NCBI GenBank assembly: GCA_040387855.1 | Contig: JAZKCY010000001.1 | Span: forward strand, 381,857 to 445,856 | DNA: 64,000 nt | Direction: 5' to 3' | Source: Patescibacteria group bacterium | GTDB taxonomy: Bacteria > Patescibacteriota > Minisyncoccia > Phycocordibacterales > JAKAEA01 | Part shown: in pieces, positions 1-64,000 of the stretch | Layout of the letters: each line of letters begins with the position of its first letter | Position numbering within the stretch: position 1 is the stretch's first letter | Position numbers and translations under genes: made by a program | Notes under the pieces: generated by a model | Seen by the model: the letters and a program-made list of their open reading frames with translations, nothing else | The model's database searches: none | Told to the model about the DNA's origin: nothing

Positions 1-689
1 GGCTTTATTGTTTTATATGATTGAAAAAGATATTCATGAATTTGATCTTCAGTGACTTGTGCTACTTTGGCTGCTTCTGACCATGTAGCTGATCCATAAG
101 GTTCATTATGTGTTTCCCACATAATAATATTTTTATGAGAACTAAAACGCTTTATATATGTAGAATATGCATCAGTATAAACTTTGATTCCAGCAGGAGT
201 TTTTATAAGTTCCCATCGGAAGTTTCCATCTAGACTTTTTGGTTCACCTTCATAATTACCAGCTCCCATTACACATATAACAGAAATGTTATGCTTCTCA
301 GCTTTTGTTAAAAAGTCATCAAGATTTTTTGCATACTTTTTATGTAGTTCAAATTTACCATCTTTAAAATTGAATAGTGATTCCATCTGACAAAATGTAC
401 GAATTTTTGTAATTCCCATCGCTTGGATTTCTGCAAGATCTTTATCTATGAGCTTTGAATTGTATTTCTCATTAAGCCAATTATATTCTTCAACTCCATT
501 ATGCAAATCGAGCCATGGAAGATTAATACCAAGGTTATCGTTTGTATATGGTGAATTTGTGGAGCTTCGTACCAAAGCATTTGAACTTGAATAATGTGTT
601 GTGTGCTCTACCATGCTAAGCATGCAAATAAGTAAAATTATTCCTAGTAAGACACTATAAGCAATGATCAATCGGTGATAGTGAGTCAT
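1..689 (-). CDS. Glycoside hydrolase family 5-like (cellulase/mannanase-type), N-terminal signal/TM. Partial: the 3' end lies beyond the window start.
   Basis: Reverse-strand ORF opens at ATG 689..687 (MTHYHRLIIAYSVLLGIILL...). It is open to position 1, which is why it is missing from the ORF track (no in-window stop). It carries the GH5-type WETHNEP (NEP acid/base) motif and a GITKIRTF block. Confidence 0.6.
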   Translation of the reverse strand, partial: MTHYHRLIIAYSVLLGIILLICMLSMVEHTTHYSSSNALVRSSTNSPYTNDNLGINLPWLDLHNGVEEYNWLNEKYNSKLIDKDLAEIQAMGITKIRTFCQMESLFNFKDGKFELHKKYAKNLDDFLTKAEKHNISVICVMGAGNYEGEPKSLDGNFRWELIKTPAGIKVYTDAYSTYIKRFSSHKNIIMWETHNEPYGSATWSEAAKVAQVTEDQIHEYLFQSYKTIK

Positions 690-693
690 AGTT

Positions 694-2118
694 TTATTTT
701 TTAACAATATGGAATCCATTTGAAGGTGAAAATATTACTCCTAAGACCCCAATGCTTTCAATAATTGCAAAAAAGGGAATTAAAATTATTTGTGCTATAT
801 ACCAACCAATTCTTTTTACTACATTATGTATGCCGTGCTCATCTAGGTTAACTTTGAGTCCAATAACATAGAAAACAATGAAAGAAATAAATGAGAAATT
901 AGCAAAGAAATGTAGCCATGATGGGATAGAAAATCCCAAGAAAAAATAGGCAATAGTATAGAGAGCCGCGAAAGGTGCAATGGCCCATACGATTGTATTG
1001 AAACCAAGCAAAAGTCTCCATTTGAAATCGATTGGGGCATAGAGAGTAACTTTAAGTAGCCCTTCAAACCACCGACGTCGCTGACGAATAAAATCACCAA
1101 CAGAATGTGTTGATTGCTCTTCAATATATCCATTTACCCATCGAGATCTATATCCTTGTTGCATAGCAAGGAGTGACCAATAGGCATCTTCAGTAATTGA
1201 TCCTTTTGGACCAAAATCAAAACCAATCGATTTTTCTACATCATTTCTAACAACTATAAATGAGCCATGCAATCCAAAAATTGTAATACCTAAAAGGTGC
1301 TGAAAATGAAATCGTCCCAAATCGTCTCCGGTTCGAATACTGTCTGCAAGCGTTAAAATAGGATGTTCTTTCCATTTTCGGTGATAAAGAATAGTTCCTT
1401 GTCCTATTCGATATGTTTTTGCAGTTTCTTCTTCGCTAATCATTTCACAAATACCTTTGATACTTGAACTTGTAAGATGACTTTCTTCATCAAGATGAAC
1501 TATCCATGCGTCATTTGGTAGCTTGGAATTTTCAAGCGCATAATGAAGTGCACGTGCTTTATATAAAGAACCCTGTGAGGTTTTGTATGTCTGAGGTACG
1601 ACAATATATGATAAATGAGAGTTTTCTTTTGGAAGCTCTGGATTTTTTATATCAATAACTACTTCAATAATAAAAGGGAAGAATTGATTTCGTATCATTT
1701 CTTTTTGACAGTTTCGTATGGTTTGAGTAAGTGCTTCTGTATTTGTACCTCTAGATACGATACGGAATGAAACTAATGTCTTAATGGGTAGTACTGTATT
1801 TAAACTATGAGAATGTTCAAAACGAAGTAATCCAATGAATCCCATTACAGCAGGGATTGCAGCTGCCAACCATAAATATGCTCCTAAAGACCAAAGCTTT
1901 TCAAGTAGTGTATGAGGAGTCTGAGTAATTGGCCACAGATAATCTTGAATATAATACAAAATTACGATACCTAGAATGATGTAGATACTAGTTCGCAATC
2001 TGTGACCAGAAATTTTCCATAATTTCCAATCCCTTATTGGTTCAATTTCAGTATAGTAAAAATCACCGATAATATCGGAGAGAGTTACTTTTGAACGGGG
2101 AGATGCAGAGAGCTTCAT
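694..2118 (-). CDS. Processive family-2 glycosyltransferase (cellulose/chitin/hyaluronan-synthase-like polysaccharide synthase), multi-TM
   Basis: 474 aa with N- and C-terminal TM helices and a cytoplasmic GT-A core. It has the Q(R)xRRW-type motif (FIRQRRRWFEG) and D/ED motifs typical of processive beta-glycan synthases. Adjacent to a GH5 hydrolase gene. Confidence 0.7.
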   Translation of the reverse strand: MKLSASPRSKVTLSDIIGDFYYTEIEPIRDWKLWKISGHRLRTSIYIILGIVILYYIQDYLWPITQTPHTLLEKLWSLGAYLWLAAAIPAVMGFIGLLRFEHSHSLNTVLPIKTLVSFRIVSRGTNTEALTQTIRNCQKEMIRNQFFPFIIEVVIDIKNPELPKENSHLSYIVVPQTYKTSQGSLYKARALHYALENSKLPNDAWIVHLDEESHLTSSSIKGICEMISEEETAKTYRIGQGTILYHRKWKEHPILTLADSIRTGDDLGRFHFQHLLGITIFGLHGSFIVVRNDVEKSIGFDFGPKGSITEDAYWSLLAMQQGYRSRWVNGYIEEQSTHSVGDFIRQRRRWFEGLLKVTLYAPIDFKWRLLLGFNTIVWAIAPFAALYTIAYFFLGFSIPSWLHFFANFSFISFIVFYVIGLKVNLDEHGIHNVVKRIGWYIAQIILIPFFAIIESIGVLGVIFSPSNGFHIVKK

Positions 2119-2187
2119 TGACTTTTATAACAATAATGTAGAGATTGGAAACTAACATATATTTGTTACATTGTCAATTAATCTTTG

Positions 2188-2610
2188 TTAGGAAATAGGA
2201 TACTTCTTTTTCATATACTGGAATGACTTTTTGATGAGACTTAGGAGTACTTTCTCATCTACATCCTCAAGTTTATTTATATATAAACACCCGGCACTGG
2301 TTTTGTGCTTGCCCAGCTTTTTAAGATCGGGGTTATTTTGATTACCATTAATAATATAAAGTGTGAGGTTTTGTTTGCGAGGCGAGAATCCTACAAGTGG
2401 CCAGTCGCCCTCCTGAGTACTTCGTTCTGACTTGTAGTGATACATCCCAAAGCCAACAATACTTGGTCCCCACATTACCGCTTTTTCACCTGTCACTTTT
2501 TCAAACATCTCAAGTAGCACAAATGCATCTTTCTGCTTTTGATCAGGTTCAATGGATTTTAAAAACTTCTCAACACTTTCTTTTGTTGCTTTTGTTTTTA
2601 ATTCGGCCAT
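2188..2610 (-). CDS. DUF1801 (YdhG-like) family protein
   Basis: 140 aa. Overall resemblance to YdhG/DUF1801 proteins (N-term MAELKTKATKESVEKFLKSIE..., GPSIVGFGMYHYK). Confidence 0.5.
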   Translation of the reverse strand: MAELKTKATKESVEKFLKSIEPDQKQKDAFVLLEMFEKVTGEKAVMWGPSIVGFGMYHYKSERSTQEGDWPLVGFSPRKQNLTLYIINGNQNNPDLKKLGKHKTSAGCLYINKLEDVDEKVLLSLIKKSFQYMKKKYPIS

Positions 2611-2618
2611 GTTTTTAT

Positions 2619-3035
2619 TTATGCTTTTGGTCCAGCAATATTTACCATCCAGCTAATATCATATTTATCATTGAGAAGCCCAAACATGTCTCCCCATGGT
2701 GCTTTCTCTAACGGCATTGCAATATTTCCTCCTTCTGCAAGTTTATTCCAGTAGCCCTGGAGTTCTTCTTGATTATCTCCACTAAGAGAAATAGAAATAT
2801 TTCCACCTGCAATAAAAGGAACACCTGGAGGAGTATCAGATGCCATTAATGTCATACCGTTATCGGCCACGAGCATTGCATGCATAATCTTATCTGCATC
2901 TGCAGGACTGTGTGGCATGCCACCATCTTTAAAGGTGCTGAGATCCAATTTTCCACCAAACACTGTTTGATAAAACTGCATTGCTTCTTTGGCATTACCA
3001 TCAAAGTTGATATAAGGGTTTAGTTTACTTTGCAT
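2619..3035 (-). CDS. PhnB-like / VOC (glyoxalase-fold, 3-demethylubiquinone-9 3-methyltransferase-domain) protein
   Basis: 138 aa. MQSKLNPYINFDGNAKEAMQFYQTVFGG...MHAML...DKYDISWMVN is the typical PhnB-family pattern. Confidence 0.7.
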   Translation of the reverse strand: MQSKLNPYINFDGNAKEAMQFYQTVFGGKLDLSTFKDGGMPHSPADADKIMHAMLVADNGMTLMASDTPPGVPFIAGGNISISLSGDNQEELQGYWNKLAEGGNIAMPLEKAPWGDMFGLLNDKYDISWMVNIAGPKA

Positions 3036-3058
3036 AATGTTAAAAATTAAAAATAATA

Positions 3059-3541
3059 TTATTGTGTTGGTTCATCATCTGCTGATGGTCCGTAAATAGA
3101 TGGAACCTTTGCTCCCATTGCTCGGAGGAACGTGAGAAGCTGACCTCGGTGATGGATTGCATCAAAGAGGAACATCCATGACATATGATATCGAGTGTCA
3201 TGCATAGTTTCATTCCAACCAGCTTTTCCAGTCTCCCATACTTCATCAGTAATCGATTCAACAGCTTTCATTAATTCAGGCATACCTTCATCAAATTTTG
3301 AAAGCATGTCGGCTTTTGTGAGTCCATCCATTTCATGAGGATTGAAGCTTGGGATTCCGGTAGTAGCAATTGTTGCCAAGGCTTTCCATTGGATAGCAAG
3401 CTGACCTGCTAAGTTTCCTGCACTTCGAGCCCGTTCATGCACTTTATAATCATGCTTATCTTCAGGCAATGCCTCAATAGCTTTTCTGAATTTCGGTGCT
3501 TCTTCTTTTAGGACTTCGAGAAAAAATTGTTTATTTGTCAT
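3059..3541 (-). CDS. DinB/YfiT-like (DinB_2) metal-dependent hydrolase-fold protein
   Basis: 160 aa. Four-helix DinB pattern with conserved His residues (HDTRYHMSWMFLFDAIHHRGQL). Confidence 0.6.
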   Translation of the reverse strand: MTNKQFFLEVLKEEAPKFRKAIEALPEDKHDYKVHERARSAGNLAGQLAIQWKALATIATTGIPSFNPHEMDGLTKADMLSKFDEGMPELMKAVESITDEVWETGKAGWNETMHDTRYHMSWMFLFDAIHHRGQLLTFLRAMGAKVPSIYGPSADDEPTQ

Positions 3542-3608
3542 ATGCCCTGTACTTTAGCACTAATAGTTAAAATATAAAAAAAGTCGAATCTTGCCTCAAG
3601 CAAGTCGA

Positions 3609-3893
3609 CTAGGTTCCTCCGGGATCAGGGCCTCCACCACGCGCGTTCCACGTGGAGAGGGTATTGCCCCGGTCGTCTGCGAACTTGTGGGCGGCGTCGA
3701 ACACCTTTTGGGTCGTGTCGCCACCCACCTCGTGGAGGAAGGTGTACCTATCTGCCGGCGGAGTATCATCGCTGAATTCGTCGGGATACTCCGTGTGATC
3801 GTAGAAGGCCGTCATGGACCTTCCATCACTGCAGGCGTAAATCCGACCGCGATTGTAGAGTTCACGATCAAGCATCTCAGGTCGCGTATTCAT
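3609..3893 (-). CDS. Hypothetical acidic protein encoded in a ~60% GC islet
   Basis: 94-aa ORF. Its third codon positions are strongly GC-biased, unlike its neighbours. The opposite-strand ORF (3591..3950) is Arg/Gly-rich and reads as antisense. No recognisable domain. Confidence 0.4.
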   Translation of the reverse strand: MNTRPEMLDRELYNRGRIYACSDGRSMTAFYDHTEYPDEFSDDTPPADRYTFLHEVGGDTTQKVFDAAHKFADDRGNTLSTWNARGGGPDPGGT

Positions 3894-3986
3894 AAGACGC
3901 TCCCATGCGGCGAGGTTTGGTTGGGGTCTGAGATTATAATGCGCTACTGACTATAAAAGTCAACCACTATTTGCTAAGATAGGAAT

Positions 3987-4298
3987 ATGTCAAAGATAGA
4001 AATTTCTAGTGGTACAGCTCATCCATTACCAGACGATTTGCGAAAGGCTTTAGGCTCATCTCCGAAGGCTCTTGTATCCTGGGAGGATATTACTCCATTG
4101 GCCCGTAATGAATGGATTTGCTGGACTATATCTGTGAAGACTCAGGAAACAAGGGATGATCATGTAAAAAGAACTGTTGAAGAACTTATAGAAGGCAAGC
4201 GTCGACCTTGTTGTTGGATAGGCTGCATCCACCGCAAAGATAAAGCCATGAGTGCTTCTCAAAAATTTATACTTACTAAAAAAGCGAAAAAGAAATAA
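3987..4298 (+). CDS. YdeI/OmpD-associated (bacteriocin-protection-like) family protein
   Basis: 103 aa. The C-terminal CCWIGCIHRKDK motif and the size fit the YdeI-type domain. Confidence 0.45.
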   Translation: MSKIEISSGTAHPLPDDLRKALGSSPKALVSWEDITPLARNEWICWTISVKTQETRDDHVKRTVEELIEGKRRPCCWIGCIHRKDKAMSASQKFILTKKAKKK

Positions 4299-4305
4299 AT
4301 AAATT

Positions 4306-4677
4306 ATGAAAGAAGCTACAAAACAACACCGGATTTATACAATGACGTTTTCAAGTGTGTATCGTCTTTATATTACTAAAGTAGAAAGAAAAGGACGCAC
4401 CAAAACTGAAGTTGATGAAATAGTACGATGGCTTACGGGATACACACAGAAAAAATTGGATTCACAAATAGAGAAAACGGTAACGTTTGAAACTTTTTTT
4501 GATGAAGCTCCACATATGAATCCATCAAGGTCTCTCATTACAGGTAAAATTTGTGGAGTACAGATAGAAGAAATCAAAGAGCCTCTTATGCGAGAAATTC
4601 GATACCTCGATAAACTTATAGATGAATTGGCAAAAGGGAAGGCGATGGAGAAAATTTTGCGAAAAGTGCAAAATTAA
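4306..4677 (+). CDS. DUF2200 family protein
   Basis: 123 aa. Overall resemblance to DUF2200 ([38 protein letters not shown]). Confidence 0.55.
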
Positions 4678-5102
4678 ATTCTTGTAATAAGTGCATCTAC
4701 CTGTTTCTTCACTGCTTGAAATGTAGATTCAGATTCTAAAACGACAATAGTTTTATCTTTATTAATATCAGTATCAATTACATTCCATATTTCATGCTTG
4801 GGAATTTTTGCATGTAACGTTTGTTCACAGTATGTGGCGTGAGTTGGTTCCATAAATATTACGAGATCACTATCCTCGATCAGCTCTTTGGTAGTTTGGG
4901 TCCAATCTTTATTTGTATACTCAAGTATATTGTGATTCTGCAATGTATCTTTGGTATCCCAAGCTATCGCTCCTTCTATATTATTTACCGCATCAATGCC
5001 GCTTGATGTTGCTACCCAGTCTTTTATTTTGAGCGAGTTAAAATACGCCTCAGCCATTCTACTCCTAAATGTGTTGTTTGTGCATACAAAGTGAATTTTC
5101 AT
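4674..5102 (-). CDS. Low-molecular-weight phosphotyrosine phosphatase / ArsC-type arsenate reductase family
   Basis: 142 aa. N-terminal CX5R P-loop (VCTNNTFRS) and a conserved Asp downstream. Confidence 0.7.
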
Positions 5103-5178
5103 ATCTATAAGTATCCCAATAAATCAAATAAAATGCTAGTTGCTCTACATTAGTGGAAGTGAATGCTATACTTTTTCT

Positions 5179-5745
5179 ATGGGAAAAATAATCGCTGGAA
5201 TGTCCATGTCTGTGGACGGATATATTAATAATAAGGATGGCGGGGTAGGAGAGCTCTATACAGATTTTAAAGAAATGCATGATGTACCATCTTTTAAAGA
5301 AACCATAGCTACAACCGGTGCTGTTATTATGGGAAAGCACACATATGAAATGGCAGATCCGTTTGAGTGGGCTACTAGTGATTATGAATTCCAAACTCCT
5401 ATTTTTGTTTTGGTTCATACTGTTCCTGAAAAATATCCGCAAGGAAATGGCAAATTGAGCTTTATCTTTGTAACAGATGGAATTGAGAGCGCAGTTTCTC
5501 AGGCGAAAAAAACAGCAGGGGATAAAGATGTGCAGGTAATTGGTGCAAACACTATTCAGCAGCTTTTAAATGCTGGGCTTTGTGATGAATTGGTTGTAGA
5601 TATGATGCCTGTATTGCTTGGAAAAGGAATACGACTATTTGAAAATATAAATACAGATAAAATAAAGCTTGAAAGAGTTAAGGTGCTTGAGACAACTTCT
5701 CAAAGAACGAGTATTACGTTTAAAGTCGTGAAAACTAATAAATAA
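5179..5745 (+). CDS. Dihydrofolate reductase-like (RibD C-terminal domain family) protein
   Basis: MGKIIAGMSMSVDGYI... is the typical N-terminus of the RibD_C/YwjB family. I chose the ATG at 5179 rather than the TTG at 5140 used by the ORF track. Confidence 0.65.
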   Translation: MGKIIAGMSMSVDGYINNKDGGVGELYTDFKEMHDVPSFKETIATTGAVIMGKHTYEMADPFEWATSDYEFQTPIFVLVHTVPEKYPQGNGKLSFIFVTDGIESAVSQAKKTAGDKDVQVIGANTIQQLLNAGLCDELVVDMMPVLLGKGIRLFENINTDKIKLERVKVLETTSQRTSITFKVVKTNK

Positions 5746-5749
5746 AAAA

Positions 5750-5778
5750 GACGTCCTCAAGGGGGAACCTTGGGACGT
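5750..5778. terminator. Hairpin gacgtcc-N15-ggacgtc between convergent genes (bidirectional terminator candidate)
   Basis: 7-bp perfect inverted repeat. It starts 5 nt after the 5745 stop and lies 16 nt before the end of the minus-strand gene at 5794. It marks the boundary between 37% GC and ~60% GC sequence. Confidence 0.5.
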
Positions 5779-5793
5779 CTATGGACTGTTCTC

Positions 5794-6273
5794 TTAGTTT
5801 GCCGGGGTGGCGAGCTTGGCGGACAGTTCGTCCAAGCTCCTCTTGAGGTACCAGGCCTGGAACTCGATCTGCTTCATCATCTCGAGCCGGAGCTGGCTGA
5901 TCACCGCTTCGAGGGTGACCGTGTCCTCCTTGTTCGCTGGCTCGTTGGCGTTCTTGGCCATGAGCCGGCGCGCGACGGTGCGGAGCGTCGCGCACTTCTC
6001 CAGGCGGTCCCGGTTGAAGATGATCGAGAGTCCCTCGTCGGCGCTCAGGTTGGGGAACCTCTCCACGTCCTTGAGCAGGACGCCGACCGTCCGGCTCTCG
6101 TTCTCCGACTGCTTGAGCAGGTCGGTGTTGCCGGCGGCTCGCTCCTTGAGGAACTGCGCCTTGAGTTCCTGGAGGTTGGCCTGCTCTGCCGGCTTGGTGG
6201 TGGCGTCGGCGGCCATGAGCTGGCTCGGCATGAACGCGAGCAGGATCCCGAAGAGGGCGATGGATCGCAGCAT
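5794..6273 (-). CDS. Secreted coiled-coil hypothetical protein encoded in a ~60% GC islet
   Basis: Begins MLRSIALFGILLAFMPSQLMAADA (Sec signal with AxA site), preceded by GGAAGGAAG as the SD. High-GC codon usage. Both strands in 5735..6372 have long open frames, as expected for GC-rich DNA. I picked this frame for its signal peptide and protein-like composition. Confidence 0.45.
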   Translation of the reverse strand: MLRSIALFGILLAFMPSQLMAADATTKPAEQANLQELKAQFLKERAAGNTDLLKQSENESRTVGVLLKDVERFPNLSADEGLSIIFNRDRLEKCATLRTVARRLMAKNANEPANKEDTVTLEAVISQLRLEMMKQIEFQAWYLKRSLDELSAKLATPAN

Positions 6274-6445
6274 ACGATGCTTCCTTCCGTAATGAACTAA
6301 AACGAGTAAGGTGGCCGAAGTAGCAACCTTTAACTCCTTGCACTGTATACTACACATCTTACACTCTGTCAATAAAATGATGAGAGTTACTTTTATTAAT
6401 ACATAGTACTATATTCTTTTTATATAGGATGCTGACTAATATAAA

Positions 6446-6628
6446 TTATTGATCTTTATTTTCTTTCTTAAAGAATATTGTGATAAATGAAGGTAACATA
6501 ATTACTACACAAGTTATGTAAAGCCACGTATCTTCACGACCGTTTATCCACCAGATTATTCCAAGGAAAATAAGTGCTCCGATAAGTAATAGAGCTGCAA
6601 TAGCATGCACTTTAGATCTTGTTTTCAT
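6446..6628 (-). CDS. Small membrane protein (2 TM), hypothetical
   Basis: 60 aa with two hydrophobic helices. Confidence 0.4.
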   Translation of the reverse strand: MKTRSKVHAIAALLLIGALIFLGIIWWINGREDTWLYITCVVIMLPSFITIFFKKENKDQ

Positions 6629-6633
6629 ATATT

Positions 6634-7062
6634 TTATTTACTTGGAGTAAATTCAATTAACCATTCAATACCGTATTTATCTCGAAACATTCCGGCATAT
6701 GATCCCCAAGGACTATCACCCATAGGTCCTTCAACAGTGCCACCAACTGAAAGGCCATTAAATATTTTTTCTGCTTCTTCCTTAGTGTCAGTAGTAATTA
6801 AAATTTTACTTCGATTTTCGTTTTCATTTACAGCGCCCATAAATGAAGGCACATCGTTTGCTATCAAAACACTGCCATTACCAATGGGGAGAGCAATATA
6901 CATTACCTTCTCTGCTTCGGCTTCTGGCATTTGTACTTCTGCAGTTGCAATATCTTTAAAACGAACAATCTTTGAAAACTCACCACCGAATACTGATTTA
7001 TAAAATGTAAGCGCTTCTTCAGCGTTGCCGTTGAAGTTAATCCAAGGGTTTATTGTTGCCAT
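6634..7062 (-). CDS. PhnB-like / VOC family protein (paralog of 2619..3035)
   Basis: MATINPWINFNGNAEEALTFYKSVFGG...DKYGIEWLI. Clearly homologous to the 2619..3035 product. Confidence 0.7.
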   Translation of the reverse strand: MATINPWINFNGNAEEALTFYKSVFGGEFSKIVRFKDIATAEVQMPEAEAEKVMYIALPIGNGSVLIANDVPSFMGAVNENENRSKILITTDTKEEAEKIFNGLSVGGTVEGPMGDSPWGSYAGMFRDKYGIEWLIEFTPSK

Positions 7063-7087
7063 AGGGGGATCATATCATAGACGGCAA

Positions 7088-7121
7088 TAAAAAATCACCT
7101 TGCTCACAAGGTGATTTTTTT
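7088..7121. terminator. Terminator hairpin with the AAAAATCACCTTG...CAAGGTGATTTTT stem (family copy 1)
   Basis: Stem aaaatcacctt / aaggtgatttt flanked by A- and T-runs. Downstream of mscL. Confidence 0.6.
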
Positions 7122-7138
7122 GCAGGTAATTATGTGTG

Positions 7139-7540
7139 TTATGCAATAACCTGTGTGCAATATGAACAACGTTTTGCCTCAAGCGGGATTTCGCTAAGAC
7201 ATTCTTTGCACTTTTTGGTAGTTGGGTCTGCTGGGGCTTCCTTTCGTGATTTTGCAATTAGATAATTCATCGGTTTAATGACAAAGAAAAAGATTGCTGC
7301 TGCGACAAGAACAAATGATACAAGGGCGTTAATGAAATGACCATACATAAACTGACTACCATTCACAGTAAATGAAAGCCCCGCAAAATCTGGTACTTTT
7401 GCGATTGCACCTATAAGTGGAGTGAGGAGATCTGTTACTAATGCAGTGACAACCGTTCCAAAAGCCGCTCCGATAACAACACCGACTGCCAAGTCAACAA
7501 CGTTGCCTCTGAGTAGAAACTGCTTGAAATCTTTTATCAT
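7139..7540 (-). CDS. mscL: Large-conductance mechanosensitive channel MscL with a C-terminal CxxC...CxxC zinc-ribbon extension
   Basis: MIKDFKQFLLRGNVVDLAVGVVIGAAFG... is the MscL signature, followed by two TM helices. The C-terminus carries KKCKECLSEIPLEAKRCSYCTQ. Confidence 0.85.
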   Translation of the reverse strand: MIKDFKQFLLRGNVVDLAVGVVIGAAFGTVVTALVTDLLTPLIGAIAKVPDFAGLSFTVNGSQFMYGHFINALVSFVLVAAAIFFFVIKPMNYLIAKSRKEAPADPTTKKCKECLSEIPLEAKRCSYCTQVIA

Positions 7541-7603
7541 AAAATAATAATTATTTAAAACTAGTTATAGTATAACAAAAGTCCTGAACACTGTCGGGGT
7601 AAC

Positions 7604-7635
7604 AAAAAATCACCTTGATAAATAGGGTGATTTTA
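7604..7635. terminator. Terminator hairpin with the shared ...AAAAAATCACC stem (family copy 2)
   Basis: ggtaacaaaaaatcaccttgataaatagggtgatttt, downstream of the kinase gene. Confidence 0.55.
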
Positions 7636-7669
7636 AGTGCTCACATGGTTGGAAGCAATTCGAACCTAT

Positions 7670-8215
7670 TTAATGTGAGGTAACTTTGCTAATCCAGTTA
7701 ATAAGGTCTTGAGAAACTTCTTCAGGGGATCGATTACTTGTATCTATAATTACAAAATCATTTTGTTCACTATCTTTTTTCAGAAGGGAAGTAACATAGA
7801 CATTATCTTGGATAAATTTTTCTACTGACTTATTTGTAACTCTTTCAAGATTTTTGATACTTTCTTCTGTTTGATACCTACCTAATAATCTTTTCTCGAG
7901 GTTTTCTTTGTTGATGTCTAAAAAACAAACTACAGGACGTATCTCAAGCTTATTAGAAGCTTCAATTATTTCTGCTGGCTTCATGAAACCACAAATAATA
8001 GTAGATATTCTTTTTAGCAAATTACTTTTGCTTAGTTCTAACCAATATAAAGTCTCTGATTGTCTCCATATTCTATCGACATTATCAGGAACGCCTCGTT
8101 CGTCGAAGTCATGAATTTCAAAATTGTGAGAAAGCTTTGACTGAAGCAGGGGAATAAGAGTAGTTTTGCCTACGCCATTTGGACCGATGATAAGGAATAT
8201 GTTTGAGCTATTCAT
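7670..8215 (-). CDS. P-loop NTPase / small-molecule kinase-like protein (AAA_33/AAA_18-type)
   Basis: Walker A IIGPNGVGKTT at the N-terminus. I chose the start at MNSSNIF (8215). Confidence 0.5.
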   Translation of the reverse strand: MNSSNIFLIIGPNGVGKTTLIPLLQSKLSHNFEIHDFDERGVPDNVDRIWRQSETLYWLELSKSNLLKRISTIICGFMKPAEIIEASNKLEIRPVVCFLDINKENLEKRLLGRYQTEESIKNLERVTNKSVEKFIQDNVYVTSLLKKDSEQNDFVIIDTSNRSPEEVSQDLINWISKVTSH

Positions 8216-8255
8216 TTTTATAGTATACCAAAGGTTCAAAACATCTAGCTGGTAA

Positions 8256-8289
8256 CAAAAAATCACCCTGTAAAACAAGGTGATTTTTT
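8256..8289. terminator. Terminator hairpin with the shared ...AAAAAATCACC stem (family copy 3)
   Basis: ggtaacaaaaaatcaccctgtaaaacaaggtgatttttt. It lies 3' of the tRNA-Asn on the minus strand. Confidence 0.55.
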
Positions 8290-8294
8290 CGATG

Positions 8295-8366
8295 CTCCTC
8301 CGGCAGGGATCGAACCTGCGACCAATCGCTTAACAGGCGACTGCTCTACCGCTGAGCTACAGAGGA
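8295..8366 (-). tRNA. tRNA-Asn (anticodon GUU)
   Basis: Hand-folded cloverleaf. Acceptor stem UCCUCUG/CGGAGGA with one G-U pair. D stem GCUC/GAGC. Anticodon loop CUGUUAA. T arm GCAGG-UUCGAUC-CCUGC. Discriminator G. No CCA encoded. Confidence 0.85.
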
Positions 8367-8544
8367 ATATGCTTCGTTCTCTCGAGCTTGCGCTCGGGGA
8401 ACGAACTTTTAGCATCATAGCAAAAAAACAGAAAATGTAAATATTGGACTTTATATAGATTTTGGGTGCGTATAAAACAGACTGATCGTACGTCTGATAT
8501 ACTATAAGGGTAGGTGTAATAATTGGTATAATTTAACTATATAT

Positions 8545-8955
8545 ATGAGTATCAATATCAAAGCTACGAATTTGGAGTTAACAACAGAAATCGACGGGTA
8601 TCTTACAAAAAAGCTTGAATCATTGAAACATATTGTTGATTTTGATGCAGATAATGCTTTCGCTCAGGTAGAACTTGCAAAGACAACAAATCATCACAAA
8701 ACAACAGAAAGCATGTATCGTGCAGAAATAAATTACCGTGTTGATGGTATGAATGGCCGAGTAGTGAGTGAGAATGAAGATCTTAATGCTGCTATTGATG
8801 AAATGAAAGATCAGCTCGCTCGAGAAATCAAAGCAAAGCAAGAAAAGGACAGAGATGATAAGCGACATGGCGGAGCAGAGCTCAAACAAATGTCACGAGA
8901 AGATGGAGAAGCTGTAGCCGATGAAGTAGATGATAAATACGAAGACGTTCAGTAA
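8545..8955 (+). CDS. hpf: Ribosome hibernation-promoting factor / RaiA family (short form) with an acidic C-terminal tail
   Basis: MSINIKATNLELTTEIDGYLTKKLESL... is the HPF/YfiA signature. Confidence 0.8.
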   Translation: MSINIKATNLELTTEIDGYLTKKLESLKHIVDFDADNAFAQVELAKTTNHHKTTESMYRAEINYRVDGMNGRVVSENEDLNAAIDEMKDQLAREIKAKQEKDRDDKRHGGAELKQMSREDGEAVADEVDDKYEDVQ

Positions 8956-8968
8956 AATCTAAGTAAAA

Positions 8969-9832
8969 CTAGAGAGAAAGGATAAATGTATCGTAATCCA
9001 TTTCTTTTTTACCTTCAGGAACTACACGATCAATAAAGAGCTCATTATGTTCAAAATCATAGTGAGCTTTTTTGATGACTACACGAATCTTTTTATCTCC
9101 TTTTTGAGCGAAGAAAAAAGTGCCCGGCCATTGGTGGAATGCTTGGAACTTTAAGAATTCTTCATAGGGATTGTGCGTGAGAGAAAGCTCGCCATCTGCT
9201 TTTTCTATTTTTCGAGTGTAGGTTGCTTTTGAATGATCTTGTTCAAGAGGTGTAACTTCTCCTGCAATCCATTTTGGAATAGTCTTTACTAAAAGTTTTG
9301 CTCCAGCAGTAACAATTGCTTCTCCAAGTTGTTTTGCCAATGGTGGCCACGGCTCCATAATCACTTCCTCTTGAGCTAAAATTGGTCCATGATCCATTTC
9401 GGCATCAAGGAGCATAATAGTCACTCCTGTGCGTTTTACATCTTGCAAGATTGCAGTTTCGATAGGTGATGCGCCTCGAAGCTTTGGAAGGAGAGAACCA
9501 TGAATATTTAAAATGCCATGCTTCGGGCTATCAATTACTTCTTGCGGAATTATTTTTCCATACGCGACTACTACACCAATATCAAAATTGCCATTTTTAT
9601 ATGCATCGAGAAACGCAGGGTCTTTTAATTTTTCTGGCTGGAGAACTGGTACAGAATGTAATTCCGCCCATACTTTTACTGGAGGCGGAGTAATAACCAA
9701 ATCTCTACCTGCTGGTTTATCAGGCATAGTAACAATGAGGTCGGGAGTCATTCCTGATGCATGCATTTCTTCTAATACCATCACTGCATATCGAGGTGTG
9801 CCAAAAAAAACTATTTTAGGTTTATTGTTCAT
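8969..9832 (-). CDS. fmt: Methionyl-tRNA formyltransferase
   Basis: N-terminal formyltransferase domain (NIHGSLLPKLRGASPIE) plus C-terminal domain. It sits in the conserved def-fmt arrangement. Confidence 0.9.
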   Translation of the reverse strand: MNNKPKIVFFGTPRYAVMVLEEMHASGMTPDLIVTMPDKPAGRDLVITPPPVKVWAELHSVPVLQPEKLKDPAFLDAYKNGNFDIGVVVAYGKIIPQEVIDSPKHGILNIHGSLLPKLRGASPIETAILQDVKRTGVTIMLLDAEMDHGPILAQEEVIMEPWPPLAKQLGEAIVTAGAKLLVKTIPKWIAGEVTPLEQDHSKATYTRKIEKADGELSLTHNPYEEFLKFQAFHQWPGTFFFAQKGDKKIRVVIKKAHYDFEHNELFIDRVVPEGKKEMDYDTFILSL

Positions 9833-10364
9833 CTGATTGGTGTGTTTGAGGTGGCTGATCTTCTATATCTTCTGCTTTGTCTATAAAAAGAATTCCATCA
9901 AGATGATCTATTTCATGTTGAAAGATTTGTGCTAAAAGGCCTGCTGCTCCGCGTTCAAATTTTTCACCTTTCTCATTGTAGTATTCAATAGTTGCTTGAA
10001 TCGATCGTTGTACATTTCCATACAGCCATCGCACTGAAAGGCATCCTTCAGCCATTTTCTTTTTTCGCTTTGAGAGCTTGAGAATTTTTGGATTGATGCA
10101 TACTAGATCAACGGGAATATGGGTGTCTGGTTCTATATCTGGATAATTGGGAACAAATACTTTTCCTGATACGAGAAAAATACGCACAGGTTCACCGATT
10201 TGAGGTGCTGCAATAGCGACTGCATCATCTTCGCCATGCATGGCAATCTGCATGCGTTTAATAACATCTTTAATTTTTGGAGATATGATTTCTGAGACCG
10301 GTACATCTTGAGCTATGCCACGAAGTACAGGATCTCCTTTTTGAACAATGGGTACCATAGACAT
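9822..10364 (-). CDS. def: Peptide deformylase
   Basis: GIAAPQIG, EGCLS and HEIDHLDG motifs. The start is uncertain. I chose MSMVPIV so that it does not overlap the end of priA. Confidence 0.85.
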   Translation of the reverse strand: MSMVPIVQKGDPVLRGIAQDVPVSEIISPKIKDVIKRMQIAMHGEDDAVAIAAPQIGEPVRIFLVSGKVFVPNYPDIEPDTHIPVDLVCINPKILKLSKRKKKMAEGCLSVRWLYGNVQRSIQATIEYYNEKGEKFERGAAGLLAQIFQHEIDHLDGILFIDKAEDIEDQPPQTHQSDEQ

Positions 10365-10371
10365 GACTATA

Positions 10372-12267
10372 TTATAGAAGACTCTCCGGATCAACATTTA
10401 CAGAAATATGAGGTGGAAGAGAGAGAAGCCGCTCAAGTAAGTCTTTATTGACCCATGTGCCTTGATCAAGCTTGAGAAGTGCGTGCATTACGGTCTTTTT
10501 GTTTACGGTTTCAATAAATGCAGGGAATACAAGTGGATTGTAATCTTCCAAAAGCTTTTCTACAAAGTCCATATCACTCGTTACTTGTTCCCGGGTTCCT
10601 TTAATGGTGATTTTTATGAGATTACTAAATGGTGGGTAGCTAAGCTTTTTTCGCTCTTCGATTTCTTCACGATAAAAATCCATAAGATTGCCCTTTGTGG
10701 CATAATCAAAAATACGCTGGTTGCGTGATCGAGTCTGCACTACATAAATCTTTTGAGTAATAGATCTAATCTTCAAAAGAATATTCATGATTTTTTCGTT
10801 GATACGAAAATCAGGAATAGAGAAAAGGGAATCTATAGCTGCAACACCAGAGTTTTCTACTGGTTTCTCAAGATAGGTAAGGGCCATTTCAGTACCAATC
10901 AAAATACTGCCAGGTGAGTTGTAAAATTCATTAACCACAGCCAATGCTTGCTTGTGCGTAGTAATGCTATCTTTATCCATTCTAAAAATCTTCATGTCAG
11001 GGAACATGTTTTGAATAGTATTTTCAATAAGCTCGATGCCAATACCTAGAGTTGTGAGTTTCCAACTATCACAGTTTTTACATCGTTCTTCTGCACTTCT
11101 TCGTTCACCACATCGATGACATAAGAAAAAGTTTTCTTCACCACGATGAAGAACTACAGGCGCAGTACACTTAGTACACAAAACAGTAGTTCCACAATCA
11201 CCACACACAGTCATGGGAGCTAGGCCTCGACGTGCAGCAAACAAAAACAAATTCTCATTATGATCTTTGCTTTGCTGGATCAATGCATCAAGCTCTTCGC
11301 CAATAATTCGAAAATCTGGGCGATCGAGTGTCTTGTATCGCTTCATATCTACAACAACTTCTTTTGATGTAGAAATAGATCTAAATTTAAGGGGAGCAAG
11401 CTCGGCAAGATCACCTTGCTTTGTTCGCCATAATGTTTCAACACGCAATAGATGATCTCCAAAGATAAGTTTGGCACCAATCCGAAGTGCTAAGAATTCT
11501 GCAAATCTTCGTGTGTCTACATACGGACGTATTTGAGCTTTGTATCCGTTTGAACTTTCTCGTTCCAAAATAATAGTACCAATATCAGTCCGAGGAATTC
11601 CAAGAAATGATCCTGTTGTAATAATTAAAACTGGGTGTGGTTCTTCTATAATCTTATTCCAAGTATTTAAGATCTCTTTTTTAGAAAGTGAAGAGTTTAG
11701 AACATAGGTATATTGCTCGATACCTTTTGGAAGGGTACTAAAGATGCGCTTTGTATCTTGAATAGTGGGCAAACAAAACAGCACCGACTTTTTCTTAGCA
11801 AATTGCTCGCGGATCAAACTTTTGTAGTGAGCCAATCGTTCTTCTTCATCTGCTTGAATAGTATAAGGTTCGTGTCGTTCGTTTTGATCAGGTACACTAT
11901 CGGGAATATCTTTTTGTGGGACAACTTTTTCTGCTTGTTCCAAAATTACTTTTGGTGTGACAAGTGCAAGCACACTACCTGTAGATCCTGCAAAATATTC
12001 TGCAGCATCTTGAGCTGCTTTTATAAAGCCTGGGAGGAAGAGGGGAAGGACATTGAGCTTACCAATCTTTTTAAGTGTATAGGTAGAATTTTTTAAATCA
12101 GTTTTTGCTTCAGCTGCTGATTTCATGCCAATAACAAGAGCTGGTACTTCACGGCTTCGTATAGGCACTTTTACTATTGAGCCCGGTTTGATTTCAGACG
12201 TAGTGAAGTAGGAGAGCATTTCTGCGCCTATGCCGCGCGCTATGGGAACTACGTTTACGATGTACAT
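10372..12267 (-). CDS. priA: Primosomal protein N' (PriA)-like with degenerate helicase motifs and an intact Cys-rich zinc region
   Basis: PriA-like domain order with a 4xCxxC-type region (CGDCG...CTKC...CHRCG...CKNC). There is no GxGKT Walker A, and DEEH is replaced (IILERESSNGYK aligns to the lIvDEEHdssyK block). Confidence 0.7.
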   Translation of the reverse strand: MYIVNVVPIARGIGAEMLSYFTTSEIKPGSIVKVPIRSREVPALVIGMKSAAEAKTDLKNSTYTLKKIGKLNVLPLFLPGFIKAAQDAAEYFAGSTGSVLALVTPKVILEQAEKVVPQKDIPDSVPDQNERHEPYTIQADEEERLAHYKSLIREQFAKKKSVLFCLPTIQDTKRIFSTLPKGIEQYTYVLNSSLSKKEILNTWNKIIEEPHPVLIITTGSFLGIPRTDIGTIILERESSNGYKAQIRPYVDTRRFAEFLALRIGAKLIFGDHLLRVETLWRTKQGDLAELAPLKFRSISTSKEVVVDMKRYKTLDRPDFRIIGEELDALIQQSKDHNENLFLFAARRGLAPMTVCGDCGTTVLCTKCTAPVVLHRGEENFFLCHRCGERRSAEERCKNCDSWKLTTLGIGIELIENTIQNMFPDMKIFRMDKDSITTHKQALAVVNEFYNSPGSILIGTEMALTYLEKPVENSGVAAIDSLFSIPDFRINEKIMNILLKIRSITQKIYVVQTRSRNQRIFDYATKGNLMDFYREEIEERKKLSYPPFSNLIKITIKGTREQVTSDMDFVEKLLEDYNPLVFPAFIETVNKKTVMHALLKLDQGTWVNKDLLERLLSLPPHISVNVDPESLL

Positions 12268-12336
12268 ATATTAAGCGTATTTTAGCTTAAATACGTAAGA
12301 AATAATAATTGATCTTATGTGGGTTTTATTTTGTAA

Positions 12337-13896
12337 TTAAAACTCTCTTAAGATAGAAATCTTTGCTCCTATAGAATTGAGTCTGGTAACAATATCTTCA
12401 TACCCTCTATTGATCGAGTAAATGTTTCGGAGGATAGAAGTACCAGGAGCTGCTAGCATTCCAATCAAGAGAATTGCAGCTGGGCGGAGCGCTGGAGGGC
12501 AAATTACTTCTGCAGGCTTTAGCTTTGTAGGACCAGTGATATAGAGTCGGTGTGGGTCTACAAGATTTGTATTTGCTCCGAGTTTATCTATGTCTTTTGT
12601 ATAAATAGCACGTTTTTCATATGGCCAGTCGTGAAGAAGAGTAGTTCCTTTGGCTTGTGAGGCAATGATTGCAAAGAAGGGAAGATTGTCCATGTTGAGT
12701 CCTGGAAACGGACGGCATTCAATTTTTTCTTCAAGAGCAGTAAGCTTTGATGGTGATGTTTTAATATCTACTAAATTAGTATAGCCGTTGAGAGCTTTGT
12801 ATTTTTTTGAAAGCTTGTACTTGAATCCCATCTTCTCCAATTTGAGAAGTTCTAATTCTAGAAAATCTATTGGGGCTCGTTTAATAGTGAGAGAAGAGTT
12901 TGTAACGATAGCAGTAGCTAGGAAAAACATTGCGTCGATAGGATCTTCTGAAAGGTAGTAGGTAACAGGTTTGTCGATCTTTTCGATACCATGAATGGTA
13001 AGAGTTGTTGTTCCAATTCCTTCGATCTTAACGCCACAGGCTTCTAAGAAGTAACACACTTCCTGCACCATGTAATTTGCAGATGCAAATTTAATAACAG
13101 ATGTACCAGGAATAAGTGCAGCGGCAATAACAGCATTTTCAGTTACGGTATCTCCAGATTCATAGAGCACCATTTCAACAGGCTTAAGCACAGGTGCTTT
13201 TACAAGATAATGATTTTCTTTTGCTTCGATTTCAACTCCATAATTTTCTAAAGCATAGAGATGTGGTTTTACTGTACGTGAACCAAGCTTACATCCTCCA
13301 GGCTGAGGGAGATTAAACTTCTTAAATTGGTGAATAAGTGAACCAATGAGCATCACAATAGAACGAGTCTTTTCAGCTGCCACTTTATCCATGTTCTTAA
13401 GATCAATCTTTTCTGGTGGTTTGATTTCAAGATCGTTTCCATTCCATTTAATAGATACTCCAATAGACTCAAATACTTCTATCATACGCTGCACTTCTTC
13501 GATCTTAGGAACGTTCTTAAGAGTGGTTTTGTTTTTATTTAAAAGGGAAGCGGCAAGGATACCCATGGCTCCGTTCTTTGAAGTCTTTGTAATAATTTCA
13601 CCTGAAAGCTTGTGACCTCCTTCAATTTTTACGTTCAATGCACCCTTAGATACATGGACGATATCACGATTGAGCGCATCGCTAATCTTAGCCAACATTT
13701 CGGTAGATAGGTTTTGTTCACCTCGTTCGATGCGCGCGATAGCACTTTGAGTAGTCCCTAATTTTTGAGCAAATTCATGTTGGGTAATAGACCGTTCTTG
13801 TCGCAATGCAGAAATAAGTTTTCCAATTTGTAAAAGGTTCTTATCAGCAGATGTGGGTTCGGTAGCTACTGTCTGATTTTGGGTTTCTTCAGCCAT
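12337..13896 (-). CDS. murA: Fusion protein: N-terminal XRE-family HTH domain plus UDP-N-acetylglucosamine 1-carboxyvinyltransferase (MurA)
   Basis: Start MAEETQNQ at 13896. Residues ~25-85 form an HTH_3 (LRQERSITQHEFAQKLGTTQSAIARIERGEQNLSTEMLAKISDAL). The rest is a full-length MurA including the active-site PGGCKLG Cys. The ORF track's 584-aa version includes upstream read-through. Confidence 0.8.
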   Translation of the reverse strand: MAEETQNQTVATEPTSADKNLLQIGKLISALRQERSITQHEFAQKLGTTQSAIARIERGEQNLSTEMLAKISDALNRDIVHVSKGALNVKIEGGHKLSGEIITKTSKNGAMGILAASLLNKNKTTLKNVPKIEEVQRMIEVFESIGVSIKWNGNDLEIKPPEKIDLKNMDKVAAEKTRSIVMLIGSLIHQFKKFNLPQPGGCKLGSRTVKPHLYALENYGVEIEAKENHYLVKAPVLKPVEMVLYESGDTVTENAVIAAALIPGTSVIKFASANYMVQEVCYFLEACGVKIEGIGTTTLTIHGIEKIDKPVTYYLSEDPIDAMFFLATAIVTNSSLTIKRAPIDFLELELLKLEKMGFKYKLSKKYKALNGYTNLVDIKTSPSKLTALEEKIECRPFPGLNMDNLPFFAIIASQAKGTTLLHDWPYEKRAIYTKDIDKLGANTNLVDPHRLYITGPTKLKPAEVICPPALRPAAILLIGMLAAPGTSILRNIYSINRGYEDIVTRLNSIGAKISILREF

Positions 13897-13926
13897 GAAT
13901 TTGTGGTTAGTTCTAATGCTCAACAT

Positions 13927-13944
13927 TATAGCATATATGCTATA
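13927..13944. promoter_or_regulatory. 18-bp perfect palindrome TATAGCATATATGCTATA overlapping a TATAAT -10 box upstream of HTH-murA (candidate operator)
   Basis: Perfect dyad seen directly, 30 nt upstream of the murA start. On the coding strand it reads ttgcgc-N16-tataat, with the palindrome spanning the spacer and the -10. Confidence 0.5.
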
Positions 13945-13990
13945 TGGCGCAAATATACCGATTTCCATAACTATAGTATTCTGTATACAT

Positions 13991-14335
13991 ATGCCACCTA
14001 TGAAATTTGAAGGAGCTTCGTATGATGATGAAGGGAACAAACAAGAAGATACTTCTAAAGACAAGAAAATTGAACCAGGAGAGTATCCCATGTCTACATT
14101 TGAAGAAGTAACAGATGTTATGGTTCATAGATGCAGTCCTATAATATTACAGACTCGACATATTCATCCAAACATAATAGTAGAACAGATAAAACTCGCT
14201 GGAACCTATTCTACAAAACAAATTGTCGAGATACTTAACAATTCAACGTCATTAGATTGGAATATGAAACCAGGTTTTTATAAAGCCTTGGCGTTAGAAA
14301 TTGCCGAAAGAGTAAGAAGAAATAAGCTTAGATAA
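13991..14335 (+). CDS. Hypothetical protein
   Basis: 114-aa ORF starting MPPMKFEGASYDDEGN. The longer track ORF (13895..) overlaps the murA start region, so I used the internal start. No recognisable domain. Confidence 0.35.
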   Translation: MPPMKFEGASYDDEGNKQEDTSKDKKIEPGEYPMSTFEEVTDVMVHRCSPIILQTRHIHPNIIVEQIKLAGTYSTKQIVEILNNSTSLDWNMKPGFYKALALEIAERVRRNKLR

Positions 14336-14376
14336 GTTTGATTTGTAAATTCATCAGAAATCTATATTATTGACCT

Positions 14377-15390
14377 ATGTCTATGTTTTCTAAAAAGCTC
14401 GGGATTGATTTAGGTACCGCAAATACATTGGTGTTTTTACCGGGTAAAGGGATTGTGTTAAATGAACCATCAGTAGTTGCTATTTCTGAGCAAGATAATC
14501 GGATTTTGGCAGTAGGAGCCGATGCAAAACAAATGATTGGCCGAACTCCAGACAATATTATTGCGTATCGACCAATGAAAGACGGTGTTATTGCTGATTA
14601 CCGAGTTACTGAAGCAATGCTTAGATACTATATTAATAAAGCATTAGGTAAGTGGAGTTTTTTTAAGCCTGAAGTAATGGTTTCAGTGCCAGCCGGAGTT
14701 ACATCTACAGAACGACGCGCTGTTATTGAAGCTGCAATTAAGGCTGGAGCAAAAAATGCTTATGTAGTGAAAGAGCCTATTCTTGCTGCTATCGGAGCTG
14801 GTATTTCTATTCAAGAACCTGTAGGTCGCATGATTGTTGATATTGGAGGAGGTACAACAGACGTTGCTGTGATATCTCTTGGTGGTATTGTGTCGTGTAC
14901 ATCAGTCAAAGTTGCTGGAAATAAAGTGGATACTGCAATCATAGACTATATAAAGAAGACATTTAACCTTTCTATTGGAGATAAAACCGCTGAGGATATC
15001 AAAATTCAGATTGGATCGGCTATTCCGCTTGAAGAGGAACTCTCAATGACTATCAAGGGGCGTGATTTTGTAACTGGCCTTCCACGATCTGTTGAAATTA
15101 AAACTAATGAAATCGTAAAGTGTTTGGCAAAAGAACTTCGGGAGATGATTAATGCTATTAAGACTGTATTGCAGGATACTCCACCAGAACTTGCTTCAGA
15201 TATTATTGACCAGGGAATTATTATGACGGGTGGATCATCACAATTGAGAAATCTCCCAGAACTTGTATTCCGAAGAACTGGTGTTAAAGCCACTCTTGCT
15301 GACGATGCACTCTTTTGTGTTGCAAAAGGAACTGGTATTGCACTCGAACATCTTGATACTTACAAGAAGAGTATTATATCTAAGCGATAA
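14377..15390 (+). CDS. mreB: Rod-shape/actin-like protein MreB (paralog 1)
   Basis: GIDLGTANTLV N-terminal actin-fold phosphate-1 motif. Conserved throughout. Confidence 0.85.
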   Translation: MSMFSKKLGIDLGTANTLVFLPGKGIVLNEPSVVAISEQDNRILAVGADAKQMIGRTPDNIIAYRPMKDGVIADYRVTEAMLRYYINKALGKWSFFKPEVMVSVPAGVTSTERRAVIEAAIKAGAKNAYVVKEPILAAIGAGISIQEPVGRMIVDIGGGTTDVAVISLGGIVSCTSVKVAGNKVDTAIIDYIKKTFNLSIGDKTAEDIKIQIGSAIPLEEELSMTIKGRDFVTGLPRSVEIKTNEIVKCLAKELREMINAIKTVLQDTPPELASDIIDQGIIMTGGSSQLRNLPELVFRRTGVKATLADDALFCVAKGTGIALEHLDTYKKSIISKR

Positions 15391-16023
15391 ATGTTCCAGC
15401 TACCGCTTTCACATGCATATATAGTAGAAGGTAATGCTGAGGAGATTCGTCCAAGTCTTTTTGAGTTTCTTGAAAACACTCTCAAATTTCCAATAGCAGG
15501 TAATCCTGACTTTTGGCATGAGATTCATGAATCACTAACTATTGATGCTGCGCGTGCATTGCGAGAGACCCAGTCTAAGAAGGCCATCGGTGGAGATCGA
15601 AAAATATTCATTATCGAGGCAAGAGGCATGAGCATTGAAGCTCAAAATGCGTTGTTAAAGGCATTTGAAGAACCAACACCAGGTACTCACTTCTTTTTAA
15701 TACTTCCGTCTATAGAAGTTGTATTACCGACTCTTCGTTCACGAGTTCAAATAATTTCTGGACAAAATTCGTATGAGAATGCAAAGCAGCTTGCGCAAGA
15801 GTATAAAAAACTTTCTGTAGGTGACCGAATGAAAAAAGCTGCCGCTATTGCTGAAGAAAAAGATAAAGCTCTTGCTATGCAGATTGTGGATGGACTTATG
15901 TATGTAATGAGAGATTCACAGAAGCCATTTGTGATGCAAGAGCTATTACAATGTAGATCATATCTTAATGATAGATCACCATCAATAAAGATGATTCTCG
16001 AGCATATAGCTTTAATTATATAA
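15391..16023 (+). CDS. holB: DNA polymerase III delta-prime subunit-like (short, no P-loop)
   Basis: 210 aa. AAA-like clamp-loader core without Walker A. LPTLRSRVQ sensor-type motif. Confidence 0.55.
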   Translation: MFQLPLSHAYIVEGNAEEIRPSLFEFLENTLKFPIAGNPDFWHEIHESLTIDAARALRETQSKKAIGGDRKIFIIEARGMSIEAQNALLKAFEEPTPGTHFFLILPSIEVVLPTLRSRVQIISGQNSYENAKQLAQEYKKLSVGDRMKKAAAIAEEKDKALAMQIVDGLMYVMRDSQKPFVMQELLQCRSYLNDRSPSIKMILEHIALII

Positions 16024-16064
16024 AAAGTAGAATAAGTTTAAGAATCTGATACAATACACACACT

Positions 16065-16616
16065 ATGAATTACGATTTTTCACCGCTTAAAAAGAAATTA
16101 AAAGATGTAGAAGAATGGCTTAAGAAAGAGCAGTCACAGATTCGCACAGGGCGAGCTTCTTCTTCAATTCTTGATAATGTACGCGTAGATGCATATGGAA
16201 CTCCCACTCCATTAAATCAACTTGGCTCAGTATCAAATGAAGATCCGAGAACACTTAGAGTTTCATTGTGGGATACAAGCCAGATTAGAGACGCTGAAAA
16301 GGCAATTGTTGCAGCAAATCTTGGGGTAGCTGTAGCAGTGGATGATAAAGGAATCCGTGTTTCATTTCCTGAACTTACTGGTGAACGACGTTTGGCGGTA
16401 GTTAAAACAGCAAAGGAGAAAGCAGAACAAGCAAAAGTTTCCATTCGAAAGGTACGTGATGAAATTTGGAACGATATTCAGGCAAAGGAAAAAGAAGGTG
16501 GTATGGGAGAGGATGAAAAATTTAGATTTAAGGATACTATGGAAAAAGCAATTCAAGAGGCAAATAAGCTTGTTGATGAATTACATGCTCGAAAGGAAAA
16601 GGAAATTATAAGTTAG
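16065..16616 (+). CDS. frr: Ribosome recycling factor
   Basis: 183 aa. Conserved RRF pattern (IRTGRAS..LDNVRVDAYG). Confidence 0.9.
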   Translation: MNYDFSPLKKKLKDVEEWLKKEQSQIRTGRASSSILDNVRVDAYGTPTPLNQLGSVSNEDPRTLRVSLWDTSQIRDAEKAIVAANLGVAVAVDDKGIRVSFPELTGERRLAVVKTAKEKAEQAKVSIRKVRDEIWNDIQAKEKEGGMGEDEKFRFKDTMEKAIQEANKLVDELHARKEKEIIS

Positions 16617-16639
16617 TAACTCAATCTACATAAAATCAC

Positions 16640-17737
16640 ATGACTGTCATTATATTTTTAATTGTTCTCGCAGTACTAGTATTTGTTCATGAACTAGGAC
16701 ATTTTCTTGCTGCAAAGGCATCTGGCATTCGTGTTGATGAATTTGGTATTGGATTTCCACCAAAACTATTTGGATTTAAGCGTGGTGAGACAACATACAC
16801 ACTTAATGCAATTCCATTTGGAGGCTTTGTGAAAATTTTTGGTGAAAATCCTGATGAAGAATCTATTGGTGGACCAGATAAAGCTCGAAGTTTTTTCAAT
16901 AAGCCAAAATATCTTCAGGTTATGGTTCTTGCTGCTGGAGTTACATTCAATATTATATTTGCGTGGTTATTAATTTCTATTGGATTTATGATTGGTATGC
17001 CTGCTCAACAAGGATACTCATCACAGGTTGCTACAGAAAATTCACAAGCAACTATTCTTGCAGTACCTCAAGGTTCACCTGCTGAATTAGGAGGACTTAA
17101 AGCAGGAGATAAAGTAGTGAAACTTACTGCGGGTGCAGAAAGCACTCAGGGCAAGCTATCTGTAGAGCAAATTCAAAGTTTTGTTGCGACAAAAAAGGAT
17201 CAGCCGGTAACTTTTGATGTTACTCGTGGATCAGAGGCTATTTCTGTGCAAGTTACTCCTAAAGAAGGAATTGTGGCTGATAGAGCTGCTATAGGAGTAC
17301 AACTTGGTGAAGTAGGAATCTTGAAGCTCAATTTTTTCCAAGCTTTCATTGAAGGTGCAAAGTATACTGCATATATTATTCAGGCTACTGCTGTAGGGTT
17401 AGCTCAGTTTTTGTTCCAAGCGGTAACAGGTAGAGCTGATTTTGCTACTGTTACTGGTCCTGTAGGTATTGCGGGTATGGTTGGTGATGCTACACGACTA
17501 GGAATTGTATACCTTTTATCTTTCACAGCTATTATTTCTGTAAATCTTGCTGTTATCAATCTTATTCCGTTTCCAGCACTTGATGGAGGAAGAATTCTCT
17601 TTGTAATTATTGAAAAAATAAAGGGATCTGCAATTAGTCCAAAATTTGCTAATGCAGTGAATGCAGCTGGATTCGCATTATTGCTCTTACTTATGCTTGT
17701 TGTTACATTCAACGACATACTAAACCTCTTTAAATAA
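16640..17737 (+). CDS. rseP: RIP metalloprotease RseP (site-2 protease) with PDZ domain
   Basis: HELGH zinc motif in TM1. PDZ region. NLIPFPALDGGR motif. Confidence 0.85.
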   Translation: MTVIIFLIVLAVLVFVHELGHFLAAKASGIRVDEFGIGFPPKLFGFKRGETTYTLNAIPFGGFVKIFGENPDEESIGGPDKARSFFNKPKYLQVMVLAAGVTFNIIFAWLLISIGFMIGMPAQQGYSSQVATENSQATILAVPQGSPAELGGLKAGDKVVKLTAGAESTQGKLSVEQIQSFVATKKDQPVTFDVTRGSEAISVQVTPKEGIVADRAAIGVQLGEVGILKLNFFQAFIEGAKYTAYIIQATAVGLAQFLFQAVTGRADFATVTGPVGIAGMVGDATRLGIVYLLSFTAIISVNLAVINLIPFPALDGGRILFVIIEKIKGSAISPKFANAVNAAGFALLLLLMLVVTFNDILNLFK

Positions 17738-17821
17738 AAGTTGTCCACAGTTAACAGTAGTAGTGAGCGTGCTCATCTGATACAATAACTACATCACTAA
17801 ATTAGTTAAGTATTAAAAGCC

Positions 17822-18475
17822 ATGGGTATTTCAGAAATTAAAAAAATAGTAGCACTGACAACAATCCTTTCAGTTGCATCGGTTGGATTGTATGTTGCAG
17901 CTGAACCACAGATTTCAAGCGCACAGGCAACTGCAGATGATACTGTTATTATTACACTTAACGTTGATGCGGGTATCTCTATCACAAGTCCTGCAGACTC
18001 TTCAATGAGTACAAACTTGGGTGTTTCTGTAAATAAGGCTATTGCTACAACCACTTGGAATGTTAAAACTAATAACAATCTTGGATATACTCTTGCTGTA
18101 AAAGCATCTCAGGATCCTGCAATGCAGTCAGCTGGTGATGAAGTGTTAGATTACACTGAATCTGTAGGAGGTACACCTGAGACATGGTCTGTAGGTGCAA
18201 GTACCGCAGAATTCGGATATTCAGCATTCGGAACCGATGTTCCAACTGGTACATGGGGAACAGGCTCACAGTGTTCTTCAACTGTTAATGCAAACTCAAC
18301 TACTCTTAAGTACGTAGGTTTTAGTACATCTGATAAAACTATTGCAACACGATCTTCAACTACAACTCCTTCTGGCATTGATTCTACAGTATGCTATGCT
18401 GTAGAACAAAATGGTTTCTATATTCCATCTGGAACATATACAGCTACCATTACAGCAACTGCGACCACCCTCTAA
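17822..18475 (+). CDS. Secreted Ser/Thr-rich surface protein, WxL-domain-like
   Basis: Signal peptide. TTWNVKTNNNLGYTLAVKAS resembles the first WxL motif. Clear paralog of 19491..20237. Confidence 0.5.
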   Translation: MGISEIKKIVALTTILSVASVGLYVAAEPQISSAQATADDTVIITLNVDAGISITSPADSSMSTNLGVSVNKAIATTTWNVKTNNNLGYTLAVKASQDPAMQSAGDEVLDYTESVGGTPETWSVGASTAEFGYSAFGTDVPTGTWGTGSQCSSTVNANSTTLKYVGFSTSDKTIATRSSTTTPSGIDSTVCYAVEQNGFYIPSGTYTATITATATTL

Positions 18476-18498
18476 TTTAACTTGGTTACATAAATAAA

Positions 18499-19482
18499 AT
18501 GCCTAAGGTTGGAAAGAAAGCACAAATATTAGCGAGCTGGACTACTTTAATCCTACTTATCGCTATTTTACTGCCTCTTACTCCTGCCCAAGCTTTTGAG
18601 GTTTCAAACCAGAATGTAGAAGATAAGAACGACTTTGTTCTTGAACCGGGTAAAGTAGAACTATTCCTTAATCCTGGTGAAGAAGCAACAAAAGCTGTAA
18701 TAGTTACAAGCCGTATTCGAGAGACAACTACGTTTAAAATTGAAATCGAAGATTTCATTGGTTCGCGAGATGCAAATCAACCTGTAATTCTATTGGGTAA
18801 TGATAAAAGCCCGTATTCAATCAAAGATTCTATTGTTCCGGAAATTTCAGAGTTTACCTTGGAGTTTGGTCAACGAATCGCTATTCCTGTAAAAATTACA
18901 GTTCCTGAAGCAACACAACCAGGTGGATTTTATGCATCAGTACTTGTTTCAAGTCAGGCACGAGAAACTCCAGCAACAGCAGCCCAAGGACGTACACGAG
19001 TTGTATCACGAGTCGGATCATTGATGTTTATTCGTGTAAACGGTGATGCTAACGAAAGTGGAGCGGTAGAAGATTTTCGAATTGCGGGCGAAAAGAAGTC
19101 TGTGTATGAAAAAGGACCCTTCACATTTCAGGTGCTTTTCAATAACACAGGTAATGTGCACCTTGTACCGTATGGAACAGTCACAATCAAAAATACACTA
19201 GGTAAGTCAATTTCAACACTGCCTCTTGATGCTTATTTCTCTCTACCTAACTCATTGCGTCATAGAGAAGTGCAATGGTCATCTGGATTCCTTTTTGGAC
19301 GTTATAAAGCAGAATTAGACCTCAACCGTGGGTATGGTGGAACTATGGACCATAAAGAAATTACTTTCTGGGTACTCCCATGGAAAATCGTAGTTGCTGT
19401 ACTCTTTGGATTCCTTCTTATTTCTTCAATACTAGTTTATATTCTTCGAAATTTTGAATTTAAGAAAAAAGGAGCTAAGTAA
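18499..19482 (+). CDS. Cell-surface protein with N-terminal signal peptide and C-terminal TM anchor (DUF916/DUF3324-like architecture)
   Basis: 327 aa. The signal peptide ends AQA. Beta-rich body. C-terminal hydrophobic helix followed by KKKGAK. Confidence 0.45.
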   Translation: MPKVGKKAQILASWTTLILLIAILLPLTPAQAFEVSNQNVEDKNDFVLEPGKVELFLNPGEEATKAVIVTSRIRETTTFKIEIEDFIGSRDANQPVILLGNDKSPYSIKDSIVPEISEFTLEFGQRIAIPVKITVPEATQPGGFYASVLVSSQARETPATAAQGRTRVVSRVGSLMFIRVNGDANESGAVEDFRIAGEKKSVYEKGPFTFQVLFNNTGNVHLVPYGTVTIKNTLGKSISTLPLDAYFSLPNSLRHREVQWSSGFLFGRYKAELDLNRGYGGTMDHKEITFWVLPWKIVVAVLFGFLLISSILVYILRNFEFKKKGAK

Positions 19483-19490
19483 TTTAAGCT

Positions 19491-20237
19491 GTGAAAGGTA
19501 CTAAGCATTCAAAATTTTTATATCTCAATGCTTTTTTACCGGTTCTCTTTGTGTTTGCTGTGATGGGAAGTACAAACTATAAAATGGAAAGTGATACCGT
19601 AAACCCAGCTGGAAATCTTTCTACAAGTACAAATTACTCGCTCGGTGATACATTGGGAGAAGTTGGAACTGGTACTTCTACAAGTGCGACCTATGGGATG
19701 AATGCTGGTTTCTGGCAAATGCAGAGTGGATATATTTCTATCAGCGTAGAAGCTGATCAGGCAATGAGTTCTATTGGTGGCTTTTCTGGTGCTATTAGTA
19801 CATCCACATCCGTATGGACAGTTATTACTGATAACACTGCTGGGTATTCTTTGTTTGTACGGGCAGCTACAAGCCCTGCCCTTAAGAGTCCAGAAGATGC
19901 ATTCTTTTCAGATTATGATTTAGGAGGAGGAGCACCTCATTATGATTTTTCTGCTGATTCAAACTTATCTGTTTTTGGATTTACACCTGAGGGTGAAGAT
20001 ATTACTGATTTCTATAAGGACAATGGACTTGAGTGTAACAGTGGGGGATCAGATACTGTAGATAAATGTTGGGCTGGTTTTACTACAACAGATCAGGAAG
20101 TGTCACAAAGAGCAACATCAAATCATCCGTCTGGAACTCAAACAACATTAAAATATCGAGCAGAAGTGGGATCAAATAAACTTCAAGATGCTGGTTCATA
20201 TTCAGCTGAAATTACAGTAACAGCACTTATGCTTTAA
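19491..20237 (+). CDS. Secreted Ser/Thr-rich surface protein, WxL-domain-like (paralog 2)
   Basis: GTG start and signal peptide. SVWTVITDNTAGYSLFVRAATSPALKSPED is parallel to NLGYTLAVKASQDPAMQSAGDE in the 17822 product. Confidence 0.5.
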   Translation: MKGTKHSKFLYLNAFLPVLFVFAVMGSTNYKMESDTVNPAGNLSTSTNYSLGDTLGEVGTGTSTSATYGMNAGFWQMQSGYISISVEADQAMSSIGGFSGAISTSTSVWTVITDNTAGYSLFVRAATSPALKSPEDAFFSDYDLGGGAPHYDFSADSNLSVFGFTPEGEDITDFYKDNGLECNSGGSDTVDKCWAGFTTTDQEVSQRATSNHPSGTQTTLKYRAEVGSNKLQDAGSYSAEITVTALML

Positions 20238-20238
20238 T

Positions 20239-21609
20239 ATGTTAATTCGTATTTTACTAAGCACAATCATACTCCTCACTCCAGCACTTAGCTTTGCTGC
20301 GACAAGTAGCAATGGTGTTGACGTGAATATGTTTATACTGGGGTGTAATGATAACGCAATTTGTGAACCACTTTCTGGCGAAGATGTTAATTCTTGTCCA
20401 TTGGACTGTACGGTAATAACGCCACCTCCACCACCGCCTTCTAATTTTTCTGGACCTGCAGCACCGTATTCTGGTGGAGGATATTTTTCACCAGCAACGT
20501 ATACTTCTTTTGAAATAACTCCAGGTGATAATTATGCTGTTTTCACGTGGACAACAGACAACAACACTATCAATACATTTTCATGGGGAGAAACTCCTGA
20601 TTACGAATTTGGAAGTATGTCTGAAGTTACATATCACAAAAACCATTCGGTAAAAATCCAAGGTTTAAAACCAGGTGTCGATTATTATTATAAAATTACA
20701 ACGCAAGATGCTTCAGGAGCAACTCTTGTGAAAGATGGAACATATCGACTTCCTGTTTCAGAAGATCACACACCACCTTCAAATCCTAGTGCTTTTTATG
20801 CACAACAACGACAACAAGATGTCTTGCTAACATGGAAGAATCCAAAAGAATTGGATTTTAAAAATGTATTGATAGTAAGATCACCATACGGCTATCCGCA
20901 GAGTGGGTTGGAAGGAAAAATCGTATACGAAGGAAAAGGGAACTATGTTCTTGATTCTGATACTCAAATTGATGCTACCTATTACTACACAATTTTTGCA
21001 TATGATGAAGTATCAAACAGATCGTCTGGAGCAATAGCACGAATAAAAATTGTAGCCCCTGGATCACCAATACCTTCAAATTCAACAGTACCTCCGATTA
21101 CAGGAGAGGTTACTGCAAGTAGTACATTATCGCTTATCGATTTTGATTTTAGTCAAAGGGGGAGAGGTATTTCTTTTCTGCAAGATGTTGTACCGGTAAA
21201 TTCTGCTGATGCAATTACTGTGTCTCTTGCTCGTGAAAAAGTACCAAAAAATGTTAAATATATTGTGCTAACACTAAAAGATGAGGTTCCATGGAATTCA
21301 TACCTTTTCTCAGATAATTTTGATAAGACAACAAGTGAAACTTCAATTGCGGCATTAGAACGAGTTGGGGTGGTTGCTTTTGAACTAAATATTGCATATC
21401 AAGGTTCAGATTCTGTTACAAAAATTGAAGGATATTTTAAAACAACATCACTACAACCTCAGCTTGGGGAAAAGCGAGTGAGTTTTTGGGAAAATTTTCT
21501 TAAATTAACACATATCTATCGGGGTATTTTGCTAATAGTGCTTTTGATCATTATAATCATAATTCTGGGGATAATTCGGCACAAAAAAGACAAGCGAGCC
21601 ATGCTATAA
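20239..21609 (+). CDS. Secreted protein with two fibronectin type III domains and a C-terminal TM anchor
   Basis: Signal peptide and Pro-rich linker. Two FN3 units (FTWTTD...GLKPGVDYYYKI and LLTWKNPKE...ATYYYTIFAYD). C-terminal hydrophobic stretch plus RHKKDKR. Confidence 0.6.
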   Translation: MLIRILLSTIILLTPALSFAATSSNGVDVNMFILGCNDNAICEPLSGEDVNSCPLDCTVITPPPPPPSNFSGPAAPYSGGGYFSPATYTSFEITPGDNYAVFTWTTDNNTINTFSWGETPDYEFGSMSEVTYHKNHSVKIQGLKPGVDYYYKITTQDASGATLVKDGTYRLPVSEDHTPPSNPSAFYAQQRQQDVLLTWKNPKELDFKNVLIVRSPYGYPQSGLEGKIVYEGKGNYVLDSDTQIDATYYYTIFAYDEVSNRSSGAIARIKIVAPGSPIPSNSTVPPITGEVTASSTLSLIDFDFSQRGRGISFLQDVVPVNSADAITVSLAREKVPKNVKYIVLTLKDEVPWNSYLFSDNFDKTTSETSIAALERVGVVAFELNIAYQGSDSVTKIEGYFKTTSLQPQLGEKRVSFWENFLKLTHIYRGILLIVLLIIIIIILGIIRHKKDKRAML

Positions 21610-21621
21610 TAAGGCCTATAA

Positions 21622-24600
21622 ATGGGCACTATTTTTACGAAAAAACTTTTCAGTTCTTATGCTCTTTCTCTCTTCATTTTAGTTTCATTTATTGTAACTT
21701 CATGTTTTGGAATTGTGCTTCCAGAAGTTGCATCTGCTGCTCTCAACAAACAAATAAATTATCAAGGAAAACTTACAAATGCTTCTAATGTTGCAGTAGC
21801 CAACGGTACCTATGAAATGGTTTTTAATCTTTATACAGTTTCTTCTGGAGGATCTCCAATTTGGACTGAAACACGAAGTGGTGGAAGTGAGGTGACTGTT
21901 ACCAACGGACTTTTCAGTGTGATGCTTGGAGAAGTCGCAACACTTGATGCCGTAAATTTTAATCAGACATTGTACCTCGGAGTAACCATCGAAGCTGATG
22001 CAGAAATGTCACCTCGAAAAAAATTGGGAGTTGTGCCTGGTGCAATTGATTCAGAACGACTTGGAGGATTAAACAGTTCACAATTTTTACGAGCTGATGC
22101 AGCAAATGCAACATCAACTGCTTCTACATATCTTACTGTCACACAAAACGGAGCAGGAAAAATTGCAGAATTTTTTGGACCAAGTTCAGCATCAGTACTT
22201 TCAATTACAGCTGATGGAAAAGTGGGGATTGGCACAACAACTCCGTATGCAAAACTTTCGGTAGCGGGGGCAATTGTCGGTGAATATTTTGTTGGAACTT
22301 CAACTGCGACCTCTACACTTGGTGGAGGTCTTTCTGCAACTCGTTTCCAAGCAACAGCAACATCAACAATGGCAGGCATTAATCTTGCTTCTGGATGTTA
22401 TGCCATTGCAGGAGCATGTATTGGTGGATCAAGTCTGTTGGGGACTACAGGTCAGGTTGCATATTTTAGTGGTACCAATACTGCTGTAGGTACTTCATCA
22501 CTTTCGTTTGATAATGCTGGTAATGTGAGTATCGCTAAAAACTTGTTTGGAGGTATTTGGACTATTGACCAAAATGGTATTTTTTATGGTACTTCAACAA
22601 ATTCTCTTGGGGCATCGTATGGTAATTACACAGGATTTGCTGTTGCAGTAAATAGCGGAGGATATGTAATTGATGATCAGGGTAACACATTGTCAACATT
22701 ATTTGCTGATGAAGCAGGTAATTCACTTACTGCAAATTATGCAGCAAACAACTTTGGACAATTCTTTACCGGAAATGGTTTTACGTTAGATGCAAATAAT
22801 CAAAAAATCACAAGTATTGGTTTGGGATCTACATCAGCTCCTTCACTTTCTTTCAATAGTGATTCAAATACCGGTATCTTTTCTCCGGGTGCAGATAGTA
22901 TTGCATTCTCAATTGGTGGAGCAGAGCGAGTAACTATTGGATCAACAGGTAACTTTGGAATTGGAACAACATCACCATACGCAAAACTTTCAGTAGCAGG
23001 TGAAGTTGTTGCCTCACATTTTACTGCAACTTCGACAACCGCAACATCAACATTCGCAAATGGTTTAAATATTACTGGTGGATGTTATGCCGTAGCAGGA
23101 GTCTGTCTTTCATCAGGTTCAAGTCTTACTGGTACAACTGGCCAGCTCGCATATTTTAGTGGGACAAATACTGCGATTGGAACATCATCAATTTTCCTAG
23201 CAACAAATCAAAATGTGGGAATCGGTTCTACTACACCTGGTTCAAAACTTTCAGTAAACGGAACAGTTGCTGCTGATTCATTTAATGTTCTTACCAATAA
23301 TGAAGGTTATAAAATTAGAGGTACAACTATTTTGAATGCATCATCTTCAATTTCAAGTCTTACAATTGGTGTTAATGCGGGTGCAAATCTTGGAGGCAAC
23401 TCTTCTTCAAACGTTGCGATCGGATCATTTGCAATGAATTCTACATTGAGCGGAGATTCAAACATTGCCCTTGGATACAGTTCTTTGTACACAAATGAAA
23501 CAGGAAATAATAACATCGCTATTGGTTATTCTGCTTTAGATGCATTGCTTGCAAATTCAGATAACGTTGCGCTTGGTACAGAAGCAGGTAAAAATACTAC
23601 AGGTTCAAACAACCTTTTCTTAGGTCATGGAGCAGGATATAACGGCGGAACAAATGCGATTACTTCTGGCTCAAATAATATTCTCATTGGATACAATGTA
23701 ACTGGTACATCATCAACAGCAACAAACTTTTTAAATATAGGTAATGCACTCTATGGAAACTTATCAAATGGAAATATTGGAATTGGTTCAACATCGCCAA
23801 ACTCAAAGCTTTCTATTGTAAGCCAAAATGCTGTTGGTTTAGAGATTTCAGCTGGTGATGCTAATTCTTATACAGGACTTTCTCTTGGTAGACTTGCAGC
23901 TGATGCAAATTTCTCAATCGCTGGTACTGGAGGACAATGGGCTCAGGATGCTACATCAGGAGATTTAATTATACGAACACAAACTACTGATATGTTCTTT
24001 GATACGAATGGCGGAGTGGGCACCTCAGCATTTACTATTCTTTCAGGTAATGGAAATGTAGGAATTGGAACAACCTCACCTTATGCAAAACTTTCTGTAG
24101 CTGGAACTGTAGTTGGACAGAATTTTGTTGCGACATCAACAACTGCAACATCAACATTTGCTGGTGGTTTAGTTGCAGGAGGGACTACTGGTCTGATTGT
24201 ATTACAAAATGGAAATGTAGGAATTGGTACAACCACTCCTAATCAAGGCTCAGCTGGAGGAGGAGCCGCAAAAGTTTTAAGCTTCAGTGATCCTTTAAAT
24301 ACAGTATTAAGAGTTACTGGGGGAGATGTTAATGCTGTATTTCAAACTCTAAATAATGATGCTGTATATGTTGGACCTACATCGGCGCATTCCCTTAATT
24401 TGGTTACAGAAGGATCATCAAAATTAACCATATTAAGTGGAGGAAATGTTGGAATCGGTACTACAACACCATATGCAAAACTTTCAGTTGCAGGAACTAT
24501 TGTAGGAGCAAATTTTGTTGGTACCACAACTGCAACCTCTACACTTGGTGGTGGATTATCAGCAACTCGTTTTCAAGCGACAGCAACATCAACAATGGCA

Positions 24601-26688
24601 GGTATTGATCTTACTTCTGGATGTTATGCCATTGCAGGAACATGTCTTTCAACTGGTGGATCAAGTCAATGGACAACTGCCGGAAATAATATTCACTTTA
24701 ATACAGGTAATGTAGGTATCGGAACAACATCTCCATTATCAGCACTAGCTCTTGGTACATCTACAACCGCCGCGGGAACAGCTGGTATTTATGAGTTTTT
24801 AACACTCAATAGTGCTTCTGGTGCAACACAGTTTGGAAATCAAATGTATGTAGTAAATGCACCTACAGGATCTGCAAATACTATGGTCGCTCAAATGATT
24901 CGAGTTGAAGATAGTACTGCACTCACAAATACCGTGCGAGGTCTTGAAGTACAAGCACACAGAGGTACAAATACATTGGGAGAAAATACTGGAGTTTCAG
25001 CATTCGGAAGAACATTCGGTATTAAGGGAGTAACTATTGGTGATGCCGGTGGGACACTTGCACCTGCTGGAGTCTACGGAGAAACTCGAGGAACAACACA
25101 GGGTAACGCATTCCGAGGATATTCAAATACTATTACTTCATCAAACCTTTCATATTTGTATCAAGAAACATCCGCATTTACTGGTGATGTATTTCGAGCC
25201 GATGTAGGAAATGGAGCTGGATCATTTAGTGGAAATCTTTTGAGATTGCAAGTTGCCGGAGTAAATAAATTTAATGTAAGTGCACATGGGACAACTACCA
25301 TTGGGGATGGAGTGAATTTTGCAGGTCTTGTGGTCTCAAATGGAGCCCTTACTGTAAGTGGTACTGCTACCTCAACATTCTCAAATGGAATAAATATAGC
25401 AGGAGGATGTTTTGCTGTTTCAGGAAGTTGTTTGTCAACAGGTGGTACAAGTCTTATCGGAACGACTGGTCAGTTTGCGTACTTTAGTGACACAAATACT
25501 GCAGTTGGTACTTCATCATTATTCTTGGCAACAAATGGTAATGTAGGAATTGGAACTACCTCACCATATGCAAAGCTTTCTGTTGTTGGTGAAATAGTAG
25601 CTTCACACTTTACTGGTACCACAACAGCAACCTCAACATTGGGAGGAGGTCTTTCTGCAACTCGTTTCCAAGCAACAGCAACCTCAACGATGGCAGGTAT
25701 AAATTTAACTGGTGGATGTTTTTCTATTTCAGGAACATGTCTTTCAGCAGGTGGTGGCTCTGGAACGGTTGGAGCTGGAACTACAGGATATGTGCCATTT
25801 TATGCAGCAGGTGGAACAACACTTACTGCAACATCTTCACTATTTATAGCTGCAAATGGAAATATTGGAATTAACACTGTAAGTCCAACAGCAGATCGAC
25901 TTCACATTGGGGCAGATAGTTCATGGACTGGTCTTCGGGTAGATGCTGGAACTGCAGGAACAAGTGGTGCGTATATTGATTTTTATGATCATCTTGGATC
26001 AAAGGCCGGAGGATTCGTGTATGACGAACTTGATGGTGACTCATTAAAGTTTAAAACATATTTTGGAAGTAATGATATAAAATTCATCACAAATAATAGT
26101 GATGAGCGAATGACTATTTCGGGTGCTAATGGATATGTTGGTATAGGAACCACATCACCTTATGCCGCACTCTCAGTAGCCGGTGCATCTGGAGTTGTTG
26201 CTAATATTTTTAATGCGACATCAACTACTGCAACATCAACATTTGCCGGAGGTCTTTCAATTGCAACCAACGGATTGGTATATGATCGTTCAACGGGATA
26301 TGTGGGTGTGGGAACTGCATTGGCAAAACGAAAGCTTGATGTAACTGATGCTTCAAATCCTCAAATGCGTTTGAGTCAAACAAACAACTCTGTATTTTCT
26401 GATTTTAAGGTTGCAGCAACAACTGGAGATCTTACTGTAAGTATAAATACTACAGCTGAAAATGTTATATTCAATCAGCCATCCGGTACAACAGGAGCAA
26501 ACGTATGGGCTTGTCAGGGAGACGCATGTCCTACTGCATATCTAAATCTTGCTGATGGAGGTAACTTTGTAGCAGAAAAAGCATACTACTTTGGAAACGG
26601 ATTTAAGATCTCAACTGTAGATGCATCTACAACAGCTGTCTACGACACTACAAATACAATCATCCTACAATTCGACGAAGCACCGTAA
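21622..26688 (+). CDS. Giant (1688 aa) secreted Gly/Thr/Ser-rich repeat protein (tail-fibre-like / beta-helical adhesin-like)
   Basis: Signal peptide. At least 7 copies of a GNVGIGTT(S/T)PYAKLSVAG module. Five copies of a GC(Y/F)A(I/V)(A/S)G(T/A/V)C Cys pair. About 120-bp repeats of ~85-90% identity at 22283, 24506 and 25615. Confidence 0.6.
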   Translation: MGTIFTKKLFSSYALSLFILVSFIVTSCFGIVLPEVASAALNKQINYQGKLTNASNVAVANGTYEMVFNLYTVSSGGSPIWTETRSGGSEVTVTNGLFSVMLGEVATLDAVNFNQTLYLGVTIEADAEMSPRKKLGVVPGAIDSERLGGLNSSQFLRADAANATSTASTYLTVTQNGAGKIAEFFGPSSASVLSITADGKVGIGTTTPYAKLSVAGAIVGEYFVGTSTATSTLGGGLSATRFQATATSTMAGINLASGCYAIAGACIGGSSLLGTTGQVAYFSGTNTAVGTSSLSFDNAGNVSIAKNLFGGIWTIDQNGIFYGTSTNSLGASYGNYTGFAVAVNSGGYVIDDQGNTLSTLFADEAGNSLTANYAANNFGQFFTGNGFTLDANNQKITSIGLGSTSAPSLSFNSDSNTGIFSPGADSIAFSIGGAERVTIGSTGNFGIGTTSPYAKLSVAGEVVASHFTATSTTATSTFANGLNITGGCYAVAGVCLSSGSSLTGTTGQLAYFSGTNTAIGTSSIFLATNQNVGIGSTTPGSKLSVNGTVAADSFNVLTNNEGYKIRGTTILNASSSISSLTIGVNAGANLGGNSSSNVAIGSFAMNSTLSGDSNIALGYSSLYTNETGNNNIAIGYSALDALLANSDNVALGTEAGKNTTGSNNLFLGHGAGYNGGTNAITSGSNNILIGYNVTGTSSTATNFLNIGNALYGNLSNGNIGIGSTSPNSKLSIVSQNAVGLEISAGDANSYTGLSLGRLAADANFSIAGTGGQWAQDATSGDLIIRTQTTDMFFDTNGGVGTSAFTILSGNGNVGIGTTSPYAKLSVAGTVVGQNFVATSTTATSTFAGGLVAGGTTGLIVLQNGNVGIGTTTPNQGSAGGGAAKVLSFSDPLNTVLRVTGGDVNAVFQTLNNDAVYVGPTSAHSLNLVTEGSSKLTILSGGNVGIGTTTPYAKLSVAGTIVGANFVGTTTATSTLGGGLSATRFQATATSTMAGIDLTSGCYAIAGTCLSTGGSSQWTTAGNNIHFNTGNVGIGTTSPLSALALGTSTTAAGTAGIYEFLTLNSASGATQFGNQMYVVNAPTGSANTMVAQMIRVEDSTALTNTVRGLEVQAHRGTNTLGENTGVSAFGRTFGIKGVTIGDAGGTLAPAGVYGETRGTTQGNAFRGYSNTITSSNLSYLYQETSAFTGDVFRADVGNGAGSFSGNLLRLQVAGVNKFNVSAHGTTTIGDGVNFAGLVVSNGALTVSGTATSTFSNGINIAGGCFAVSGSCLSTGGTSLIGTTGQFAYFSDTNTAVGTSSLFLATNGNVGIGTTSPYAKLSVVGEIVASHFTGTTTATSTLGGGLSATRFQATATSTMAGINLTGGCFSISGTCLSAGGGSGTVGAGTTGYVPFYAAGGTTLTATSSLFIAANGNIGINTVSPTADRLHIGADSSWTGLRVDAGTAGTSGAYIDFYDHLGSKAGGFVYDELDGDSLKFKTYFGSNDIKFITNNSDERMTISGANGYVGIGTTSPYAALSVAGASGVVANIFNATSTTATSTFAGGLSIATNGLVYDRSTGYVGVGTALAKRKLDVTDASNPQMRLSQTNNSVFSDFKVAATTGDLTVSINTTAENVIFNQPSGTTGANVWACQGDACPTAYLNLADGGNFVAEKAYYFGNGFKISTVDASTTAVYDTTNTIILQFDEAP

Positions 26689-26698
26689 AAATACTGCT

Positions 26699-27460
26699 AT
26701 GATAATTTCCGAACTGAAAGATTTATTAAAAAATATTGTACGATGGGCATTTGCATTCATAGCTTTGTCTACTTTTTTCTTTCTATTTTCTACACAAACG
26801 GTGACGATAAAAGGCAGGGAAGTGCCAGTGCCTTGGATGACTGATTCATCATATACGATTCAGTTTTTTGATACATTACAGCGTACATTGATACCAAGTG
26901 AAGTAGATCTTATTGTTACAAATCCATTCGATGCTTTTTTTATAGAGGTTAAATTATCTTTATTTTTAGCCTTTATTGTATTGTCGCCTTTTCTTTTGTG
27001 GGGAATACTACGATACCTTTCGCCAGCATTAAAACAGTCAGAAAGAAAATCATTATATAAAGTTGTATTACCATCTACTATTTTGTTTTTTAGCGGATGT
27101 CTATTTGCATATGCATACATTATTCCTTCTACGATAAAAATAATGTATGCACATGCGCCCAATATCAAAGCAATTCAGTACTTCAATGTTAATGATTTTA
27201 TTTCATTAGCACTCATGATGATGGTTGCTACGGGAATAATGTTTGTTCTTCCTGTGTGCATGGTTATCTCAAGTTATCTTGGGATAGTTAACCCCGTTAT
27301 TTGGAAACAGTATTGGCGCCAGGCAATTTTTGGATGTCTGTTAGTTACAGCAGTAATCACACCCGATGGTAGTGGAATTACCATGGCAATGCTTGCGATT
27401 CCACTCTGTTTACTCTATATAGTAGGCCTTTTTATCAGCTGGCGGTATAAAACTAGTTAG
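26699..27460 (+). CDS. tatC: Twin-arginine translocase subunit TatC
   Basis: Six TM helices with a TatC-like pattern (LSPFLLWGILRYLSPAL, ILFFSGCLFAYAYIIP). ATG at 26699 sits 11 nt after the giant gene's stop. Confidence 0.75.
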   Translation: MIISELKDLLKNIVRWAFAFIALSTFFFLFSTQTVTIKGREVPVPWMTDSSYTIQFFDTLQRTLIPSEVDLIVTNPFDAFFIEVKLSLFLAFIVLSPFLLWGILRYLSPALKQSERKSLYKVVLPSTILFFSGCLFAYAYIIPSTIKIMYAHAPNIKAIQYFNVNDFISLALMMMVATGIMFVLPVCMVISSYLGIVNPVIWKQYWRQAIFGCLLVTAVITPDGSGITMAMLAIPLCLLYIVGLFISWRYKTS

Positions 27461-27504
27461 TATATACTTATAGATAAGTAAAGCTTATAAATTATATAAA
27501 ATCT

Positions 27505-27711
27505 ATGTTTGGATTAGGCGTACCAGAACTCATAATTATAGTATTAGCGTTTGGATTACTCTTTTTTGGTAGTAGTAAAATATCTGAATTTTCACGAAGT
27601 CTGGGAAGAATGTCTGGAGAATATAAAAAGAGCAAGCGTGAGATTGAAAAAGAAATTGAGGAAAGTGAACTAAAAACAACTGATCAGAAAAAAACTGATA
27701 CAACTAGTTAG
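27505..27711 (+). CDS. tatA: Twin-arginine translocase subunit TatA/E
   Basis: MFGLGVPELIIIVLAFGLLFFGSSKISEFSRSLGR is the canonical TatA N-terminus. Confidence 0.85.
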   Translation: MFGLGVPELIIIVLAFGLLFFGSSKISEFSRSLGRMSGEYKKSKREIEKEIEESELKTTDQKKTDTTS

Positions 27712-27725
27712 TTCTAATTTGGTAT

Positions 27726-27986
27726 ATGGCAGTACATCACAAACATACGGCTTCAGAAGAAGTACAAAAAAAGACACGTCGAAACATGATCAAACTTGCA
27801 CTTTTTGGAGGTGCTGCTTTTGTACTTGGGAAAGTATTTAATTCTGTTACTGAACATTTCTCAGATAAAGTAATACGTAATGTAGATTTTCAGAATTTCA
27901 ATTTTCAAGAATCAGAAAAAAAACTCACTATATCTGAAAAAGATGGTGAGCCACTGCTTATCATCGAAAAAGATTCATTTAAATAA
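27726..27986 (+). CDS. Small protein (86 aa) with a twin-arginine (Tat) signal peptide
   Basis: KKTRRNMIKLALFGGAAFVLG fits S/T-R-R-x-hydrophobic-hydrophobic-K plus an h-region. The gene lies immediately downstream of tatA. Confidence 0.5.
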   Translation: MAVHHKHTASEEVQKKTRRNMIKLALFGGAAFVLGKVFNSVTEHFSDKVIRNVDFQNFNFQESEKKLTISEKDGEPLLIIEKDSFK

Positions 27987-28001
27987 TTCTGCCTACATGC
28001 C

Positions 28002-29540
28002 ATGACGGACACTGAATTACAGGCACAAGCAGCACATGCACAAGGTTTAGCATACTTAGAAAAAGGTATGTTTGGTGAGGCACTATTTCATCTAAAAAAA
28101 GCAATTACATTAGTCCCTAATTATTTAGAAGCACACAACACTTTGGGGCGAGCCTATAATGAAACAGGTGACTTCGAGTTGTCTATACAAACATGTCTCC
28201 ATATACTAAGTCAAAATCCACAGGCATATTTTGTGTTACAAAATATTGCTAAATCGTATGGAGAAATGGGACGACACGCTGAAGCACTGTCGTATTATTA
28301 CAGGTATATCGCTCTTAGTCCTACTGCGGCTACAGCCTACAGTGACCTTTTTTTAACACTAAATTATCTACCAATGTCGCGTGAAGCAATGTTTGTAGAA
28401 CATTATAAGTTTCATATATTTGATAAAAATAATACAAATAGTAACTATCTGTATCAGAAAAATATTCATGATAGTAGTAAAAGAAAAATCAAAGTTGGTT
28501 ATGTTTCAGGGGATTTAAGAGAGCATCCTGTAGCGCATCTTTTTGTTCCTGTTATAAAAAATCATGACAGATCAAAATTCAATATTCATATCTATAATAA
28601 TACGCATAGTCAAGATGATGTTACCAAGAAAATAAAGAATTATGGTGATACCTGGCGCGATATACAAGCACTTTCGCATGAAGATACACTAGAACTCATT
28701 AGGTCAGATAATTTAGATATTCTTGTGGATTTATCTGGACATACTGGCAGTAATAGACTTTTGATTTTTGCAGCTCGGGCTGCTCCAATACAGGTAGCGT
28801 GGTTGGGATATATGAATACTACGGGTCTTAAAAATATGGATTATAGAATTACAGATTTTAATTTGTCAGTACCTGATTCTGAAAAATACTATACTGAAAA
28901 GTTATGGCGAGTTACAAATTCTTTTACGTTCGATCCACTTATGGAGTTGCCTGATATCGATGATTTACCAGCTTTAAAAAATGGGTTTATAACATTTGCC
29001 TCATTAAATAATTATAAAAAGATTACTTCTCATGTTTATGATGTATGGGCAGATATTTTAAGAAAGATACCAACATCACGCTTGGTATTTTCGCTCAAGG
29101 GTAATGACACGCTTAAACAGTCGGTACTTACAAAATTTGAACTAAGAGGTATTAGTTCAGATCGAATTAAAATAATTGATCAAAAATTGATTGAAGATTA
29201 TGTGAAATTTTTCAATGATATAGATATATTATTAGATCCATTTCCATTTACAGGGTGTATTACTGTATTTCATGGTCTGTGGGGTGGAGTGCCATCTATC
29301 GTTATGGAAGGAGTAACAGAATATGAGCGTAACGGTCCAACTGTTATGAAAAAAGTTGGATTAGATTCATGTATTGCACATAATCCTCAAGAATATGTAG
29401 ATATCGCAGTTTATTGGGCAAGTCATTTTGATGAATTGGCTGAATTGCGTAAAAAAATGCGTGAAAAGTTCCCTAAAAATGAGGATAAACTAGTAACAAA
29501 AGGCATTGAAGACGCATTTATAAAAATGTATAATAGATAG
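28002..29540 (+). CDS. TPR-repeat protein fused to a GT41 (O-GlcNAc-transferase-like) glycosyltransferase domain
   Basis: N-terminal TPRs. The C-terminal KIKVGYVSGDLREHPVAHLFVPV...NIHIYN block matches the OGT/GT41 catalytic-domain signature (LRVGYVSSDF.NHPTSHLM). Confidence 0.65.
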   Translation: MTDTELQAQAAHAQGLAYLEKGMFGEALFHLKKAITLVPNYLEAHNTLGRAYNETGDFELSIQTCLHILSQNPQAYFVLQNIAKSYGEMGRHAEALSYYYRYIALSPTAATAYSDLFLTLNYLPMSREAMFVEHYKFHIFDKNNTNSNYLYQKNIHDSSKRKIKVGYVSGDLREHPVAHLFVPVIKNHDRSKFNIHIYNNTHSQDDVTKKIKNYGDTWRDIQALSHEDTLELIRSDNLDILVDLSGHTGSNRLLIFAARAAPIQVAWLGYMNTTGLKNMDYRITDFNLSVPDSEKYYTEKLWRVTNSFTFDPLMELPDIDDLPALKNGFITFASLNNYKKITSHVYDVWADILRKIPTSRLVFSLKGNDTLKQSVLTKFELRGISSDRIKIIDQKLIEDYVKFFNDIDILLDPFPFTGCITVFHGLWGGVPSIVMEGVTEYERNGPTVMKKVGLDSCIAHNPQEYVDIAVYWASHFDELAELRKKMREKFPKNEDKLVTKGIEDAFIKMYNR

Positions 29541-29545
29541 TATCT

Positions 29546-29938
29546 ATGGCTATAAATGTATCGCGTAATCGAATTGACTTTAATGATATTCGTGCGGAGT
29601 CTGCTGAATTTAGAGACAGTGCAGAAAGTGTAAATGCAATTGGTAGTGCGTCAGGTGCTGAGGCAATTGATTATTCACTGGGCAATGTCGTAACAGCAAC
29701 AACAACTGGTGCAACTGTCTGGTCTGTGACAAATCCACCTGCATCAGGAAAAGCTGGGAGTTTTACCCTTATTCTTACAAACGGCGGTAGCCAGACTCAA
29801 ACATGGATGAGTGGTACAAAATGGCCAAGTGGAGCAGCGCCAACACTTACTTCGTCAGGGATAGATATACTTACCTTTTTTACGGTTGATGCTGGTACTA
29901 CATGGTATGGAGTGTTGGCAATGAGTGCTATGGCTTAA
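29546..29938 (+). CDS. Hypothetical Thr/Gly-rich protein
   Basis: 130-aa ORF, tightly spaced within the operon. No domain recognised. Confidence 0.35.
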   Translation: MAINVSRNRIDFNDIRAESAEFRDSAESVNAIGSASGAEAIDYSLGNVVTATTTGATVWSVTNPPASGKAGSFTLILTNGGSQTQTWMSGTKWPSGAAPTLTSSGIDILTFFTVDAGTTWYGVLAMSAMA

Positions 29939-29979
29939 TATTTTTTGATTATTGCACTATGTTTGGACTAGGAGCAAAA

Positions 29980-32900
29980 ATGAGAGCAATTCAACAAACG
30001 GTTGTAGCTATTATTGATAATAGTTATCTTTTTGGTTGGGGGAAAAATACTTCCGGTCAAATTGGTAATAGCTCATTAACGAGTCAATCAAGTCCTGTTG
30101 GTCTAGGTACAACTTCTGATTGGAAAATGCTCTCTGGAGCATACACATTTTCGGCGGGAATCAAGACAAATGGGACACTATGGACATGGGGCGCTGGGAT
30201 ATTCGGAACTTTGGGGGATAATACAGATTCAGTTGCAAAATCAAGTCCAATTCAAGTTGGAACACTCAGTGATTGGGATACTGTTAGTACAGCAAAATTT
30301 CATGCTTTAGCTCGTAAAACAAATGGAACGATCTGGGGATGGGGGTTTAATGGTGGTGGTCAACTTGGCCAAAATAATATTACAGATAGATCAAGCCCAG
30401 TTCAGATTGGGACTTTAGGTACTTGGACCCATATTTTTACCGGTGGTCAAATATCAGGTGCGCGAAAAAGTGATGGAACACTGTGGTCATGGGGCCGAAA
30501 CACCTATGGGGCACTTGGAATCAATGCTGCAGGAGATAGATCAAGTCCTATTCAAATTGGAACTTTGACAACATGGGATCATATGTCTTTCGGATACCGA
30601 ACTGGATTGGCAAGAAAAACCGATGGTACCATTTGGGGATGGGGCAATAACAATCTTGGACAAATTGGTAACAGTACGGTTGTTAACAGATCAAGCCCTG
30701 GACAAATCGGTACTCTTACAACCTGGAGTAGTATTCATGCAGGGAACTTACATGGTATAGGCCGAAGGTCAGATGGTACATTGTGGGGTTGGGGTTGGGC
30801 TGGAAAAGTTGGAGATAATACTGCAACCAATAAATCAAGTCCAGTACAAATTGGAACATTAAGCTCATGGCTACATGTCGCTACTGGTTATGACCACACA
30901 CTGGCAAAAAGATCAGATGGAACTATTTGGAGTTGGGGATATGCTACATACGGTCGTTTGGGGGATAATGCCACTACTGATAGATCGAGTCCTGTGCAAA
31001 TTGGAACACTAACAGAATGGGATTCCATTTTTGCAGGGAGCAGTTCTCATTCTTCGTTTGCTTTAAAAAGATATAATCTAGGTATGTTTGCATGGGGAGT
31101 AGGTTCCCTCGGTCAAATAGGAAATAATGATGTAAGTCAACAAGATAGTCCGTTACAAGTGGGTACACTCACTTCATGGGAGGGTGTAGCTGTTGGTGCT
31201 AGTACCGTGCATGCATGGAAATCAGATGGAACACTGTGGACATGGGGTAGAAACTCATACGGTCGTTTGGGAGATAACACAACCACGAACAGATCAAGTC
31301 CAGTCCAAATTGGTACCCTTAATGTATGGAAAATGGCAGCTTCAGGTACAGGCCACTCAAGTGCTGTAAGAACTAACGGAACATTGTGGTCATGGGGATC
31401 TGGTGCAAACGGAGAAATGGGAGATAACACAGCAATTTCTAAATCAAGTCCAGTACAAGTAGGAACACTCTCAATTTGGGCAGAAACGTCCGCAGGAAGT
31501 ACATTCACCGTTGCGCGTCGAACAAATAATACTATTTGGTCATGGGGTAGTAACTTGTATGGTCGTTTGGGTCAAAGCACTACTACAAATAGATCTAGTC
31601 CAGTGCAAATTGGAACATTAAGTAACTGGTCTGGTATTTCTGCAGGAGGCCAACATGCACTAGGAATAAAAACTGACGGTGGTATTTGGGCATGGGGTCT
31701 GAACACCTCTGGACAAATGGGAGATAATACTGCTGTTACAAAATCAAGTCCTGTTCGTATTGGGACTCTTACAAACTGGAAAGGTATTTCAGCGGGTGCA
31801 TCTCACAATGTTGCGTGGAAAACTGACGGATCATTATGGGCATGGGGAATAAATACAAACGGAAGATTGGGAGATAATACTACTACAACCAGATCAAGTC
31901 CTGTGCGTATTGGGACTTTATCTGATTGGGCTTCAGCTTCTGCCCAACTAGAGCATACTATTGCTCGAAAGACAGACGGTACGCTATGGGCCTGGGGAAA
32001 GGGAGACTATGGTCAGCTTGGAGATGGAATTGCACGACTTAAGAACACACCACTTCAAATCGGTACGCTAACAAACTGGGGAACTGTATCTATGGGAGCC
32101 TCACACACCGTTGCATGGAAAACAAATAATACTATTTGGGGATGGGGAATTGGGGGCCAAGTGGGAGACAATACCGCTGTTACAAGATCAAGCCCCGTAC
32201 AAATTGGAACGCTATCTACATGGCAATCTATTGATACTGGTGATTCACATACTGTAGCTATAAAGACTGACGGTACAATGTGGGCATGGGGAGCAAACAC
32301 GTCAGGCCAAGTAGGAGACAATACGAATGTTACAAAATCAAGTCCTGTACAGATTGGAACTTTAAACACATGGGCAAGTGTGTCGGCTGGAAATATTCAC
32401 TCTATTGCTCGAAAAACAGATAGTAGTATTTGGTCATGGGGACTTGGAAGTGTGGGTGCACTTGGAGATAATACAGCCACTACCAAATCAAGCCCGGTAC
32501 GAATTGGTACACTTAATACCTGGGCAAGTGTGACTGCTGGTGGAAACCACTCTCATGCAATAAAAGCTGATGGATCATTGTGGTCATGGGGTTACAATTT
32601 TTATGGGCAATTAGGCGATAGTTCAAATGTGGCTAAATCAAGTCCTGTTCGAGTTGGTACGCTCAATGATTGGTCAATTGTATCAGCAGGAATTCAGCAT
32701 TCATTAGCAATCAAAACAAACGGGACATTGTGGGCATGGGGATTTGGAACTTCCGGACAGCTTGGAGATAATACGGGTGGAACCTTCTCAAGTCCAATTC
32801 AAATTGGTACGCTCACTACTTGGGCTGGGGTGTCTGCAGGTGCAGAACACTCTCTTGGATGGAAAGCTGATGGAACTTTGTGGGCCTGGGGCTACAATGC

Positions 32901-33174
32901 ATCCGGACAATTGGGAGACGGTACATTTACTCAATATCTTAGTCCTATTCAAGTTGGTACGGTTTCTACATGGAGTACTGCTTCAGCTGGACCAAACCAC
33001 AGTGGTGCTGTGAGAGCCGATGGGACATTATGGATGTGGGGAACTCGTCTTAATGGTAGAATCGGAGATAACAACATGCCGGGTAAATCGAGCCCAATTA
33101 AAATAGGTACCATGAACGATTGGCGTACATTGGGTAACGGTCCAAATGGACTGATGAGTATTTCAATTAAATAA
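29980..33174 (+). CDS. RCC1/BLIP-II-type beta-propeller repeat protein (about 20 repeats), no signal peptide
   Basis: About 50-aa repeats (GTLWxWGxNxxGQLGDNTxxxxSSPVQIGTLxxW) occur at regular intervals. ATG at 29980 is preceded by AGGAG. The track's longer version starts at 29902. Confidence 0.7.
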   Translation: MRAIQQTVVAIIDNSYLFGWGKNTSGQIGNSSLTSQSSPVGLGTTSDWKMLSGAYTFSAGIKTNGTLWTWGAGIFGTLGDNTDSVAKSSPIQVGTLSDWDTVSTAKFHALARKTNGTIWGWGFNGGGQLGQNNITDRSSPVQIGTLGTWTHIFTGGQISGARKSDGTLWSWGRNTYGALGINAAGDRSSPIQIGTLTTWDHMSFGYRTGLARKTDGTIWGWGNNNLGQIGNSTVVNRSSPGQIGTLTTWSSIHAGNLHGIGRRSDGTLWGWGWAGKVGDNTATNKSSPVQIGTLSSWLHVATGYDHTLAKRSDGTIWSWGYATYGRLGDNATTDRSSPVQIGTLTEWDSIFAGSSSHSSFALKRYNLGMFAWGVGSLGQIGNNDVSQQDSPLQVGTLTSWEGVAVGASTVHAWKSDGTLWTWGRNSYGRLGDNTTTNRSSPVQIGTLNVWKMAASGTGHSSAVRTNGTLWSWGSGANGEMGDNTAISKSSPVQVGTLSIWAETSAGSTFTVARRTNNTIWSWGSNLYGRLGQSTTTNRSSPVQIGTLSNWSGISAGGQHALGIKTDGGIWAWGLNTSGQMGDNTAVTKSSPVRIGTLTNWKGISAGASHNVAWKTDGSLWAWGINTNGRLGDNTTTTRSSPVRIGTLSDWASASAQLEHTIARKTDGTLWAWGKGDYGQLGDGIARLKNTPLQIGTLTNWGTVSMGASHTVAWKTNNTIWGWGIGGQVGDNTAVTRSSPVQIGTLSTWQSIDTGDSHTVAIKTDGTMWAWGANTSGQVGDNTNVTKSSPVQIGTLNTWASVSAGNIHSIARKTDSSIWSWGLGSVGALGDNTATTKSSPVRIGTLNTWASVTAGGNHSHAIKADGSLWSWGYNFYGQLGDSSNVAKSSPVRVGTLNDWSIVSAGIQHSLAIKTNGTLWAWGFGTSGQLGDNTGGTFSSPIQIGTLTTWAGVSAGAEHSLGWKADGTLWAWGYNASGQLGDGTFTQYLSPIQVGTVSTWSTASAGPNHSGAVRADGTLWMWGTRLNGRIGDNNMPGKSSPIKIGTMNDWRTLGNGPNGLMSISIK

Positions 33175-33180
33175 TATTTT

Positions 33181-35124
33181 ATGGCAACCCTTACTGAAAT
33201 TCTAGAAATATCTGGAACATTAGAAAAAGCAGAAGAAATAGCTCGGCAATTAGTAGTGCAAGATCCAACATATATGTTGGATCTTCAGCTTATATTGAGC
33301 GCTCGTGGTAAAGTTGCAGAATCTAAAAAAATTATTGAAGATCTGAGTAATAAGTTTCCCAATGATCATAGAATAGCTTTCAACCAAGGATGGCACGTAT
33401 TGAATGAAGGTGATTTACAGCGGGGAATGGAACTCATAGATCGAGGAAGAAATGTGGGGGTATTTGGTTCACCCGCACTTCAAACAGATAAGCCCTTATG
33501 GGATGGGAAAAATGCCAAAGGAAAAACTATTTTACTTCGATGTGAAGGAGGATTGGGAGATGAAATTCTTAATATTCGTTTTGCTAAAGATATAGCAGAG
33601 AGAGGTGGAACAGTTATAGTAGCTTGTGATAAAGGTTTGCAAAGCGTGTTCTCTCGAGTTTCAGGCGTCGCCAAAACTATTTCTTTAGATCACATTCAAG
33701 ATGAGTACTTTGATGCATGGGTACCTGCTATGAGCGCTGTAAGAGTGTGTGGTCACACTTATGAAACACTTCCAAGTGAAGCTTATATTACTGCTTTACC
33801 AGAGAAAATTGCAGAATGGAATAAGACTGTTAATGCTGATAATGGAGTGTTGAAAGTTGGAATACGCTGGTCTGGCAATGCAGAATTTGAACATGAACAA
33901 ATGCGAAGATTCCCTTTCAAGCATATCTTGGATGTATTTGAAACTCCCAATGCTAAATTTTTTAGTTTACAACGTGATTCGGATTTGAAAGTGTTACCTC
34001 CTGAAGTTGTCGATTTAAGTGGTCTTATGAATACATGGGAAGATACAGCAGGAGTTATTGCAAACTTAGATTTAGTAATAACTTCATGTACAAGTGTTGC
34101 TCATATGGCGGCAGCAATGGGCAAAGAAACATGGATTATTGTTCCACTAATGCCATATTATACGTGGGCTATGCCTGGGAATAAAACTCCATGGTATAAA
34201 AGCGTGACGTTGTATAGACAAGAATCAGACACAAACTGGGAAGCCTCATTTATAAAGGTACGACAAGCATTAGAAGAATCGACAACTCAAGTAATACGTA
34301 CTAGTATTGATCCAATGCAAAATCACACAAAAAAGACGCTCCATTTCGTAGCAGGACTACCGCGTTCTGGTAGTACTATGCTCATTAGTTTGCTTGCCCA
34401 AAATCCTACTATTTTCGGTGCACCCGTTTCAGGTTTGGCTGGTATTGTAAACGGAGTAAATACTAATTGGGATAAAATAGAATTTCATAAGGAAGTTCCT
34501 AATGAAGAAGCAAAGATGTATACCTTGCGAGCTATTTTAGATAGCTATCATGCTGCAACATCTAAACCAATTATCCTAGATAAAGAGCGTCATTGGATTC
34601 GTTATATTTTATTGCTTGAAAAGTTATTAGACAGAAAAGTGAAAGTAATTGTTCCTGTTCGTCCTATTGCAGAAATACTCACTTCATTTGAAGTATTGCG
34701 ACAAAAGAATCCATTAACTCTCACAATGGTGGATGAAGTACTTGGTCCGAAATCTACATTATCTACACGTTGTGATTACTTTATGAATGAAGAAGGTCCT
34801 GTAGGGAGTTGTATCAATTATACTCGTGATGCTGTCATTTCCGGCTTGAGTGATCGTTTATTATTTGTGGATTACAATAAATTTATTGCTAATCCCGAGC
34901 GTGATCTAAAACGAATATATAGTTTCTTAGAAATCCCTTATTTTGAGCATGATTTGCATAACATAAAGCAGCTTACTATGAGTGATGATTCAATATGGAA
35001 GTATCCAGGATTACATGATGTTCGATCTGTCGTATCAAAAATCTCTGCTGATCCTATAAGTGTCCTTGGTCCTGAGCTTGTAGCAAAGTTTAGTCAGGGT
35101 GAACCATGGGAAAATTGGACATAA
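33181..35124 (+). CDS. Tri-partite enzyme: TPR-like N-terminus, GT9 (heptosyltransferase-like) glycosyltransferase, and a C-terminal sulfotransferase domain
   Basis: GT9 motifs KTILLRCEGGLGDEI and DLVITSCTSVAHMAAAMGKETWII. The C-terminus has a PAPS-binding-type LPRSGSTML P-loop (5'-PSB) and a downstream basic motif. Confidence 0.6.
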   Translation: MATLTEILEISGTLEKAEEIARQLVVQDPTYMLDLQLILSARGKVAESKKIIEDLSNKFPNDHRIAFNQGWHVLNEGDLQRGMELIDRGRNVGVFGSPALQTDKPLWDGKNAKGKTILLRCEGGLGDEILNIRFAKDIAERGGTVIVACDKGLQSVFSRVSGVAKTISLDHIQDEYFDAWVPAMSAVRVCGHTYETLPSEAYITALPEKIAEWNKTVNADNGVLKVGIRWSGNAEFEHEQMRRFPFKHILDVFETPNAKFFSLQRDSDLKVLPPEVVDLSGLMNTWEDTAGVIANLDLVITSCTSVAHMAAAMGKETWIIVPLMPYYTWAMPGNKTPWYKSVTLYRQESDTNWEASFIKVRQALEESTTQVIRTSIDPMQNHTKKTLHFVAGLPRSGSTMLISLLAQNPTIFGAPVSGLAGIVNGVNTNWDKIEFHKEVPNEEAKMYTLRAILDSYHAATSKPIILDKERHWIRYILLLEKLLDRKVKVIVPVRPIAEILTSFEVLRQKNPLTLTMVDEVLGPKSTLSTRCDYFMNEEGPVGSCINYTRDAVISGLSDRLLFVDYNKFIANPERDLKRIYSFLEIPYFEHDLHNIKQLTMSDDSIWKYPGLHDVRSVVSKISADPISVLGPELVAKFSQGEPWENWT

Positions 35125-35139
35125 TCCAATACGTTAAGT

Positions 35140-36459
35140 ATGAAACATTTCCATACAAATATTCAAGGATGGTTTTTTGCAGAATATTTTTTTGCTGACA
35201 TTGTTAAAAATGCACCTGATGGTGCGCATTTTGTTGAAGTTGGAAGTTGGAAAGGAAAGAGTGCTGTTTTTATGGCAGTTGAGATTGCCAACAGTGGAAA
35301 GCGAATAAAATTTGATTGTATTGACCATTGGAAGGGCTCGAAAGATACATACTTAGAAAACGAAGATCAAGCTGTTAAAGACGGTAATCTTTTTGAGGTT
35401 TTTAAAGAGAATATTGAGCCAGTACAAGAGTACATAAATGCTATCGATGGAGATAGCGCTGCTACAGCTTCACGTTATGCAGACGGATCTCTTGATTTTA
35501 TCTATATAGATGCTGCACATGATTATGAAAGCGTAAAAAGAGATATTAAGGCTTGGTTACCCAAATTAAAGTCAGATGGAGTCATTGCTGGGGATGATTT
35601 TACTGAAGCATTCCCTGGATTAGTTCAAGCTGTGCAAGAAATATTCCCTCAAGGATTATCAGTAATTCACCCTACATGGGTTGTGGATCGACGTACAATA
35701 AATTCAGAACAAGGATGTTCGATAATCTTTAGATGCCATACTGGTGATAATGTTCATGATGGAGTACGATTTGCTGGGGTAAGTAAAACAGAACTTGTTG
35801 TTAAGTGTTTTAAATCTATAGTGTCGGCAGCAGAAATTGTAAACCGTGATATTGAAATTGTGATTGTAGATGATCATTCAGAAAAGAAATGTATTGAAGC
35901 ACTTGAAGATGTGCTAACAACTTCACGACATCCACATAAAATAATTCATGTAACAGACACAGGTAATAAAGCATCGTTACGAGAATCATTCGAATATGCT
36001 CGTGATTATGGTAAAGAGCTTGTTTATTTTGTGGAGGATGATTATTTACACCTCCCTACATCATTACTGGAAATGATCGAGCAACAAACTGAGTTTAAAA
36101 ATAACTTAAACAATAAAGAAGTGGCATTTTATCCCGTTGATTATCCAGATCGATATCAACCTCAAGGAATATATCAATCAATGATAGTTCTTGGCAAACA
36201 CCGTCACTGGAGAACTACTCGACACTCAACACTTACTTTTTTTTCTTCTCGGAAAGCAGTTTTTGAATATTGGGAATTATTTGAAAAAATGTGGCAAGGG
36301 GAGGGTAATTTTGTAGATGAAGATCAAACGGTAAATAAACTGTGGGGTCCAGATATTCAGCTCTTTTCTCCAATTCCAACACTCGCTATTCATATGCAAT
36401 TCGAAGAACACAAACCTCCTTTTGTTGATTGGCAAAAGTATTGGGATGCTATACAGTAA
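35140..36459 (+). CDS. Fusion: class I SAM-dependent methyltransferase (Methyltransf_24/TylF-MycF/CmcI-like) plus GT-A-fold glycosyltransferase domain
   Basis: The N-terminus has VEVGSWKGKSAVFMA and DFIYIDAAHDYESV. The C-terminal ~250 aa (IVIVDDHS...YFVEDDYLH...HW(R)T...LAIHM) is paralogous to 37046..37816 and 37813..38580. Confidence 0.6.
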   Translation: MKHFHTNIQGWFFAEYFFADIVKNAPDGAHFVEVGSWKGKSAVFMAVEIANSGKRIKFDCIDHWKGSKDTYLENEDQAVKDGNLFEVFKENIEPVQEYINAIDGDSAATASRYADGSLDFIYIDAAHDYESVKRDIKAWLPKLKSDGVIAGDDFTEAFPGLVQAVQEIFPQGLSVIHPTWVVDRRTINSEQGCSIIFRCHTGDNVHDGVRFAGVSKTELVVKCFKSIVSAAEIVNRDIEIVIVDDHSEKKCIEALEDVLTTSRHPHKIIHVTDTGNKASLRESFEYARDYGKELVYFVEDDYLHLPTSLLEMIEQQTEFKNNLNNKEVAFYPVDYPDRYQPQGIYQSMIVLGKHRHWRTTRHSTLTFFSSRKAVFEYWELFEKMWQGEGNFVDEDQTVNKLWGPDIQLFSPIPTLAIHMQFEEHKPPFVDWQKYWDAIQ

Positions 36460-36463
36460 CACT

Positions 36464-37033
36464 ATGAAATTAAATCTTGGCTGTGGCTTCAATAAACTGG
36501 ATGGATATATAAATGTAGATAATTCGGCTGTATGTAAGCCTGATCAGGTGTTTGATATAGAATCGACCCCATGGCCTTGGCAAGATAGTTCGATTGACGA
36601 GATCAGATTAGATCATGTTTTGGAGCACATTGGTGTGGACCCAAAAACATATATTTCAGTATGGAAAGAAATATGGCGCGTATCAAAACCCAATGCTCAG
36701 ATTTTTATTCGAGTTCCACACTGGAGGCATGAAAACTTTGCACATGATCCTACACATGTACGTCCTATTACTCCTGTTGGTATTGCCATGTTTGATCAGC
36801 TACGTAACAGGGAAGACGAAAAGCGTGGAGGTCAAGAAACAAAGCTTGGACTTATGTATGCAATAGATGTTGCTATAGAACGTGTTGAATATGTGTTTGT
36901 CCCCGAAATACAGCAAGCTTTAGAAAAGAAATTTATATCTCAAGAAAAAGCTTCTTCACTTATGGAACATGAAAATAATGTATGTCAGGAAATTAAAATC
37001 GGTGTGCGAGTTATGAAGCCTTGTCGAGGCTAG
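36464..37033 (+). CDS. Class I SAM-dependent methyltransferase (Methyltransf_11-like)
   Basis: MKLNLGCGFNKLDGYINVD is the glycine-rich SAM-binding motif I. Confidence 0.6.
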   Translation: MKLNLGCGFNKLDGYINVDNSAVCKPDQVFDIESTPWPWQDSSIDEIRLDHVLEHIGVDPKTYISVWKEIWRVSKPNAQIFIRVPHWRHENFAHDPTHVRPITPVGIAMFDQLRNREDEKRGGQETKLGLMYAIDVAIERVEYVFVPEIQQALEKKFISQEKASSLMEHENNVCQEIKIGVRVMKPCRG

Positions 37034-37045
37034 CATCGATAAACT

Positions 37046-37816
37046 ATGAAATTAGATATTATTTTACGGACACATTCTTTAGGTAATGTGCATCCAGAAA
37101 AAAGAGTAATGACGGATTCTAAGGAAGAAATGCTTATTAAATGTGTTTTTTCTTTAATAAAATCAATAGATACTATCAAAGGTGCTCATGATATAAAGCT
37201 AGCAATAATAGATGATCACTCTTCTGAATTATGTATGCAGAAGCTTAAAAAAATGGTGAGTGATCTTAAATATCCCTATATATTAATACATCTTGAAGAT
37301 ACGGGAAATAATGCTTCTTTAAAAAAGTGTTATGAATATGCGCATGATAATGCGCGTGATGTTATTTATTTTGTAGAGGATGATTATCTACATAATCCGA
37401 GCGCTCTAGTAGAGATGATTGAATCATATGAGCTGTTCCAATCCAATTTAGGGGGAACAGATATCGCATTATTGCCGTATGATGATCCCGATAATTATAA
37501 ACCAGGTTGGATTCATCCCAGCCGAATAGTATTGAGCAAAAATCGCTATTGGAGAACAAATACAATTACAAATGGTACCTTCATGATATCAAAGAAAGTA
37601 CTATTGGATTTTTGGGATACATTTATGGCATTTACTCAATATGGTACAGGTTTGAAGTCTAATGAATCTGCAACAATAAATAAAATTTGGAGTGAGTCTG
37701 TTCGCCTTTTTACTCCTATGCCAAGCTTGGCAATTCATATGCATCATACATTGAGAATGTCTCCATTTATTGATTGGAAAAGTTTGTGGGATTCAATGGA
37801 TACATCACATTTATGA
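37046..37816 (+). CDS. GT-A-fold glycosyltransferase (DXD = EDDY), tandem paralog 2
   Basis: MKLDIILRTHS...IIDDHS...YFVEDDYLH...RYWRTN...LAIHMH. Its TGA overlaps the next gene's start (ATGA). Confidence 0.55.
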   Translation: MKLDIILRTHSLGNVHPEKRVMTDSKEEMLIKCVFSLIKSIDTIKGAHDIKLAIIDDHSSELCMQKLKKMVSDLKYPYILIHLEDTGNNASLKKCYEYAHDNARDVIYFVEDDYLHNPSALVEMIESYELFQSNLGGTDIALLPYDDPDNYKPGWIHPSRIVLSKNRYWRTNTITNGTFMISKKVLLDFWDTFMAFTQYGTGLKSNESATINKIWSESVRLFTPMPSLAIHMHHTLRMSPFIDWKSLWDSMDTSHL

Positions 37817-38580
37817 AATTAGATATTATTTTACGAACTCATTCTACAGGTAACTTGCGACCAGGCACACGTTTTCTACAAGTACCAAAAGAACAGTTGG
37901 TTTTAACATGTACCACTTCACTCATAAATTCTGCGAATCTCGTTTCGCCAGATGACCACGAAATAAAAATAGTAATAGTAGATGATCACTCAACAGAATC
38001 ATGCGTTGCTGGCTTGAAAAGAATTTTAGCAACTTCAAAACATCCAACACAACTAATTCAGATAGAACAACCGGGGCATGCTGCATCGCTTATGGCTTGC
38101 TATGAATATGGTAGAGATCATGCTCGAGATGTTATCTATTTTATTGAAGATGATTACCTTCACTTTCCGTCTGCGATCTCTGAAATGATTGAAATGTACG
38201 ATTGGGTAAAGGCTAGCCTGGGTGATAAAGAAGTTGCGCTCTTAGCAAATGATGATCCTGATAGTTATCGTAATCCTTGGATGGAACCAGCAAGGATTGT
38301 ATTAGGTAAGTATCGTCATTGGAGAACAAACTTGTTTTCTACTAGCTCATTTTGGTTTTCAAAAAAAACACTGCTTAAGTATTGGGACATTTATATGCGG
38401 CATACACATTACGGGGAACATGAAGTGATTCATGAGGGTACGACTGTCGATAGAGTATGGCGACATTCTGTTCAATTGTTTACTCCAATACCATCATTAG
38501 CTGTTCATATGGAATACACAGACAATATTGCTCCATTTGTTTATTGGGAAGGCCTGTGGAAAAGTATTATAGTGCCGTAG
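37813..38580 (+). CDS. GT-A-fold glycosyltransferase (DXD = EDDY), tandem paralog 3
   Basis: MKLDIILRTHSTGN...IVIVDDHS...YFIEDDYLH...RHWRTN...LAVHME. Confidence 0.55.
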   Translation: MKLDIILRTHSTGNLRPGTRFLQVPKEQLVLTCTTSLINSANLVSPDDHEIKIVIVDDHSTESCVAGLKRILATSKHPTQLIQIEQPGHAASLMACYEYGRDHARDVIYFIEDDYLHFPSAISEMIEMYDWVKASLGDKEVALLANDDPDSYRNPWMEPARIVLGKYRHWRTNLFSTSSFWFSKKTLLKYWDIYMRHTHYGEHEVIHEGTTVDRVWRHSVQLFTPIPSLAVHMEYTDNIAPFVYWEGLWKSIIVP

Positions 38581-38615
38581 TGTATAATCTAGAGTACGGA
38601 TTGGTATTCTAGATT

Positions 38616-39641
38616 ATGAAAAAACTACTAAATTTTGTTAAATATAATAACTTCTTTTCTCTCGGAGTTATGTTTCTGTTACTTGGAACTGGAGTGACTT
38701 TTGCTGCGAGTCCTACCGCACGTGATGCAATAGTTTTAAAAAATGAATCTGTTGTATCTATTGATAATACCTATATTATTAGTGTAAATTTAAATGCATT
38801 TAACCCAAATCTAAAGATTACTACAATTACTGAAGATGCAGTTAATTACAATGTAGGGTACAGCTACGATACAATTGATCTTATTGATGATATCTGGCAG
38901 CGTGCTACATTACAAAAAACGTTGGTAGTGTCTAAAGAAGCATTGCAAGGTAAAGATCTTGGATTATTTGTATCTGAGCAATTAAGTCAGATGGTAGATA
39001 GTCATTTGGCATATCTTAAAAATGTACAAAAGATAGAAATAACTAAAGGTGCTACACAAAAAATTGTTGCTACTGAATATTCCGGCCTTCTTGGAAGTGT
39101 ATTGAGTTCACAGGAAAAAGTATTCAATGGATATGTTCCTGTGATTCCTCCAGAAAATAAAGATGAAGAAAAGACAGAGACACTTGCTGTGAATGAAGAA
39201 CCAGAATCAGAACGATCAAAATCAATCGGAGCTGCAGAACGAGCTGCTATTCAACAGCAGAAAGATGAGGAAGCTCGACGACAATCTGAAGAAGCTAGAA
39301 TTAGAGATGAAGTGAATCGAATGCTTGAAGAACAAAATAAACCACAAGAAGAAGTTCCAGCTGAAACTGAAGAGCCAGCTCAACCAGTTGGATCTGCAAG
39401 TGGTAGTGAGTCAGAAATAGAAACTCCAACCCCGGAACCCACACCAACTCCGGAGCCTATACCAGAACCTGAACCAACTCCGACCCCAGAGCCAACTCCA
39501 ACACCGGAACCAGAACCCACACCAACCCCAGAACCTCAGCCTGAGCCAACACCGACTCCAGAACCAACTCCTACACCTGAGCCAGCACCAGAGGCCGAAG
39601 AGCCAGTTACAACCCCATCAGAACCTGCTCCTGATCAATAA
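38616..39641 (+). CDS. Secreted protein with a charged coiled-coil segment and a C-terminal (P-T/E-P) repeat tract
   Basis: Signal peptide ends AAS. The C-terminus is (T/E)P(T/E)P repeats of about 80 aa. Confidence 0.55.
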   Translation: MKKLLNFVKYNNFFSLGVMFLLLGTGVTFAASPTARDAIVLKNESVVSIDNTYIISVNLNAFNPNLKITTITEDAVNYNVGYSYDTIDLIDDIWQRATLQKTLVVSKEALQGKDLGLFVSEQLSQMVDSHLAYLKNVQKIEITKGATQKIVATEYSGLLGSVLSSQEKVFNGYVPVIPPENKDEEKTETLAVNEEPESERSKSIGAAERAAIQQQKDEEARRQSEEARIRDEVNRMLEEQNKPQEEVPAETEEPAQPVGSASGSESEIETPTPEPTPTPEPIPEPEPTPTPEPTPTPEPEPTPTPEPQPEPTPTPEPTPTPEPAPEAEEPVTTPSEPAPDQ

Positions 39642-39709
39642 AATACTGTTATTTTAGGCTTTATAATTAGTTTTGACCCAACAGGAATTTTCCTGTACTA
39701 TTCAACTAC

Positions 39710-40957
39710 ATGAAACAATCTTTTCTTTTCACAAAAACACGTCGGGAAGCACCAAAAGACGAAGTCTCAAAAAATGCTCAGCTTCTTATTAGAGCCGGAT
39801 ATATTCACAAAGAAATGGCAGGTGTGTATTCTTATTTACCACTTGGACTAAAAGTTTTAAATAATATTGAGAATGTTATTCGAGAAGAAATGAATGCAAT
39901 AGAAGGACAGGAAGTACAACTTACTGCGCTACAAGATAAAAATAAATGGGAAGCAGTAGATCGATGGGATGATAAGAATGTTGATGTATGGTTTAAGACT
40001 AAGTTAAAAAACGATACAGATATTAGTCTTGCGTATACTCATGAACCTGCAATTACTGTAGTAATGAAAGATTATATAACTTCATATAGAGATCTCCCTC
40101 AATATCCATATCAGTTTCAAACTAAATTTCGAAATGAAACACGAGCAAAAAGTGGAATCTTTCGTGGTAGAGAATTCTTGATGAAAGATTTGTATTCTTT
40201 CTCTAAAACTCAAGAAGAACTCGATACATTTTATGAGAAAGCTATTGTTGCATACAAAAATATATTTAATCGTGTGGGTCTTGGAGATAAAACATATTTA
40301 ACATTAGCAAGTGGTGGATCATTTGGTTCAAAATATTCTCATGAATTTCAAACACTTACTGGAGCAGGGGAAGATAATATCTATATCCATAAAGGGAAAA
40401 ATATAGCTATTAACGATGAAGTCTACAATGATGAAACTCTTGAAATGCTAGGTATTAAAAAAGAAGAATTAATACAGGATAAATCAGTTGAAGTAGGAAA
40501 TATCTACAAACTAGGGACATTTTATTCAGGACCACTTGAATTGAAATACACAACAAGTACAGGTGAAAGTAAGGAAGTTATTATGGGTAGTTATGGTATT
40601 GGTTTGGGACGTGTTATGGGAACCATAGTAGAAGTATTATCTGACGAAAAAGGTATTGTTTGGCCAGAAAGTATAGCACCATTTAAAATTCACCTTATAT
40701 TACTTGGTGGAAAAGATGATAAAGCAAAAAACTATGCTGATGAGCTCTACAAAAAGCTTAGTGAAAAAAATGTTGAAGTGCTTTATGACGATAGAGACGC
40801 TCGAGCAGGAGAAAAGTTTGCAGATTCAGATCTGATAGGAATTCCATATAGAGTAATAGTAAGTGACAAGGGAATGGAAGCTGGAAAACTAGAAATGAAA
40901 GTACGAAAGACAGGAGAGATACAAAGTATTACCGAAGAAGAACTGTTCACCCTATAA
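39710..40957 (+). CDS. proS: Prolyl-tRNA synthetase, short form with no INS editing domain
   Basis: The N-terminus is ProRS-like. Class II motifs (FRNETRAKSGIFRGREF). C-terminal anticodon-binding domain. 415 aa. Confidence 0.8.
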   Translation: MKQSFLFTKTRREAPKDEVSKNAQLLIRAGYIHKEMAGVYSYLPLGLKVLNNIENVIREEMNAIEGQEVQLTALQDKNKWEAVDRWDDKNVDVWFKTKLKNDTDISLAYTHEPAITVVMKDYITSYRDLPQYPYQFQTKFRNETRAKSGIFRGREFLMKDLYSFSKTQEELDTFYEKAIVAYKNIFNRVGLGDKTYLTLASGGSFGSKYSHEFQTLTGAGEDNIYIHKGKNIAINDEVYNDETLEMLGIKKEELIQDKSVEVGNIYKLGTFYSGPLELKYTTSTGESKEVIMGSYGIGLGRVMGTIVEVLSDEKGIVWPESIAPFKIHLILLGGKDDKAKNYADELYKKLSEKNVEVLYDDRDARAGEKFADSDLIGIPYRVIVSDKGMEAGKLEMKVRKTGEIQSITEEELFTL

Positions 40958-40973
40958 AGATTTAAAAAGTATA

Positions 40974-42041
40974 ATGTTCAAAAATTTCCGACAAAGACTT
41001 ACAAAAATGTTTAGCAATGAGATCGGCATCGATCTTGGAACTGCTAATACATTGGTCTATTTACGTGGTCGTGGAATTGTAATTAATGAACCATCAGTAG
41101 TTGCAATCAATCAGAAGACAGGAACTGTAGTTGCAATTGGAACACAAGCAAAAGATATGCTTGGACGTACTCCTCAGCATATTATCGCAGTAAAACCGCT
41201 TGTAGACGGAGTTATATCAGATTTTGAGGTGACAGAAGAAATGATTACCTATCTACTAAACAAAGCGCAGAAAGATACAAAAAAGTTTCTCGGTCCAAAA
41301 GTAGTGGTGGGTGTGCCATCAGGAATTACCAATGTTGAGACACGAGCAGTTCGAGATGCTACAAAAAACGCAGGAGCTAGAGAAGTATATATAGTTGAAG
41401 AGCCTATGGCCGCTGCTGTTGGTATTCGCTTGCCTGTAATGGAACCAGTTGGAAATATGATTATTGATATTGGTGGTGGAACAACCGATATTGCCGTTAT
41501 ATCACTTGGTGGTGTTGTTGTTTCAAAAAATCTAAAAATAGCAGGTGATAAGCTTAATGCAGATATCACTACCTATATCCGAAGTGAATTTAAAATTTTA
41601 ATTGGTGAAAAGACTGCAGAGCAAATTAAAATTACAATTGGCGCAGTATTGCCGGGAGAAACTCCCATGGAATCTATAATTAAGGGAAGAGATCTCGTTA
41701 CTGGTTTGCCACGTGAAGTAGTTATTACAGATGCTGATATCCGAGAAGCAACATCTCAATCTATAGAGACATTGCTTGAAGCTTCAAAAGAAGTTCTTGA
41801 AACTACACCTCCAGAAATTATTGCTGATGTCATGCACCGAGGGATTTACCTTACTGGTGGAGGGGCTCTTATAAAGGGACTTCATGTGTTACTTGCAGAC
41901 TTTCTGAAAATTCCTGTTCATGTGGCAGAGGATCCTCTTACTGCTGTTGCCCGTGGAACTGGTATTATTTTAGAAAATATACCAAAATATCAAGATATTT
42001 TGATTCAAAACGAAGATGATCTACCAGCCGCGAGATACTAA
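40974..42041 (+). CDS. mreB: Rod-shape protein MreB (paralog 2, in the mreBCD-mrdA operon)
   Basis: GIDLGTANTLVY. Full-length actin-fold. Confidence 0.9.
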   Translation: MFKNFRQRLTKMFSNEIGIDLGTANTLVYLRGRGIVINEPSVVAINQKTGTVVAIGTQAKDMLGRTPQHIIAVKPLVDGVISDFEVTEEMITYLLNKAQKDTKKFLGPKVVVGVPSGITNVETRAVRDATKNAGAREVYIVEEPMAAAVGIRLPVMEPVGNMIIDIGGGTTDIAVISLGGVVVSKNLKIAGDKLNADITTYIRSEFKILIGEKTAEQIKITIGAVLPGETPMESIIKGRDLVTGLPREVVITDADIREATSQSIETLLEASKEVLETTPPEIIADVMHRGIYLTGGGALIKGLHVLLADFLKIPVHVAEDPLTAVARGTGIILENIPKYQDILIQNEDDLPAARY

Positions 42042-42822
42042 ACGTAGAAGTCAAAAAAGAGCAGTCTCTGTTCTTATCATATTCGCTATTGCTGCTATTG
42101 TGGGTCTCATAAATTGGCTTTCTCCACAATTGTTTATGCCGGCAACACATGCTGCAGGTGTTCCTATCATGTACTCCCAAGCAGCTGTAGAAAATGCTAC
42201 AGATACTATTTGGGGAGTTTTAAAATCAAAACGAACGCTTCTTGAGCACAATCGTTCTTTGCGTGAACAACTAGCTCTCATGGAAGCTACTGTTTTAGAA
42301 AAAAATATTTTAACAGAAGAAAACGAATCACTACGAAAGTTACTAGGAAGAGAGAATGCATCCACTACTTCCATCGTAGCTCGAATTATTTCAAAACCAG
42401 GTTTTTCTCCTTATGACACTATTATAATTGATGCTGGAGATCAGGAGGGAGTTGTTGTTGGAGATACTGTTGTTGTTAACGGTTCAGTGCTTGTAGGCAA
42501 AGTTGCCACTACAGCTGCTCATAGTTCTAATGTTGTCCTGTATTCATCACCTGAACAGAAAGTTCAAGTGCTTATTGGTCCACAGGCCGTAGAGACCACT
42601 GCATTTGGAAAAGGAGGAGGGAATTTTGAAGTGAAATTACCTCGCAACGCCTCAATCAAAGAAGGAGACAGTGTTGTTATGGCAGAACATCCTGAATATA
42701 TATTTGGAGCAATTACTTCAATTCAAATTTCAGATGCAGACTCATTTGAAAAAGTTCTCTTTAGAAGTGCTATTGATGTGACAGAAACAAAATTTGTGAC
42801 TGTAGAGCAACCTATCAAATAG
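42016..42822 (+). CDS. mreC: Rod-shape protein MreC
   Basis: N-terminal TM, coiled coil (LREQLALMEATVLEKNILTEENESLRKLL), then beta-rich domain. Position after mreB. Confidence 0.75.
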   Translation: MIYQPRDTKRRSQKRAVSVLIIFAIAAIVGLINWLSPQLFMPATHAAGVPIMYSQAAVENATDTIWGVLKSKRTLLEHNRSLREQLALMEATVLEKNILTEENESLRKLLGRENASTTSIVARIISKPGFSPYDTIIIDAGDQEGVVVGDTVVVNGSVLVGKVATTAAHSSNVVLYSSPEQKVQVLIGPQAVETTAFGKGGGNFEVKLPRNASIKEGDSVVMAEHPEYIFGAITSIQISDADSFEKVLFRSAIDVTETKFVTVEQPIK

Positions 42823-42824
42823 TT

Positions 42825-43088
42825 ATGTCATACCGAATTCTTTTTGATTGCATCTTAGGTATCTCAATATTCTTTTTGCCTTGGTGGATTCCATTTTTAG
42901 CAGCTTGTATAGCCGTATTTTTTCTAGATTCATTTTATGAAATTGTTGTGCTGGGCGTGATCATTGATTCGCTGTATAATGCACCTATAGTTCGCTTTCA
43001 CAATATTCAGTTTGTAATTACATTTCTTGCTCTCTTTGTTACGTTGATAGGTTCATTTATAAAAAACAAATTAAGATTTTATAACTAA
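42825..43088 (+). CDS. mreD: Rod-shape protein MreD-like small membrane protein
   Basis: 87 aa with 3 TM. Placed between mreC and the PBP2 gene. Confidence 0.5.
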   Translation: MSYRILFDCILGISIFFLPWWIPFLAACIAVFFLDSFYEIVVLGVIIDSLYNAPIVRFHNIQFVITFLALFVTLIGSFIKNKLRFYN

Positions 43089-44803
43089 TGGTTAGGTTTA
43101 AGGACATTAAAAAAATATTCTCACGAAAAAGAACGTTTAATAATGTTGATATTGCTCCAGATGAGATTCTTATTGATGCATCAAATCTCCCAGAATTTGA
43201 TCAACATCAATTTGAAGGTCGAATTGAAAAACCGATTTCGCCGCGGATTATTATATTTCTCGGATTTATTTTTTTAGCAGTTGGTGGGGTATTCACATAT
43301 AAGGCTTGGTCACTTCAAATTGCTAATGGTGCAGAGTTTGCTGAGCGTAGTGAAAACAACAGCTTGCGTCATACTCTCGTATTTTCTGATCGAGGGGTTA
43401 TTTATGATCGCAATAAAACACTCTTGGCTTGGAATATTAAAAATCCTGAAGATGATGATTTCTCATTTAGAAGGTATGCAACAACAACAGGTCTTTCAAA
43501 TTTGATTGGATACATTAAATATCCGTCAAAAGACACCTCGGGTTTTTACTATCGAGAAGATTATCTCGGTATGGACGGAATCGAAAAGTTTTACAACGAA
43601 AAATTGAAGGGAACTAATGGTTTGAAAATTACCGAAACAGATGTTCACCGTACGGTGATTTCTCAGAGTGTATTGAATCCGCCAGAAACTGGAGGTGATG
43701 TTGTACTTTCAATAGATTCACGAATCCAGTCAAAGATGTATGACGTTATTGCACAAGTTGCACAGGAGCGTGGATTTACAGGAGGAGCTGGGGCAATGAT
43801 GGATGTTCGTACAGGGGAAATAATTGCTTCGGTTACATATCCAGAGTACAACTCTCAAGTACTCACCGATGGAACTGACCGTGAAAAAATCCAGCATTAC
43901 TTTACCGATAAAAGCACTCCTGTGCTCGATCGTGTTTCTTCTGGGTTGTATACACCTGGTTCTATTGTAAAGCCATTTATGTCTATTGCAGCGCTTAGTG
44001 AAAAGGTTATTACACCTGAAAAAGTGATTTATACAACAGGATCTATTTCACTTAAGAATCCATACAATCCAGATATTACCTATGTATTTCGTGATTGGAA
44101 AAATCATGGACCTGTAGATATGCGTAAAGCAATTGAACAATCTTCAGATGTGTATTTTTATGAGGTGGGTGGTGGATATCAAGATCAAAAGGGAATGGGG
44201 ATTTTAAATATAGAAAAATATTCTCGAATGTTTGGTTTTGGTCGCCCTGTAGGGTCAGACTTTTTTGGAAATAAAGCAGGAACAATTCCTAGTCCGGATT
44301 GGAAAAAAGCAACGTTTGATGGAGAAGAATGGACTGTGGGAAATACCTATCACTCGGTGATTGGTCAATATGGTTTTCAGGTAACGCCACTTCAGGTGGT
44401 GCGATCTGTAGCTGCTATCGCAAATTATGGAACGCTCGTTAAGCCAACTATTATTTCTGGAGACACAACAATGATGGATGAAACTGAAAAGATCAATTTA
44501 CCGCGGTCATATTTTAATGTGGCACATGAAGGAATGCGTCAGGCAGCTGTACAAGGCAGTGCACAGGCTCTCAATGTGTCATATGTGAAATTTGGAGCTA
44601 AGACTGGTACAGCAGAGCTTGGTGTAAAGAAGGATTTTGTAAACTCATGGGTAACAGGGTTTTTTCCTTATGAAAATCCCAAGTATTCGTTTGTTGTACT
44701 AATGGAGCGTGGACCGGTAAAAAACCTAGTAGGAGCTTCATCCGTTAGCCGACAGATCTTTGATTGGATGAATGTTAATACGCCAGAATACTTTGCAAAT
44801 TAA
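43088..44803 (+). CDS. mrdA: Penicillin-binding protein 2 (elongasome transpeptidase)
   Basis: SxxK (GSIVKPF), SSDVYF and KTGTA motifs. N-terminal TM and dimerisation domain. Its start overlaps the mreD stop. Confidence 0.85.
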   Translation: MVRFKDIKKIFSRKRTFNNVDIAPDEILIDASNLPEFDQHQFEGRIEKPISPRIIIFLGFIFLAVGGVFTYKAWSLQIANGAEFAERSENNSLRHTLVFSDRGVIYDRNKTLLAWNIKNPEDDDFSFRRYATTTGLSNLIGYIKYPSKDTSGFYYREDYLGMDGIEKFYNEKLKGTNGLKITETDVHRTVISQSVLNPPETGGDVVLSIDSRIQSKMYDVIAQVAQERGFTGGAGAMMDVRTGEIIASVTYPEYNSQVLTDGTDREKIQHYFTDKSTPVLDRVSSGLYTPGSIVKPFMSIAALSEKVITPEKVIYTTGSISLKNPYNPDITYVFRDWKNHGPVDMRKAIEQSSDVYFYEVGGGYQDQKGMGILNIEKYSRMFGFGRPVGSDFFGNKAGTIPSPDWKKATFDGEEWTVGNTYHSVIGQYGFQVTPLQVVRSVAAIANYGTLVKPTIISGDTTMMDETEKINLPRSYFNVAHEGMRQAAVQGSAQALNVSYVKFGAKTGTAELGVKKDFVNSWVTGFFPYENPKYSFVVLMERGPVKNLVGASSVSRQIFDWMNVNTPEYFAN

Positions 44804-44850
44804 TGTGAAAAAAGGTATACTTTGCTCAATTTTAAATTAAACAACGGCCA

Positions 44851-45321
44851 ATGAAAACTGATACAACACAGTACCTTACAAAAGAAAAACATGAAGAGCT
44901 TAAGAAAGAGCTCGAGCAACTTCGAACTGTAGGACGCCGTGAAGTAGCTGAAGAATTGGAATACTCAAAACAGTTGGGAGATCTTTCAGAAAATGCAGAA
45001 TATCATCAGGCACGAGAACGACAAGCTATTTTGGAAGAACGAATTAGTAAACTTGATGGACTCCTAAAGTCTGCATCTATTGTTGATGCTCATCATACAG
45101 AAGCCGTAAACGTGGGATCAGAAGTTGAGCTTCAGAAAGAAGGAAAAAAAGAAACAGTAAAATATACTATTGTAGGATCAGAAGAAGCAGACATGTCAAA
45201 GTTTAAACTTTCAGTTGCGTCTCCACTAGGACAAGCACTTCGGGGTAAAAAGAAAGGTGAAACATTTGTATTACAAACTCCTGGAGGAAAAGTGAGTTAT
45301 AAAGTTGTTAATATTGCGTAA
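44851..45321 (+). CDS. greA: Transcription elongation factor GreA
   Basis: N-terminal coiled coil with the acidic tip (GDLSENAEY) and a C-terminal FKBP-like domain. Confidence 0.9.
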   Translation: MKTDTTQYLTKEKHEELKKELEQLRTVGRREVAEELEYSKQLGDLSENAEYHQARERQAILEERISKLDGLLKSASIVDAHHTEAVNVGSEVELQKEGKKETVKYTIVGSEEADMSKFKLSVASPLGQALRGKKKGETFVLQTPGGKVSYKVVNIA

Positions 45322-45348
45322 GTATCTGAGTCAGCTTACACTTGAGTT

Positions 45349-47250
45349 ATGGCATCACTAGAAGAATTACGTGAAGCTCGGCTTCAAAAGCTAGAGCTTC
45401 TTAAAAAAGAGGGCATTAATCCATATCCTGCAAAAACAAAGCGTGATCATTCTATAGATCATGTTATTAGTAGTTTTGAAAATTTAGAGAAAGAACAAAC
45501 AACTATCACACTCGCAGGACGAGTAATGTCTATTCGAGCGCAAGGTGGATTGGTTTTCTTTAACTTATTTGACGGTACTGCAAAATTTCAAGGCTTACTA
45601 AAACAAGAAGAAGTAGATGCAAAAATCTATGATCTTTTTAATGCTGCAGTAGATATTGGAGACTTTGTAGAAGTAACCGGAACAGTATTTGTAACTAAGC
45701 GTGGAGAAAAAACACTCAGTGTTAAATCATGGGCAATGCTTTCAAAAACTATGTTGCCACTTCCAGAAAAATGGCATGGTCTACAGGATAATGATGAAAA
45801 GCTTCGTAAGCGATATTTAGATATTCTGTTTAATCCTGAACTTAAAGATCTTATAGAAAAGAAAGCAAAGTTTTGGCAATCAATGAGAAACTTTTTAATT
45901 ACTGAAGGTTTCTTAGAAGTTGAAACTCCAATTATAGAAAATACTACTGGAGGTGCAGATGCTCGACCTTTTGCTACTCACCACAATGCTTTAGATATTG
46001 ATGTATATCTTAGAATTTCAGCTGGTGAATTATGGCAAAAGAGATTAATGGTTGCTGGTTTTCCAAAAGTTTTTGAAATAGGACGAGTATTCCGAAATGA
46101 AGGAATGTCGCCAGAGCATGCTCAGGATTATACTCAGATGGAATTTTACTGGGGCTATGCTGATTATGAAAAAGGCATGGATTTAGTAGAGCGAATGTAC
46201 AAGTATGTAGCTCAGGAGACGTTTGGCAAACTTCAATTTAAAATTGGAGAATTTGATGTCGATTTAAACAAAACATGGGAACGATTTGATTATGCAGAAA
46301 CTATTAAGAAATTTACTGAAATAGATATTTCACAGGCTACTCTTCAAGAGATTGAAGAAAAATTAAGAGCACTTGAAATTAAATTTGATACTAATGGTTG
46401 GAACTTTTCTCGTGCAGTAGATATCCTTTGGAAATATTGTCGAAAGCAAATTAGTGGTCCTGGATTTCTAGTTAATGTACCAAAGTTTCTTTCACCACTT
46501 GCTAAGTCACATGAGGGAAATACAAATGTTGTACAGCAATTCCAGCCCCTCATTGCAGGTAGTGAGCTTGGGAAGGGTTATAGTGAGCTTAATGACCCAA
46601 TAGATCAAGCAGAACGATTTTTGGAGCAAGAGAAGCTACGTTTAGATGGTGATGAAGAAGCACAAATGAATGATACCGACTTTGTTGAGGCTCTTGAGCA
46701 TGGTATGCCTCCTACATGTGGGTTCGGAATTAGTGAGCGGTTATTCTCATATCTTGCAAATAAGCCTATTCGAGAAACTCAGATTTTCCCATTGATGAAA
46801 CCACTTCAAGAAGGTGGAGCAAAAAAGAAAGAAGCAAAAGTTGCGGTAGCTCTTATTAATAAGGGAGCAAACCTTGTAGGCTGGCAGGAAAAAAATGCTA
46901 TAGCTCATCTTACTGCAGCATTTGGCGCACGAAGAGGAAAAGAACTATTTAAATTTAATTCTGTAGCAACTTCGGATGATCAAAAGATTAATTTAAATAT
47001 TCAGCATGCTATCTTAATTAAAGATGCAGACTCATCTGATGCATTGTATAATGTATCTCACGTAGCAAAATCACAGGGACTCGAAGTTTCTGAATTTACC
47101 CGTGAAATGCTTGAGACAACCAACGATAAAAAGGTTGCTGAAAATACAAAGTCGAAACCTGTAAAAGATATAGAATTCCTTGGAGTTCTTGTCTTTGGGT
47201 ATAAATCAGAAGTTGACGAATTAACAAAACAGTTTAAACTTTCAGAATAA
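45349..47250 (+). CDS. lysS: Lysyl-tRNA synthetase (class II) with a ~150-aa C-terminal extension
   Basis: OB-fold N-domain and class II motifs 1-3 (FRNEG, GFGIGIDR-type). The canonical LysRS body ends near ...IFPLMKP (~aa 485). The remaining ~150 aa form an extra domain. Confidence 0.85.
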   Translation: MASLEELREARLQKLELLKKEGINPYPAKTKRDHSIDHVISSFENLEKEQTTITLAGRVMSIRAQGGLVFFNLFDGTAKFQGLLKQEEVDAKIYDLFNAAVDIGDFVEVTGTVFVTKRGEKTLSVKSWAMLSKTMLPLPEKWHGLQDNDEKLRKRYLDILFNPELKDLIEKKAKFWQSMRNFLITEGFLEVETPIIENTTGGADARPFATHHNALDIDVYLRISAGELWQKRLMVAGFPKVFEIGRVFRNEGMSPEHAQDYTQMEFYWGYADYEKGMDLVERMYKYVAQETFGKLQFKIGEFDVDLNKTWERFDYAETIKKFTEIDISQATLQEIEEKLRALEIKFDTNGWNFSRAVDILWKYCRKQISGPGFLVNVPKFLSPLAKSHEGNTNVVQQFQPLIAGSELGKGYSELNDPIDQAERFLEQEKLRLDGDEEAQMNDTDFVEALEHGMPPTCGFGISERLFSYLANKPIRETQIFPLMKPLQEGGAKKKEAKVAVALINKGANLVGWQEKNAIAHLTAAFGARRGKELFKFNSVATSDDQKINLNIQHAILIKDADSSDALYNVSHVAKSQGLEVSEFTREMLETTNDKKVAENTKSKPVKDIEFLGVLVFGYKSEVDELTKQFKLSE

Positions 47251-47260
47251 TTACAAATAT

Positions 47261-47905
47261 ATGAAAAATCGCAGTTCAAAAATAATAACAATAGTACTTG
47301 CTATAGTAGTAGTACTTATCGTTGGGGCATATCTTATTTACAAGTCAGTAGGTCCAAAGGTACTAGCATTCACTATAGAGCAACCATCATTGATTGCTAC
47401 AGGAAAGAAACTTTCAAATGTTGAAGTATGGGCAATTCAAAACAATGAAGGAAAAGAAGTTGCAGTAAAGCTTGGAGCCATGGAACTTCAGGAAGCAGAT
47501 GCAAATGGAAACCAGACATGGACAATGGAAGTGCCAGAAAAGCCATCAGCAGAGGTTACAAAGCTTGTCGCACGAGGTTATGCAAGTAGTTTCCGTGTTG
47601 GAACATTAGAACTTCCAGCCGCAACACCTGCAGATCTTAATGCAGAAGTATGGCCATCAAAATCAGTTGAAGGTATTACCGGAGGTATTAAATCTATTAC
47701 AGGTAAGAAAATGGAATTCGGAATGGATGTACCAGTAGGAGGAATGCTCAACGTGACCCTTGCTGACAACGTTAAAATAACCGATTCACGAGGACGACCT
47801 GCAGCAGTAAGCTTGCTTAAGCCACGAACTAGAATTGCAATTATCGGAGAATTTACAGACGATATTGAATTCATGGCAACAGCAATCGAAATTCTCGCTA
47901 AATAA
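47261..47905 (+). CDS. Membrane-anchored hypothetical protein
   Basis: N-terminal TM (IITIVLAIVVVLIVGAYLIY) followed by a soluble domain. Confidence 0.4.
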   Translation: MKNRSSKIITIVLAIVVVLIVGAYLIYKSVGPKVLAFTIEQPSLIATGKKLSNVEVWAIQNNEGKEVAVKLGAMELQEADANGNQTWTMEVPEKPSAEVTKLVARGYASSFRVGTLELPAATPADLNAEVWPSKSVEGITGGIKSITGKKMEFGMDVPVGGMLNVTLADNVKITDSRGRPAAVSLLKPRTRIAIIGEFTDDIEFMATAIEILAK

Positions 47906-47928
47906 ACCTCAAAATAACTTTAGTTTCA

Positions 47929-47962
47929 GAAAACAGCTTTACACATGAGTAAAGCTGTTTTC
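47929..47962. promoter_or_regulatory. Perfect 13-bp inverted repeat gaaaacagcttta-N8-taaagctgttttc
   Basis: Seen directly. Lies between the 47905 stop and the mraZ repeat array. No strong U-tract follows. Confidence 0.45.
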
Positions 47963-47984
47963 TATTGCCTCATTAAGCCATAAA

Positions 47985-48049
47985 GTGGATAAGTATGGTT
48001 GAGAATGGTTGAGAGTGGTATATAATGGTATGAAGTGGGATGAAGTGGT
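47985..48049 (+). promoter_or_regulatory. Array of seven GTGG(T/G)/TGGT(T/A) direct repeats at exact 10-bp phasing upstream of mraZ (candidate MraZ operator), overlapping a TATAAT box
   Basis: Motif positions 47985, 47996, 48006, 48015, 48027, 48035 and 48045. tataat at 48021-48026. mraZ starts at 48077. Confidence 0.6.
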
Positions 48050-48076
48050 ATATCCGACAAATAATAGAAACACATA

Positions 48077-48511
48077 ATGTTAATTGGCGAATATACACAC
48101 TCAATAGACGATAAGAACAGAATGTCTTTGCCAGCAAAATTCCGAAAGGAAGTTGGTAAGAAAGTCGTTCTAACTCATGGTCTAGATAATTGTTTATTCA
48201 TTTACCCACTAAAGGAATGGGAGAAGATTGCAGAGAAACTCTCTGGATTGAGTATGGGACAAGCAGATACTCGAGGGTTCAACCGATTTATGCTTGCAGG
48301 TGCAGCAGAAGTTGATGTTGATGCAGTTGGACGAATGCTTATCCCAGAGCATCTTGCCAATTTTGCAAAGCTTGAAGGAAAAGTAGTATGTGCTGGTGTG
48401 CATAACCGAATCGAATTATGGAACGAAACGACATGGATGGATTACAAGAAGAGAATTTCAGCACAAGCCGACCAACTAGCCGAAAAGCTCGGGGAGATCG
48501 GAGTATTGTAA
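48077..48511 (+). CDS. mraZ: Transcriptional regulator MraZ
   Basis: 144 aa with the duplicated MraZ domain. First gene of the dcw block. Confidence 0.9.
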   Translation: MLIGEYTHSIDDKNRMSLPAKFRKEVGKKVVLTHGLDNCLFIYPLKEWEKIAEKLSGLSMGQADTRGFNRFMLAGAAEVDVDAVGRMLIPEHLANFAKLEGKVVCAGVHNRIELWNETTWMDYKKRISAQADQLAEKLGEIGVL

Positions 48512-49416
48512 GTGCGCCATTTGGCCACATAAGTGTTCTTTTACATGAAGCAATAGATGGTTTGGACTTAAAGTCAGGCGATATCCTGCTTGATGGAACG
48601 CTCGGAAGCGGGGGACACACTGAAGGAGTGGTCAAACGACATGGAGATTCTATTAAGATAATCGCACTTGATGCAGATGAAGATGCTTTAGCTCGATCTA
48701 AAAAAAGATTGGCTGAGTATAAAAAATCTGACATTACCTTTGTTCAAGAGAATTTTAGAAATTTAGATAAAGTTCTAGATACTCTAAAAATAGAGCATGT
48801 TACTAAAGTGCTCTTGGATATCGGACTGAGTTCAAACCAATTTGAAGAGTCAGGAAGAGGATTCTCCTTCCAGAAAGATGAGCCTCTAGCTATGACTTTC
48901 AAAAAGAATCCATCTGAAGAAGATGTTACCGCACGAGTAATCGTCAATGAATGGAGTGAAGAAACACTCAATCTCATTTTGAAAGGCTATGGAGAAGAGC
49001 AGTTTGCCTACAAGATCGCAAAAGCGATTGTAGCAACACGCGAAGAATATCCCATAGAAACAACAGGAGAACTTGTAGCAATTATAGATGCTGTTGTGCC
49101 AGGGTGGTACAAGCACCGCAAAATGCATTTTGCAACAAAGACATTTCAAGCATTGCGAATTGCAGCAAATGATGAACTTAAGGCTTTGGAAGAGGGAATT
49201 AAAAAAGCCTTCGATAAATTGGAAAAAAATGGCAGATTAGCAGTCATATCATTCCATAGTTTAGAGGATCGCATCGTAAAACAATTTTTTAAACAGAAAC
49301 AAACTGAAGGTACGGCAATTCTTTTAACAAAAAAGCCAATTATACCCAGTGATGAAGAATTAGAAGTAAATAGAAGGGCACGTAGCGCAAAATTAAGAAT
49401 ATTAGTTAAACAGTAA
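48433..49416 (+). CDS. rsmH: 16S rRNA (cytosine1402-N4)-methyltransferase RsmH (MraW)
   Basis: HISVLLHEAIDGL, GTLGSGGHT and DIGLSSNQFE motifs. The exact start is uncertain: it is either the ATG at 48433 overlapping mraZ, or a non-ATG start near 48512. Confidence 0.85.
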   Translation: MDGLQEENFSTSRPTSRKARGDRSIVSAPFGHISVLLHEAIDGLDLKSGDILLDGTLGSGGHTEGVVKRHGDSIKIIALDADEDALARSKKRLAEYKKSDITFVQENFRNLDKVLDTLKIEHVTKVLLDIGLSSNQFEESGRGFSFQKDEPLAMTFKKNPSEEDVTARVIVNEWSEETLNLILKGYGEEQFAYKIAKAIVATREEYPIETTGELVAIIDAVVPGWYKHRKMHFATKTFQALRIAANDELKALEEGIKKAFDKLEKNGRLAVISFHSLEDRIVKQFFKQKQTEGTAILLTKKPIIPSDEELEVNRRARSAKLRILVKQ

Positions 49417-49420
49417 GCAT

Positions 49421-49750
49421 ATGAACTCACGAACAAAAACATTAAGTGTACCAGTATGGCATAAAGTTAGTACAAAGGTTCTTTTCTTTGTTCTTGCAAG
49501 CTGTCTTGTAACCGTGTTTGCTGTGTATGCTTTTATGGTGAATAAAACCATTATGAATGTGGTAGCTCGAGAAGATCTTGAGCAAGAAATTGCAAACCTA
49601 TCTTCAACAATAGGAGAACTTGAATTTAAATATATGAGTGTGAAGAGCAAAGTAACTCTTGATCTCGCATATGAAAAAGGATTTCAGGATGCTGTGCCAT
49701 CACAGTTTGTATCACGAACTGGTCCTGCACTTTCATACAACACTCGATAA
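49421..49750 (+). CDS. ftsL: Cell division protein FtsL-like (bitopic, coiled coil)
   Basis: 109 aa with a single TM and a coiled coil. Lies between rsmH and ftsI. Confidence 0.6.
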   Translation: MNSRTKTLSVPVWHKVSTKVLFFVLASCLVTVFAVYAFMVNKTIMNVVAREDLEQEIANLSSTIGELEFKYMSVKSKVTLDLAYEKGFQDAVPSQFVSRTGPALSYNTR

Positions 49751-49777
49751 TAGTCCGTGGTATACTAAAAGGGTATT

Positions 49778-51484
49778 ATGAGCTCCAACGTAACAAGAAT
49801 TCGACTTATTTCTATTGCAGTAATTATTTTTGCTGGAATGCTTGTTACAAAACTATATTATGTTCAAATCGTATCAGGTGATACGTTTTCAGAGCGTGCA
49901 GATCGACAATATACTCGTCCAGTTGGAGGGGTTTTTAATCGTGGAACAGTTTTCTTCCAAGCAAAAGATGGAACACTTATGGCAGCAGCGTCACTTAAGA
50001 CTGGATACACTGTTGCAGTAAATCCAAAGCTTTTAAAAAAGCCAGATGAAGTATATGAAAAAATAAATAAACTTTTACCACTTGAAAAAGAACTTTTTAT
50101 TACTAAAGCTACAAAGTTGAATGATCCTTATGAAGAAATTGCAAAGAGAATAGAACCTGATGTTGCTGTTTCTATAGATAATTTAAATATCCCAGGTGTA
50201 AATATTTATAAAGAAAAATGGAGATACTATCCGGGTGAAAATTTGGCATCACAAGTCTTAGGCTTCGTGGGTTTTAAAGGTGATTCACTCGGTGGACGAT
50301 ACGGTCTTGAAAATCAGTATGAAAGTGTACTAAAGCGAACTGATGAAAATGTGTATGTAAACTTTTTTGCTGAAATCTTTTCAGATATTCATAAAACCTT
50401 TACTGATACAGGTACAATAGAAGGAGATATTACATCAACTATAGAACCAAATGTTCAAACTTTCGTTGAAAAAGAATTGAAAGAACTAAATGAGAAGTTC
50501 AACTCAAAGCTTACTGGGGGAATCGTGATAGACCCAAATACTGGCGAGATAGTTTCAATGGCTGCATATCCTAGCTACAATCCAAATTCATTCCAAACCG
50601 AAAAGAATGTAGGTGTGTTTACAAACCCAATGGTACAAAATGTGTACGAAATGGGTTCTATTGTAAAACCTCTCACCGTAGCTGCGGGAATCGATTCAGG
50701 TGCTATTACTGCAGATACTACCTATTATGATGCAGGTTTTCTAACTATGAATGGTAAGACTATTTATAACTACGATAAAAAAGGAAGAGGTACGGTAGAC
50801 ATGCAGCAAGTGCTCAATAAGTCTCTCAACACTGGTGTATCGTTTATAGTTAAAAAAATGGGGAATAAAAAGTTCTCACAGTATATGCTTGATTTTGGTT
50901 TGGGCGAGAGAACAGGAATAGATTTACCAAACGAATCAAAAGGATTGGTTGAAAACCTAAAGAGTACTCGAGATATCGAACATGCCACTGCGTCATTCGG
51001 GCAAGGTATTGCTATGAGCCCAATTGCTATTACACGCGCACTTTCAACCTTAGCAAACGGAGGAAAATTAATTACTCCCCATGTTGTAAAAAAGATTGAT
51101 TACAAAGTGGGTTTTTCAAAAGAGATTACGTATCCTGAAGGTAAACAAGTGTTAAAGCCTGAAACATCAAAAGAAATATCTCGTATGCTTACCGAAGTCG
51201 TAGACAAAGCTTTGCTTGAAGGTAAAGTAAAAATGGATAATTATTCTATTGCTGCAAAAACCGGAACTGCTCAAATCGCAAACGGAGGAAGTAGAGGATA
51301 TACCGATGAGAAATATCTCCACTCATTCTTTGGATATTTCCCAGCAACTAATCCCAAATTTTTAGTTTTCTTGTATACTGTAGAGCCTCAGGGTGTGGAA
51401 TATGCCTCAAACTCTCTGACTGAGCCGTTTGTGGATATTACTAAATACTTGATAAACTATTACGAAGTACCACCAGACAGATAA
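49778..51484 (+). CDS. ftsI: Peptidoglycan D,D-transpeptidase FtsI (PBP3-class)
   Basis: GSIVKPL (SxxK), SLNTG (SxN) and KTGTAQ motifs. N-terminal TM. Confidence 0.85.
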   Translation: MSSNVTRIRLISIAVIIFAGMLVTKLYYVQIVSGDTFSERADRQYTRPVGGVFNRGTVFFQAKDGTLMAAASLKTGYTVAVNPKLLKKPDEVYEKINKLLPLEKELFITKATKLNDPYEEIAKRIEPDVAVSIDNLNIPGVNIYKEKWRYYPGENLASQVLGFVGFKGDSLGGRYGLENQYESVLKRTDENVYVNFFAEIFSDIHKTFTDTGTIEGDITSTIEPNVQTFVEKELKELNEKFNSKLTGGIVIDPNTGEIVSMAAYPSYNPNSFQTEKNVGVFTNPMVQNVYEMGSIVKPLTVAAGIDSGAITADTTYYDAGFLTMNGKTIYNYDKKGRGTVDMQQVLNKSLNTGVSFIVKKMGNKKFSQYMLDFGLGERTGIDLPNESKGLVENLKSTRDIEHATASFGQGIAMSPIAITRALSTLANGGKLITPHVVKKIDYKVGFSKEITYPEGKQVLKPETSKEISRMLTEVVDKALLEGKVKMDNYSIAAKTGTAQIANGGSRGYTDEKYLHSFFGYFPATNPKFLVFLYTVEPQGVEYASNSLTEPFVDITKYLINYYEVPPDR

Positions 51485-51502
51485 TTCCAGATAATAAATC
51501 AT

Positions 51503-52813
51503 ATGAAAACGTTATTTAAGAAAGCAGTTATTTCTATTCTTAGTTGGGAGGCTCGGATGGTTTTGAAGAAATATAAACCAAAGATTGTAGGAGTAACCGG
51601 ATCAGTTGGAAAGACTTCTACAAAAGATGCTATTTACACAGTCCTTTCAGCAAAATTTAAAACTCGAAAAAGTCAGAAAAGCTTTAATAGCGAATTTGGA
51701 GTGCCGCTTACAATTTTAGGATTGCCAAATGGTTGGAATAATCCTTTTATTTGGTTGCTAAATATTATAGAGGGATTTTTGTTTTTTGTTTTGCCATTTA
51801 AATATCCCGAGTGGCTCGTACTTGAGATTGGAGCTGACATGCCTGGTGATATTAAGAAAATTACTGAATGGGTAAAACCTGATGTTTCTGTTATTACTCG
51901 TTTTGGAGATGTTCCTGTGCATGTGGAATTTTTCCCATCTATTGAAGATCTCATAAATGAAAAGGGGCATCTTGCACGAGCATTAAAGCCAGATGGAACT
52001 CTTATTTTAAATAATGATGACAAGCGTGTTATTGCTTTTGGTGAAAGTGATCTCCATAAAAAAATTACCTATGGTAGAGAATTTGGTGCACAGGTACATG
52101 CAACAGATGAACGAATTGCTTACAAGAAATATGAAAATTCAGAATTAGAATTTCCAGAGGGAATTAATTTTAAGATTAATCATGCAGGCACAAGCATACC
52201 GGCATATGTGCATGAGACACTGGGATATCAGCACATGTATCCCATCTTAGCAGCAACTGCTGTGGGTATTTCACAAGGGATGAATCTTGTTGAAATTTCA
52301 GAAGCACTAGAAAATCATCAGTCACCAAAAGGACGAATGCGGCTTATTGCAGGAAACAGAGATACTCTTATTGTAGACGATACCTACAACTCTTCTCCTG
52401 TGGCTGCTCATGCTGCACTTGAAGCACTTACTGAACTTAAACTTGCTGGAAGAAAAATCGCTGTTCTTGGAGACATGATGGAGCTTGGTGATTATTCAAT
52501 TGATGAACATAAAAAGATAGGGGAAGCAGCTGCAAAGACTGTTGATTTGTTTGTGGCTGTGGGTATTCGAATGCGAGGTGCTGCAGAGGCTGCGCTTGAT
52601 GCACAGATGGATGAAATGAGTGTTATGCAGTTTGATACATCAGTTGAAGCCGCACAGTTCTTAGAGAAAATAATTAAGCCCGGAGATATTGTGCTTATTA
52701 AAGGCTCTCAGTCTATGCGTATGGAACGAGCAGTAGAAGAAATCATGAGACATCCAGAACATGCAGAAGATCTCTTAGTACGCCAGGATAAACAGTGGAT
52801 TGCTAAAAAGTAG
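51503..52813 (+). CDS. murF: UDP-N-acetylmuramoyl-tripeptide--D-alanyl-D-alanine ligase MurF
   Basis: VGVTGSVGKTSTKD P-loop and the Mur ligase middle and C-terminal domains. Confidence 0.85.
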   Translation: MKTLFKKAVISILSWEARMVLKKYKPKIVGVTGSVGKTSTKDAIYTVLSAKFKTRKSQKSFNSEFGVPLTILGLPNGWNNPFIWLLNIIEGFLFFVLPFKYPEWLVLEIGADMPGDIKKITEWVKPDVSVITRFGDVPVHVEFFPSIEDLINEKGHLARALKPDGTLILNNDDKRVIAFGESDLHKKITYGREFGAQVHATDERIAYKKYENSELEFPEGINFKINHAGTSIPAYVHETLGYQHMYPILAATAVGISQGMNLVEISEALENHQSPKGRMRLIAGNRDTLIVDDTYNSSPVAAHAALEALTELKLAGRKIAVLGDMMELGDYSIDEHKKIGEAAAKTVDLFVAVGIRMRGAAEAALDAQMDEMSVMQFDTSVEAAQFLEKIIKPGDIVLIKGSQSMRMERAVEEIMRHPEHAEDLLVRQDKQWIAKK

Positions 52814-52857
52814 TTTTTTAGGTAGTTTTACATAATGACTTGCTAAGCAGGTCTAAG

Positions 52858-52929
52858 GGCCTCATCGTCTAACGGTTAGGACAGAAGCTTCTCAAGCTTT
52901 AAATCGGGGTTCGATTCCCCGTGAGGTCA
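52858..52929 (+). tRNA. tRNA-Glu (anticodon CUC)
   Basis: Hand fold. Acceptor GGCCUCA/UGAGGUC with one G-U pair. Anticodon stem GAAGC/GCUUU. Loop UUCUCAA. T arm CGGGG-UUCGAUU-CCCCG. Discriminator A. Confidence 0.75.
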
Positions 52930-52976
52930 CATTTACTCTCAAAATCACATCAGTATGGGTGTGCTATACTTCACCC

Positions 52977-54209
52977 ATGCCTGATAAGTCTCCTACAGAA
53001 AAACAGCGAGAAATGAGAGATAAGATAGTCGGAGATCAAAAGCGCCTAGGTGCTGTTGAGCAAACGACCCTTGTTAATTCCATCGAGGAAGAGTCATTCG
53101 ATCGTCTCACACGCCTTGCTTCAAAGCTATTAAAGACTCCTGTCTCATTTGTTACGCTTCTCGAAAAAGATCGTGATTTTGTGAAGAGTCATTATGGTCT
53201 GCCTCAGCCTATTTCAGAAAGCCGAGAAATTACTGCTCATCCTTCTTTTTGCCAACATATAATCACTCATCGTGAGCCTCTTATTATTGAAGATGCTCGT
53301 ACTTCTGAAATATTTAAAGATTTTCCATCTGTTAAACACATGGGTGTTGTGGCATATGCGGGAATGCCACTTATCACTCCTGAAGGGTATGCACTAGGTA
53401 CATGCTGTGTTCTTGATTTCAAAAAACGAAGTTGGACCGATGATGAAATTGAAATTCTCTCCGAGCTCACTAAATCAGTTTTAACTGAAATAGAATTGCG
53501 TAAACTTACTGTGAAACTTGAGAAAGAGACCGCTACAAAAGATGAATTCATTTCTATTGCTGCTCATGAGTTGAAGACACCTTTAACCAGTCTTAAAATG
53601 TTTTCTCAACTTTTACATAAAAAGATGATTATGGAGAAAGAAGAGCGTTTTATACCTGAGGTCAAAAAAATTGATGGGCAAGTCACAAAGATTCATAGTC
53701 TCATTTCACAGCTTTTTGATACAAGCTCAATGCAGAGAAGCAACATTTCCCTGCAAAAAAATGATGTAATTATTAATGAACTTATTGAAAAGACCGTAGA
53801 AGAATTTGTTGGCGATACATCAGAAGGGAAGCCCCCAATTATATTCACTACACAAGCTCTCTTTACCGTTTGCGTTGATCAAGATCGAATTACTCAGGTA
53901 GTAAGAAATTTACTTTCAAACGCGTTTAAGTATGCGCCGCATTCACAAAAAATTGATATTACTATTGAAGAAATAGATTCTCGTATAAAAGTATCTGTAA
54001 AAGATTATGGTCCAGGTATTTCAGAAGTTGAATCAAAAAAGATTTTTGATCGATTTTATCAAGTAAAAAATCCTAATGATCATGTGCCTGTCGGATTAGG
54101 ACTTGGATTGTATATTTGTGCAACGATTATTCAGGCGCATGGTGGTGTACTTGGTGTGGAAAGTGAGTTGGGTAAAGGTTCTACCTTTTATTTTACACTG
54201 CCAAAATAG
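52977..54209 (+). CDS. Cytoplasmic sensor histidine kinase with N-terminal GAF domain (orphan, no response regulator nearby)
   Basis: GAF-like region, HisKA H-box (AAHELKTPLTSL) and HATPase_c G-boxes (GLGLGLYIC...GKGSTFYFTLP). No TM. Start could be the GTG at 52959. Confidence 0.75.
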   Translation: MPDKSPTEKQREMRDKIVGDQKRLGAVEQTTLVNSIEEESFDRLTRLASKLLKTPVSFVTLLEKDRDFVKSHYGLPQPISESREITAHPSFCQHIITHREPLIIEDARTSEIFKDFPSVKHMGVVAYAGMPLITPEGYALGTCCVLDFKKRSWTDDEIEILSELTKSVLTEIELRKLTVKLEKETATKDEFISIAAHELKTPLTSLKMFSQLLHKKMIMEKEERFIPEVKKIDGQVTKIHSLISQLFDTSSMQRSNISLQKNDVIINELIEKTVEEFVGDTSEGKPPIIFTTQALFTVCVDQDRITQVVRNLLSNAFKYAPHSQKIDITIEEIDSRIKVSVKDYGPGISEVESKKIFDRFYQVKNPNDHVPVGLGLGLYICATIIQAHGGVLGVESELGKGSTFYFTLPK

Positions 54210-54326
54210 TTTGTTGAAGTTTGATTTTATTCTTCTATTTAGATACTCTAGCCTACAGAGTCGAGCAATCGACAAAGCTTTTGTACGCAGCTTGAAGCGT
54301 ACCGTTTGACAAGGAAAGGAAACGAC

Positions 54327-55010
54327 ATGTTTCCACAGAGAATTCGTGACCAACGGGGGTGGATCAAGGTGTATGAGGAACAGGGGGCCTACTGGCGACA
54401 CAATGGCCATGCCACTGCTCCTCATGCACTCCTCACAAAGGGAGATCACTCTGACGGTTTCTTTTTGAGCAGACTTGTCACGGATGACGATACGTTGCTG
54501 GGTGAAGCGTCCTCAGATCTGATGGACGCTTCGCGTGAGATTCTTGATCTGTGGAAGGTTAAGCGGATCGTAGGGCCTCAAACCGGCGCGACCAAACTCG
54601 CCCAAGCAGTCGCTGGGAAGATGCTGTTGGTCACCGGCAACAGCGTCGGTTGGGCTTCGCCAAAGAAGCCTGATGATGGCAAAGGCCCGATGACCTTCGA
54701 CGATCCTGCCAACATGGTCATGCCGGGGGAGATCGTCCTTCTCTGCGAGGACGTGGTGACCACTGGCGGTAGCGTGAAGCAGGCTGCCGATGCTGTCACG
54801 GCTGCAGGTGGGATCGTCCTGCCGTTTGTCCTTTCCCTCGTGAATCGTGGAGGACTTGAAGTTGCCCACGGTCGGAAGGTGATCGCGCTCATCAATCAGC
54901 CGATGAAGACTTGGTCACCGGCCGACTGCCCGTTGTGCCCGCGTTCCGAGGCGATCAGTCCCAAGCGCCCGGATGGCAATTGGCTTCGTCTCACCAAACA
55001 TGCTGCCTGA
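54327..55010 (+). CDS. Type I phosphoribosyltransferase (orotate PRTase-like) encoded in a ~60% GC islet
   Basis: PRPP-binding motif IVLLCEDVVTTGGSV. Overall orotate-PRTase-like order. AAGGAAAGGA is the SD. GC-rich third codon positions. Confidence 0.6.
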   Translation: MFPQRIRDQRGWIKVYEEQGAYWRHNGHATAPHALLTKGDHSDGFFLSRLVTDDDTLLGEASSDLMDASREILDLWKVKRIVGPQTGATKLAQAVAGKMLLVTGNSVGWASPKKPDDGKGPMTFDDPANMVMPGEIVLLCEDVVTTGGSVKQAADAVTAAGGIVLPFVLSLVNRGGLEVAHGRKVIALINQPMKTWSPADCPLCPRSEAISPKRPDGNWLRLTKHAA

Positions 55011-55056
55011 CAACAGGTGGTTTTTTTATTATCTAAATAGAAGCTATACTATCCTT

Positions 55057-55587
55057 ATGAATTACATCTATCACTGGGTGCCAGAAGATATGCAAGGAGA
55101 TACACTTTATCCATTAAATATACTAAAAGATCTCCATCCAGATTTGTATGCAACAGAAGCTTTAAAATATACAGGACGTGAACGAGTAATGCAGCAACAA
55201 ATTCCAATACTCAATTGTTTATGGAATGATGTTATTCATTTTTCTCCCATTCATCCATGGATAATTAAACAAGCACTTATTGATGCAGGAAGAACAAAAT
55301 CATTTACAACAAGTTTTTTTGAAATTGATCCACACCTTTTAACTCCAGAAAATACTATTGTCTATTTACATAAACACACGGACAAAACACATAAAATGAC
55401 TGAAGAGAACTTTGCCAAATTTGATCCAGATAATGTTGGTCAGTATGCAGAGCTTCCTCAAGTTACAAAAGACTACTATAAAGAAATGTATGGAAAAGGG
55501 GAGCGACCACTATTATTTGTAGGAGTACCGCATATTTTATATAAAGGTTCTATTAATACTAATGAAATAAAAAGAATCAGCTTGTAA
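55057..55587 (+). CDS. Hypothetical protein (host-like low GC) between two GC-rich islets
   Basis: 176-aa ORF. No domain recognised. Confidence 0.4.
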   Translation: MNYIYHWVPEDMQGDTLYPLNILKDLHPDLYATEALKYTGRERVMQQQIPILNCLWNDVIHFSPIHPWIIKQALIDAGRTKSFTTSFFEIDPHLLTPENTIVYLHKHTDKTHKMTEENFAKFDPDNVGQYAELPQVTKDYYKEMYGKGERPLLFVGVPHILYKGSINTNEIKRISL

Positions 55588-55591
55588 TGTT

Positions 55592-55619
55592 TTGACAGTA
55601 AAGGTAGATATGGTATAAA
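55592..55619 (+). promoter_or_regulatory. Near-consensus sigma70-type promoter TTGACA-N16-TATAAA (extended TGg) driving the GC-rich ORF at 55643
   Basis: ttgaca at 55592-55597 and tggtataaa at 55611-55619. Followed by AAAGGAG-N7-ATG. Confidence 0.5.
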
Positions 55620-55642
55620 GCAGGCTGAAAGGAGAACCTTCC

Positions 55643-56035
55643 ATGGCTAAAAAGCCTGCTGCTCGCGTTCGTCGTGGAGTAGACTTCGTCGAACAAATGA
55701 GGGTGTTACTCGCTAATGCAAAGTTCGAGGCTGGAAACGTCTACCATCGAACGGCTGTCGATGTCCTCGTGCTCATAGACGATGCTCGACAGCCGCGAAG
55801 CGAAGACCCATTACCCATTGTTAGGGTAAAGTGCAATGCACGATCCAGGAGGATCGCTGATTGGCTCGGGCTCGAGGTTGCACTTTTTTCAGTTGAGCAA
55901 AAAGCTGTCGTTGCCACAGGGACACTCAACATCGATGGTGAAGTGTGTTTTCGGAACACTAAGCCAGGTGCATATGAGCTTCGACCGTGGTCTGTTGAGC
56001 AAAATACATCCGTCCCCCCAGAGGTTAATTCTTAG
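55643..56035 (+). CDS. Hypothetical protein encoded in a ~55-58% GC islet
   Basis: 130 aa. Strong SD. High-GC codon usage. No recognisable domain. Confidence 0.45.
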   Translation: MAKKPAARVRRGVDFVEQMRVLLANAKFEAGNVYHRTAVDVLVLIDDARQPRSEDPLPIVRVKCNARSRRIADWLGLEVALFSVEQKAVVATGTLNIDGEVCFRNTKPGAYELRPWSVEQNTSVPPEVNS

Positions 56036-56152
56036 GGTGGCGGTTTTTTTATTGACATCCTACTCAACGATACGATACACTTATTTATAAGTATGAAAAC
56101 ATACGCACAACATTTTGGTTTTGCCGTCCGACCCGTCTTTATTCCTATCCAT

Positions 56153-56236
56153 GGGAGATGTTTTGCTGTATATAAAAACTAATTTTGTTTTAAATATAAT
56201 TTTTAGAAACATCTCCCGCAAGGAGATGTTTTTGTT
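56153..56236 (+). promoter_or_regulatory. Three copies of the GGAGATGTTTT element arranged as mutually exclusive hairpins (A ... A' loop A + T-run): attenuator-like leader or terminator
   Basis: gggagatgtttt at 56153-64. Its complement aaacatctccc is at 56206-16. ggagatgttttt at 56222-33 is followed by gttt. The A'-A pairing makes a 10-bp stem with a cgcaa loop and a U-tract. Confidence 0.45.
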
Positions 56237-56337
56237 TGGAATATGTGCGGTACTTGAGGTAATGCATATGTTCCAGACTGGATGTTTGGAGTTTGCAACG
56301 TAGCAAGCTTGTTCTTTCAATCAGATTGGAGTACGTC

Positions 56338-56811
56338 ATGAGTCTTGTTCATGTTGAGGCTACCCGTGGCAGTGTCGCACTCACGATCTCGGCCGTCGCC
56401 GGTACTCGAGCCTGTGCTGTGCTCGATCGTTTGGCTGAGCCTCACAACGGCACAAAAACCATCTCGGTCTTTCCCGAACCATGGGTCGACAATCGTCGGC
56501 ATGGTCTCGTGACCTTGGTGAAAGGGATCGATGTGAAGATCCCACTCACACTTGTGCGGGTGAATCGATCAGAGGATGCTGAGGGTGTGCTCATGGTCGA
56601 TGCCATGGGTGTCGATGTGACATTATTCTCAATGCCGTACCGAGTGGATGAAGGACGAGGGTTGTGTCTCATGTCCATCGGTGCTCATGTCGTCGACGGA
56701 CAGATCGACAAGATCGCTCGCAATGTTCTGGCCATTCTTGCTGCATGCACAAGCTTTGCTAAGGATGCTCAGGGTCGAATGTATTTTGATCCACATCTGA
56801 AGCTCAGCTAG
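56338..56811 (+). CDS. Hypothetical protein encoded in a ~60% GC islet
   Basis: 157 aa from ATG 56338. High-GC codon usage. No confident domain. Confidence 0.45.
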   Translation: MSLVHVEATRGSVALTISAVAGTRACAVLDRLAEPHNGTKTISVFPEPWVDNRRHGLVTLVKGIDVKIPLTLVRVNRSEDAEGVLMVDAMGVDVTLFSMPYRVDEGRGLCLMSIGAHVVDGQIDKIARNVLAILAACTSFAKDAQGRMYFDPHLKLS

Positions 56812-56822
56812 GTGCAAGTATT

Positions 56823-56850
56823 CTGGAAGCGTATCGCTTCCAGTTTTTTA
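56823..56850. terminator. Rho-independent terminator ctggaagcg-tat-cgcttccag + TTTTTT (bidirectional, between convergent genes)
   Basis: 9-bp GC-rich stem followed by a U-tract. The minus-strand gene ends at 56848. Confidence 0.7.
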
Positions 56851-57447
56851 TTTGGGAAAATATCTTTGCTCGGCAAATGTTAATTCTGCTTCAGACAATT
56901 CTTTTTTGCTTGCAAATGCCCATAGCTCAAAATCTTGTATTCGTCTTTTCCCAATTACAGATTTAAAGCCAACTGATTTCAAAGAATATAAAAGTACAGG
57001 AAGCGTAAAACCTGTTTTATGTGTCATATATGTTTTACCTTCTGCTATTGCTTTGCGAAAACCATAGAGCATATCTAAAGGGGTGACTGGACCCTCAGGG
57101 GACATATATATTTCTTCAAGTAATTTACCCTCAGCCACTAAAGATGCAATAGCTTGAAGATCTGGGCATGCGATAAGCACAAATCCATCAGAGTTAAGAA
57201 CACGAATAAATTCATCAAATGCTTTGTGAACCTCTTGTGGATAGAGATGTTCTACGGTATGAGATGTAAACACAGCATCAAAAGATTCTGTGGCTATTTG
57301 TGGCATATTGGTTATATCACCAACAACATCTGGTTTTAGTTCGGGATCAAGATCTAATCGTGTTTCTTTCCATTCATCAGGTTCAAATGATACAGGGATT
57401 TCTCGGTAGGTCTTTTCACCACTACCTGCATGTAAAAGTGATTTCAT
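56848..57447 (-). CDS. Class I SAM-dependent methyltransferase (Methyltransf_11-like)
   Basis: Typical motif spacing (DVVGDITNMP, FDAVFTSHTVEHL, LNSDGFVLIACPD). Confidence 0.6.
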   Translation of the reverse strand: MKSLLHAGSGEKTYREIPVSFEPDEWKETRLDLDPELKPDVVGDITNMPQIATESFDAVFTSHTVEHLYPQEVHKAFDEFIRVLNSDGFVLIACPDLQAIASLVAEGKLLEEIYMSPEGPVTPLDMLYGFRKAIAEGKTYMTHKTGFTLPVLLYSLKSVGFKSVIGKRRIQDFELWAFASKKELSEAELTFAEQRYFPK

Positions 57448-57467
57448 AGATGCCAGTAATACAGTGA

Positions 57468-58295
57468 TTAATACACTCGCTCAATATTATCTAAATGTTC
57501 TTGATACGTTCGTGCTGTATGGATCTTTCCATTGTCATCATGCAAATAGAAAAATGCATCTGTTTTTCCAGGATTTAATGCTGCTTCAATTGCAGCTTCA
57601 CCAGGATTTGAAATTGCTGATGGGGGAAGTCCTTTGTTTTTGTACGTATTAAATGGTGATTCGATGTATTTGTCAGCAGGGACTACTTTTGGCCACCACT
57701 TAGTCTTACTACCTTTTGCATATTGAAGTGTGGCATCCATATCGAGTGACATTCCTTCAAAGAGTCGATTCCAGATCACACCTGAAATAATCTTCATGTC
57801 ACTTTTACTTCCTGCTTCTCGTTGAATGATAGAAGCTATTTTAATTGCAGTGTCCATATTAATGACATTTGTTTTAAGCTTTTCATTGCTCTCAACTACT
57901 TCTTCATTAAATGCAGTTATGATCTTTTTACTTACATCAGGTGCTTTTGCACGAAGGGGGACTACATAATTGCCAGGGAAAAAATATCCTTCAGTTGCAC
58001 CTTTGGTTGCTTCAGAATGAATGGCGAGTAACTTTCGCTTTTCAGTTTCAGACCATCCAAGAGTTTTACCAAATCGTTCAATAACTTCTTCTTTGCGCAT
58101 ACCTTCAGTGATTCGTACATTACGTAAATATGGATTAGCAATATTTTGATACATCTCAACTGCTGTGAGACCAAAATAAGATTTCATCTTAAAAAAATAT
58201 CCACCAAAAATAATACCAATAGAAAGAAACGATATGCCCACTACGAGAAGGCCCGACTTCTTTTTTGATGACTTCTTTTTCTTGAGTTTTTTCAC
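57468..58295 (-). CDS. mltG: Endolytic murein transglycosylase MltG (YceG-like)
   Basis: Lys-rich N-terminus plus TM. YceG domain motifs (GYFFPGNY, GLPPSAISNPGEAAIEAALNP). Confidence 0.8.
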   Translation of the reverse strand: MKKLKKKKSSKKKSGLLVVGISFLSIGIIFGGYFFKMKSYFGLTAVEMYQNIANPYLRNVRITEGMRKEEVIERFGKTLGWSETEKRKLLAIHSEATKGATEGYFFPGNYVVPLRAKAPDVSKKIITAFNEEVVESNEKLKTNVINMDTAIKIASIIQREAGSKSDMKIISGVIWNRLFEGMSLDMDATLQYAKGSKTKWWPKVVPADKYIESPFNTYKNKGLPPSAISNPGEAAIEAALNPGKTDAFFYLHDDNGKIHTARTYQEHLDNIERVY

Positions 58296-58404
58296 TTTGT
58301 TATTATATCCTGGATAGTCAGACTACTCAATGAATATTTCATGAAATATTTCCATTTTTCGTACGACTATAGTAGTGTAATACTTCTATTCTATATATAA
58401 ATAT

Positions 58405-59973
58405 ATGAAAAAAGCGACATTATCTATTTTAGCTCTAGCAACTATTCTCTTTGGAATAACCATTATAGAAGTACATGCTCAAACAGCGGACGCAACAGTT
58501 ACAGTGACTACACCCGGACCAATTCAACCAGGGCAGTATATAGATGTGTCATGGAGTCTTTCTGAAGAAGATCACAGATCAAGAGATTGGATAGGTCTTT
58601 ATAAATCAGGTGCAACAAACTCATCATATTTAAATTGGAAGTATGCTGAGGATCCACAAGGCTCAGCTTCTCTATATGTACCTCGAGAATCAGGTACCTA
58701 TGAAATCCGGTATATGTCACGTAATGGATTTACGAGTATTGCCAAAAGTTCTAGCTTTACTGTAGGGACGGGAACTGATGGTGGAAATAATAACGGAGGC
58801 AATAATGGCAATGCAACAACAACATCTGGGTATTCTTTAACATTGTCATCTACAAATATTCAATCTGGACAACCGCTTCAAGTATCATGGAAAACTCCCG
58901 ACGATGTTTCTATTTCAAGAGATTGGATTGCTGTGTTTAAAAGTAATTCACAAAATAATAATTATCTCGATTGGGCATATACTTCAGGTAATCGAGAGGG
59001 AACACTGAATCTCTACCCACCAAAAGAAGCTGGATCATATGAGGTTCGATATTTAAAAAAGAATGGGTACACCAGTGTGGCTGAAGTAGCGTTCACTATT
59101 ACTGTTGTAGGAACGAATCCGGATAATGGCAATGGAACTACTACTCCAAATCCCAATCCTGGAACAAATAGTTATAGTGTAACTGCATCTCCGTCTGGAA
59201 ATATATCACCGGGTGCTACTGTCACAATTAGTTGGACAGCACCTCAGGACACAAAGATCTCAAGAGATTGGGTGGGGATTTTTGGTGTTGGTACATCAAA
59301 CCGACAATACTATGAATGGAGTTATACAAATGGAAGAACAGGATCGGTAACACTTAAAGCACCTACAACTGAAGGGGATTATGAAGTAAGATATTTAAAA
59401 AATAATGGATATACAAGTGTTGCAAAGAGTGCTCCATTTAAAATACAACTCGGTAGTATCCCAAATAATAAAAAGATTATAGCTTTTGGTGATAGCTTAA
59501 CTGCTGGTTTTGGAGCTACTGAAGGGAATGATTATGTATCTGTGCTGTCTCGAAGAATTAATCAGCCTATAGAAAATGCTGGAGTCATAGGTGATACAAC
59601 TGCTGAGGCGCTTACTCGCTTGGAAACAAGTGTTTTAAGTAAAAATCCTGATGTTGTCATAATTCTTTTGGGAGGTAATGATGTAATTCAGCGTGTGCCT
59701 CGATCTGAAACATTTGAAAATATTAAAACCATAATAGAAAGAATTAAAGCACGAGGTGCCGATGTTGTTTTAGTGGGAATTCATCAGACTATCTACAATT
59801 CAAATTACAGATCAATAGCCAATCAAACAGATTCGTATTTTGTTCCTGAAGTATTGAGTGGGATTTTAGGACGTAATGATTTAACCGCAGATCTTATTCA
59901 TCCAAATGATGCAGGGTATGTGATAGTCGCTCAGAGAATTGATCCTGTAGTGCGAGTTGCTTTAGCACAATAA
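58405..59973 (+). CDS. Secreted SGNH/GDSL hydrolase with three tandem ~100-aa N-terminal repeat domains
   Basis: Signal peptide. Three copies of (ISRDWIxxFK...YLxWxY...GxYEVRYLKxNGYTSVA). The C-terminus has GDSL (AFGDSLTAG), GGNDV and DLIHPNDAGY motifs. Confidence 0.7.
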   Translation: MKKATLSILALATILFGITIIEVHAQTADATVTVTTPGPIQPGQYIDVSWSLSEEDHRSRDWIGLYKSGATNSSYLNWKYAEDPQGSASLYVPRESGTYEIRYMSRNGFTSIAKSSSFTVGTGTDGGNNNGGNNGNATTTSGYSLTLSSTNIQSGQPLQVSWKTPDDVSISRDWIAVFKSNSQNNNYLDWAYTSGNREGTLNLYPPKEAGSYEVRYLKKNGYTSVAEVAFTITVVGTNPDNGNGTTTPNPNPGTNSYSVTASPSGNISPGATVTISWTAPQDTKISRDWVGIFGVGTSNRQYYEWSYTNGRTGSVTLKAPTTEGDYEVRYLKNNGYTSVAKSAPFKIQLGSIPNNKKIIAFGDSLTAGFGATEGNDYVSVLSRRINQPIENAGVIGDTTAEALTRLETSVLSKNPDVVIILLGGNDVIQRVPRSETFENIKTIIERIKARGADVVLVGIHQTIYNSNYRSIANQTDSYFVPEVLSGILGRNDLTADLIHPNDAGYVIVAQRIDPVVRVALAQ

Positions 59974-59999
59974 ATACTTATTAAAAATAGAAACAATAC

Positions 60000-60040
60000 A
60001 CCCCCAGTCGCCTCTACGACTGGGGGTGGGTTTGGTGTTT
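60000..60040. terminator. GC-rich hairpin cccccagtcg-cctcta-cgactggggg between convergent genes
   Basis: 10-bp perfect stem. T-rich on the minus-strand side. The minus-strand gene ends at 60077. Confidence 0.55.
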
Positions 60041-60076
60041 CGAAACAAAGAGCTGTGAGTTACTGTTGGTATGTCG

Positions 60077-60694
60077 CTACTTCGCGATATCAGCCGCGTG
60101 GGTTTTGAAGTTCACAATGTAGGAGAAGGCTTGCACCTTCCTACCTGAGTTCTTCACAGCCGTGAACGTACCCATTTCTGGGTTGCTCAAGACCTTGGGG
60201 AAGATCTTGATCCGCTTGCCCGGAGCAAGTTCGATCGGTTTCCCATCTTGAAGCCCTTTGAGCGTGACGCTGAACGAGAACGTGTTCTCGACTTCAGCAT
60301 ACGACTCACGGGCTGTCATCATGGGATCGACGTAGAGCTTGTTCTTGGGACGGTCGGCGTTCCTCGGCGGCAGTTCCGGTGTTGCCGGTGCTGTTGTCGG
60401 GGTAGCCACCTTCGCGGGCTGCTGACCAGATTGACCTGTGAGGATCCCGTTTAGGCTGATCAGCTTAGGCGGGGTGAGCTTCACGATGGTCGGCTGGGCT
60501 GGCTTTGCCGCCCGCCTGGTCGATGGCTGGGTTTGCGCGGTCGGCTTGGTTGTCGGTCCCATGGTGCTTTCACCACGCGGACCAAACCAATGAGCCGGCA
60601 GTGGCCAACCTAGATCCTTGAGGTGGTTGATCCCTGCGACACAAGCTCCGAACAGTACGATTCCAACAGCTAACGGAATGGACATCTTAATCAT
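60077..60694 (-). CDS. Membrane-anchored Pro/Thr-rich hypothetical protein encoded in a ~58% GC islet
   Basis: Start MIKMSIPLAVGIVLFGA (a TM helix), preceded by GAGGA as the SD. A P/T/A-rich linker is followed by a ~90-aa C-terminal domain. High-GC codon usage. Confidence 0.45.
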   Translation of the reverse strand: MIKMSIPLAVGIVLFGACVAGINHLKDLGWPLPAHWFGPRGESTMGPTTKPTAQTQPSTRRAAKPAQPTIVKLTPPKLISLNGILTGQSGQQPAKVATPTTAPATPELPPRNADRPKNKLYVDPMMTARESYAEVENTFSFSVTLKGLQDGKPIELAPGKRIKIFPKVLSNPEMGTFTAVKNSGRKVQAFSYIVNFKTHAADIAK

Positions 60695-60849
60695 CGAATT
60701 CCTCGGTAGGACCACAACAAATGGTCTCAGTTTCTCTTGCTGTATTATATCACACTATTATGCATATTGTCAATATATAAAAAGAGGGTAATAATCATGT
60801 GTAATAGCCGTCATTAAAGCCGTAGAATTAGCAGTTAACTATAAAATAT

Positions 60850-60936
60850 ATGGCAGATGAAACAGAAGAAGAATCTAATGAAACGGTAAACGATCCTGAC
60901 CACAACTCTGGAGATGATGGTCAAGATGGTAAATAA
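60850..60936 (+). CDS. Possible small acidic peptide (28 aa: MADETEEESNETVNDPDHNSGDDGQDGK)
   Basis: ORF below the track size cut-off. The stop is followed by a clean terminator. Could well be non-coding. Confidence 0.2.
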   Translation: MADETEEESNETVNDPDHNSGDDGQDGK

Positions 60937-60940
60937 AAAT

Positions 60941-60971
60941 AAAAAAGCCTCACATATATGAGGCTTTTTTA
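60941..60971. terminator. Bidirectional rho-independent terminator aaaaagcctca-tatata-tgaggcttttt
   Basis: 11-bp stem flanked by an A-run and a T-run. Lies between the small ORF and the KGG gene. Confidence 0.7.
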
Positions 60972-60987
60972 TTATGCAGATATAAGC

Positions 60988-61176
60988 TTATGCTTGTAAT
61001 CTGCGTGATCTACTTCGTCGTCCACCTTTTCTACCAGCTTCTCGAGCTTCATCTGATGTAAATTCGTGTGCAGTACCTCTTTCGTGAGCTGCCTTGCCTC
61101 CACGGCTGGCAATTTCTTTCTGTTTTTCTTTATCCATACTTGCGAAGCCTCGTCTGCTCGTATTATTTCCTGCCAT
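60988..61176 (-). CDS. KGG-repeat general stress protein (YciG/con-10-like)
   Basis: 62 aa. RGFASMDKEKQKEIASRGGKAAHERG and GRKGG repeats. Confidence 0.65.
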   Translation of the reverse strand: MAGNNTSRRGFASMDKEKQKEIASRGGKAAHERGTAHEFTSDEAREAGRKGGRRSRSRRLQA

Positions 61177-61292
61177 AAGTTAATTCACAATTGGCCAATA
61201 ATACCGACCTACAGTACTTCAGACGTACACAAGAGGAAAAATTACAATAGTTGTGACTGTATCTTGCTAATAGTATTTGTCAACCAGGACTT

Positions 61293-61739
61293 TTATCGCG
61301 TAACACTAATTATTTCTCCCAATTCTGCACTCGGTGCTGTTAGTGTAATTCTTTTTGTCGTTGCATCTTGCAGAATAGTATAGCCAGTTGTGTATTCTGT
61401 CGACGTGATAGAGCCATTAGATGGGTCAACCGGTATGTCAGTCATGTAATTTGGAATAATACAGTCACGAATATCATACGCTGATGAACTAATGATTGTT
61501 GCAGTGGCTGGTAATGCTCCTTCAGCACAGGTAAACGTGCCTTTATTGTCTGCGATATTTTGGCCTACAGCATTTAATACCGCATTTACATTACTGATTC
61601 GTTGAGTATTACGGGCCTGAGCAAATTGTCTGCCGGGATTTACAGCAACGAGTACAACTGTAGCTAATACAGCTATGATGCCAATGACAACTAATACTTC
61701 TATTAGAGTAAAACCCTGTTTTTTATGTGTGTATTTCAT
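61293..61739 (-). CDS. Type IV pilin (prepilin with N-terminal methylation motif)
   Basis: MKYTHKKQGFTLIEVLVVIGIIAVLATVV is the class III signal G|FTLIE. Confidence 0.8.
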   Translation of the reverse strand: MKYTHKKQGFTLIEVLVVIGIIAVLATVVLVAVNPGRQFAQARNTQRISNVNAVLNAVGQNIADNKGTFTCAEGALPATATIISSSAYDIRDCIIPNYMTDIPVDPSNGSITSTEYTTGYTILQDATTKRITLTAPSAELGEIISVTR

Positions 61740-61783
61740 ATATACAAGTAAATAACACTCTATATAAAATAAACCTCAAGAAT

Positions 61784-62176
61784 TTATTTAGAATTATGAA
61801 AGATTCTATCTTGTTGCTGGATTAGTAAAGTATCAGATGAAATAGTAGTCATAAATTCTGAGTATGAAAGGGTACTAGATGCAATTGTTGTATACGTATA
61901 TGTATCCAGTTCGGTCGAAATACTACTGATGTAACATGTCTTTGAAAACACAGGATAATATTCGTCTCCAGAATATATAGCATTAGACTGTAATTGCATT
62001 TGTGCTATTTCCGAACATGATAGTGCAGCAAATAAAGTTTCTTGCTTGTCGAGGTTAATTAAATAGGTCTGTTGAAGAAAACGGGTTCTAAGTACAAGAC
62101 TCAGACTAGCAACTGAAAAAAATCCACTGATAAGAATAACAGATAAGAGTGCGACAAATCCTGAAGTATATTTCAT
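61784..62176 (-). CDS. Pilin-like minor pilus component (non-canonical N-terminus)
   Basis: MKYTSGFVALLSVILISGFFSV hydrophobic N-terminus. Lies within the pilin operon. Confidence 0.4.
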   Translation of the reverse strand: MKYTSGFVALLSVILISGFFSVASLSLVLRTRFLQQTYLINLDKQETLFAALSCSEIAQMQLQSNAIYSGDEYYPVFSKTCYISSISTELDTYTYTTIASSTLSYSEFMTTISSDTLLIQQQDRIFHNSK

Positions 62177-62361
62177 GTCTCACTAAGCATTAAAAAATTG
62201 GTTTCTAATTCTTGTGTGATCCTTACATCCATATACTGAGAAAAAGTGCTAAAAGACACCAGGGAGAAGCATGATACGGTAATTAGACCTGAAAGCAATG
62301 CACTATATATGATAGTTTCGATAAGTGTAAAGCCAGATCGGTTTTTTATAGTAGGTATCAT
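62173..62361 (-). CDS. Minor (pseudo)pilin, 62 aa
   Basis: NRSGFTLIETIIYSALLSGL is the prepilin cleavage/methylation motif. Confidence 0.6.
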   Translation of the reverse strand: MIPTIKNRSGFTLIETIIYSALLSGLITVSCFSLVSFSTFSQYMDVRITQELETNFLMLSET

Positions 62362-63631
62362 AATAATGTTGTGATCGTGGTCCCTTCGCAGTCAATATCT
62401 TTGGGTGCTTGCATATATTCTTTTACAGGTACAGACATGACCTGGCTTGTTGTTGCCACATCTATTTTTGAAATATGATTACGGGCAGTTGTAAGGCTTG
62501 CATAGATACTTGAGTTTAGAATACAAAATCCAGTAATAGTACTTTTGAAGTATGCTGAGGTGATAAGTGTGGGTGAAAGAGGATTTGAACTATCAACCAT
62601 AACAAACTCGGGATTTTGTGGAAGTGTAGATCGCTTTCTACCAATATATAAAATATCTCCAGCTCGAATAATTTTCTGTGAATCTTCATTGCCGCTAAAT
62701 GATATAGATGAAACTTCTAAAATACTTGAAGGATTAGAAACATTTAGAATTATTACGTCTTTTGTATTACCAGAAGTTGCGAGATAGGCATAGGGCCAAT
62801 CTACTGTTATGTCATTTATATTGTGGTTTATTTCACGTGAGCCAAGCCACACTGGTTGCGATGGGTTTTCTACATCGAAAATATGAAATTCTCTTCCTGC
62901 GGTACGGTGAGTACCAATATATACTCGAGATCGATAATACTGAATACTTATGGCATCAGGATATGAGCCACTTACACCAGGGAGTGTTGCCTTCGAAATA
63001 CTTGTTGCTGACAATGGTTCGGCAATATCTACTATGTGAAACTGGGTAGTTGTTCCTGTAGCTGCTATAAACATATGTGATTGAGTCACGTCAACAGCTC
63101 GGATGCCTTGGTTTAAATGTATCTTAATAGCTTGAGAAGTATCTGAAATGTCTTTTGGAAATATATAAAGACTTGGTTCTGTTGTGCTTGATACCAATGC
63201 TCCTACATATACATGATCATTCAGTACATCGAGCGATGTAGCATTTGGGACAGTTATTTCTTTGAATGTAATTGAATGGGACTGCTGAATAGGAATCCCT
63301 CCGCAGTCATCTCCATAATCCATGAGGGTTTGTGTGTCTGCATGAAGTACTTGTGCATTAATTGCGACAAGACACGGTGTGGAGTACGATAAATTTTTCC
63401 AGGATGTTGTAGCTGTTTCATTCAGAATAAGATTTTTAATAGTTTGAGTGCTCTTTACGAGAGTTTGTAGTTGAGCTCTTAACGTAGTAGTTCTTTCCAC
63501 TGATGTATATGTAGTGCTTAATGATAGTGTCACTATTGAAACTGTAAACGCAGAAAGGGCTAATGCAATTGTTAATTCAATAAGCATACTACCTCTCGTC
63601 AAAGCTTTTTTTGAGAAATTGTAATTCTTCA
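62358..63631 (-). CDS. Prepilin-type protein fused to an LVIVD-repeat beta-propeller domain (candidate pilus-tip adhesin)
   Basis: Leader MKNYNFSKKALTRG | SMLIELTIALAL. Five or more LVIVD-like blades (HVYVGAL, HMFIAATG..FHIVDIAEP, RVYIGTH..FHIFDVENP, YAYLATSG..VIILNVSNP, ILYIGRK..FVMVDSSNP). The track's longer ORF starts at 63713. Confidence 0.6.
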
Positions 63632-63762
63632 TGAGTAATTGAAACCTCTGTTGAGGCGAGATTTTGAAGTGCACTGAAATAAAGCGTAGTATCGACCCAA
63701 ATTCCTGATGCACACAAGATCATAATAATTCCCAAGGTGATAGCTAATTCTAGTACTGACAT
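63586..63762 (-). CDS. Possible small pilin-like ORF (58 aa)
   Basis: MSVLELAITLGIIMILCASGI is a hydrophobic N-terminus but has no Gly before the helix. It overlaps the next gene's start by 45 nt. Below the track cut-off. Confidence 0.2.
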
Positions 63763-63786
63763 ATATATACATGTAAAGTAACTATT

Positions 63787-64000
63787 TCAATGCTTAATAT
63801 TCTGAGTGATGCTGTAGAGTGGAGTGAGCATTGAAAGTGCAACAAAACCTACAATTAGTCCCATTACGATCATAAGTAGCGGCTCAAGCATTCTTGAATA
63901 TGCTTTTGAAAGAGATTCAACCTGCTCATCCAATAACTCAGCACAATATATACATGTCTCTGGAAGTGTTCCTGCCATTTCTGCTGTTGCGAGTAATGTA
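63787..64000 (-). CDS. pilC: Type IV pilus assembly platform protein PilC/GspF family, C-terminal end (partial; the 5' end lies beyond the window)
   Basis: LEPLLMIVMGLIVGFVALSMLTPLYSI is the conserved C-terminal TM segment of GspF/PilC. The ORF is open to the window end. Confidence 0.6.
   Translation of the reverse strand, partial: TLLATAEMAGTLPETCIYCAELLDEQVESLSKAYSRMLEPLLMIVMGLIVGFVALSMLTPLYSITQNIKH

Follow-up and report, generated by a model that had tools for sequence, protein, structure and literature searches.

The window analysed here is a stretch of 64,000 nucleotides from the 981-kb genome of a Patescibacteria group bacterium. It holds an island of surface-protein genes in which a giant ORF at 21622-26688, tatC, tatA and an 86-aa ORF (hereafter the mini-protein) all lie on the + strand. 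The features on which the discussion draws are the following.

21622..26688, + strand: giant surface protein gene, 1688 aa; 10 nt separate its stop from the ATG of tatC (26699)
26557..26685, + strand: C-terminal module of the giant protein, its last ~43 aa (...FGNGFKISTVDASTTAVYDTTNTIILQFDEAP), which resembles the beta-module of the mini-protein
26699..27460, + strand: tatC, 253 aa; Pfam, NCBIfam and structure matches
27505..27711, + strand: tatA, 68 aa; 44-nt gap after tatC; Pfam match
27726..27986, + strand: gene of the 86-aa twin-arginine mini-protein; 14-nt gap after tatA; a new family of its own
27777..27833, + strand: Tat signal and probable signal-anchor of the mini-protein, with RR, NMIK, the h-region LALFGGAAFVLG and the conserved Lys36
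27870..27977, + strand: four-stranded beta-meander module of the mini-protein, residues 49-84 (~35 residues), predicted by AF2
28002..29540, + strand: gene of a TPR + GT41 (O-GlcNAc-transferase-like) glycosyltransferase; 15-nt gap after the 86-aa ORF; Pfam match
29546..29938, + strand: gene of a 130-aa protein resembling tail-fibre C-termini; PHROG matches
29959..33174, + strand: gene of an RCC1-repeat beta-propeller protein, ~1071 aa from MFGLGAKMRAIQQ; Pfam RCC1 and RCC1-like domain
33181..35124, + strand: sulfotransferase gene, a cytoplasmic modification enzyme of the island; Pfam match
35140..36459, + strand: methyltransferase/GT2 gene, a cytoplasmic modification enzyme of the island; Pfam match

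TatC covers positions 3-208 of the 208-position Pfam profile PF00902 with 161.4 bits against a cut-off of 25.1 (E 3.4e-47), and it narrowly passes NCBIfam TIGR00945 (133.6 bits, cut-off 132.7). It also matches E. coli TatC and the solved Aquifex TatC (PDB 4B4A), to which residues 56-247 align without large gaps. In the alignment, Glu115 (‘ALKQSERK’) pairs with E. coli Glu103 (‘ALYKHERR’), the conserved cytoplasmic glutamate of the twin-arginine recognition site. By inspection only, E5 (SELKD) is probably the equivalent of E. coli E15. A simple hydropathy scan gives strong hydrophobic segments at 13-29, 88-104, 122-138, 164-190 and 230-246 and a weak TM5, a helix that is weak in known TatC proteins too; these segments are consistent with the TatC topology. 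TatA scores 35.1 bits with Pfam PF02416 (TatA_B_E, cut-off 21) and has the expected succession of a short N-terminal TM helix, an FG hinge and an amphipathic helix (MFGLGVPELIIIVLAFGLLFFGSSKISEFSRSLGR). It stays below NCBIfam TIGR01411 (35.5 against 53.9) and below all equivalog cut-offs, and is therefore a divergent TatA. A contig search with TatC returned only two distant and irrelevant loci, from Melioribacteraceae and Acidimicrobiia.

The preliminary description of this DNA had placed tatC, tatA and the 86-aa ORF here and proposed HMM searches for TatC and TatA hallmarks. All three genes lie at the positions that it gave; the searches were run, the hallmarks are present and the names tatC and tatA are correct, with PF00902, TIGR00945 and PF02416 all passed. 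Its remark that Tat is uncommon in very small genomes calls for correction, as the presence of Tat in a number of CPR classes, Paceibacteria among them, is already on record (PMC9166423).

The 86-aa ORF matches no Pfam or NCBIfam model, and a word-indexed homology search with it returned only the self-match. An exhaustive HMMER scan nevertheless identified at least 83 cluster representatives related to it, and a hand-made DNA pattern taken from the C-terminal domain of the mini-protein retrieved a further 55 metagenome loci, every one of which carries a true member. Because of these 83 relatives, the 55 true metagenome members and an invariant twin-arginine motif, the ORF must be a real gene and not a chance ORF. 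Judged from its sequence, the mini-protein is a new protein family, whose members are 61-148 aa long. At NCBI, one relative bears the name ‘twin-arginine translocation signal domain-containing protein’, and a literature search found no paper on the family or the cassette. A HMMER match of 1111 aa (P0151) was rejected as a repeat-driven false positive that arises through a ‘TVTVKDGEAVLTLDKD’ hairpin. No Cys or His is conserved across the family; for this reason the earlier idea that the mini-protein is a folded cofactor protein finds no support, and its mature part appears to consist of a beta-meander of ~35 residues.

At its N-terminus, the mini-protein has the sequence ...KKT-RR-NMIK-LALFGGAAFVLG-K..., whose RR codons occupy 27777-27782, and the consensus of the family is [ND]xxRR[NT][FL]LK-hhhhGGGAFhLG-K-hFGP. 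Of all columns of the alignment, just R18 and R19 are invariant, the RR pair being present in 85/85 aligned family sequences as well as in 54/55 metagenome copies. The sole exception, with KR, is locus L032; here, and at no other locus, the small gene succeeds the giant gene without an intervening tat gene. Other conserved columns are K23 (69/87), G28 and G35 (82/88 each) and K/R36 (83/88), the basic ‘Sec-avoidance’ residue that follows the h-region. The preliminary description had held that the RR signal fits the Tat consensus and had proposed to look for its conservation in homologues; that comparison was made, and it identifies a genuine and conserved twin-arginine motif.

The window copy, T-R-R-N-M-I-K, has M-I where the consensus has F-L after RRN. 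It remains below the thresholds of the Tat-signal models TIGR01409 and PF10518 and matches neither, whereas 31/78 relatives match TIGR01409 (best 2.2e-5) and 25/78 match Pfam TAT_signal PF10518 (best 7.5e-5). The best PDB sequence matches of the N-terminus, all sub-threshold, include HiPIP, an EfeB-type peroxidase and Rieske proteins, which are known Tat clients. The maximum 12-residue hydropathy of the h-region is 1.84 +/- 0.57 in the family and 2.12 in the window copy, compared with 2.1-3.0 in the neighbouring Sec signals. The h-region is thus less hydrophobic than most of these, the lowest of which equals the window copy. By its look, the signal is well supported as a Tat rather than a Sec signal, and we regard Tat-dependent export of the mini-protein as very probable.

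No A-x-A signal-peptidase site is found in the mini-protein; the h-region is followed instead by a conserved G-K-x-F-G-P segment. The missing site points to an uncleaved signal-anchor and does not speak against Tat targeting. Given the lack of AxA and the segment that follows, the signal is most likely an uncleaved N-in/C-out anchor, and we lean slightly towards its serving the mature protein in that way.

Within the 64-kb window, the mini-protein is the only credible RR candidate, and it is also the sole one in roughly +/-6 kb around 11 related loci. An ORF at 42016-42822 was rejected as an RR client, as it is MreC with a very hydrophobic anchor, and the remaining ‘RR + hydrophobic’ ORFs of the window are off-frame or internal segments.

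Beyond the signal, AF2 predicts from an alignment of 78 sequences (mean pLDDT 82) a helix at residues 16-44 and strands at 49-54, 58-63, 66-71 and 76-81. Residues F55, N57, F58, E62, K65, D71, G74, D/E81 and K82 are conserved in the beta-module, and the best Foldseek matches of the fold are single propeller blades, none of them significant. The giant protein begins with a Sec-type signal or anchor, contains repeated GNVGIGTTSPYAKLSV motifs and matches no Pfam family; its gene is syntenic, lying upstream of tatC in related loci. An HMM of its C-terminal module matched exactly one protein per locus, always at the extreme C-terminus. When this module was compared with the mini-protein domain by hhalign, two comparisons gave probabilities of 88.6% (P 2.6e-6) and 86.8% (P 4.2e-6). 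The real scores were reached by 0/300 and 0/200 column shuffles, and reversed controls also scored far lower. The similarity is significant only in such profile-profile comparisons with shuffle controls, at a probability of 87-89% that lies below 95%; plain HMMER with an HMM of the mini-protein C-terminal domain left the giant C-termini undetected and gave only weak cross-hits (E 0.08-0.55). On these grounds, homology between the beta-module of the mini-protein and the last residues of the giant is probable.

The flanking giant, FN3 and WxL-like proteins had all been credited with ordinary Sec signals. This holds for the upstream giant and FN3 proteins, but a signal peptide is absent from the 130-aa and RCC1 proteins encoded downstream, and the label ‘WxL-like’ given to one of the neighbours is not borne out by any Pfam match. 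These signal-less downstream neighbours had been overlooked. The 130-aa protein matches the PHROG tail-fibre families 7760 and 9017 (E 4.6e-12 and 3e-11) and carries the N-terminal motif MAINVSRNRIDF at 29546-29581. Across loci, the tail-fibre-like proteins downstream match PHROG families with E down to 1e-22. They have in common the N-terminal motif MxIRISKNRID (hereafter the N-motif), which was found on such proteins only, and their distal domains vary. As the N-motif aligns with an internal part of phage tail-fibre profiles, it may be the first strand of the domain and not a docking peptide. For the RCC1 protein, the start was deduced from its orthologues in L003, L010 and L011. The signal-less downstream proteins carry domains that are usually extracellular, such as fn3 and RCC1.

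The content of the island differs widely among related loci. In the window, the glycosyltransferase gene (Pfam Glyco_transf_41, 4.7e-46, plus TPR) separates the mini-protein gene from the tail-fibre-like gene; this TPR/GT41 gene is a variable insert, found at the equivalent position only in L003/L004. Sulfotransferases are also present in L003, L007 and L012, and PAPS synthesis genes in L010. A part for the mini-protein in the modification machinery, as suggested earlier, loses ground with the finding that only some loci have a glycosyltransferase behind the small gene. The neighbours of the mini-protein that stay constant are the giant with its similar C-terminus and the signal-less tail-fibre-like proteins. 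A scan for promoters and terminators gave fewer matches than shuffled sequence and was uninformative. A prophage origin of the island was considered and dropped, because the DNA pattern of the small protein is absent among 2.9 million viral contigs and the island holds no phage core genes, the structural genes looked for being those of capsid, tube, sheath and terminase.

The mini-protein gene comes directly after tatA in all 11 loci that were looked up, and tatA lies less than 400 nt upstream of it in 46/48 independent metagenome loci, which reinforces the earlier proposal that the translocase is encoded together with a mini-substrate dedicated to it. Upstream of the mini-protein gene, tatC is found in 25/28 and the C-module of the giant in 21/24 metagenome loci. 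Downstream of it, an N-motif ORF is present in 22/36 loci by a strict regular expression and in about 30/36 on a relaxed reading. This ORF usually starts between -22 and +143 nt from the mini-protein stop, often overlapping it or lying within ~30 nt. In L032, the trio of giant, small and N-motif genes stays together without tat genes between them.

The location of a folded-protein export machine beside a tagged protein in a fibre cluster suggests that it helps build or anchor fibres. We give an even chance to the view that a minimal TatA-TatC translocase and its own dedicated client form the constant core of a variable surface-fibre island in Paceibacteria-type Patescibacteria. TatC would recognise the 86-aa protein by its invariant twin-arginine motif (T-RR-NMIK here), the short Gly-rich hydrophobic helix would insert in the membrane, and the signal would stay there as an N-in/C-out anchor in the manner of Rieske proteins, the exported part being the four-stranded beta-meander of ~35 residues. 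This module might be a docking unit for fibre proteins. In the cytoplasm, it could bind a tail-fibre-like protein that lacks a signal and is already folded, and carry it through Tat by ‘hitchhiking’. The fibre protein would then be held at the membrane or transferred to the giant fibre, whose tip has the equivalent module. Such a docking or escort role is put forward tentatively. The use of Tat rather than Sec/YidC for a cofactor-less domain of ~35 residues would be explained only by the hypothesis of a putative partner.

Taken further, Paceibacteria might use Tat as a display pathway for adhesins that resemble phage tail fibres. The RR signal-anchored module would mimic the docking module of the giant tip, capture folded fibre or RCC1 proteins by their N-terminal strand, possibly when they are already glycosylated or sulfated, and hitchhike them across the membrane, to tether them there or pass them to the giant fibre. 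This extended scheme is speculative, and we consider it rather doubtful.

The mini-protein might instead be an ordinary Tat client, anchored or secreted, with a function of its own such as cell-wall glycan binding, its linkage to the fibre genes reflecting nothing but a shared ‘envelope island’. The evidence for the Tat signal serves such a client equally well, and the highly variable content of the island among loci is in its favour. It leaves unexplained, however, the resemblance between the mini-protein domain and the C-terminus of the giant, the position of the N-motif gene within a few nt of the small-gene stop in most loci, and the intact trio of L032, where no tat genes lie between the neighbours. 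We consider an unrelated function unlikely on this account.

A second alternative is that the signal is cleaved, releasing a soluble factor of ~40-50 residues that acts as a signal, a toxin or a capping subunit of the fibre. The protein is small enough for this, its whole mature part being one small domain, and G35 with V/L/A at -3 could in principle be a signal-peptidase site. Yet that only candidate site is preceded by no AxA and no polar c-region, and the conserved G-K-x-F-G-P puts a Pro after the next small residue. The AF2 helix, moreover, runs on continuously through residue 44, and 21/78 relatives match a model of an uncleaved Rieske anchor (Pfam TM_PetC PF25471, best 3.9e-7). Release of a free peptide is improbable in our opinion.

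The linkage data also bear on the possibility that the mini-protein is an accessory or regulatory subunit of the translocase, either a ‘pseudo-substrate’ occupying the RR site of TatC or a TatB-like partner of TatA. Its linkage to tatA (46/48) is tighter than that to tatC (25/28); L026 and L061 have the tatA-small pair with no tatC upstream, and L005 has tatC alone. Furthermore, its short helix and the FG hinge behind it are loosely reminiscent of TatA/B. Against a subunit, the mini-protein has no similarity to the TatA/B/E families, its signal is that of a canonical substrate, and its conserved domain, predicted to be extracellular, is similar to a module of a surface protein. We know of no TatAC system that needs a third subunit, and this role seems very unlikely. 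Finally, a Tat-independent N-terminal anchor, inserted by YidC/Sec and with arginines that are merely ‘positive-inside’, would fit the sub-threshold scores of the window copy with the Tat-signal HMMs and the KRR that precedes the TM helix of MreC, no Tat client, in the same window, but it is highly improbable, as positive-inside charges may freely be K or R and vary in position whereas RR is invariant in 85/85 sequences and present in 54/55 within an RRxFLK consensus, an anchor inserted by Sec or YidC would have a stronger h-region, and the gene almost always adjoins tatA.

If we return to a dedicated Tat client with a docking role, its significance lies in the lifestyle of these organisms. 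CPR/Patescibacteria live attached to other cells and have very few recognisable secretion systems, and to our knowledge the assembly of their surface appendages is largely unknown. The cassette described here has three conserved parts: a giant with its C-module, tatC-tatA with an RR mini-protein whose module is probably homologous to it, and signal-less tail-fibre-like proteins with the N-motif. It offers a concrete possible route to the surface for folded adhesins, which might first be modified in the cytoplasm. The study also defines a protein family that is labelled only ‘hypothetical’ in current databases, and for the Tat field it provides a natural minimal client, made of a signal and ~35 residues with no cofactor. 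Should the display of adhesins through Tat prove true, ultra-small bacteria would possess a new modular system for protein export and surface assembly, and Tat cargo would gain a new class that needs no cofactor.

There are precedents for Tat substrates encoded beside their own TatAC (PMC3827258). As in phoD-tatAd-tatCd of Bacillus subtilis, or ywbN/efeB with TatAyCy, a two-component TatA-TatC system without TatB sits here next to its RR client (PMC3827258). PhoD and EfeB are large enzymes with metal or haem cofactors, whereas the client in this case is a cofactor-less mini-protein, and unlike the B. subtilis operons the cassette is located in a CPR surface-fibre island. With the Rieske proteins PetA/PetC, the mini-protein shares RR, a short Gly-rich hydrophobic helix, a Pro-containing segment and the lack of AxA; 5/78 relatives also match UCR_Fe-S_N. 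In contrast with them, it has no Rieske domain ([2Fe-2S], CxH...CxxH) and no conserved Cys/His. The resemblance is confined to the anchor, and the mini-protein is therefore an analogue and not a member of that family. Another comparison is with NCBIfam TIGR02811, ‘formate dehydrogenase region TAT target’, likewise tiny, with little beyond a Tat signal and encoded beside Tat-related genes. Only 6/78 relatives match it, weakly, below the cut-off and over the signal only (best E 0.019), and its context is a respiratory enzyme, that of the mini-protein a surface fibre island. The conserved N-terminal segment of the downstream proteins recalls, by analogy only, the attachment of phage tail fibres, whose N-terminus docks on an adaptor or baseplate.

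The hitchhiker systems bear on the proposed docking role. Small RR-bearing subunits are known to carry signal-less partners through Tat (PMC6719666, PMC4273604). In the Burkholderia FAD-glucose dehydrogenase (gamma subunit), in PaoABC (PaoA) and in hydrogenases (small subunits), the only RR is on the small subunit, the signal-less partners are encoded beside it and they are exported as a folded complex. Here, similarly, genes of signal-less tail-fibre-like and RCC1 proteins come after the RR gene. The mini-protein has no sequence or fold similarity to those subunits, the gamma subunit being made of five alpha-helices as opposed to a beta-meander, and the known partners are redox enzymes, unlike the fibre-like proteins of this island. 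The mini-protein may thus be a new kind of hitchhiker adaptor.

Every gene from ~14.4 kb to 47.9 kb of the window, which comes from the 981,549-bp contig of a Patescibacteria MAG, lies on the + strand with short gaps. This run includes a surface island (~17.8-39.6 kb) bounded on both sides by housekeeping genes, with mreB, holB, frr and rseP on one flank and a class-II aaRS, mreB, mreC and PBP2 on the other. The tat genes and their neighbours are arranged as follows.

Genes surrounding tatC and tatA in the window
21622-26688, +, giant ORF, 1688 aa
26699-27460, +, tatC, 10-nt gap after the giant ORF
27505-27711, +, tatA, 44-nt gap after tatC
27726-27986, +, 86-aa ORF, 14-nt gap after tatA
28002-29540, +, TPR/GT41, 15-nt gap after the 86-aa ORF
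29546-29938, +, 130-aa ORF, 5-nt gap after TPR/GT41
29959-33174, +, RCC1 protein, 20-nt gap after the 130-aa ORF
3' of the RCC1 gene, +, sulfotransferase, then methyltransferase/GT2

Such islands also contain dispersed genes for cytoplasmic modification enzymes (GT41, sulfotransferases, methyltransferases, PAPS synthesis). The MreB genes on the two flanks are paralogues (14377-15390 and 40974-42041), the second followed by mreC and a PBP2-like gene, and a class-II aminoacyl-tRNA synthetase (Asp/Lys/Asn type; 45349-47250) carries a fused C-terminal DUF2000 domain. A second recurring island protein (window 38616-39641; L006 5116-6426, L011 990-2312 and L014 4883-5698 in loci outside the window) starts with a Sec-type sequence, 'MKKLLNFVKYNNxF...AASP', and has a tail rich in Pro, Glu and Thr; it matched no Pfam family, and in L014 it is positioned between tatC and tatA.

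The TatAC pair is bona fide. TatC matches the Pfam TatC model end to end (E 3.4e-47), clears the NCBIfam equivalog cut-off by a narrow margin, has a hydropathy profile consistent with TatC topology, and can be aligned to the Aquifex TatC crystal structure and the E. coli TatC cryo-EM structures. Its Glu115 aligns with E. coli Glu103, a residue of the twin-arginine recognition site. TatA scores above the Pfam TatA_B_E threshold, with its short TM helix, FG hinge and amphipathic helix all present, and it is a divergent member since it falls under the stricter NCBIfam cut-offs. The identities proposed for both genes in the preliminary description are borne out, by Pfam in both cases and for TatC also by NCBIfam and the structure alignments, and the HMM hallmarks whose absence would have spoken against them were found with Pfam. 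No TatB-like gene is present; systems consisting of TatA and TatC only have been reported in Paceibacteria and other CPR classes (PMC9166423).

The gene of the 86-aa mini-protein (NCBI locus V4519_02290, 'hypothetical protein') is genetically welded to tatA. It adjoins tatA in all 11 distinct loci looked up via TatC relatives and small-protein relatives. A metagenome collection was also scanned with a DNA pattern taken from the C-terminal domain only, which yielded 55 loci (50 distinct), all 55 true family members, and zero matches in 2.9 million viral contigs. Among the metagenome loci with enough flanking sequence, tatA lies <400 nt upstream in 46/48 and tatC upstream in 25/28. In L026 and L061 tatA alone precedes the small gene, and in L005, which shares the groundwater site, tatC alone (6001-6762) lies between gatB and gap. 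L007 (1-12798) shares this chromosomal site (gatB ... gap-rpiB) and carries there the whole island of giant, tatC, tatA, small, tail-fibre-like and sulfotransferase genes. The island is an indel-prone, hypervariable region. Three unrelated loci carry insertions of small selfish-looking genes (for a 23S rRNA intervening-sequence protein or GIY-YIG) directly 3' of the mini-protein gene (L007 7506-7850, L011 4297-4668, L008 5418-5630).

The 86-aa ORF belongs to no Pfam, NCBIfam or PHROG family, and a word-indexed homology search returned only the ORF itself. Scanning 1.84 billion representatives exhaustively with HMMER gave 83 relatives of 61-148 aa, one of which, P0151, was dismissed as a false positive. 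The source's gene finder overlooked the copy in L008 (5136-5351), so the family is probably under-annotated. In L001, from an unrelated Melioribacteraceae, a 62-aa RR mini-ORF (10341-10529) and a 1020-aa RR protein (10535-13597) come after tatC, a further example of a tiny RR protein beside tat genes.

(S/T)-RR-x-F-L-K is the textbook Tat motif, and a basic residue after the h-region is a known 'Sec-avoidance' feature. The family consensus, [ND]-x-x-R-R-[NT]-[FL]-L-K, h-h-h-h-G-G-G-A-F-h-L-G, K, h-F-G-P, reads as this motif plus an h-region of weak hydrophobicity, whose mean hydropathy is 1.84 vs 2.1-3.0 in neighbouring Sec signals and which has a basic residue (K/R) after it in 83/88 aligned sequences. 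Among 78 relatives, 31 match TIGR01409, 25 match Pfam TAT_signal and 21 match TM_PetC, the model of the uncleaved Rieske anchor; the window's own copy, with M-I replacing F-L, alone fails all three. The RR pair forms the only invariant columns of the family alignment (85/85) and is present in 54/55 metagenome loci. The sole exception, L032 (1480-1755), has KR ('NPRKRTIIKL'). In this locus alone, neither tatA nor tatC separates the giant gene from the small gene behind it, and the locus may offer a natural test of the loss of Tat dependence. The mini-protein is very probably targeted to TatC via its RR motif. The preliminary description is thus partly supported: its Tat-consensus N-terminus holds up alongside tatC/tatA, the RR motif proved to be conserved in homologues, and the idea of a dedicated client gains support from the linkage to tatA. 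Its folded cofactor protein gains none: no Cys or His is conserved in the family alignment, which makes a cofactor unlikely.

AlphaFold2, run on a 78-sequence alignment (mean pLDDT 82), predicts a single helix at residues 16-44 and beta-strands at 49-54, 58-63, 66-71 and 76-81. A Foldseek search of the PDB with this model gave nothing significant, the best superpositions being single beta-propeller blades. Upstream of tatC lies the gene of a large protein that starts with a Sec-type N-terminus and ends in a conserved module of ~43 residues (W.C.G..CP ... FGNGFK...TT.AVYD.....I.FDE; window 26557-26685, also L003, L006-L008, L010-L014 and 21 metagenome loci). In each locus, an HMM of this C-module, which has no Pfam model, matched a single protein, and the match invariably fell at its extreme C-terminus. 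The module lies upstream of the small gene in 21/24 metagenome loci and has the look of a unit for sorting or docking. It aligns in register with the mini-protein's beta-module (F.NF+h.E..KEh.hYDK.G.EILIIDK). Hhalign gave a probability of 88.6% (P 2.6e-6) with nine giant sequences, and 86.8% (P 4.2e-6) with 27 giant and 137 small sequences; 0/300 column shuffles and 0/200 shuffles, respectively, reached the real score, and in the larger comparison the reversed control scored 8.3 vs 30.8. Reciprocal matches by plain HMMER were weak. Homology between the two modules is probable. The giant of the window matched no Pfam family and contains at least six copies of the 'GNVGIGTTSPYAKLSVAG' motif; its L003 orthologue has LVIVD repeats.

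One or more signal-less proteins are encoded 3' of the small gene, with starts that mostly lie between -22 and +143 nt relative to its stop codon. Otherwise dissimilar (125-529 aa; tail-fibre-like, fn3, Gly-rich, with differing distal domains) and present as several paralogues per locus, they share at their very start an N-motif, M-x-[IM]-[KR]-[IV]-S-[KR]-N-R-[IV]-D-[LMF], found in 22/36 loci by strict regex and ~30/36 on a relaxed reading (window 29546-29581; L009 146, 2257 and 7056(-); L012 5932, 7931 and 9347; L013 4700; L014 6427). These proteins match PHROG tail-fibre families (E 4.6e-12 for the 130-aa protein of the window; relatives down to 1e-22). RCC1 propellers, beta-helices or Gly-rich proteins, likewise without signal peptides, come next. 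In a sub-group of loci, L006 (2146-2700), L008 (5672-6265) and L033, the first gene after the mini-protein starts with a zinc-ribbon (CxHKWIPLLGRVGKKNVPTSLFTCLKCG), behind which comes the N-motif version IKIS.YRLDM.

It is tempting to speculate that the beta-module is a docking unit for the island's fibre proteins, a possibility that we hold tentatively. In the cytoplasm it would bind the conserved N-terminal strand of a tail-fibre-like protein that is folded and lacks a signal, and the mini-protein might take this protein through Tat by a hitchhiker mechanism, as known from FAD-glucose dehydrogenase gamma subunits (PMC6719666) and PaoABC (PMC4273604), and then retain it at the membrane or pass it to the equivalent end module of the giant fibre. 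This model is the most economical: it would explain Tat use by a cofactor-less 35-residue domain, the module duplicate on the giant protein, the translational coupling of the genes and the presence of tat genes inside a surface-protein island. Against it, the part of phage tail-fibre profiles to which the N-motif aligns is internal, so that the motif might merely be the first strand of the domain, and in the window a GT41 gene intervenes between the mini-protein and tail-fibre-like genes. That the mini-protein is simply an ordinary Tat client with no relation to its neighbours is unlikely.

As for its fate after targeting, the mini-protein has no AxA site, a Pro comes after the next small residue and the predicted helix extends to residue 44. 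For these reasons we lean towards an uncleaved N-in/C-out signal-anchor displaying the ~35-residue beta-meander, an unusual ectodomain by its size; that the protein is cleaved and secreted is quite unlikely. A translocase accessory or pseudo-substrate is very unlikely, and an anchor independent of Tat extremely improbable.

The system is probably a dedicated Tat client, a kind already known, and works like substrate-dedicated TatAC operons such as phoD-tatAdCd (PMC3827258). The mini-protein's anchor is similar to that of Rieske proteins, but the Rieske domain is absent; it may work like hitchhiker escorts, yet shows no similarity to known escort subunits, and it falls outside all these families. 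The family itself is new, with neither a curated model nor a description in the literature found. A credible though unproven possibility, more novel than a dedicated Tat client, is that Tat serves to display adhesins of the tail-fibre-like type.

Follow-up and report, generated by a model that had tools for sequence, protein, structure and literature searches.

Which molecule is modified by a cluster of glycosyltransferases, methyltransferases and a sulfotransferase is the question raised by this locus, which lies in a 64-kb stretch of DNA (the window) from a Patescibacteria group bacterium. An initial annotation did not recognise the gene combination from any characterised system. Related loci showed that this genome is not alone in having it: the cassette is widespread, and commonest in the tail-fibre modules of phages. 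The island is best explained as the form taken in Patescibacteria by this conserved cassette, which has an RCC1 protein and a GT9-like enzyme at its core. No published description of it was found in the literature, and the cassette is apparently undescribed to date.

Organization of the island

ORF calling in the window gave eight tightly packed ORFs on the + strand between 28002 and 38580, with gaps or overlaps of at most 40 nt (Table 1). The tight, co-oriented island seen at first was borne out; its gene count was seven, because the small ORF for TF130 had been overlooked. The tatC and tatA genes, the 1688-aa protein with its Sec-type signal and the PT-repeat protein were also found as described. 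Among the neighbouring surface proteins, the label "WxL-like" had no Pfam support, and the FN3 assignment stood weakly (4e-4).

Table 1. Genes of the island and its immediate neighbours (window coordinates).
Feature	Position	Strand	Evidence or remark
1688-aa fibre-like surface protein	21622..26688	+	Sec-type signal peptide; outside core cassette
tatC	26621..27460	+	Pfam TatC 4.7e-47
tatA	27505..27711	+	N-terminal TM helix, then amphipathic helix
86-aa protein, twin-arginine signal KTRRNMIKLALFGGAAFVLG	27726..27986	+	
TPR + GT41 protein glycosyltransferase, SPINDLY/OGT-like	28002..29540	+	Pfam PF13844
TF130, stand-alone 130-aa phage tail-fibre domain	29546..29938	+	PHROG matches
RCC1-repeat protein, 21 blades, no signal peptide	29959..33174	+	Pfam RCC1, WD40_RLD
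TPR + GT9-fold glycosyltransferase (aa ~1-370)::sulfotransferase (aa ~385-647)	33181..35124	+	
Methyltransf_24 (TylF/CmcI-class) methyltransferase::GT-A glycosyltransferase	35140..36459	+	Pfam PF13578, PF00535
Small class-I SAM methyltransferase	36464..37033	+	Methyltransf_11 (weak), phrog_6636
Soluble GT-A glycosyltransferase, paralogue 1	37046..37816	+	Pfam GT2
Soluble GT-A glycosyltransferase, paralogue 2	37813..38580	+	Pfam GT2
341-aa protein, (TPEP)n tail	38616..39641	+	signal or anchor sequence

Related loci were gathered through their GT9-like gene, and the counts below ignore relatedness. The phage sample is the best 80 of at least 578 IMG/VR loci encoding a GT9-like relative; the second sample has 68 genome, metagenome and phage loci (cellular or mixed).

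Enzymes of the island

Pfam searches of each ORF supported the enzyme identities proposed before, with the GT9-like domain below the Pfam GT9 threshold. The GT41 protein matched Glyco_transf_41 (E 4.7e-46) and carries TPRs. Its alignments to Arabidopsis SPINDLY (9e-84) and Thermobaculum OGT (TtOGT, 5.5e-78) in PDB span nearly the whole protein, and it also matched human OGT (1e-65), while HMW1C gave only 2e-7. Present in 7/68 cellular loci and in none of the best 80 phage loci, GT41 is an accessory confined to Patescibacteria-type (cellular) loci.

The signature enzyme of the cassette is the TPR-GT9-fold::sulfotransferase protein. Conserved motifs suggest that its GT9-like domain is catalytically competent. 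TPR modules precede both GT-B enzymes, GT41 and GT9-like, an architecture shared with OGT and SPINDLY, whose targets are proteins. The C-terminal half matched Sulfotransfer_1 (3.5e-13) and Sulfotransfer_3 (1.5e-11). Sulfate and methyl groups could be placed on the glycan or on the protein; in structure, the sulfotransferase comes closest to protein-tyrosine sulfotransferases, so the sulfate may sit on protein and not on glycan.

The next gene combines Methyltransf_24 (1.9e-23) with a GT2 domain (2.9e-7), a fusion found also in L001 and L010. The small SAM methyltransferase matched Methyltransf_11 weakly (0.0022) and the PHROG methyltransferase phrog_6636 (4e-8), and has an LNLGCG motif. It occurs in 39 of the best 80 phage loci and adjoins GT9-like genes in Bdellovibrionota, and is a conserved cassette member. 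GT-A paralogues 1 and 2 matched GT2 at 2.7e-6 and 3.4e-9; paralogue 1 shares 49% identity with paralogue 2 and 40% with the GT-A half of the methyltransferase fusion. The sole match of the GT-A family profile was SpsA, and it was weak. GT-A genes were present in 20/68 cellular or mixed loci and 15/80 best phage loci.

Protein-directed or lipid-linked pathway

Neither the enzymes nor TF130 and the RCC1 protein have hydrophobic segments (maximum KD19 <1.4). No membrane segment or signal peptide was found in the island enzymes, and the Bdellovibrio GT9-like proteins likewise lack signals. Wzx/Wzy, an ABC exporter and an initiating phosphoglycosyltransferase were absent from the window, and none recurred across 148 related loci, where a standard lipid-linked polysaccharide locus was not found. 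Only 11 of 955 ORFs of at least 250 aa within 7 kb of GT9-like genes were polytopic, and five of these were TatC. No PAPS- or nucleotide-sugar-synthesis gene was seen in the window. Because soluble enzymes of these kinds occur here without a flippase, polymerase or initiating transferase, the protein-directed, methylating and sulfating pathway proposed initially is still the best reading.

Alternatively, the enzymes might synthesise or alter glycans other than those on proteins, for instance cell-wall polymers, lipid-linked oligosaccharides or, in the case of phages, the host envelope, with RCC1 as a lectin for the product or for a similar glycan of a target cell. The RCC1 propeller of a Saccharibacteria minor pilin was proposed as a lectin-like adhesin (PMC11623550), and nucleotide-sugar genes occur nearby in some loci (epimerase and dehydratase in L005, epimerase in cyanophage S-SRM01). 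We think this quite improbable, because besides the missing lipid-linked machinery the enzymes are all soluble with TPR modules among them, and the cassette stands in tail-fibre modules of lytic T4-like cyanophages. It also stands in Patescibacteria, which are generally held to be without LPS.

RCC1 propeller and tail-fibre domain

The RCC1 protein (Pfam RCC1 8.5e-168, WD40_RLD 5e-249) has 21 blades with a period of ~50 aa, which we read as three 7-bladed beta-propellers. Its start was first placed at 29902, the longest ORF; 29959 or 29980 is probably the likelier one, as AGGAG lies 7 nt 5' of 29980 and the closest relative begins at the equivalent Met. The blades carry a near-invariant loop, (K/R)SSP(V/I)Q(I/V)GTL. 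In cassette RCC1 proteins, 57-73% of the blades have a [ST][ST]P loop. A C. difficile phage without a GT9-like gene has an RCC1 protein in its tail-fibre module that lacks this loop. The loop may also be a mere trait of this RCC1 subfamily.

TF130 matched the phage tail-fibre families phrog_7760 (4.6e-12) and phrog_9017 (3e-11), and in relatives the domain is Pfam PF26209 (Phage_phiTE_241_C). It is fused to RCC1 in four loci (L003, L005, L012 and L014). TF130 is a probable adaptor linking a fibre to the propeller, and the RCC1 protein a probable fibre-tip adhesin. No relationship to TF130 was detectable (hhalign probability 0.6%) for the C-terminus of the Bdellovibrio fibre that precedes the cassette in L021. 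No export signal was found on the RCC1 or TF130 protein of the window, and a surface role here would require some further export route.

Distribution of the cassette

Relatives of the GT9-like enzyme were found in at least 578 IMG/VR phage contigs. An RCC1 gene was present in 77 of the best 80 IMG/VR loci, mostly directly upstream of the GT9-like gene and co-oriented, and in 50/68 cellular or mixed loci, mostly adjoining it and co-oriented. The pairing is not universal, as some loci with long flanks had no RCC1 gene (L046, L066). RCC1, first listed as one pathway component, rather accompanies the GT9-like enzyme as its constant partner and is probably the acceptor of the modifications. Among the 50,697 GenBank phage records, the three closest RCC1 relatives were exactly the three with a GT9-like gene within a few kb.

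Of the best 80 IMG/VR loci, 46 had a sulfotransferase and 32 a TF-domain protein. Upstream of RCC1 and the GT9-like gene there is often a fibre with the 130-aa domain at its end, and sulfotransferase, methyltransferase and GT-A usually follow. The phage contigs are genuine, and the cassette lies inside their tail-fibre module, with terminase, portal, tail protein and tail-fibre assembly chaperone alongside; the cultured lytic T4-like cyanophages BUCT-ZZ01 and S-SRM01 have it likewise in tail-fibre modules. The same core is found in Bdellovibrionota, where the RCC1 proteins bear twin-arginine signals (S/T-R-R-x-F-L type in ~17/19 full-length RCC1 neighbours).

The GT9-like::sulfotransferase fusion occurs in both domain orders, a GT9-like::methyltransferase fusion in five loci, and in L061 sulfotransferase, GT9-like and GT41 domains follow one another within a single 1349-aa ORF. 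These fusions appear to link the enzymes into one pathway.

The abundance in phages, the tail-fibre domain in the island and a local GC rise to 0.42-0.43 over the RCC1 gene could mean that a prophage tail-fibre module is decaying here and that the island is what remains of it, without a function of its own in the cell. We consider this very improbable, because all eight ORFs are intact, the flanks in the window are the housekeeping genes tatCA, proS, mreBC and PBP2, and no terminase, portal or capsid gene was found among ~40 larger window ORFs scanned against Pfam. Relatives with a signature enzyme just 50-65% identical also have the island at this chromosomal position, and the GC rise is consistent with the Gly/Ser/Thr-rich repeats.

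Flanking surface proteins and the acceptor

The 1688-aa protein had no Pfam match. It has an N-terminal hydrophobic signal and repeated GNVGIGTTSPYAKLSVAG segments, which have matches among the fibre proteins encoded ahead of RCC1 genes in four Bdellovibrionota loci. Its C-terminal ~190 aa are conserved (E 1e-12 to 1e-73) in giant proteins just upstream of tatC in four relatives. The 341-aa protein, also without Pfam match, consists of a conserved N-terminal domain, a charged helix and the (TPEP)n tail, and stands at the island's end in Patescibacteria. Eight related islands have a homologue at their downstream end, in which the N-terminal ~190 aa are conserved (E 1e-42 to 1e-75).

These Sec-exported, Ser/Thr/Pro-rich neighbours could be O-glycosylated before export, with RCC1 only an accessory. 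HMW1, AIDA-I and serine-rich repeat adhesins are modified in the cytoplasm ahead of export. OGT/SPINDLY-type GT41 enzymes favour Ser/Thr within extended regions, and the island GT41 is strongly SPINDLY-like. The conserved domains of both proteins consistently flank Patescibacteria islands, and GT41 and the PT-tail protein are both confined to Patescibacteria-type loci. This explanation nevertheless seems unlikely to us. Both proteins were missing from the 80 phage loci and Bdellovibrionota loci had no PT-tail domain, yet in phages and Bdellovibrionota the GT9-like enzyme, sulfotransferase, methyltransferase and GT-A still accompany RCC1. The co-occurrence is inconsistent, as the PT-tail protein stands without GT41 in L003, L005 and L012, and the near-constant RCC1 neighbour and TF130::RCC1 fusions would be left unexplained. 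Being Patescibacteria-specific, the 1688-aa, WxL/FN3 and PT-repeat proteins named first as substrates cannot be the general substrate, though they may be extra substrates here.

With slightly better than even confidence we favour a cytoplasmic system modifying an adhesin, in which the RCC1 propeller of the island would be a likelier acceptor than the neighbouring Sec-exported proteins. The adjacency of RCC1 and GT9-like genes is equally compatible with the propeller as a lectin, scaffold or regulator for the product of the enzymes.

Linkage with tat genes

The tat genes were directly upstream in 7/9 distinct Patescibacteria loci with enough upstream sequence; the tatC position is kept in six relatives, and the tatA counterparts match Pfam TatA_B_E. 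The linkage is missing from some Patescibacteria-type loci (L005, L014), and could be an inherited gene order inside one Patescibacteria class. The 86-aa protein is the sole convincing RR-signal ORF of the window. Its RR motif and hydrophobic region were kept in 7/7 matching ORFs (six distinct homologues) of related loci, making it a candidate Tat substrate or membrane anchor.

Proposed function

The core would be an RCC1 fibre protein and its dedicated soluble TPR-GT9-fold enzyme, with sulfotransferase, small methyltransferase and GT-A as usual companions, and GT41 and the Methyltransf_24 domain as additions in this genome. In the cytoplasm, the TPR-bearing GT9-like enzyme would recognise the folded or folding propeller and put a sugar on the Ser-Ser-Pro loops of most blades; GT41 may act likewise. 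GT-A enzymes would extend the glycan, and methyltransferases and the sulfotransferase would cap it. TF130, separate here, propeller-fused in relatives and in phages the fibre's C-terminal tip, would couple propeller to fibre. The decorated propeller would then be the distal, cell-recognising part of a fibre, modified before it leaves the cell, which would fit a host-attaching episymbiont, phages and predatory Bdellovibrio alike. In cellular lineages the folded, modified protein might be exported via Tat: in Bdellovibrionota through its own RR signal, and in this genome the cassette stands directly after tatC, tatA and the RR-signal protein.

Comparison with known systems

Branched phage receptor-binding complexes (CBA120 TSP4 N-terminal docking domains, T4 gp9/gp10-type adaptors) are among the closest known systems. 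Phage-encoded soluble glycosyltransferases near structural genes decorate virion proteins (mycobacteriophage capsid and tail tube, chlorovirus capsid glycans). The cassette shares this arrangement but uses other enzyme families, has a fibre-tip propeller as putative target, adds a sulfotransferase and methyltransferases, and also occurs in cellular genomes.

Bdellovibrio uses phage tail-fibre-like proteins as adhesins recognising other cells. Saccharibacteria PilX2 carries an RCC1 propeller on a pilin for such recognition (PMC11623550). Both are cell-attaching bacteria, and the likeness lies in the phage-fibre-like proteins or RCC1 propellers used; the PilX2 propeller is pilin-borne, and no dedicated GT9-like enzyme is described for it.

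OGT, SPINDLY and bacterial OGT homologues have the same TPR and GT41 architecture as the island GT41. GT41 enzymes including HMW1C act on proteins in the cytoplasm, and HMW1C is encoded beside its adhesin substrate; the island GT41 is only remotely like this N-glycosyltransferase (2e-7). We know of no GT41 that modifies RCC1 propellers or works beside a GT9-fold enzyme, yet GT41 and GT9-like domains are fused in L061.

Compared with the bacterial autotransporter heptosyltransferases (BAHT; TibC/TibA, Aah/AIDA-I), the GT9-like enzyme is just 11% identical to TibC, and has an N-terminal TPR module and sulfotransferase or methyltransferase fusions. Its partner is a beta-propeller, while the BAHT partner is a beta-helix autotransporter, and its family occurs in phages, Patescibacteria and Bdellovibrionota, while BAHT occurs in enterobacterial pathogens. 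The cassette resembles TibC/TibA and HMW1C/HMW1, but both its enzyme family and its class of substrate appear to be new.

Gene content and setting of the island

The window has a GC content of about 0.38 and looks like a Patescibacteria (CPR) chromosome, with housekeeping genes both upstream (mreB, holB, frr, rseP) and downstream (proS, mreB, mreC, PBP2, greA, lysS, rsmH, ftsI and a murE-like gene). The island contains eight ORFs in one orientation, which overlap or are separated by gaps of at most 40 nt. Neither a membrane segment nor a signal peptide was found in any island enzyme or in the RCC1 protein. Promoter and terminator scans gave signals no better than shuffled sequence.

Features of the window, with positions and basis of assignment
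Feature	Position	Strand	Size and basis
Cro/C1-type HTH + enolpyruvyl transferase ORF	12337-14091	-	584 aa
mreB paralogue, first	14377-15390		full length
Four secreted or anchored proteins	17822-21609
Fibre protein	21622-26688		1688 aa
RR protein	27726-27986		86 aa
Island	28002-38580	+	eight ORFs
TPR + GT41	28002-29540	+	Pfam 4.7e-46
TF130 (tail-fibre domain)	29546-29938	+	130 aa
RCC1 protein		+	21 blades, ~50-aa period; Pfam and blade mapping
GT9-like::sulfotransferase fusion	33181-35124	+	647 aa; sulfotransferase in C-terminal half
Methyltransf_24 + GT-A	35140-36459	+
Small SAM methyltransferase	36464-37033	+	weak Pfam support; PHROG 4e-8
GT-A paralogue, first	37046-37816	+
GT-A paralogue, second	37813-38580	+
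PT-tail protein	38616-39641
mreB paralogue, second	40974-42041		full length
Class II tRNA synthetase + DUF2000	45349-47250		Pfam 1.9e-17 (DUF2000)
SKICH-like + GDSL protein	58405-59973		522 aa

The island is flanked by tatCA, proS, mreBC, PBP2, greA and lysS, which does not match a prophage; no terminase, portal, capsid or integrase gene was seen among the annotated window ORFs, and the only PHROG matches fell on TF130, RCC1 and enzyme ORFs. A frameshift that broke one gene into TF130 and the RCC1 ORF was also considered. It was rejected: in the closest relative the two are distinct genes with 12 nt between them, and the NCBI annotation likewise gives TF130 a gene of its own.

Other ORFs of the window were also recorded. 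The two mreB paralogues, 26 kb apart, bracket the region of surface proteins, tat genes and cassette. The 584-aa ORF is an unusual fusion of an N-terminal HTH with an EPSP-synthase/MurA-type domain. A Lys/Asp/Asn-type tRNA synthetase carries DUF2000 at its C-terminus, and one protein joins SKICH-like N-terminal domains to a GDSL lipase/acylhydrolase domain.

Assignment of the enzymes and the propeller

Pfam and PHROG matches upheld the GT41, RCC1, sulfotransferase, methyltransferase and GT-A domains named in the initial annotation. The first ORF matched Pfam Glyco_transf_41 with 157.6 bits (cut-off 25), carried several N-terminal TPR families, and aligned over nearly its full length with Arabidopsis SPINDLY (9e-84, query residues 8-490), Thermobaculum OGT (TtOGT, 5.5e-78) and human OGT (1e-65). 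By sequence it belongs to CAZy family GT41, of the OGT/SPINDLY type. Its likeness to HMW1C is only remote (PDB HMW1C-like chain, 1.9e-7), and the NCBIfam NGTferase equivalog for HMW1C-type N-glycosyltransferases gave 36.6 bits against a cut-off of 1000.

The sulfotransferase scored above the gathering score of Pfam Sulfotransfer_1 or Sulfotransfer_3 and has the 5'-phosphosulfate-binding loop. The RCC1 protein showed 20 RCC1 stretches and a WD40_RLD match of 825.9 bits, and its blades are read as three predicted 7-bladed propellers.

The assignment of the remaining glycosyltransferase to GT9 stood by fold but not by Pfam threshold. Pfam Glyco_transf_9 gave 12.9 bits on the window protein, below the gathering cut-off of 22, and across the GT9-like family it produced only weak matches, in 13 of 17 members (best E 0.0032). 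The predicted GT-B fold is closest to solved GT9 enzymes. When TF130 and the first 370 aa of the fusion were searched by sequence against the PDB, all matches were at chance level, so both folds were taken from prediction. A Gly-Asp loop that follows the first strand and a C-terminal 'DLVIxxDxxxxHLAAAxG' nucleotide-sugar motif are the hallmarks of GT9 enzymes. Two motifs were kept across 65 homologues, EGGLGDE (D127 nearly invariant) and DLVITSCTSVAHMAAAMGK, which may correspond to the GT9 catalytic residues of WaaC.

Distribution among cells and phages

Copies of the cassette are widespread, and the island is one of them. At least 993 homologues of the 647-aa fusion exist, and the GT9-like and sulfotransferase domains also occur in swapped order or unfused, each as its own protein. 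When genomes were scanned at one per species, relatives turned up in 61 loci, belonging (with taxon labels as in the source records) to Patescibacteria, many Bdellovibrionota, Bacteroidota, Planctomycetota, methanotrophic Gammaproteobacteria and one Woesearchaeote. The Bdellovibrionota loci include some on complete chromosomes, from B. bacteriovorus Bd16 and from Bdellovibrio sp. HCB337. Six loci from homologue look-ups and one from a cultured phage were added, and the mechanically called ORFs of these 68 loci were searched with the window proteins. In raw counts, which ignore kinship and come from loci all gathered via the GT9-like gene, an RCC1 ORF was present in 50 of the 68, mostly as direct same-strand neighbour of the GT9-like gene.

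At least 578 viral contigs in IMG/VR encode a GT9-like relative. Among the best 80 of these loci, counted in the same way, 77 have an RCC1 ORF (up to 2,655 aa), mostly immediately upstream, followed by a sulfotransferase in 46, a small methyltransferase in 39 and a GT-A enzyme in 15; a protein ending in TF130 precedes the RCC1 gene in 32. The idea that these contigs are mis-binned Patescibacteria was rejected, as they carry terminase, portal and tail protein genes. The cassette sits within the tail-fibre module, where the gene for a tail-fibre assembly chaperone separates RCC1 from the TF-ending fibre.

The arrangement recurs in two cultured phages. The T4-like cyanophage BUCT-ZZ01 encodes a TF-ending tail fibre, an assembly chaperone, an RCC1-like protein and a GT9-like::methyltransferase fusion, and the T4-like cyanophage S-SRM01 encodes a tail fibre, a GT9-like 'TPR protein', RCC1, a sulfotransferase, a glycosyltransferase and an epimerase. 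When the window RCC1 protein was searched against 50,697 GenBank phage records (tblastn), its three closest relatives proved to be precisely those that have a GT9-like gene close by; no such gene accompanied the RCC1 proteins of phages that are more distant.

Some loci showed other arrangements. In five IMG/VR loci (L126, L138, L139, L144, L146), four single-propeller RCC1 paralogues (~380 aa each) stand two on each side of the GT9-like::sulfotransferase gene. In B. bacteriovorus Bd16 (L021:6863-9979), a 1038-aa Sec-signal protein with tail-fibre-like repeats is directly upstream of GT9-like, methyltransferase and two Tat-signal RCC1 genes. We examined whether its C-terminus is a diverged TF130 and dropped the idea at an hhalign probability of 0.6%.

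Proposed modification of the propeller

To judge from the gene neighbourhoods, what stays constant is the pairing of an RCC1 propeller with a soluble, TPR-bearing GT9-fold enzyme. Gene fusions link the parts of the cassette. The GT9-like::sulfotransferase fusion occurs in both domain orders, the GT9-like::methyltransferase fusion in five loci, and TF130::RCC1 in several Patescibacteria proteins; one Patescibacteria MAG (UBA2135) has a 1349-aa ORF (L061:1649-5698) that joins sulfotransferase, GT9-like and GT41 domains in that order. The TF domain of phages invariably makes up the final ~100 residues of the fibre whose gene immediately precedes RCC1, and we therefore read it as a putative joint between shaft and propeller. 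In the paper on the phiTE structure, gp241 goes unmentioned.

The best-supported reading is that the cassette would be a dedicated cytoplasmic protein-modification system with the propeller as acceptor. The propeller might instead only bind the product of the enzymes, and this fits the adjacency equally well.

For the propeller as acceptor, nearly all blades of the window RCC1 protein offer a candidate site, the (K/R)SSP(V/I)Q(I/V)G loop; among RCC1 proteins of the cassette generally, 57-73% of blades have a [ST][ST]P loop. The Clostridioides difficile phage LIBA2945 has a 1627-aa RCC1 protein (L151:619-5502) between two tail-fibre genes with no GT9-like neighbour, and its blades lack the [ST][ST]P loop and read 'NTFTKV' where cassette proteins have 'SSPVQV'. 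The GT9-like enzyme would add a sugar to the propeller in the cytoplasm, possibly at the SSP loop. Extension of the glycan would fall to the GT-A enzymes, and its capping to the methyltransferases and sulfotransferase. Sulfate may instead be placed directly on protein; we keep this in play because the sulfotransferase is, in its modelled structure, nearest to tyrosylprotein sulfotransferases.

Neighbouring surface proteins and glycan carriers

The initial annotation regarded neighbouring surface proteins as the substrates of a protein O-glycosylation pathway. The 1688-aa fibre protein and the PT-tail protein mark the two ends of the island in Patescibacteria relatives: what is conserved there is the C-terminal 190 aa of the former and the N-terminal 190 aa of the latter. 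Therefore both belong to the local, lineage-specific version and might serve as additional substrates or as anchors, above all for GT41, which occurs in Patescibacteria-type loci only. The phage versions lack them, so they cannot explain the core. Upstream of the giant fibre protein, three of the four secreted or anchored proteins had no Pfam match and the fourth had only a weak FN3 / purple-acid-phosphatase-N match; the label 'WxL-like' found no support in Pfam.

A lipid-linked polysaccharide locus would have spoken against protein glycosylation. We detected no Wzx/Wzy, ABC exporter or initiating phosphoglycosyltransferase in the window, and no such machinery recurred in 148 related loci, where 11 of 955 nearby large ORFs were polytopic (five TatC, one EamA, others non-recurrent).

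Tat connection

By hand count, a classical twin-arginine signal such as 'LSRRAFLLNSATAATAAAGA' or 'MKVTRRGFLSK' stands at the start of about 17 of the 19 RCC1 neighbours that are full length in Bdellovibrionota; the GT9-like proteins beside them have no signal. It fits a pathway in which the folded propeller would be modified in the cytoplasm and then exported by Tat in Bdellovibrionota. The S/T-R-R-x-F-L-K motif with a hydrophobic region was absent from the window RCC1 and TF130 proteins, and those of Patescibacteria relatives are likewise without signal.

The 86-aa protein, the only RR-signal ORF within the 64-kb window, has a conserved Tat signal 'KTRRNMIKLALFGGAAFVLG' and a C-terminal domain of ~50 aa, 'FxNFxFxETxKxLTIxDKxGExLLIxxK'. 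It always stands right after tatA in Patescibacteria relatives. A word-index homologue search with it returned only itself, because of the limit of the word index, and the family is known from the related loci alone. The cassette directly follows tatC, tatA and the RR protein in 7 of 9 distinct Patescibacteria loci with enough upstream sequence (hand count); two loci, L005 and L014, have no tat genes. This order could reflect co-export or merely inherited gene order.

Possible role and comparison with known systems

A joint reading, which we hold as tentative and rather improbable, is a host-recognition module common to phages, predatory bacteria and episymbiotic Patescibacteria. An RCC1-propeller adhesin at the fibre tip, derived from tail fibres, would be glycosylated at multiple sites in the cytoplasm by an unrecognised TPR-GT9-fold family, with methylation and sulfation after. 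In cellular lineages the folded, modified protein would leave via Tat: the Bdellovibrionota propeller would use its own RR signal, and the propeller here would 'hitch-hike' on the 86-aa RR protein encoded between tatA and the island.

Were the proposed modification of the propeller confirmed, phage and bacterial RCC1 proteins would gain a function, which a 2020 paper called unknown for the phage proteins (PMC7247149), and a large unannotated family of protein-modifying glycosyltransferases would be defined. It would mean sulfated and methylated glycans on the target-touching part of phage fibre, predator and episymbiont, with bearing on host range and on the host choice of Patescibacteria. The twin-arginine signals would suggest natural Tat export of a protein glycosylated in the cytoplasm, of interest for glyco-engineering. 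Cultured carriers exist (cyanophages BUCT-ZZ01 and S-SRM01, Bdellovibrio strain Bd16), therefore the hypothesis is testable now.

Our literature search, in an incomplete collection, found no description of the cassette. For an RCC1 propeller carried by a Saccharibacteria pilin, a 2024 preprint proposed the role of lectin-like adhesin (PMC11623550). The 'RCC1' matches in an Ostreococcus virus paper were culture-collection strain numbers, not the protein.

Among known systems, the proposed one comes nearest to TibC/TibA and Aah/AIDA-I, where heptose is added to a repeat adhesin by a GT9-fold enzyme prior to export (PMC4358343), and also to HMW1C/HMW1. The bacterial autotransporter heptosyltransferases TibC and Aah have an iron-finger motif and a dodecameric assembly (PMC4358343). 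The GT9-like enzyme is only 11% identical to TibC, its constant neighbour is an RCC1 propeller and not an autotransporter, and no heptose-pathway genes were seen among annotated window ORFs. The principle of a dedicated cytoplasmic glycosyltransferase for an adhesin is already known. The novelty lies in the family of the enzyme, in a propeller as class of substrate, in sulfation and methylation as additions, in the phage-cell distribution and in the Tat link.

Follow-up and report, generated by a model that had tools for sequence, protein, structure and literature searches.

The stretch of DNA analysed here (the window, 64,000 nucleotides of a Patescibacteria group bacterium) has bacterial gene content, including mreBC, PBP2, greA, aminoacyl-tRNA synthetases, mraW and ftsI, and is neither a phage genome nor an obvious prophage. 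Megablast of the 25-45 kb region found no near-identical DNA in cultured phages, and scans for promoters and terminators across 26-41 kb returned matches at chance level only. Within this bacterial setting lies a cluster of genes, all on the forward strand, whose features are collected in Table 1.

The central gene starts with ATG and encodes a 647-aa protein with the domain order TPR-like, GT9-like, sulfotransferase. The product is identical to NCBI MES2436819.1, a "sulfotransferase domain-containing protein" from a Patescibacteria MAG, and was modelled by AF2 with a mean pLDDT of 92.8. An earlier note on this DNA had described the ORF as a GT9 glycosyltransferase joined to a PAPS-type sulfotransferase, and the ORF and the motifs quoted for it were all recovered: EGGLGDEI at aa 122-129, SCTSVAHMAAAMGKETW at aa 302-318 and GLPRSGSTML at aa 392-401.

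Table 1. Features of the gene cluster and of the 647-aa enzyme (window coordinates)
Feature	Position	Strand	Basis
TPR + GT41 protein (OGT/HMW1C-type protein glycosyltransferase family)	28002..29540	+	Pfam
130-aa protein (p130), homologue of phage tail-fibre C-terminal (tip) domain	29546..29938	+	PHROG 7760, 9017
RCC1-repeat protein, ~1064 aa, presumed acceptor	29980..33174	+	Pfam RCC1, repeat analysis, adjacency
Whole enzyme gene	33181..35124	+	ORF, Pfam, AF2 model, identity to MES2436819.1
TPR-like module, aa 1-92	33181..33456	+	AF2 secondary structure; family profile vs TPR proteins; weak Pfam TPR_14
GT-B glycosyltransferase domain, GT9-like, aa ~100-375	33478..34305	+	
E122-G-G-L-G-D127 loop following strand beta1	33544..33561	+	family alignments, AF2
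R229-W-S-G-N...E237-H238...R242-R-F-P245	33865..33915	+	family alignments; weak WaaF KRWP alignment
S302-C303-T304-S-V-A-H308, GT9 donor motif with Asp->Cys	34084..34104	+	hhalign WaaC/WaaF, Pfam partial, conservation
Flexible linker between glycosyltransferase and sulfotransferase, aa 376-383	34306..34329	+	pLDDT < 50 for aa 376-381
PAPS-type sulfotransferase domain, aa 384-647 + stop codon	34330..35124	+	Pfam, PHROG, structure, profile
G392-L-P394-R395-S-G397-S-T399, 5'-phosphosulfate-binding loop	34354..34377	+	alignments, profile
V493-R494-x7-S502, 3'-phosphate-binding motif	34657..34686	+	alignments, profile
Methyltransf_24 + GT2 fusion protein	35140..36459	+	Pfam; homologues in 17/80 viral loci
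Methyltransferase-like protein (MT203)	36422..37033	+	
Two soluble GT2 glycosyltransferases	37046..38580 (37046-37816, 37774-38580)	+	

The RCC1 reading frame is open from 29902 and ends 6 bp before the enzyme start, and the Methyltransf_24 + GT2 gene begins 15 bp downstream of the enzyme. Repeat analysis resolved ~21 blades in the RCC1 protein, each 50 aa long and bearing an SSP motif; the protein contains only 15 Tyr in 1064 aa and lacks a signal peptide, which counts against the reading proposed below. TM segments and signal peptides were absent from 8/8 proteins encoded between 28002 and 38580, and the same interval contained no flippase, polymerase, ligase or polyprenyl-phosphate transferase.

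The N-terminal 92 residues form six helices arranged as three TPR-like hairpins in the AF2 secondary structure; the enzyme-family profile matched consensus TPR proteins, and the Pfam TPR_14 match at the N-terminus was weak. This module is presumed to be the substrate-docking part of the enzyme. The reading of the N-terminal two-thirds as GT9 thus held for aa ~100-375, as a GT9-like fold, but not for aa 1-92.

A GT9-like domain and a sulfotransferase domain in one chain

The model of the glycosyltransferase domain shows an N-lobe of four strands (aa ~116-189), followed by a C-lobe (aa ~207-346) and completed by a closing helix (aa 354-375). Structure comparison identified a GT-B fold with GT9 enzymes as its closest neighbours, so the concern that the middle domain might bear no relation to GT9 was not borne out. 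Sequence profiles were less generous: Pfam Glyco_transf_9 (PF01075) matched aa 287-316 only (E=0.069, 12.9 bits, against a cutoff of 22 bits), TIGR02193 matched at E=0.11, in hhalign comparisons with WaaC and WaaF nothing but the C-terminal motif aligned, and that at low probability, and a family profile built from alignment A2 and searched against the PDB matched TPR proteins only and no GT9 structure. More distant TPR-glycosyltransferase relatives exceed the Pfam GT9 cutoff, at 27.4 and 55.4 bits. The very large superfamily that includes the glycosyltransferase half comprises 35,682 cluster representatives at E <= 1e-3, many of them giant proteins with 3-6 matched stretches, and no characterised member was found in the searches made.

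Three conserved segments were located in this domain. The EGGLGD loop directly follows strand beta1 (aa 116-120) in the AF2 model, and in both family alignments E122, G124, G126 and D127 never vary, while G123 is constant in one of them. D127 presumably serves as the catalytic base and corresponds to WaaC D13 and TibC D110; the N-terminal GD motif was missed by local pairwise alignment, so we infer this equivalence from topology and motif rather than from superposition. The second segment holds five residues shared by every sequence of both alignments (R229, W230, G232, E237 and R242) and one, H238, that is invariant in a single alignment. R242, in the sequence RRFP, aligned weakly with WaaF KRWP (local alignment, score 21) and is presumed, from motif and topology, to be the counterpart of the GT9 phosphate-binding Lys of K-x-W-P (TibC K230, WaaC K192), with Lys replaced by Arg. 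In the third, where GT9 enzymes carry D-T/S-G-x-x-H (WaaC D261-T262-G263...H266), the enzyme reads C303-T304-S305...H308, the equivalent of D261 being Cys. Position 303 is Cys throughout alignment A2 and in nearly all of A1, and S302, T304 and H308 are constant in both. With its score below the Pfam cutoff and its invariant C303, the domain is GT9-like and not a demonstrable GT9 member.

Among GT9-type enzymes, TibC is a protein heptosyltransferase with a four-stranded N-lobe (PMC4358343). The modelled N-lobe of the window enzyme is also four-stranded, but identity to the TibC/Aah (BAHT) enzymes is ~12%, the window enzyme has in addition a TPR module at its N-terminus and a sulfotransferase fused behind the glycosyltransferase, and the presumed acceptor is an RCC1 beta-propeller instead of an autotransporter beta-helix; fold comparison did not establish the TibC iron finger or dodecamer for the window enzyme. 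WaaC and WaaF are LPS heptosyltransferases, from which the enzyme differs both in falling below the PF01075 cutoff and in its extra TPR and sulfotransferase domains.

The C-terminal third was confirmed as a sulfotransferase. Residues 389-599 matched Pfam Sulfotransfer_1 (E=3.5e-13, 50 bits, cutoff 22) and Sulfotransfer_3 (E=1.5e-11, 45.4 bits, cutoff 27), the domain matched PHROG 27463 at E=9e-52, and TPST1/2 were its top sequence, structural and profile matches (E=3.5e-9 for the profile against TPST1, with PRSG, DK and VR aligned). Both profile and structure comparison therefore place it with the sulfotransferase fold and not, as had been considered, with generic P-loop kinases. The catalytic and binding motifs of the enzyme proved invariant across alignments of 26-69 homologues. 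P394, R395 and G397, which align to VPRSGTT of TPST1, are invariant (26 sequences), as are D467 and, in the 3'-phosphate-binding motif, R494 and S502; the VR aligns with that of TPST1 MVRDGR. In certain members of the clade the Arg/Lys of the phosphosulfate-binding loop is replaced by Asn.

Neither the window nor the first 168 loci tested yielded PAPS-synthesis genes by phmmer with E. coli CysC, CysN and CysD, and Pfam scans of the window found no APS kinase or ATP sulfurylase, in agreement with the absence noted earlier.

The likeness to human TPST1/2 and tick TPST (and, by analogy, RaxST) extends to the PRSG 5'-PSB loop, the Lys of DK and the 3'-PB Arg of VR, and raises the possibility that both domains modify the RCC1/tail-fibre protein independently, the glycosyltransferase acting on Ser/Thr and the sulfotransferase directly on Tyr (or Ser/Thr), in the manner of RaxST and TPST. 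In TPST2, whose catalytic residue is Glu99, the residues aligned with R395 and K468 are Arg78 and Lys158. That Glu is not conserved: the aligned positions of the enzyme are A414, P415 and V416, A414-P415 is invariant in 37/37 members of the window clade, and standalone viral sulfotransferases often have G-E one residue off the catalytic-Glu position. Identity to the TPSTs is 16-20%, an olefin-synthase sulfotransferase, Stf9 and 3-OST scored nearly as high in structure comparison, and the presumed acceptor offers few Tyr residues. Close sulfotransferase homologues also seldom occur without a glycosyltransferase (see below), as expected if the sulfotransferase needs the glycosyltransferase product. 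We consider direct protein sulfation improbable and a sugar the more probable acceptor. A further sulfotransferase fusion, the heparan sulfate N-deacetylase/N-sulfotransferase NDST, is eukaryotic and Golgi-resident, and its sulfotransferase is partnered with a deacetylase, not a glycosyltransferase.

Some of these features would suit a mainly non-catalytic assembly factor or chaperone of the upstream fibre-like protein, with one or both domains degenerate: the gene lies directly downstream of a fibre-associated gene, as is typical of tail-fibre chaperones, it encodes a TPR module, and it departs from expectation in the Asp->Cys change of the donor motif and, in some relatives, the Asn of the PSB loop. 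The family-invariant residues, however, are those expected for catalysis or cofactor binding in both the glycosyltransferase (E122, G124, G126, D127, R229, W230, R242, S302, T304, H308) and the sulfotransferase (P394, R395, G397, D467, R494, S502), and a viral locus described below (L130) already has a dedicated tail-fibre assembly protein before its RCC1 gene. Such a role is accordingly judged very improbable.

Homologues and the RCC1-glycosyltransferase pair in viral loci

Fusion of the two domains is not rare. The best 120 homologues comprised 57 glycosyltransferase-sulfotransferase proteins, 51 in the reverse order and 12 with the glycosyltransferase only; with more than 100 fused homologues, the single polypeptide described earlier is no artefact. 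A neighbour-joining tree indicated at least two fusion events in the first order and one in the second. In one Patescibacteria protein, at locus L011, sulfotransferase, GT9-like domain, methyltransferase, TPR and GT41 lie in a single polypeptide. A polypeptide carrying both RCC1 repeats and an enzyme was looked for and not found.

Separate sulfotransferase genes were found within 3 kb of the glycosyltransferase in 46/80 viral loci, and among loci seeded with the sulfotransferase and having visible upstream sequence the glycosyltransferase was adjacent or fused in 54/65. Relatives of the sulfotransferase matched 122 viral stretches and those of the glycosyltransferase more than 592 in IMG/VR, so the former looks like an add-on to the latter. 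Eight more distant viral sulfotransferase homologues stand alone, with neither a glycosyltransferase nor an RCC1 gene.

An RCC1-repeat gene adjoins the glycosyltransferase gene in 76/80 viral contigs and lies upstream on the same strand in 75/80, with a median gap of 36 bp and exactly one RCC1 ORF in 72/80 loci. The arrangement was present in 20/21 clusters formed at 70% identity and in 6/7 further contigs; at L003, a close homologue, the upstream RCC1 gene is missing. Viral loci usually run in the order tail-fibre-tip domain (p130), RCC1, glycosyltransferase, sulfotransferase, methyltransferase, and the window is collinear with them. Homologues of p130 occur in 35/80 viral loci and at the C-terminus of the tail fibre of the cultured cyanophage BUCT-ZZ01, whose host is Synechococcus elongatus PCC 7942 and which has the same layout without the sulfotransferase. 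The RCC1 protein of BUCT-ZZ01 is UTS52180.1, annotated "BNR repeat". A homologue of MT203 comes after the sulfotransferase gene in viral loci; in BUCT-ZZ01 (UTS52179.1) and three other loci (L114, L146, L147) it forms one protein with the glycosyltransferase. At L130 the order is tail fibre, tail-fibre assembly, RCC1, glycosyltransferase, sulfotransferase and methyltransferase, with terminase and tail sheath genes nearby.

Phage RCC1-repeat proteins have no known role (PMC7247149), and a search of the literature for sulfotransferases in Patescibacteria or sulfotransferase-RCC1 phage systems found nothing specific. A related precedent, purely computational, comes from Iyer et al. (2010; PMC2938197), who predicted operons in which sulfotransferases of bacteria and phages act on tail-collar or collagen-like proteins encoded with them. 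Those operons likewise pair a sulfotransferase with a phage-tail-type protein; they differ in that hydroxylases create the sulfation site and PAPS synthetases are present, and they contain neither a GT9-like enzyme nor an RCC1 protein.

Acceptor and proposed function

The TPR-to-GT-B layout also has a precedent among protein glycosyltransferases. The TPR domain of FlmG, an enzyme described as GT-B, binds its flagellin substrate (PMC7591256), and the window enzyme shares with FlmG and the OGT/HMW1C-type GT41 enzymes an N-terminal TPR, a C-terminal GT-B domain and a soluble, cytoplasmic character; a protein acceptor for the window enzyme is suggested by the near-obligatory adjacency of the RCC1 gene. 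FlmG may be nearer to the neighbouring TPR-GT41 gene, whose counterpart is fused to the enzyme family at L011, than to the GT9-like domain.

The principal alternative is that the enzyme makes a sulfated saccharide on a non-protein acceptor, such as a polysaccharide of the cell envelope, a glycolipid or, where phages carry the gene, a glycan on the host surface. Phage copies would then act as in seroconversion or superinfection exclusion, and the RCC1 protein would be a lectin or receptor-binding partner and not a substrate. LPS cores are the substrates of most GT9 enzymes that have been characterised, and phage "moron" genes that modify glycans often adjoin tail-fibre genes. The GT2 neighbours have weak PHROG matches to GtrB-like O-antigen conversion proteins, the combination of glycosyltransferase, sulfotransferase and methyltransferase resembles glycan tailoring as in Nod factors, and the eight solitary viral sulfotransferases also fit such a role. 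Against it, the cluster lacks TM segments and the flippase, polymerase, ligase and polyprenyl-phosphate transferase sought there, the TPR modules and the fused GT41 suggest protein substrates, and the RCC1-glycosyltransferase pair is near-obligatory and tight. The module is moreover kept in Patescibacteria, which are generally regarded as lacking LPS, so the classical GT9 acceptor is probably absent from the host. A non-protein acceptor is, on balance, unlikely, although less so than direct protein sulfation.

A sulfated sugar is the most likely chemical product, as the earlier note had proposed, probably on a glycoprotein; genomic context points to a protein acceptor in preference to a Nod-factor- or sulfolipid-type saccharide. 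The adjacent RCC1-repeat, tail-fibre-associated protein is probably what the enzyme decorates with sulfated sugars, although a lectin partnership or a chaperone role could also account for the two genes lying side by side. We hold with about even confidence that the 647-aa protein is a soluble bifunctional tailoring enzyme of a mainly phage-borne protein-glycosylation module, and our judgement is similarly balanced on whether the RCC1 protein is glycosylated in the cytoplasm and then sulfated.

In the proposed mechanism, the TPR module would dock the RCC1-repeat beta-propeller protein encoded immediately upstream, and the glycosyltransferase domain, with D127 as general base, would move a sugar from a nucleotide-sugar donor onto Ser/Thr of the blades, every one of which carries an SSP motif. 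The tethered sulfotransferase would then sulfate the installed sugar with PAPS, and the soluble GT2, methyltransferase and TPR-GT41 neighbours would extend and methylate the glycan. This would yield a glycoprotein of tail-fibre or adhesin type that is both sulfated and methylated. More tentatively, and with somewhat less than even confidence, we propose a widespread phage-derived system in which a TPR-guided GT9-like glycosyltransferase, with sulfotransferase and methyltransferase add-ons that are fused or adjacent, places sulfated, methylated O-glycans on tail-fibre RCC1 beta-propellers, and which Patescibacteria have acquired to act on an RCC1 protein that they encode themselves.

Bacteria seldom make sulfated glycoconjugates, and we know of none described on phage virion proteins. 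Two enzymes devoted to their synthesis would add a new chemistry to phage-host recognition. If the proposal is true, we know of no earlier system dedicated to glyco-sulfation of such virion proteins, and the RCC1-repeat proteins of phages and CPR bacteria, so far unexplained, would gain a function. The module is abundant, as the number of matching IMG/VR stretches attests, and the tight RCC1-glycosyltransferase pair in tail-fibre clusters provides a testable hypothesis for the phage RCC1-repeat proteins. Because BUCT-ZZ01 infects S. elongatus PCC 7942, a standard genetic model, the hypothesis is open to direct testing. More speculatively, a fibre module of phage type that comes with the enzymes to modify it may bear on how Patescibacteria, as episymbionts, attach to their hosts.

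Domain composition and conserved residues of the enzyme

The open reading frame at 33181..35124 (+), which the earlier note had described as a fusion of a GT9 glycosyltransferase (GT) with a PAPS-type sulfotransferase (ST), is real and encodes 647 aa, and the motifs quoted for it were found at aa 122-129 (EGGLGDEI), aa 302-318 (SCTSVAH...GKETW) and aa 392-401 (GLPRSGSTML). The ST assignment was borne out over aa 389-599 by Pfam Sulfotransfer_1 (E=3.5e-13, 50 bits) and Sulfotransfer_3 (E=1.5e-11), each above its curated cutoff, and PHROG 27463 (function unknown) spans the C-terminal domain (E=9e-52). For GT9 the motifs are present, but Glyco_transf_9 reached only 12.9 bits against a cutoff of 22 (aa 287-316); the GT half is without a Pfam family, and the family profile of the N-terminal half matched consensus TPR proteins and no GT by sequence. 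An NCBIfam scan of the enzyme gave no significant addition. Domain boundaries were taken from an AF2 model built with 69 homologues (mean pLDDT 92.8).

Positions of features in the enzyme (aa) and in the window (nucleotides)
Feature	Position	Strand	Basis or detail
TPR-like hairpins, three (six helices)	aa 1-92		AF2 model
GT-B domain	four-stranded N-lobe aa ~116-189; C-lobe aa ~207-346		AF2 model
Disordered linker	aa 376-381		AF2 model
Sulfotransferase fold	aa 386-647		AF2 model
EPSP_synthase-family enzyme (MurA/AroA fold)	12337-14091	-	N-terminal HTH_3 (Cro/C1-type) DNA-binding domain
Full-length MreB paralogue	14377-15390		Pfam MreB_Mbl E=4e-137
1688-aa protein	21622-26688		N-terminal hydrophobic segment; tail-fibre PHROG matches
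tatC, tatA, 86-aa protein	26621-27986		twin-arginine motif TRRNMIKL in 86-aa protein
130-aa ORF (p130)	29546-29938		matches tail-fibre PHROGs
Full-length MreB paralogue	40974-42041		Pfam MreB_Mbl E=3e-134; of the two paralogues, this one alone has mreC and a PBP2-type gene after it
Class II Asp/Asn/Lys-type tRNA synthetase	45349-47250	+	C-terminal DUF2000 domain
GDSL lipase/acylhydrolase	58405-59973	+	N-terminal SKICH-like domain

A chaperone role is one rival to modification by this enzyme; in the GT, E122, G124, G126, D127, R229, W230, G232, R242, S302, T304 and H308 are invariant in both family alignments (A1 and A2), G123, H238 and G314 in one of the two, and C303 in A2 and nearly so in A1. 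By hhalign and local alignment, DLVITSCTSVAHMAAAMG of the enzyme falls on WaaC KFVVSVDTGLSHLTAAL, which puts C303 in place of WaaC D261 and retains T304 and H308; enzyme RRFP aligned weakly with WaaF KRWP. In the model, D127 follows strand beta1, a position that may be likened to those of WaaC D13 and TibC D110 (TibC numbering after PMC4358343). Among 26 ST sequences with identity down to 28%, P394, R395 and G397 of the 5'-PSB loop, D467, W472, and R494 and S502 of the 3'-PB loop are invariant, and K468 nearly so.

Direct sulfation of tyrosine is a second rival: the ST-half profile matched TPST1 (E=3.5e-9), and the ST family has no conserved counterpart of the TPST catalytic Glu. At enzyme aa 413-415 in the ST alignment (A3), A414-P415 is invariant in all 37 members of the enzyme's GT-ST clade, whereas most viral standalone STs carry G-E near the TPST catalytic Glu position, a sequence difference that suggests another catalytic base or another acceptor.

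Gene neighbourhood in bacterial and viral genomes

The window is bacterial. Among its genes are tatC, two mreB, mreC, two PBP2/FtsI-type penicillin-binding proteins and a Mur ligase, alongside greA, aminoacyl-tRNA synthetases, mraW, PDF, a formyltransferase and RRF. SKICH, which the N-terminal domain of the GDSL lipase resembles, is known mainly from eukaryotes. A protein 100% identical to the enzyme is recorded at NCBI for a Patescibacteria MAG (981,549-bp contig), and the enzyme's sole database label is 'sulfotransferase domain-containing protein'.

The enzyme gene starts 6 bp past the stop of a gene for a ~1064-aa RCC1-repeat protein and lies 15 bp from the next downstream gene, an arrangement found in full synteny on a Paceibacter contig. 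The RCC1 gene is directly upstream of the GT on the same strand in three further loci (L004, L005, L007) and downstream on the opposite strand in another (L006). An exception was seen in Parcubacteria (L003:5692-8099, JAIOOV010000003.1), where a close GT-ST homologue (51% identity) directly follows a p130 homologue, without an RCC1 gene.

At least 592 confirmed IMG/VR stretches matched the GT-half alignment at 40-48% identity, compared with only 27-44% in species-representative bacterial genomes. Among the best 80 of these viral stretches, the GT gene stands alone in 78, a separate ST lies <3 kb from it in 46, and an RCC1 gene is adjacent (gap < 300 bp; median over the 80 loci, 36 bp) in 76, upstream and on the same strand in 75; three of the other four lie at contig ends and one has an RCC1 gene 2.2 kb downstream. 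Exactly one RCC1 ORF is present in 72 of the 80, and the RCC1-GT pair is kept in 20 of 21 clusters at 70% identity. The commonest viral order is p130, RCC1, GT, ST, the methyltransferase-like MT203 and, in some, GT2, with which the window is collinear. An ST-seeded search gave 122 confirmed viral stretches, with the GT adjacent or fused in 54 of the 65 loci with visible upstream sequence; 8 more distant STs stood alone, with neither a GT nor an RCC1 gene.

Phage genomes show the module to be a tail-fibre module. On a 177-kb viral contig encoding tail sheath and large terminase (L130), a virion structural protein, a collagen-like tail fibre ending in the p130 domain, a tail-fibre assembly protein and an RCC1 protein (1097 aa) are followed by GT, ST and methyltransferases, with the terminase and tail-sheath genes a few genes further. 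The module layout also occurs in the cultured T4-like Synechococcus phage BUCT-ZZ01 (L170, ON615601.1, locus 690-8572): a tail fibre with p130-like C-terminus, a 166-aa protein, the RCC1-repeat protein UTS52180.1 (annotated 'BNR repeat domain protein', and matching the RCC1 protein of the window at E=1.8e-170) and, directly after it, UTS52179.1 (a 'hypothetical' protein of 571 aa), a GT9-like-methyltransferase fusion. On a 353-kb contig (L004:2841-9956), RCC1-repeat proteins themselves contain p130 (precomputed Pfam PF26209, Phage_phiTE_241_C), so one polypeptide can unite the tail-fibre-tip domain with an RCC1 propeller. In the window, tatC, tatA and the small Tat-signal protein (86 aa) come after the giant 1688-aa protein, and L001 and L003 keep this order directly upstream of the module.

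Recurrence of the fusion

The 120 best database matches comprise 57 GT-ST, 51 ST-GT and 12 GT half alone; when GT domains are clustered by neighbour joining, GT-ST fusions fall into two separate clades and ST-GT fusions into a third. GT-methyltransferase fusions occur in L114, L146, L147 and BUCT-ZZ01, and a 1349-aa Patescibacteria UBA2135 protein (L011:1649-5698, DCXN01000003.1) unites ST, GT9-like, SAM methyltransferase, TPR and GT41 parts. These recurrent fusions indicate that the enzymes work together. The UBA2135 gene has an RCC1 gene 131 bp upstream and, close by, a GT2, a p130 homologue and another GT9-like gene.

The superfamily defined by the TPR plus GT9-like unit is very large, with 35,682 representatives (E<=1e-3) or 6,343 (E<=1e-30), and we know of no characterised function for it. 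Many members are giants of 1.4-3.1 kaa matched by the query in 3-6 separate stretches (P0122-P0259; L019:3824-13654; L021:6707-11161), which suggests tandem units. Of 80 distant bacterial loci (L009-L088; Azospirillum, Bradyrhizobium, Microcoleus and others), 54 have a homologue of the window's TPR-GT41 protein <10 kb from their GT9-like gene, suggesting a general partnership of GT41 and GT9-like enzymes.

Proposed function and sulfate donor

A non-protein glycan as acceptor is the third rival; no flippase, polymerase or ligase, and no TM-like segment or signal peptide, was found among the eight proteins of window 28002 to 38580, and the large proteins flanking this region have N-terminal hydrophobic segments. 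The RCC1 protein has ~21 blades of 50 aa (consensus GTLWxWGxNxxGQLGDNTxxxxSSPVQIGTLxxWxxxSAGxxHxxAxKTD), 24% Ser+Thr, 24 N-x-S/T sites and 15 Tyr. Cytoplasmic protein modification is the best-supported reading of the module. From the adjacency we infer that the RCC1 protein is the substrate, and from the fusion that the sugar is sulfated. FlmG is the analogue for the TPR module, which would dock the substrate protein (PMC7591256), and TibC/Aah for the GT9-like domain, which would glycosylate the RCC1 protein with its many repeats (PMC4358343). The ST is an optional addition that seldom occurs apart from the GT; it would sulfate the sugar, which methyltransferase and GT2 enzymes may tailor further.

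As the earlier note had stated, PAPS synthesis genes are missing from the window (neither APS kinase nor ATP sulfurylase was found), and no CysC, CysN or CysD homologue was detected in it or in the first 168 loci tested. Dozens of CPR genomes carry sat, cysC and cysN (PMC7906910), so a PAPS donor is plausible for the enzyme; phage copies presumably use host PAPS.

The nearest matches among viral structure predictions are to uncharacterised proteins, and literature searches found no description of the module. The closest earlier idea dates from 2010, when operons pairing a sulfotransferase with a dioxygenase were predicted to modify proteins of the tail-collar or collagen-like type (PMC2938197). 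Each part is of a known kind; the combination and its presumed target are new.
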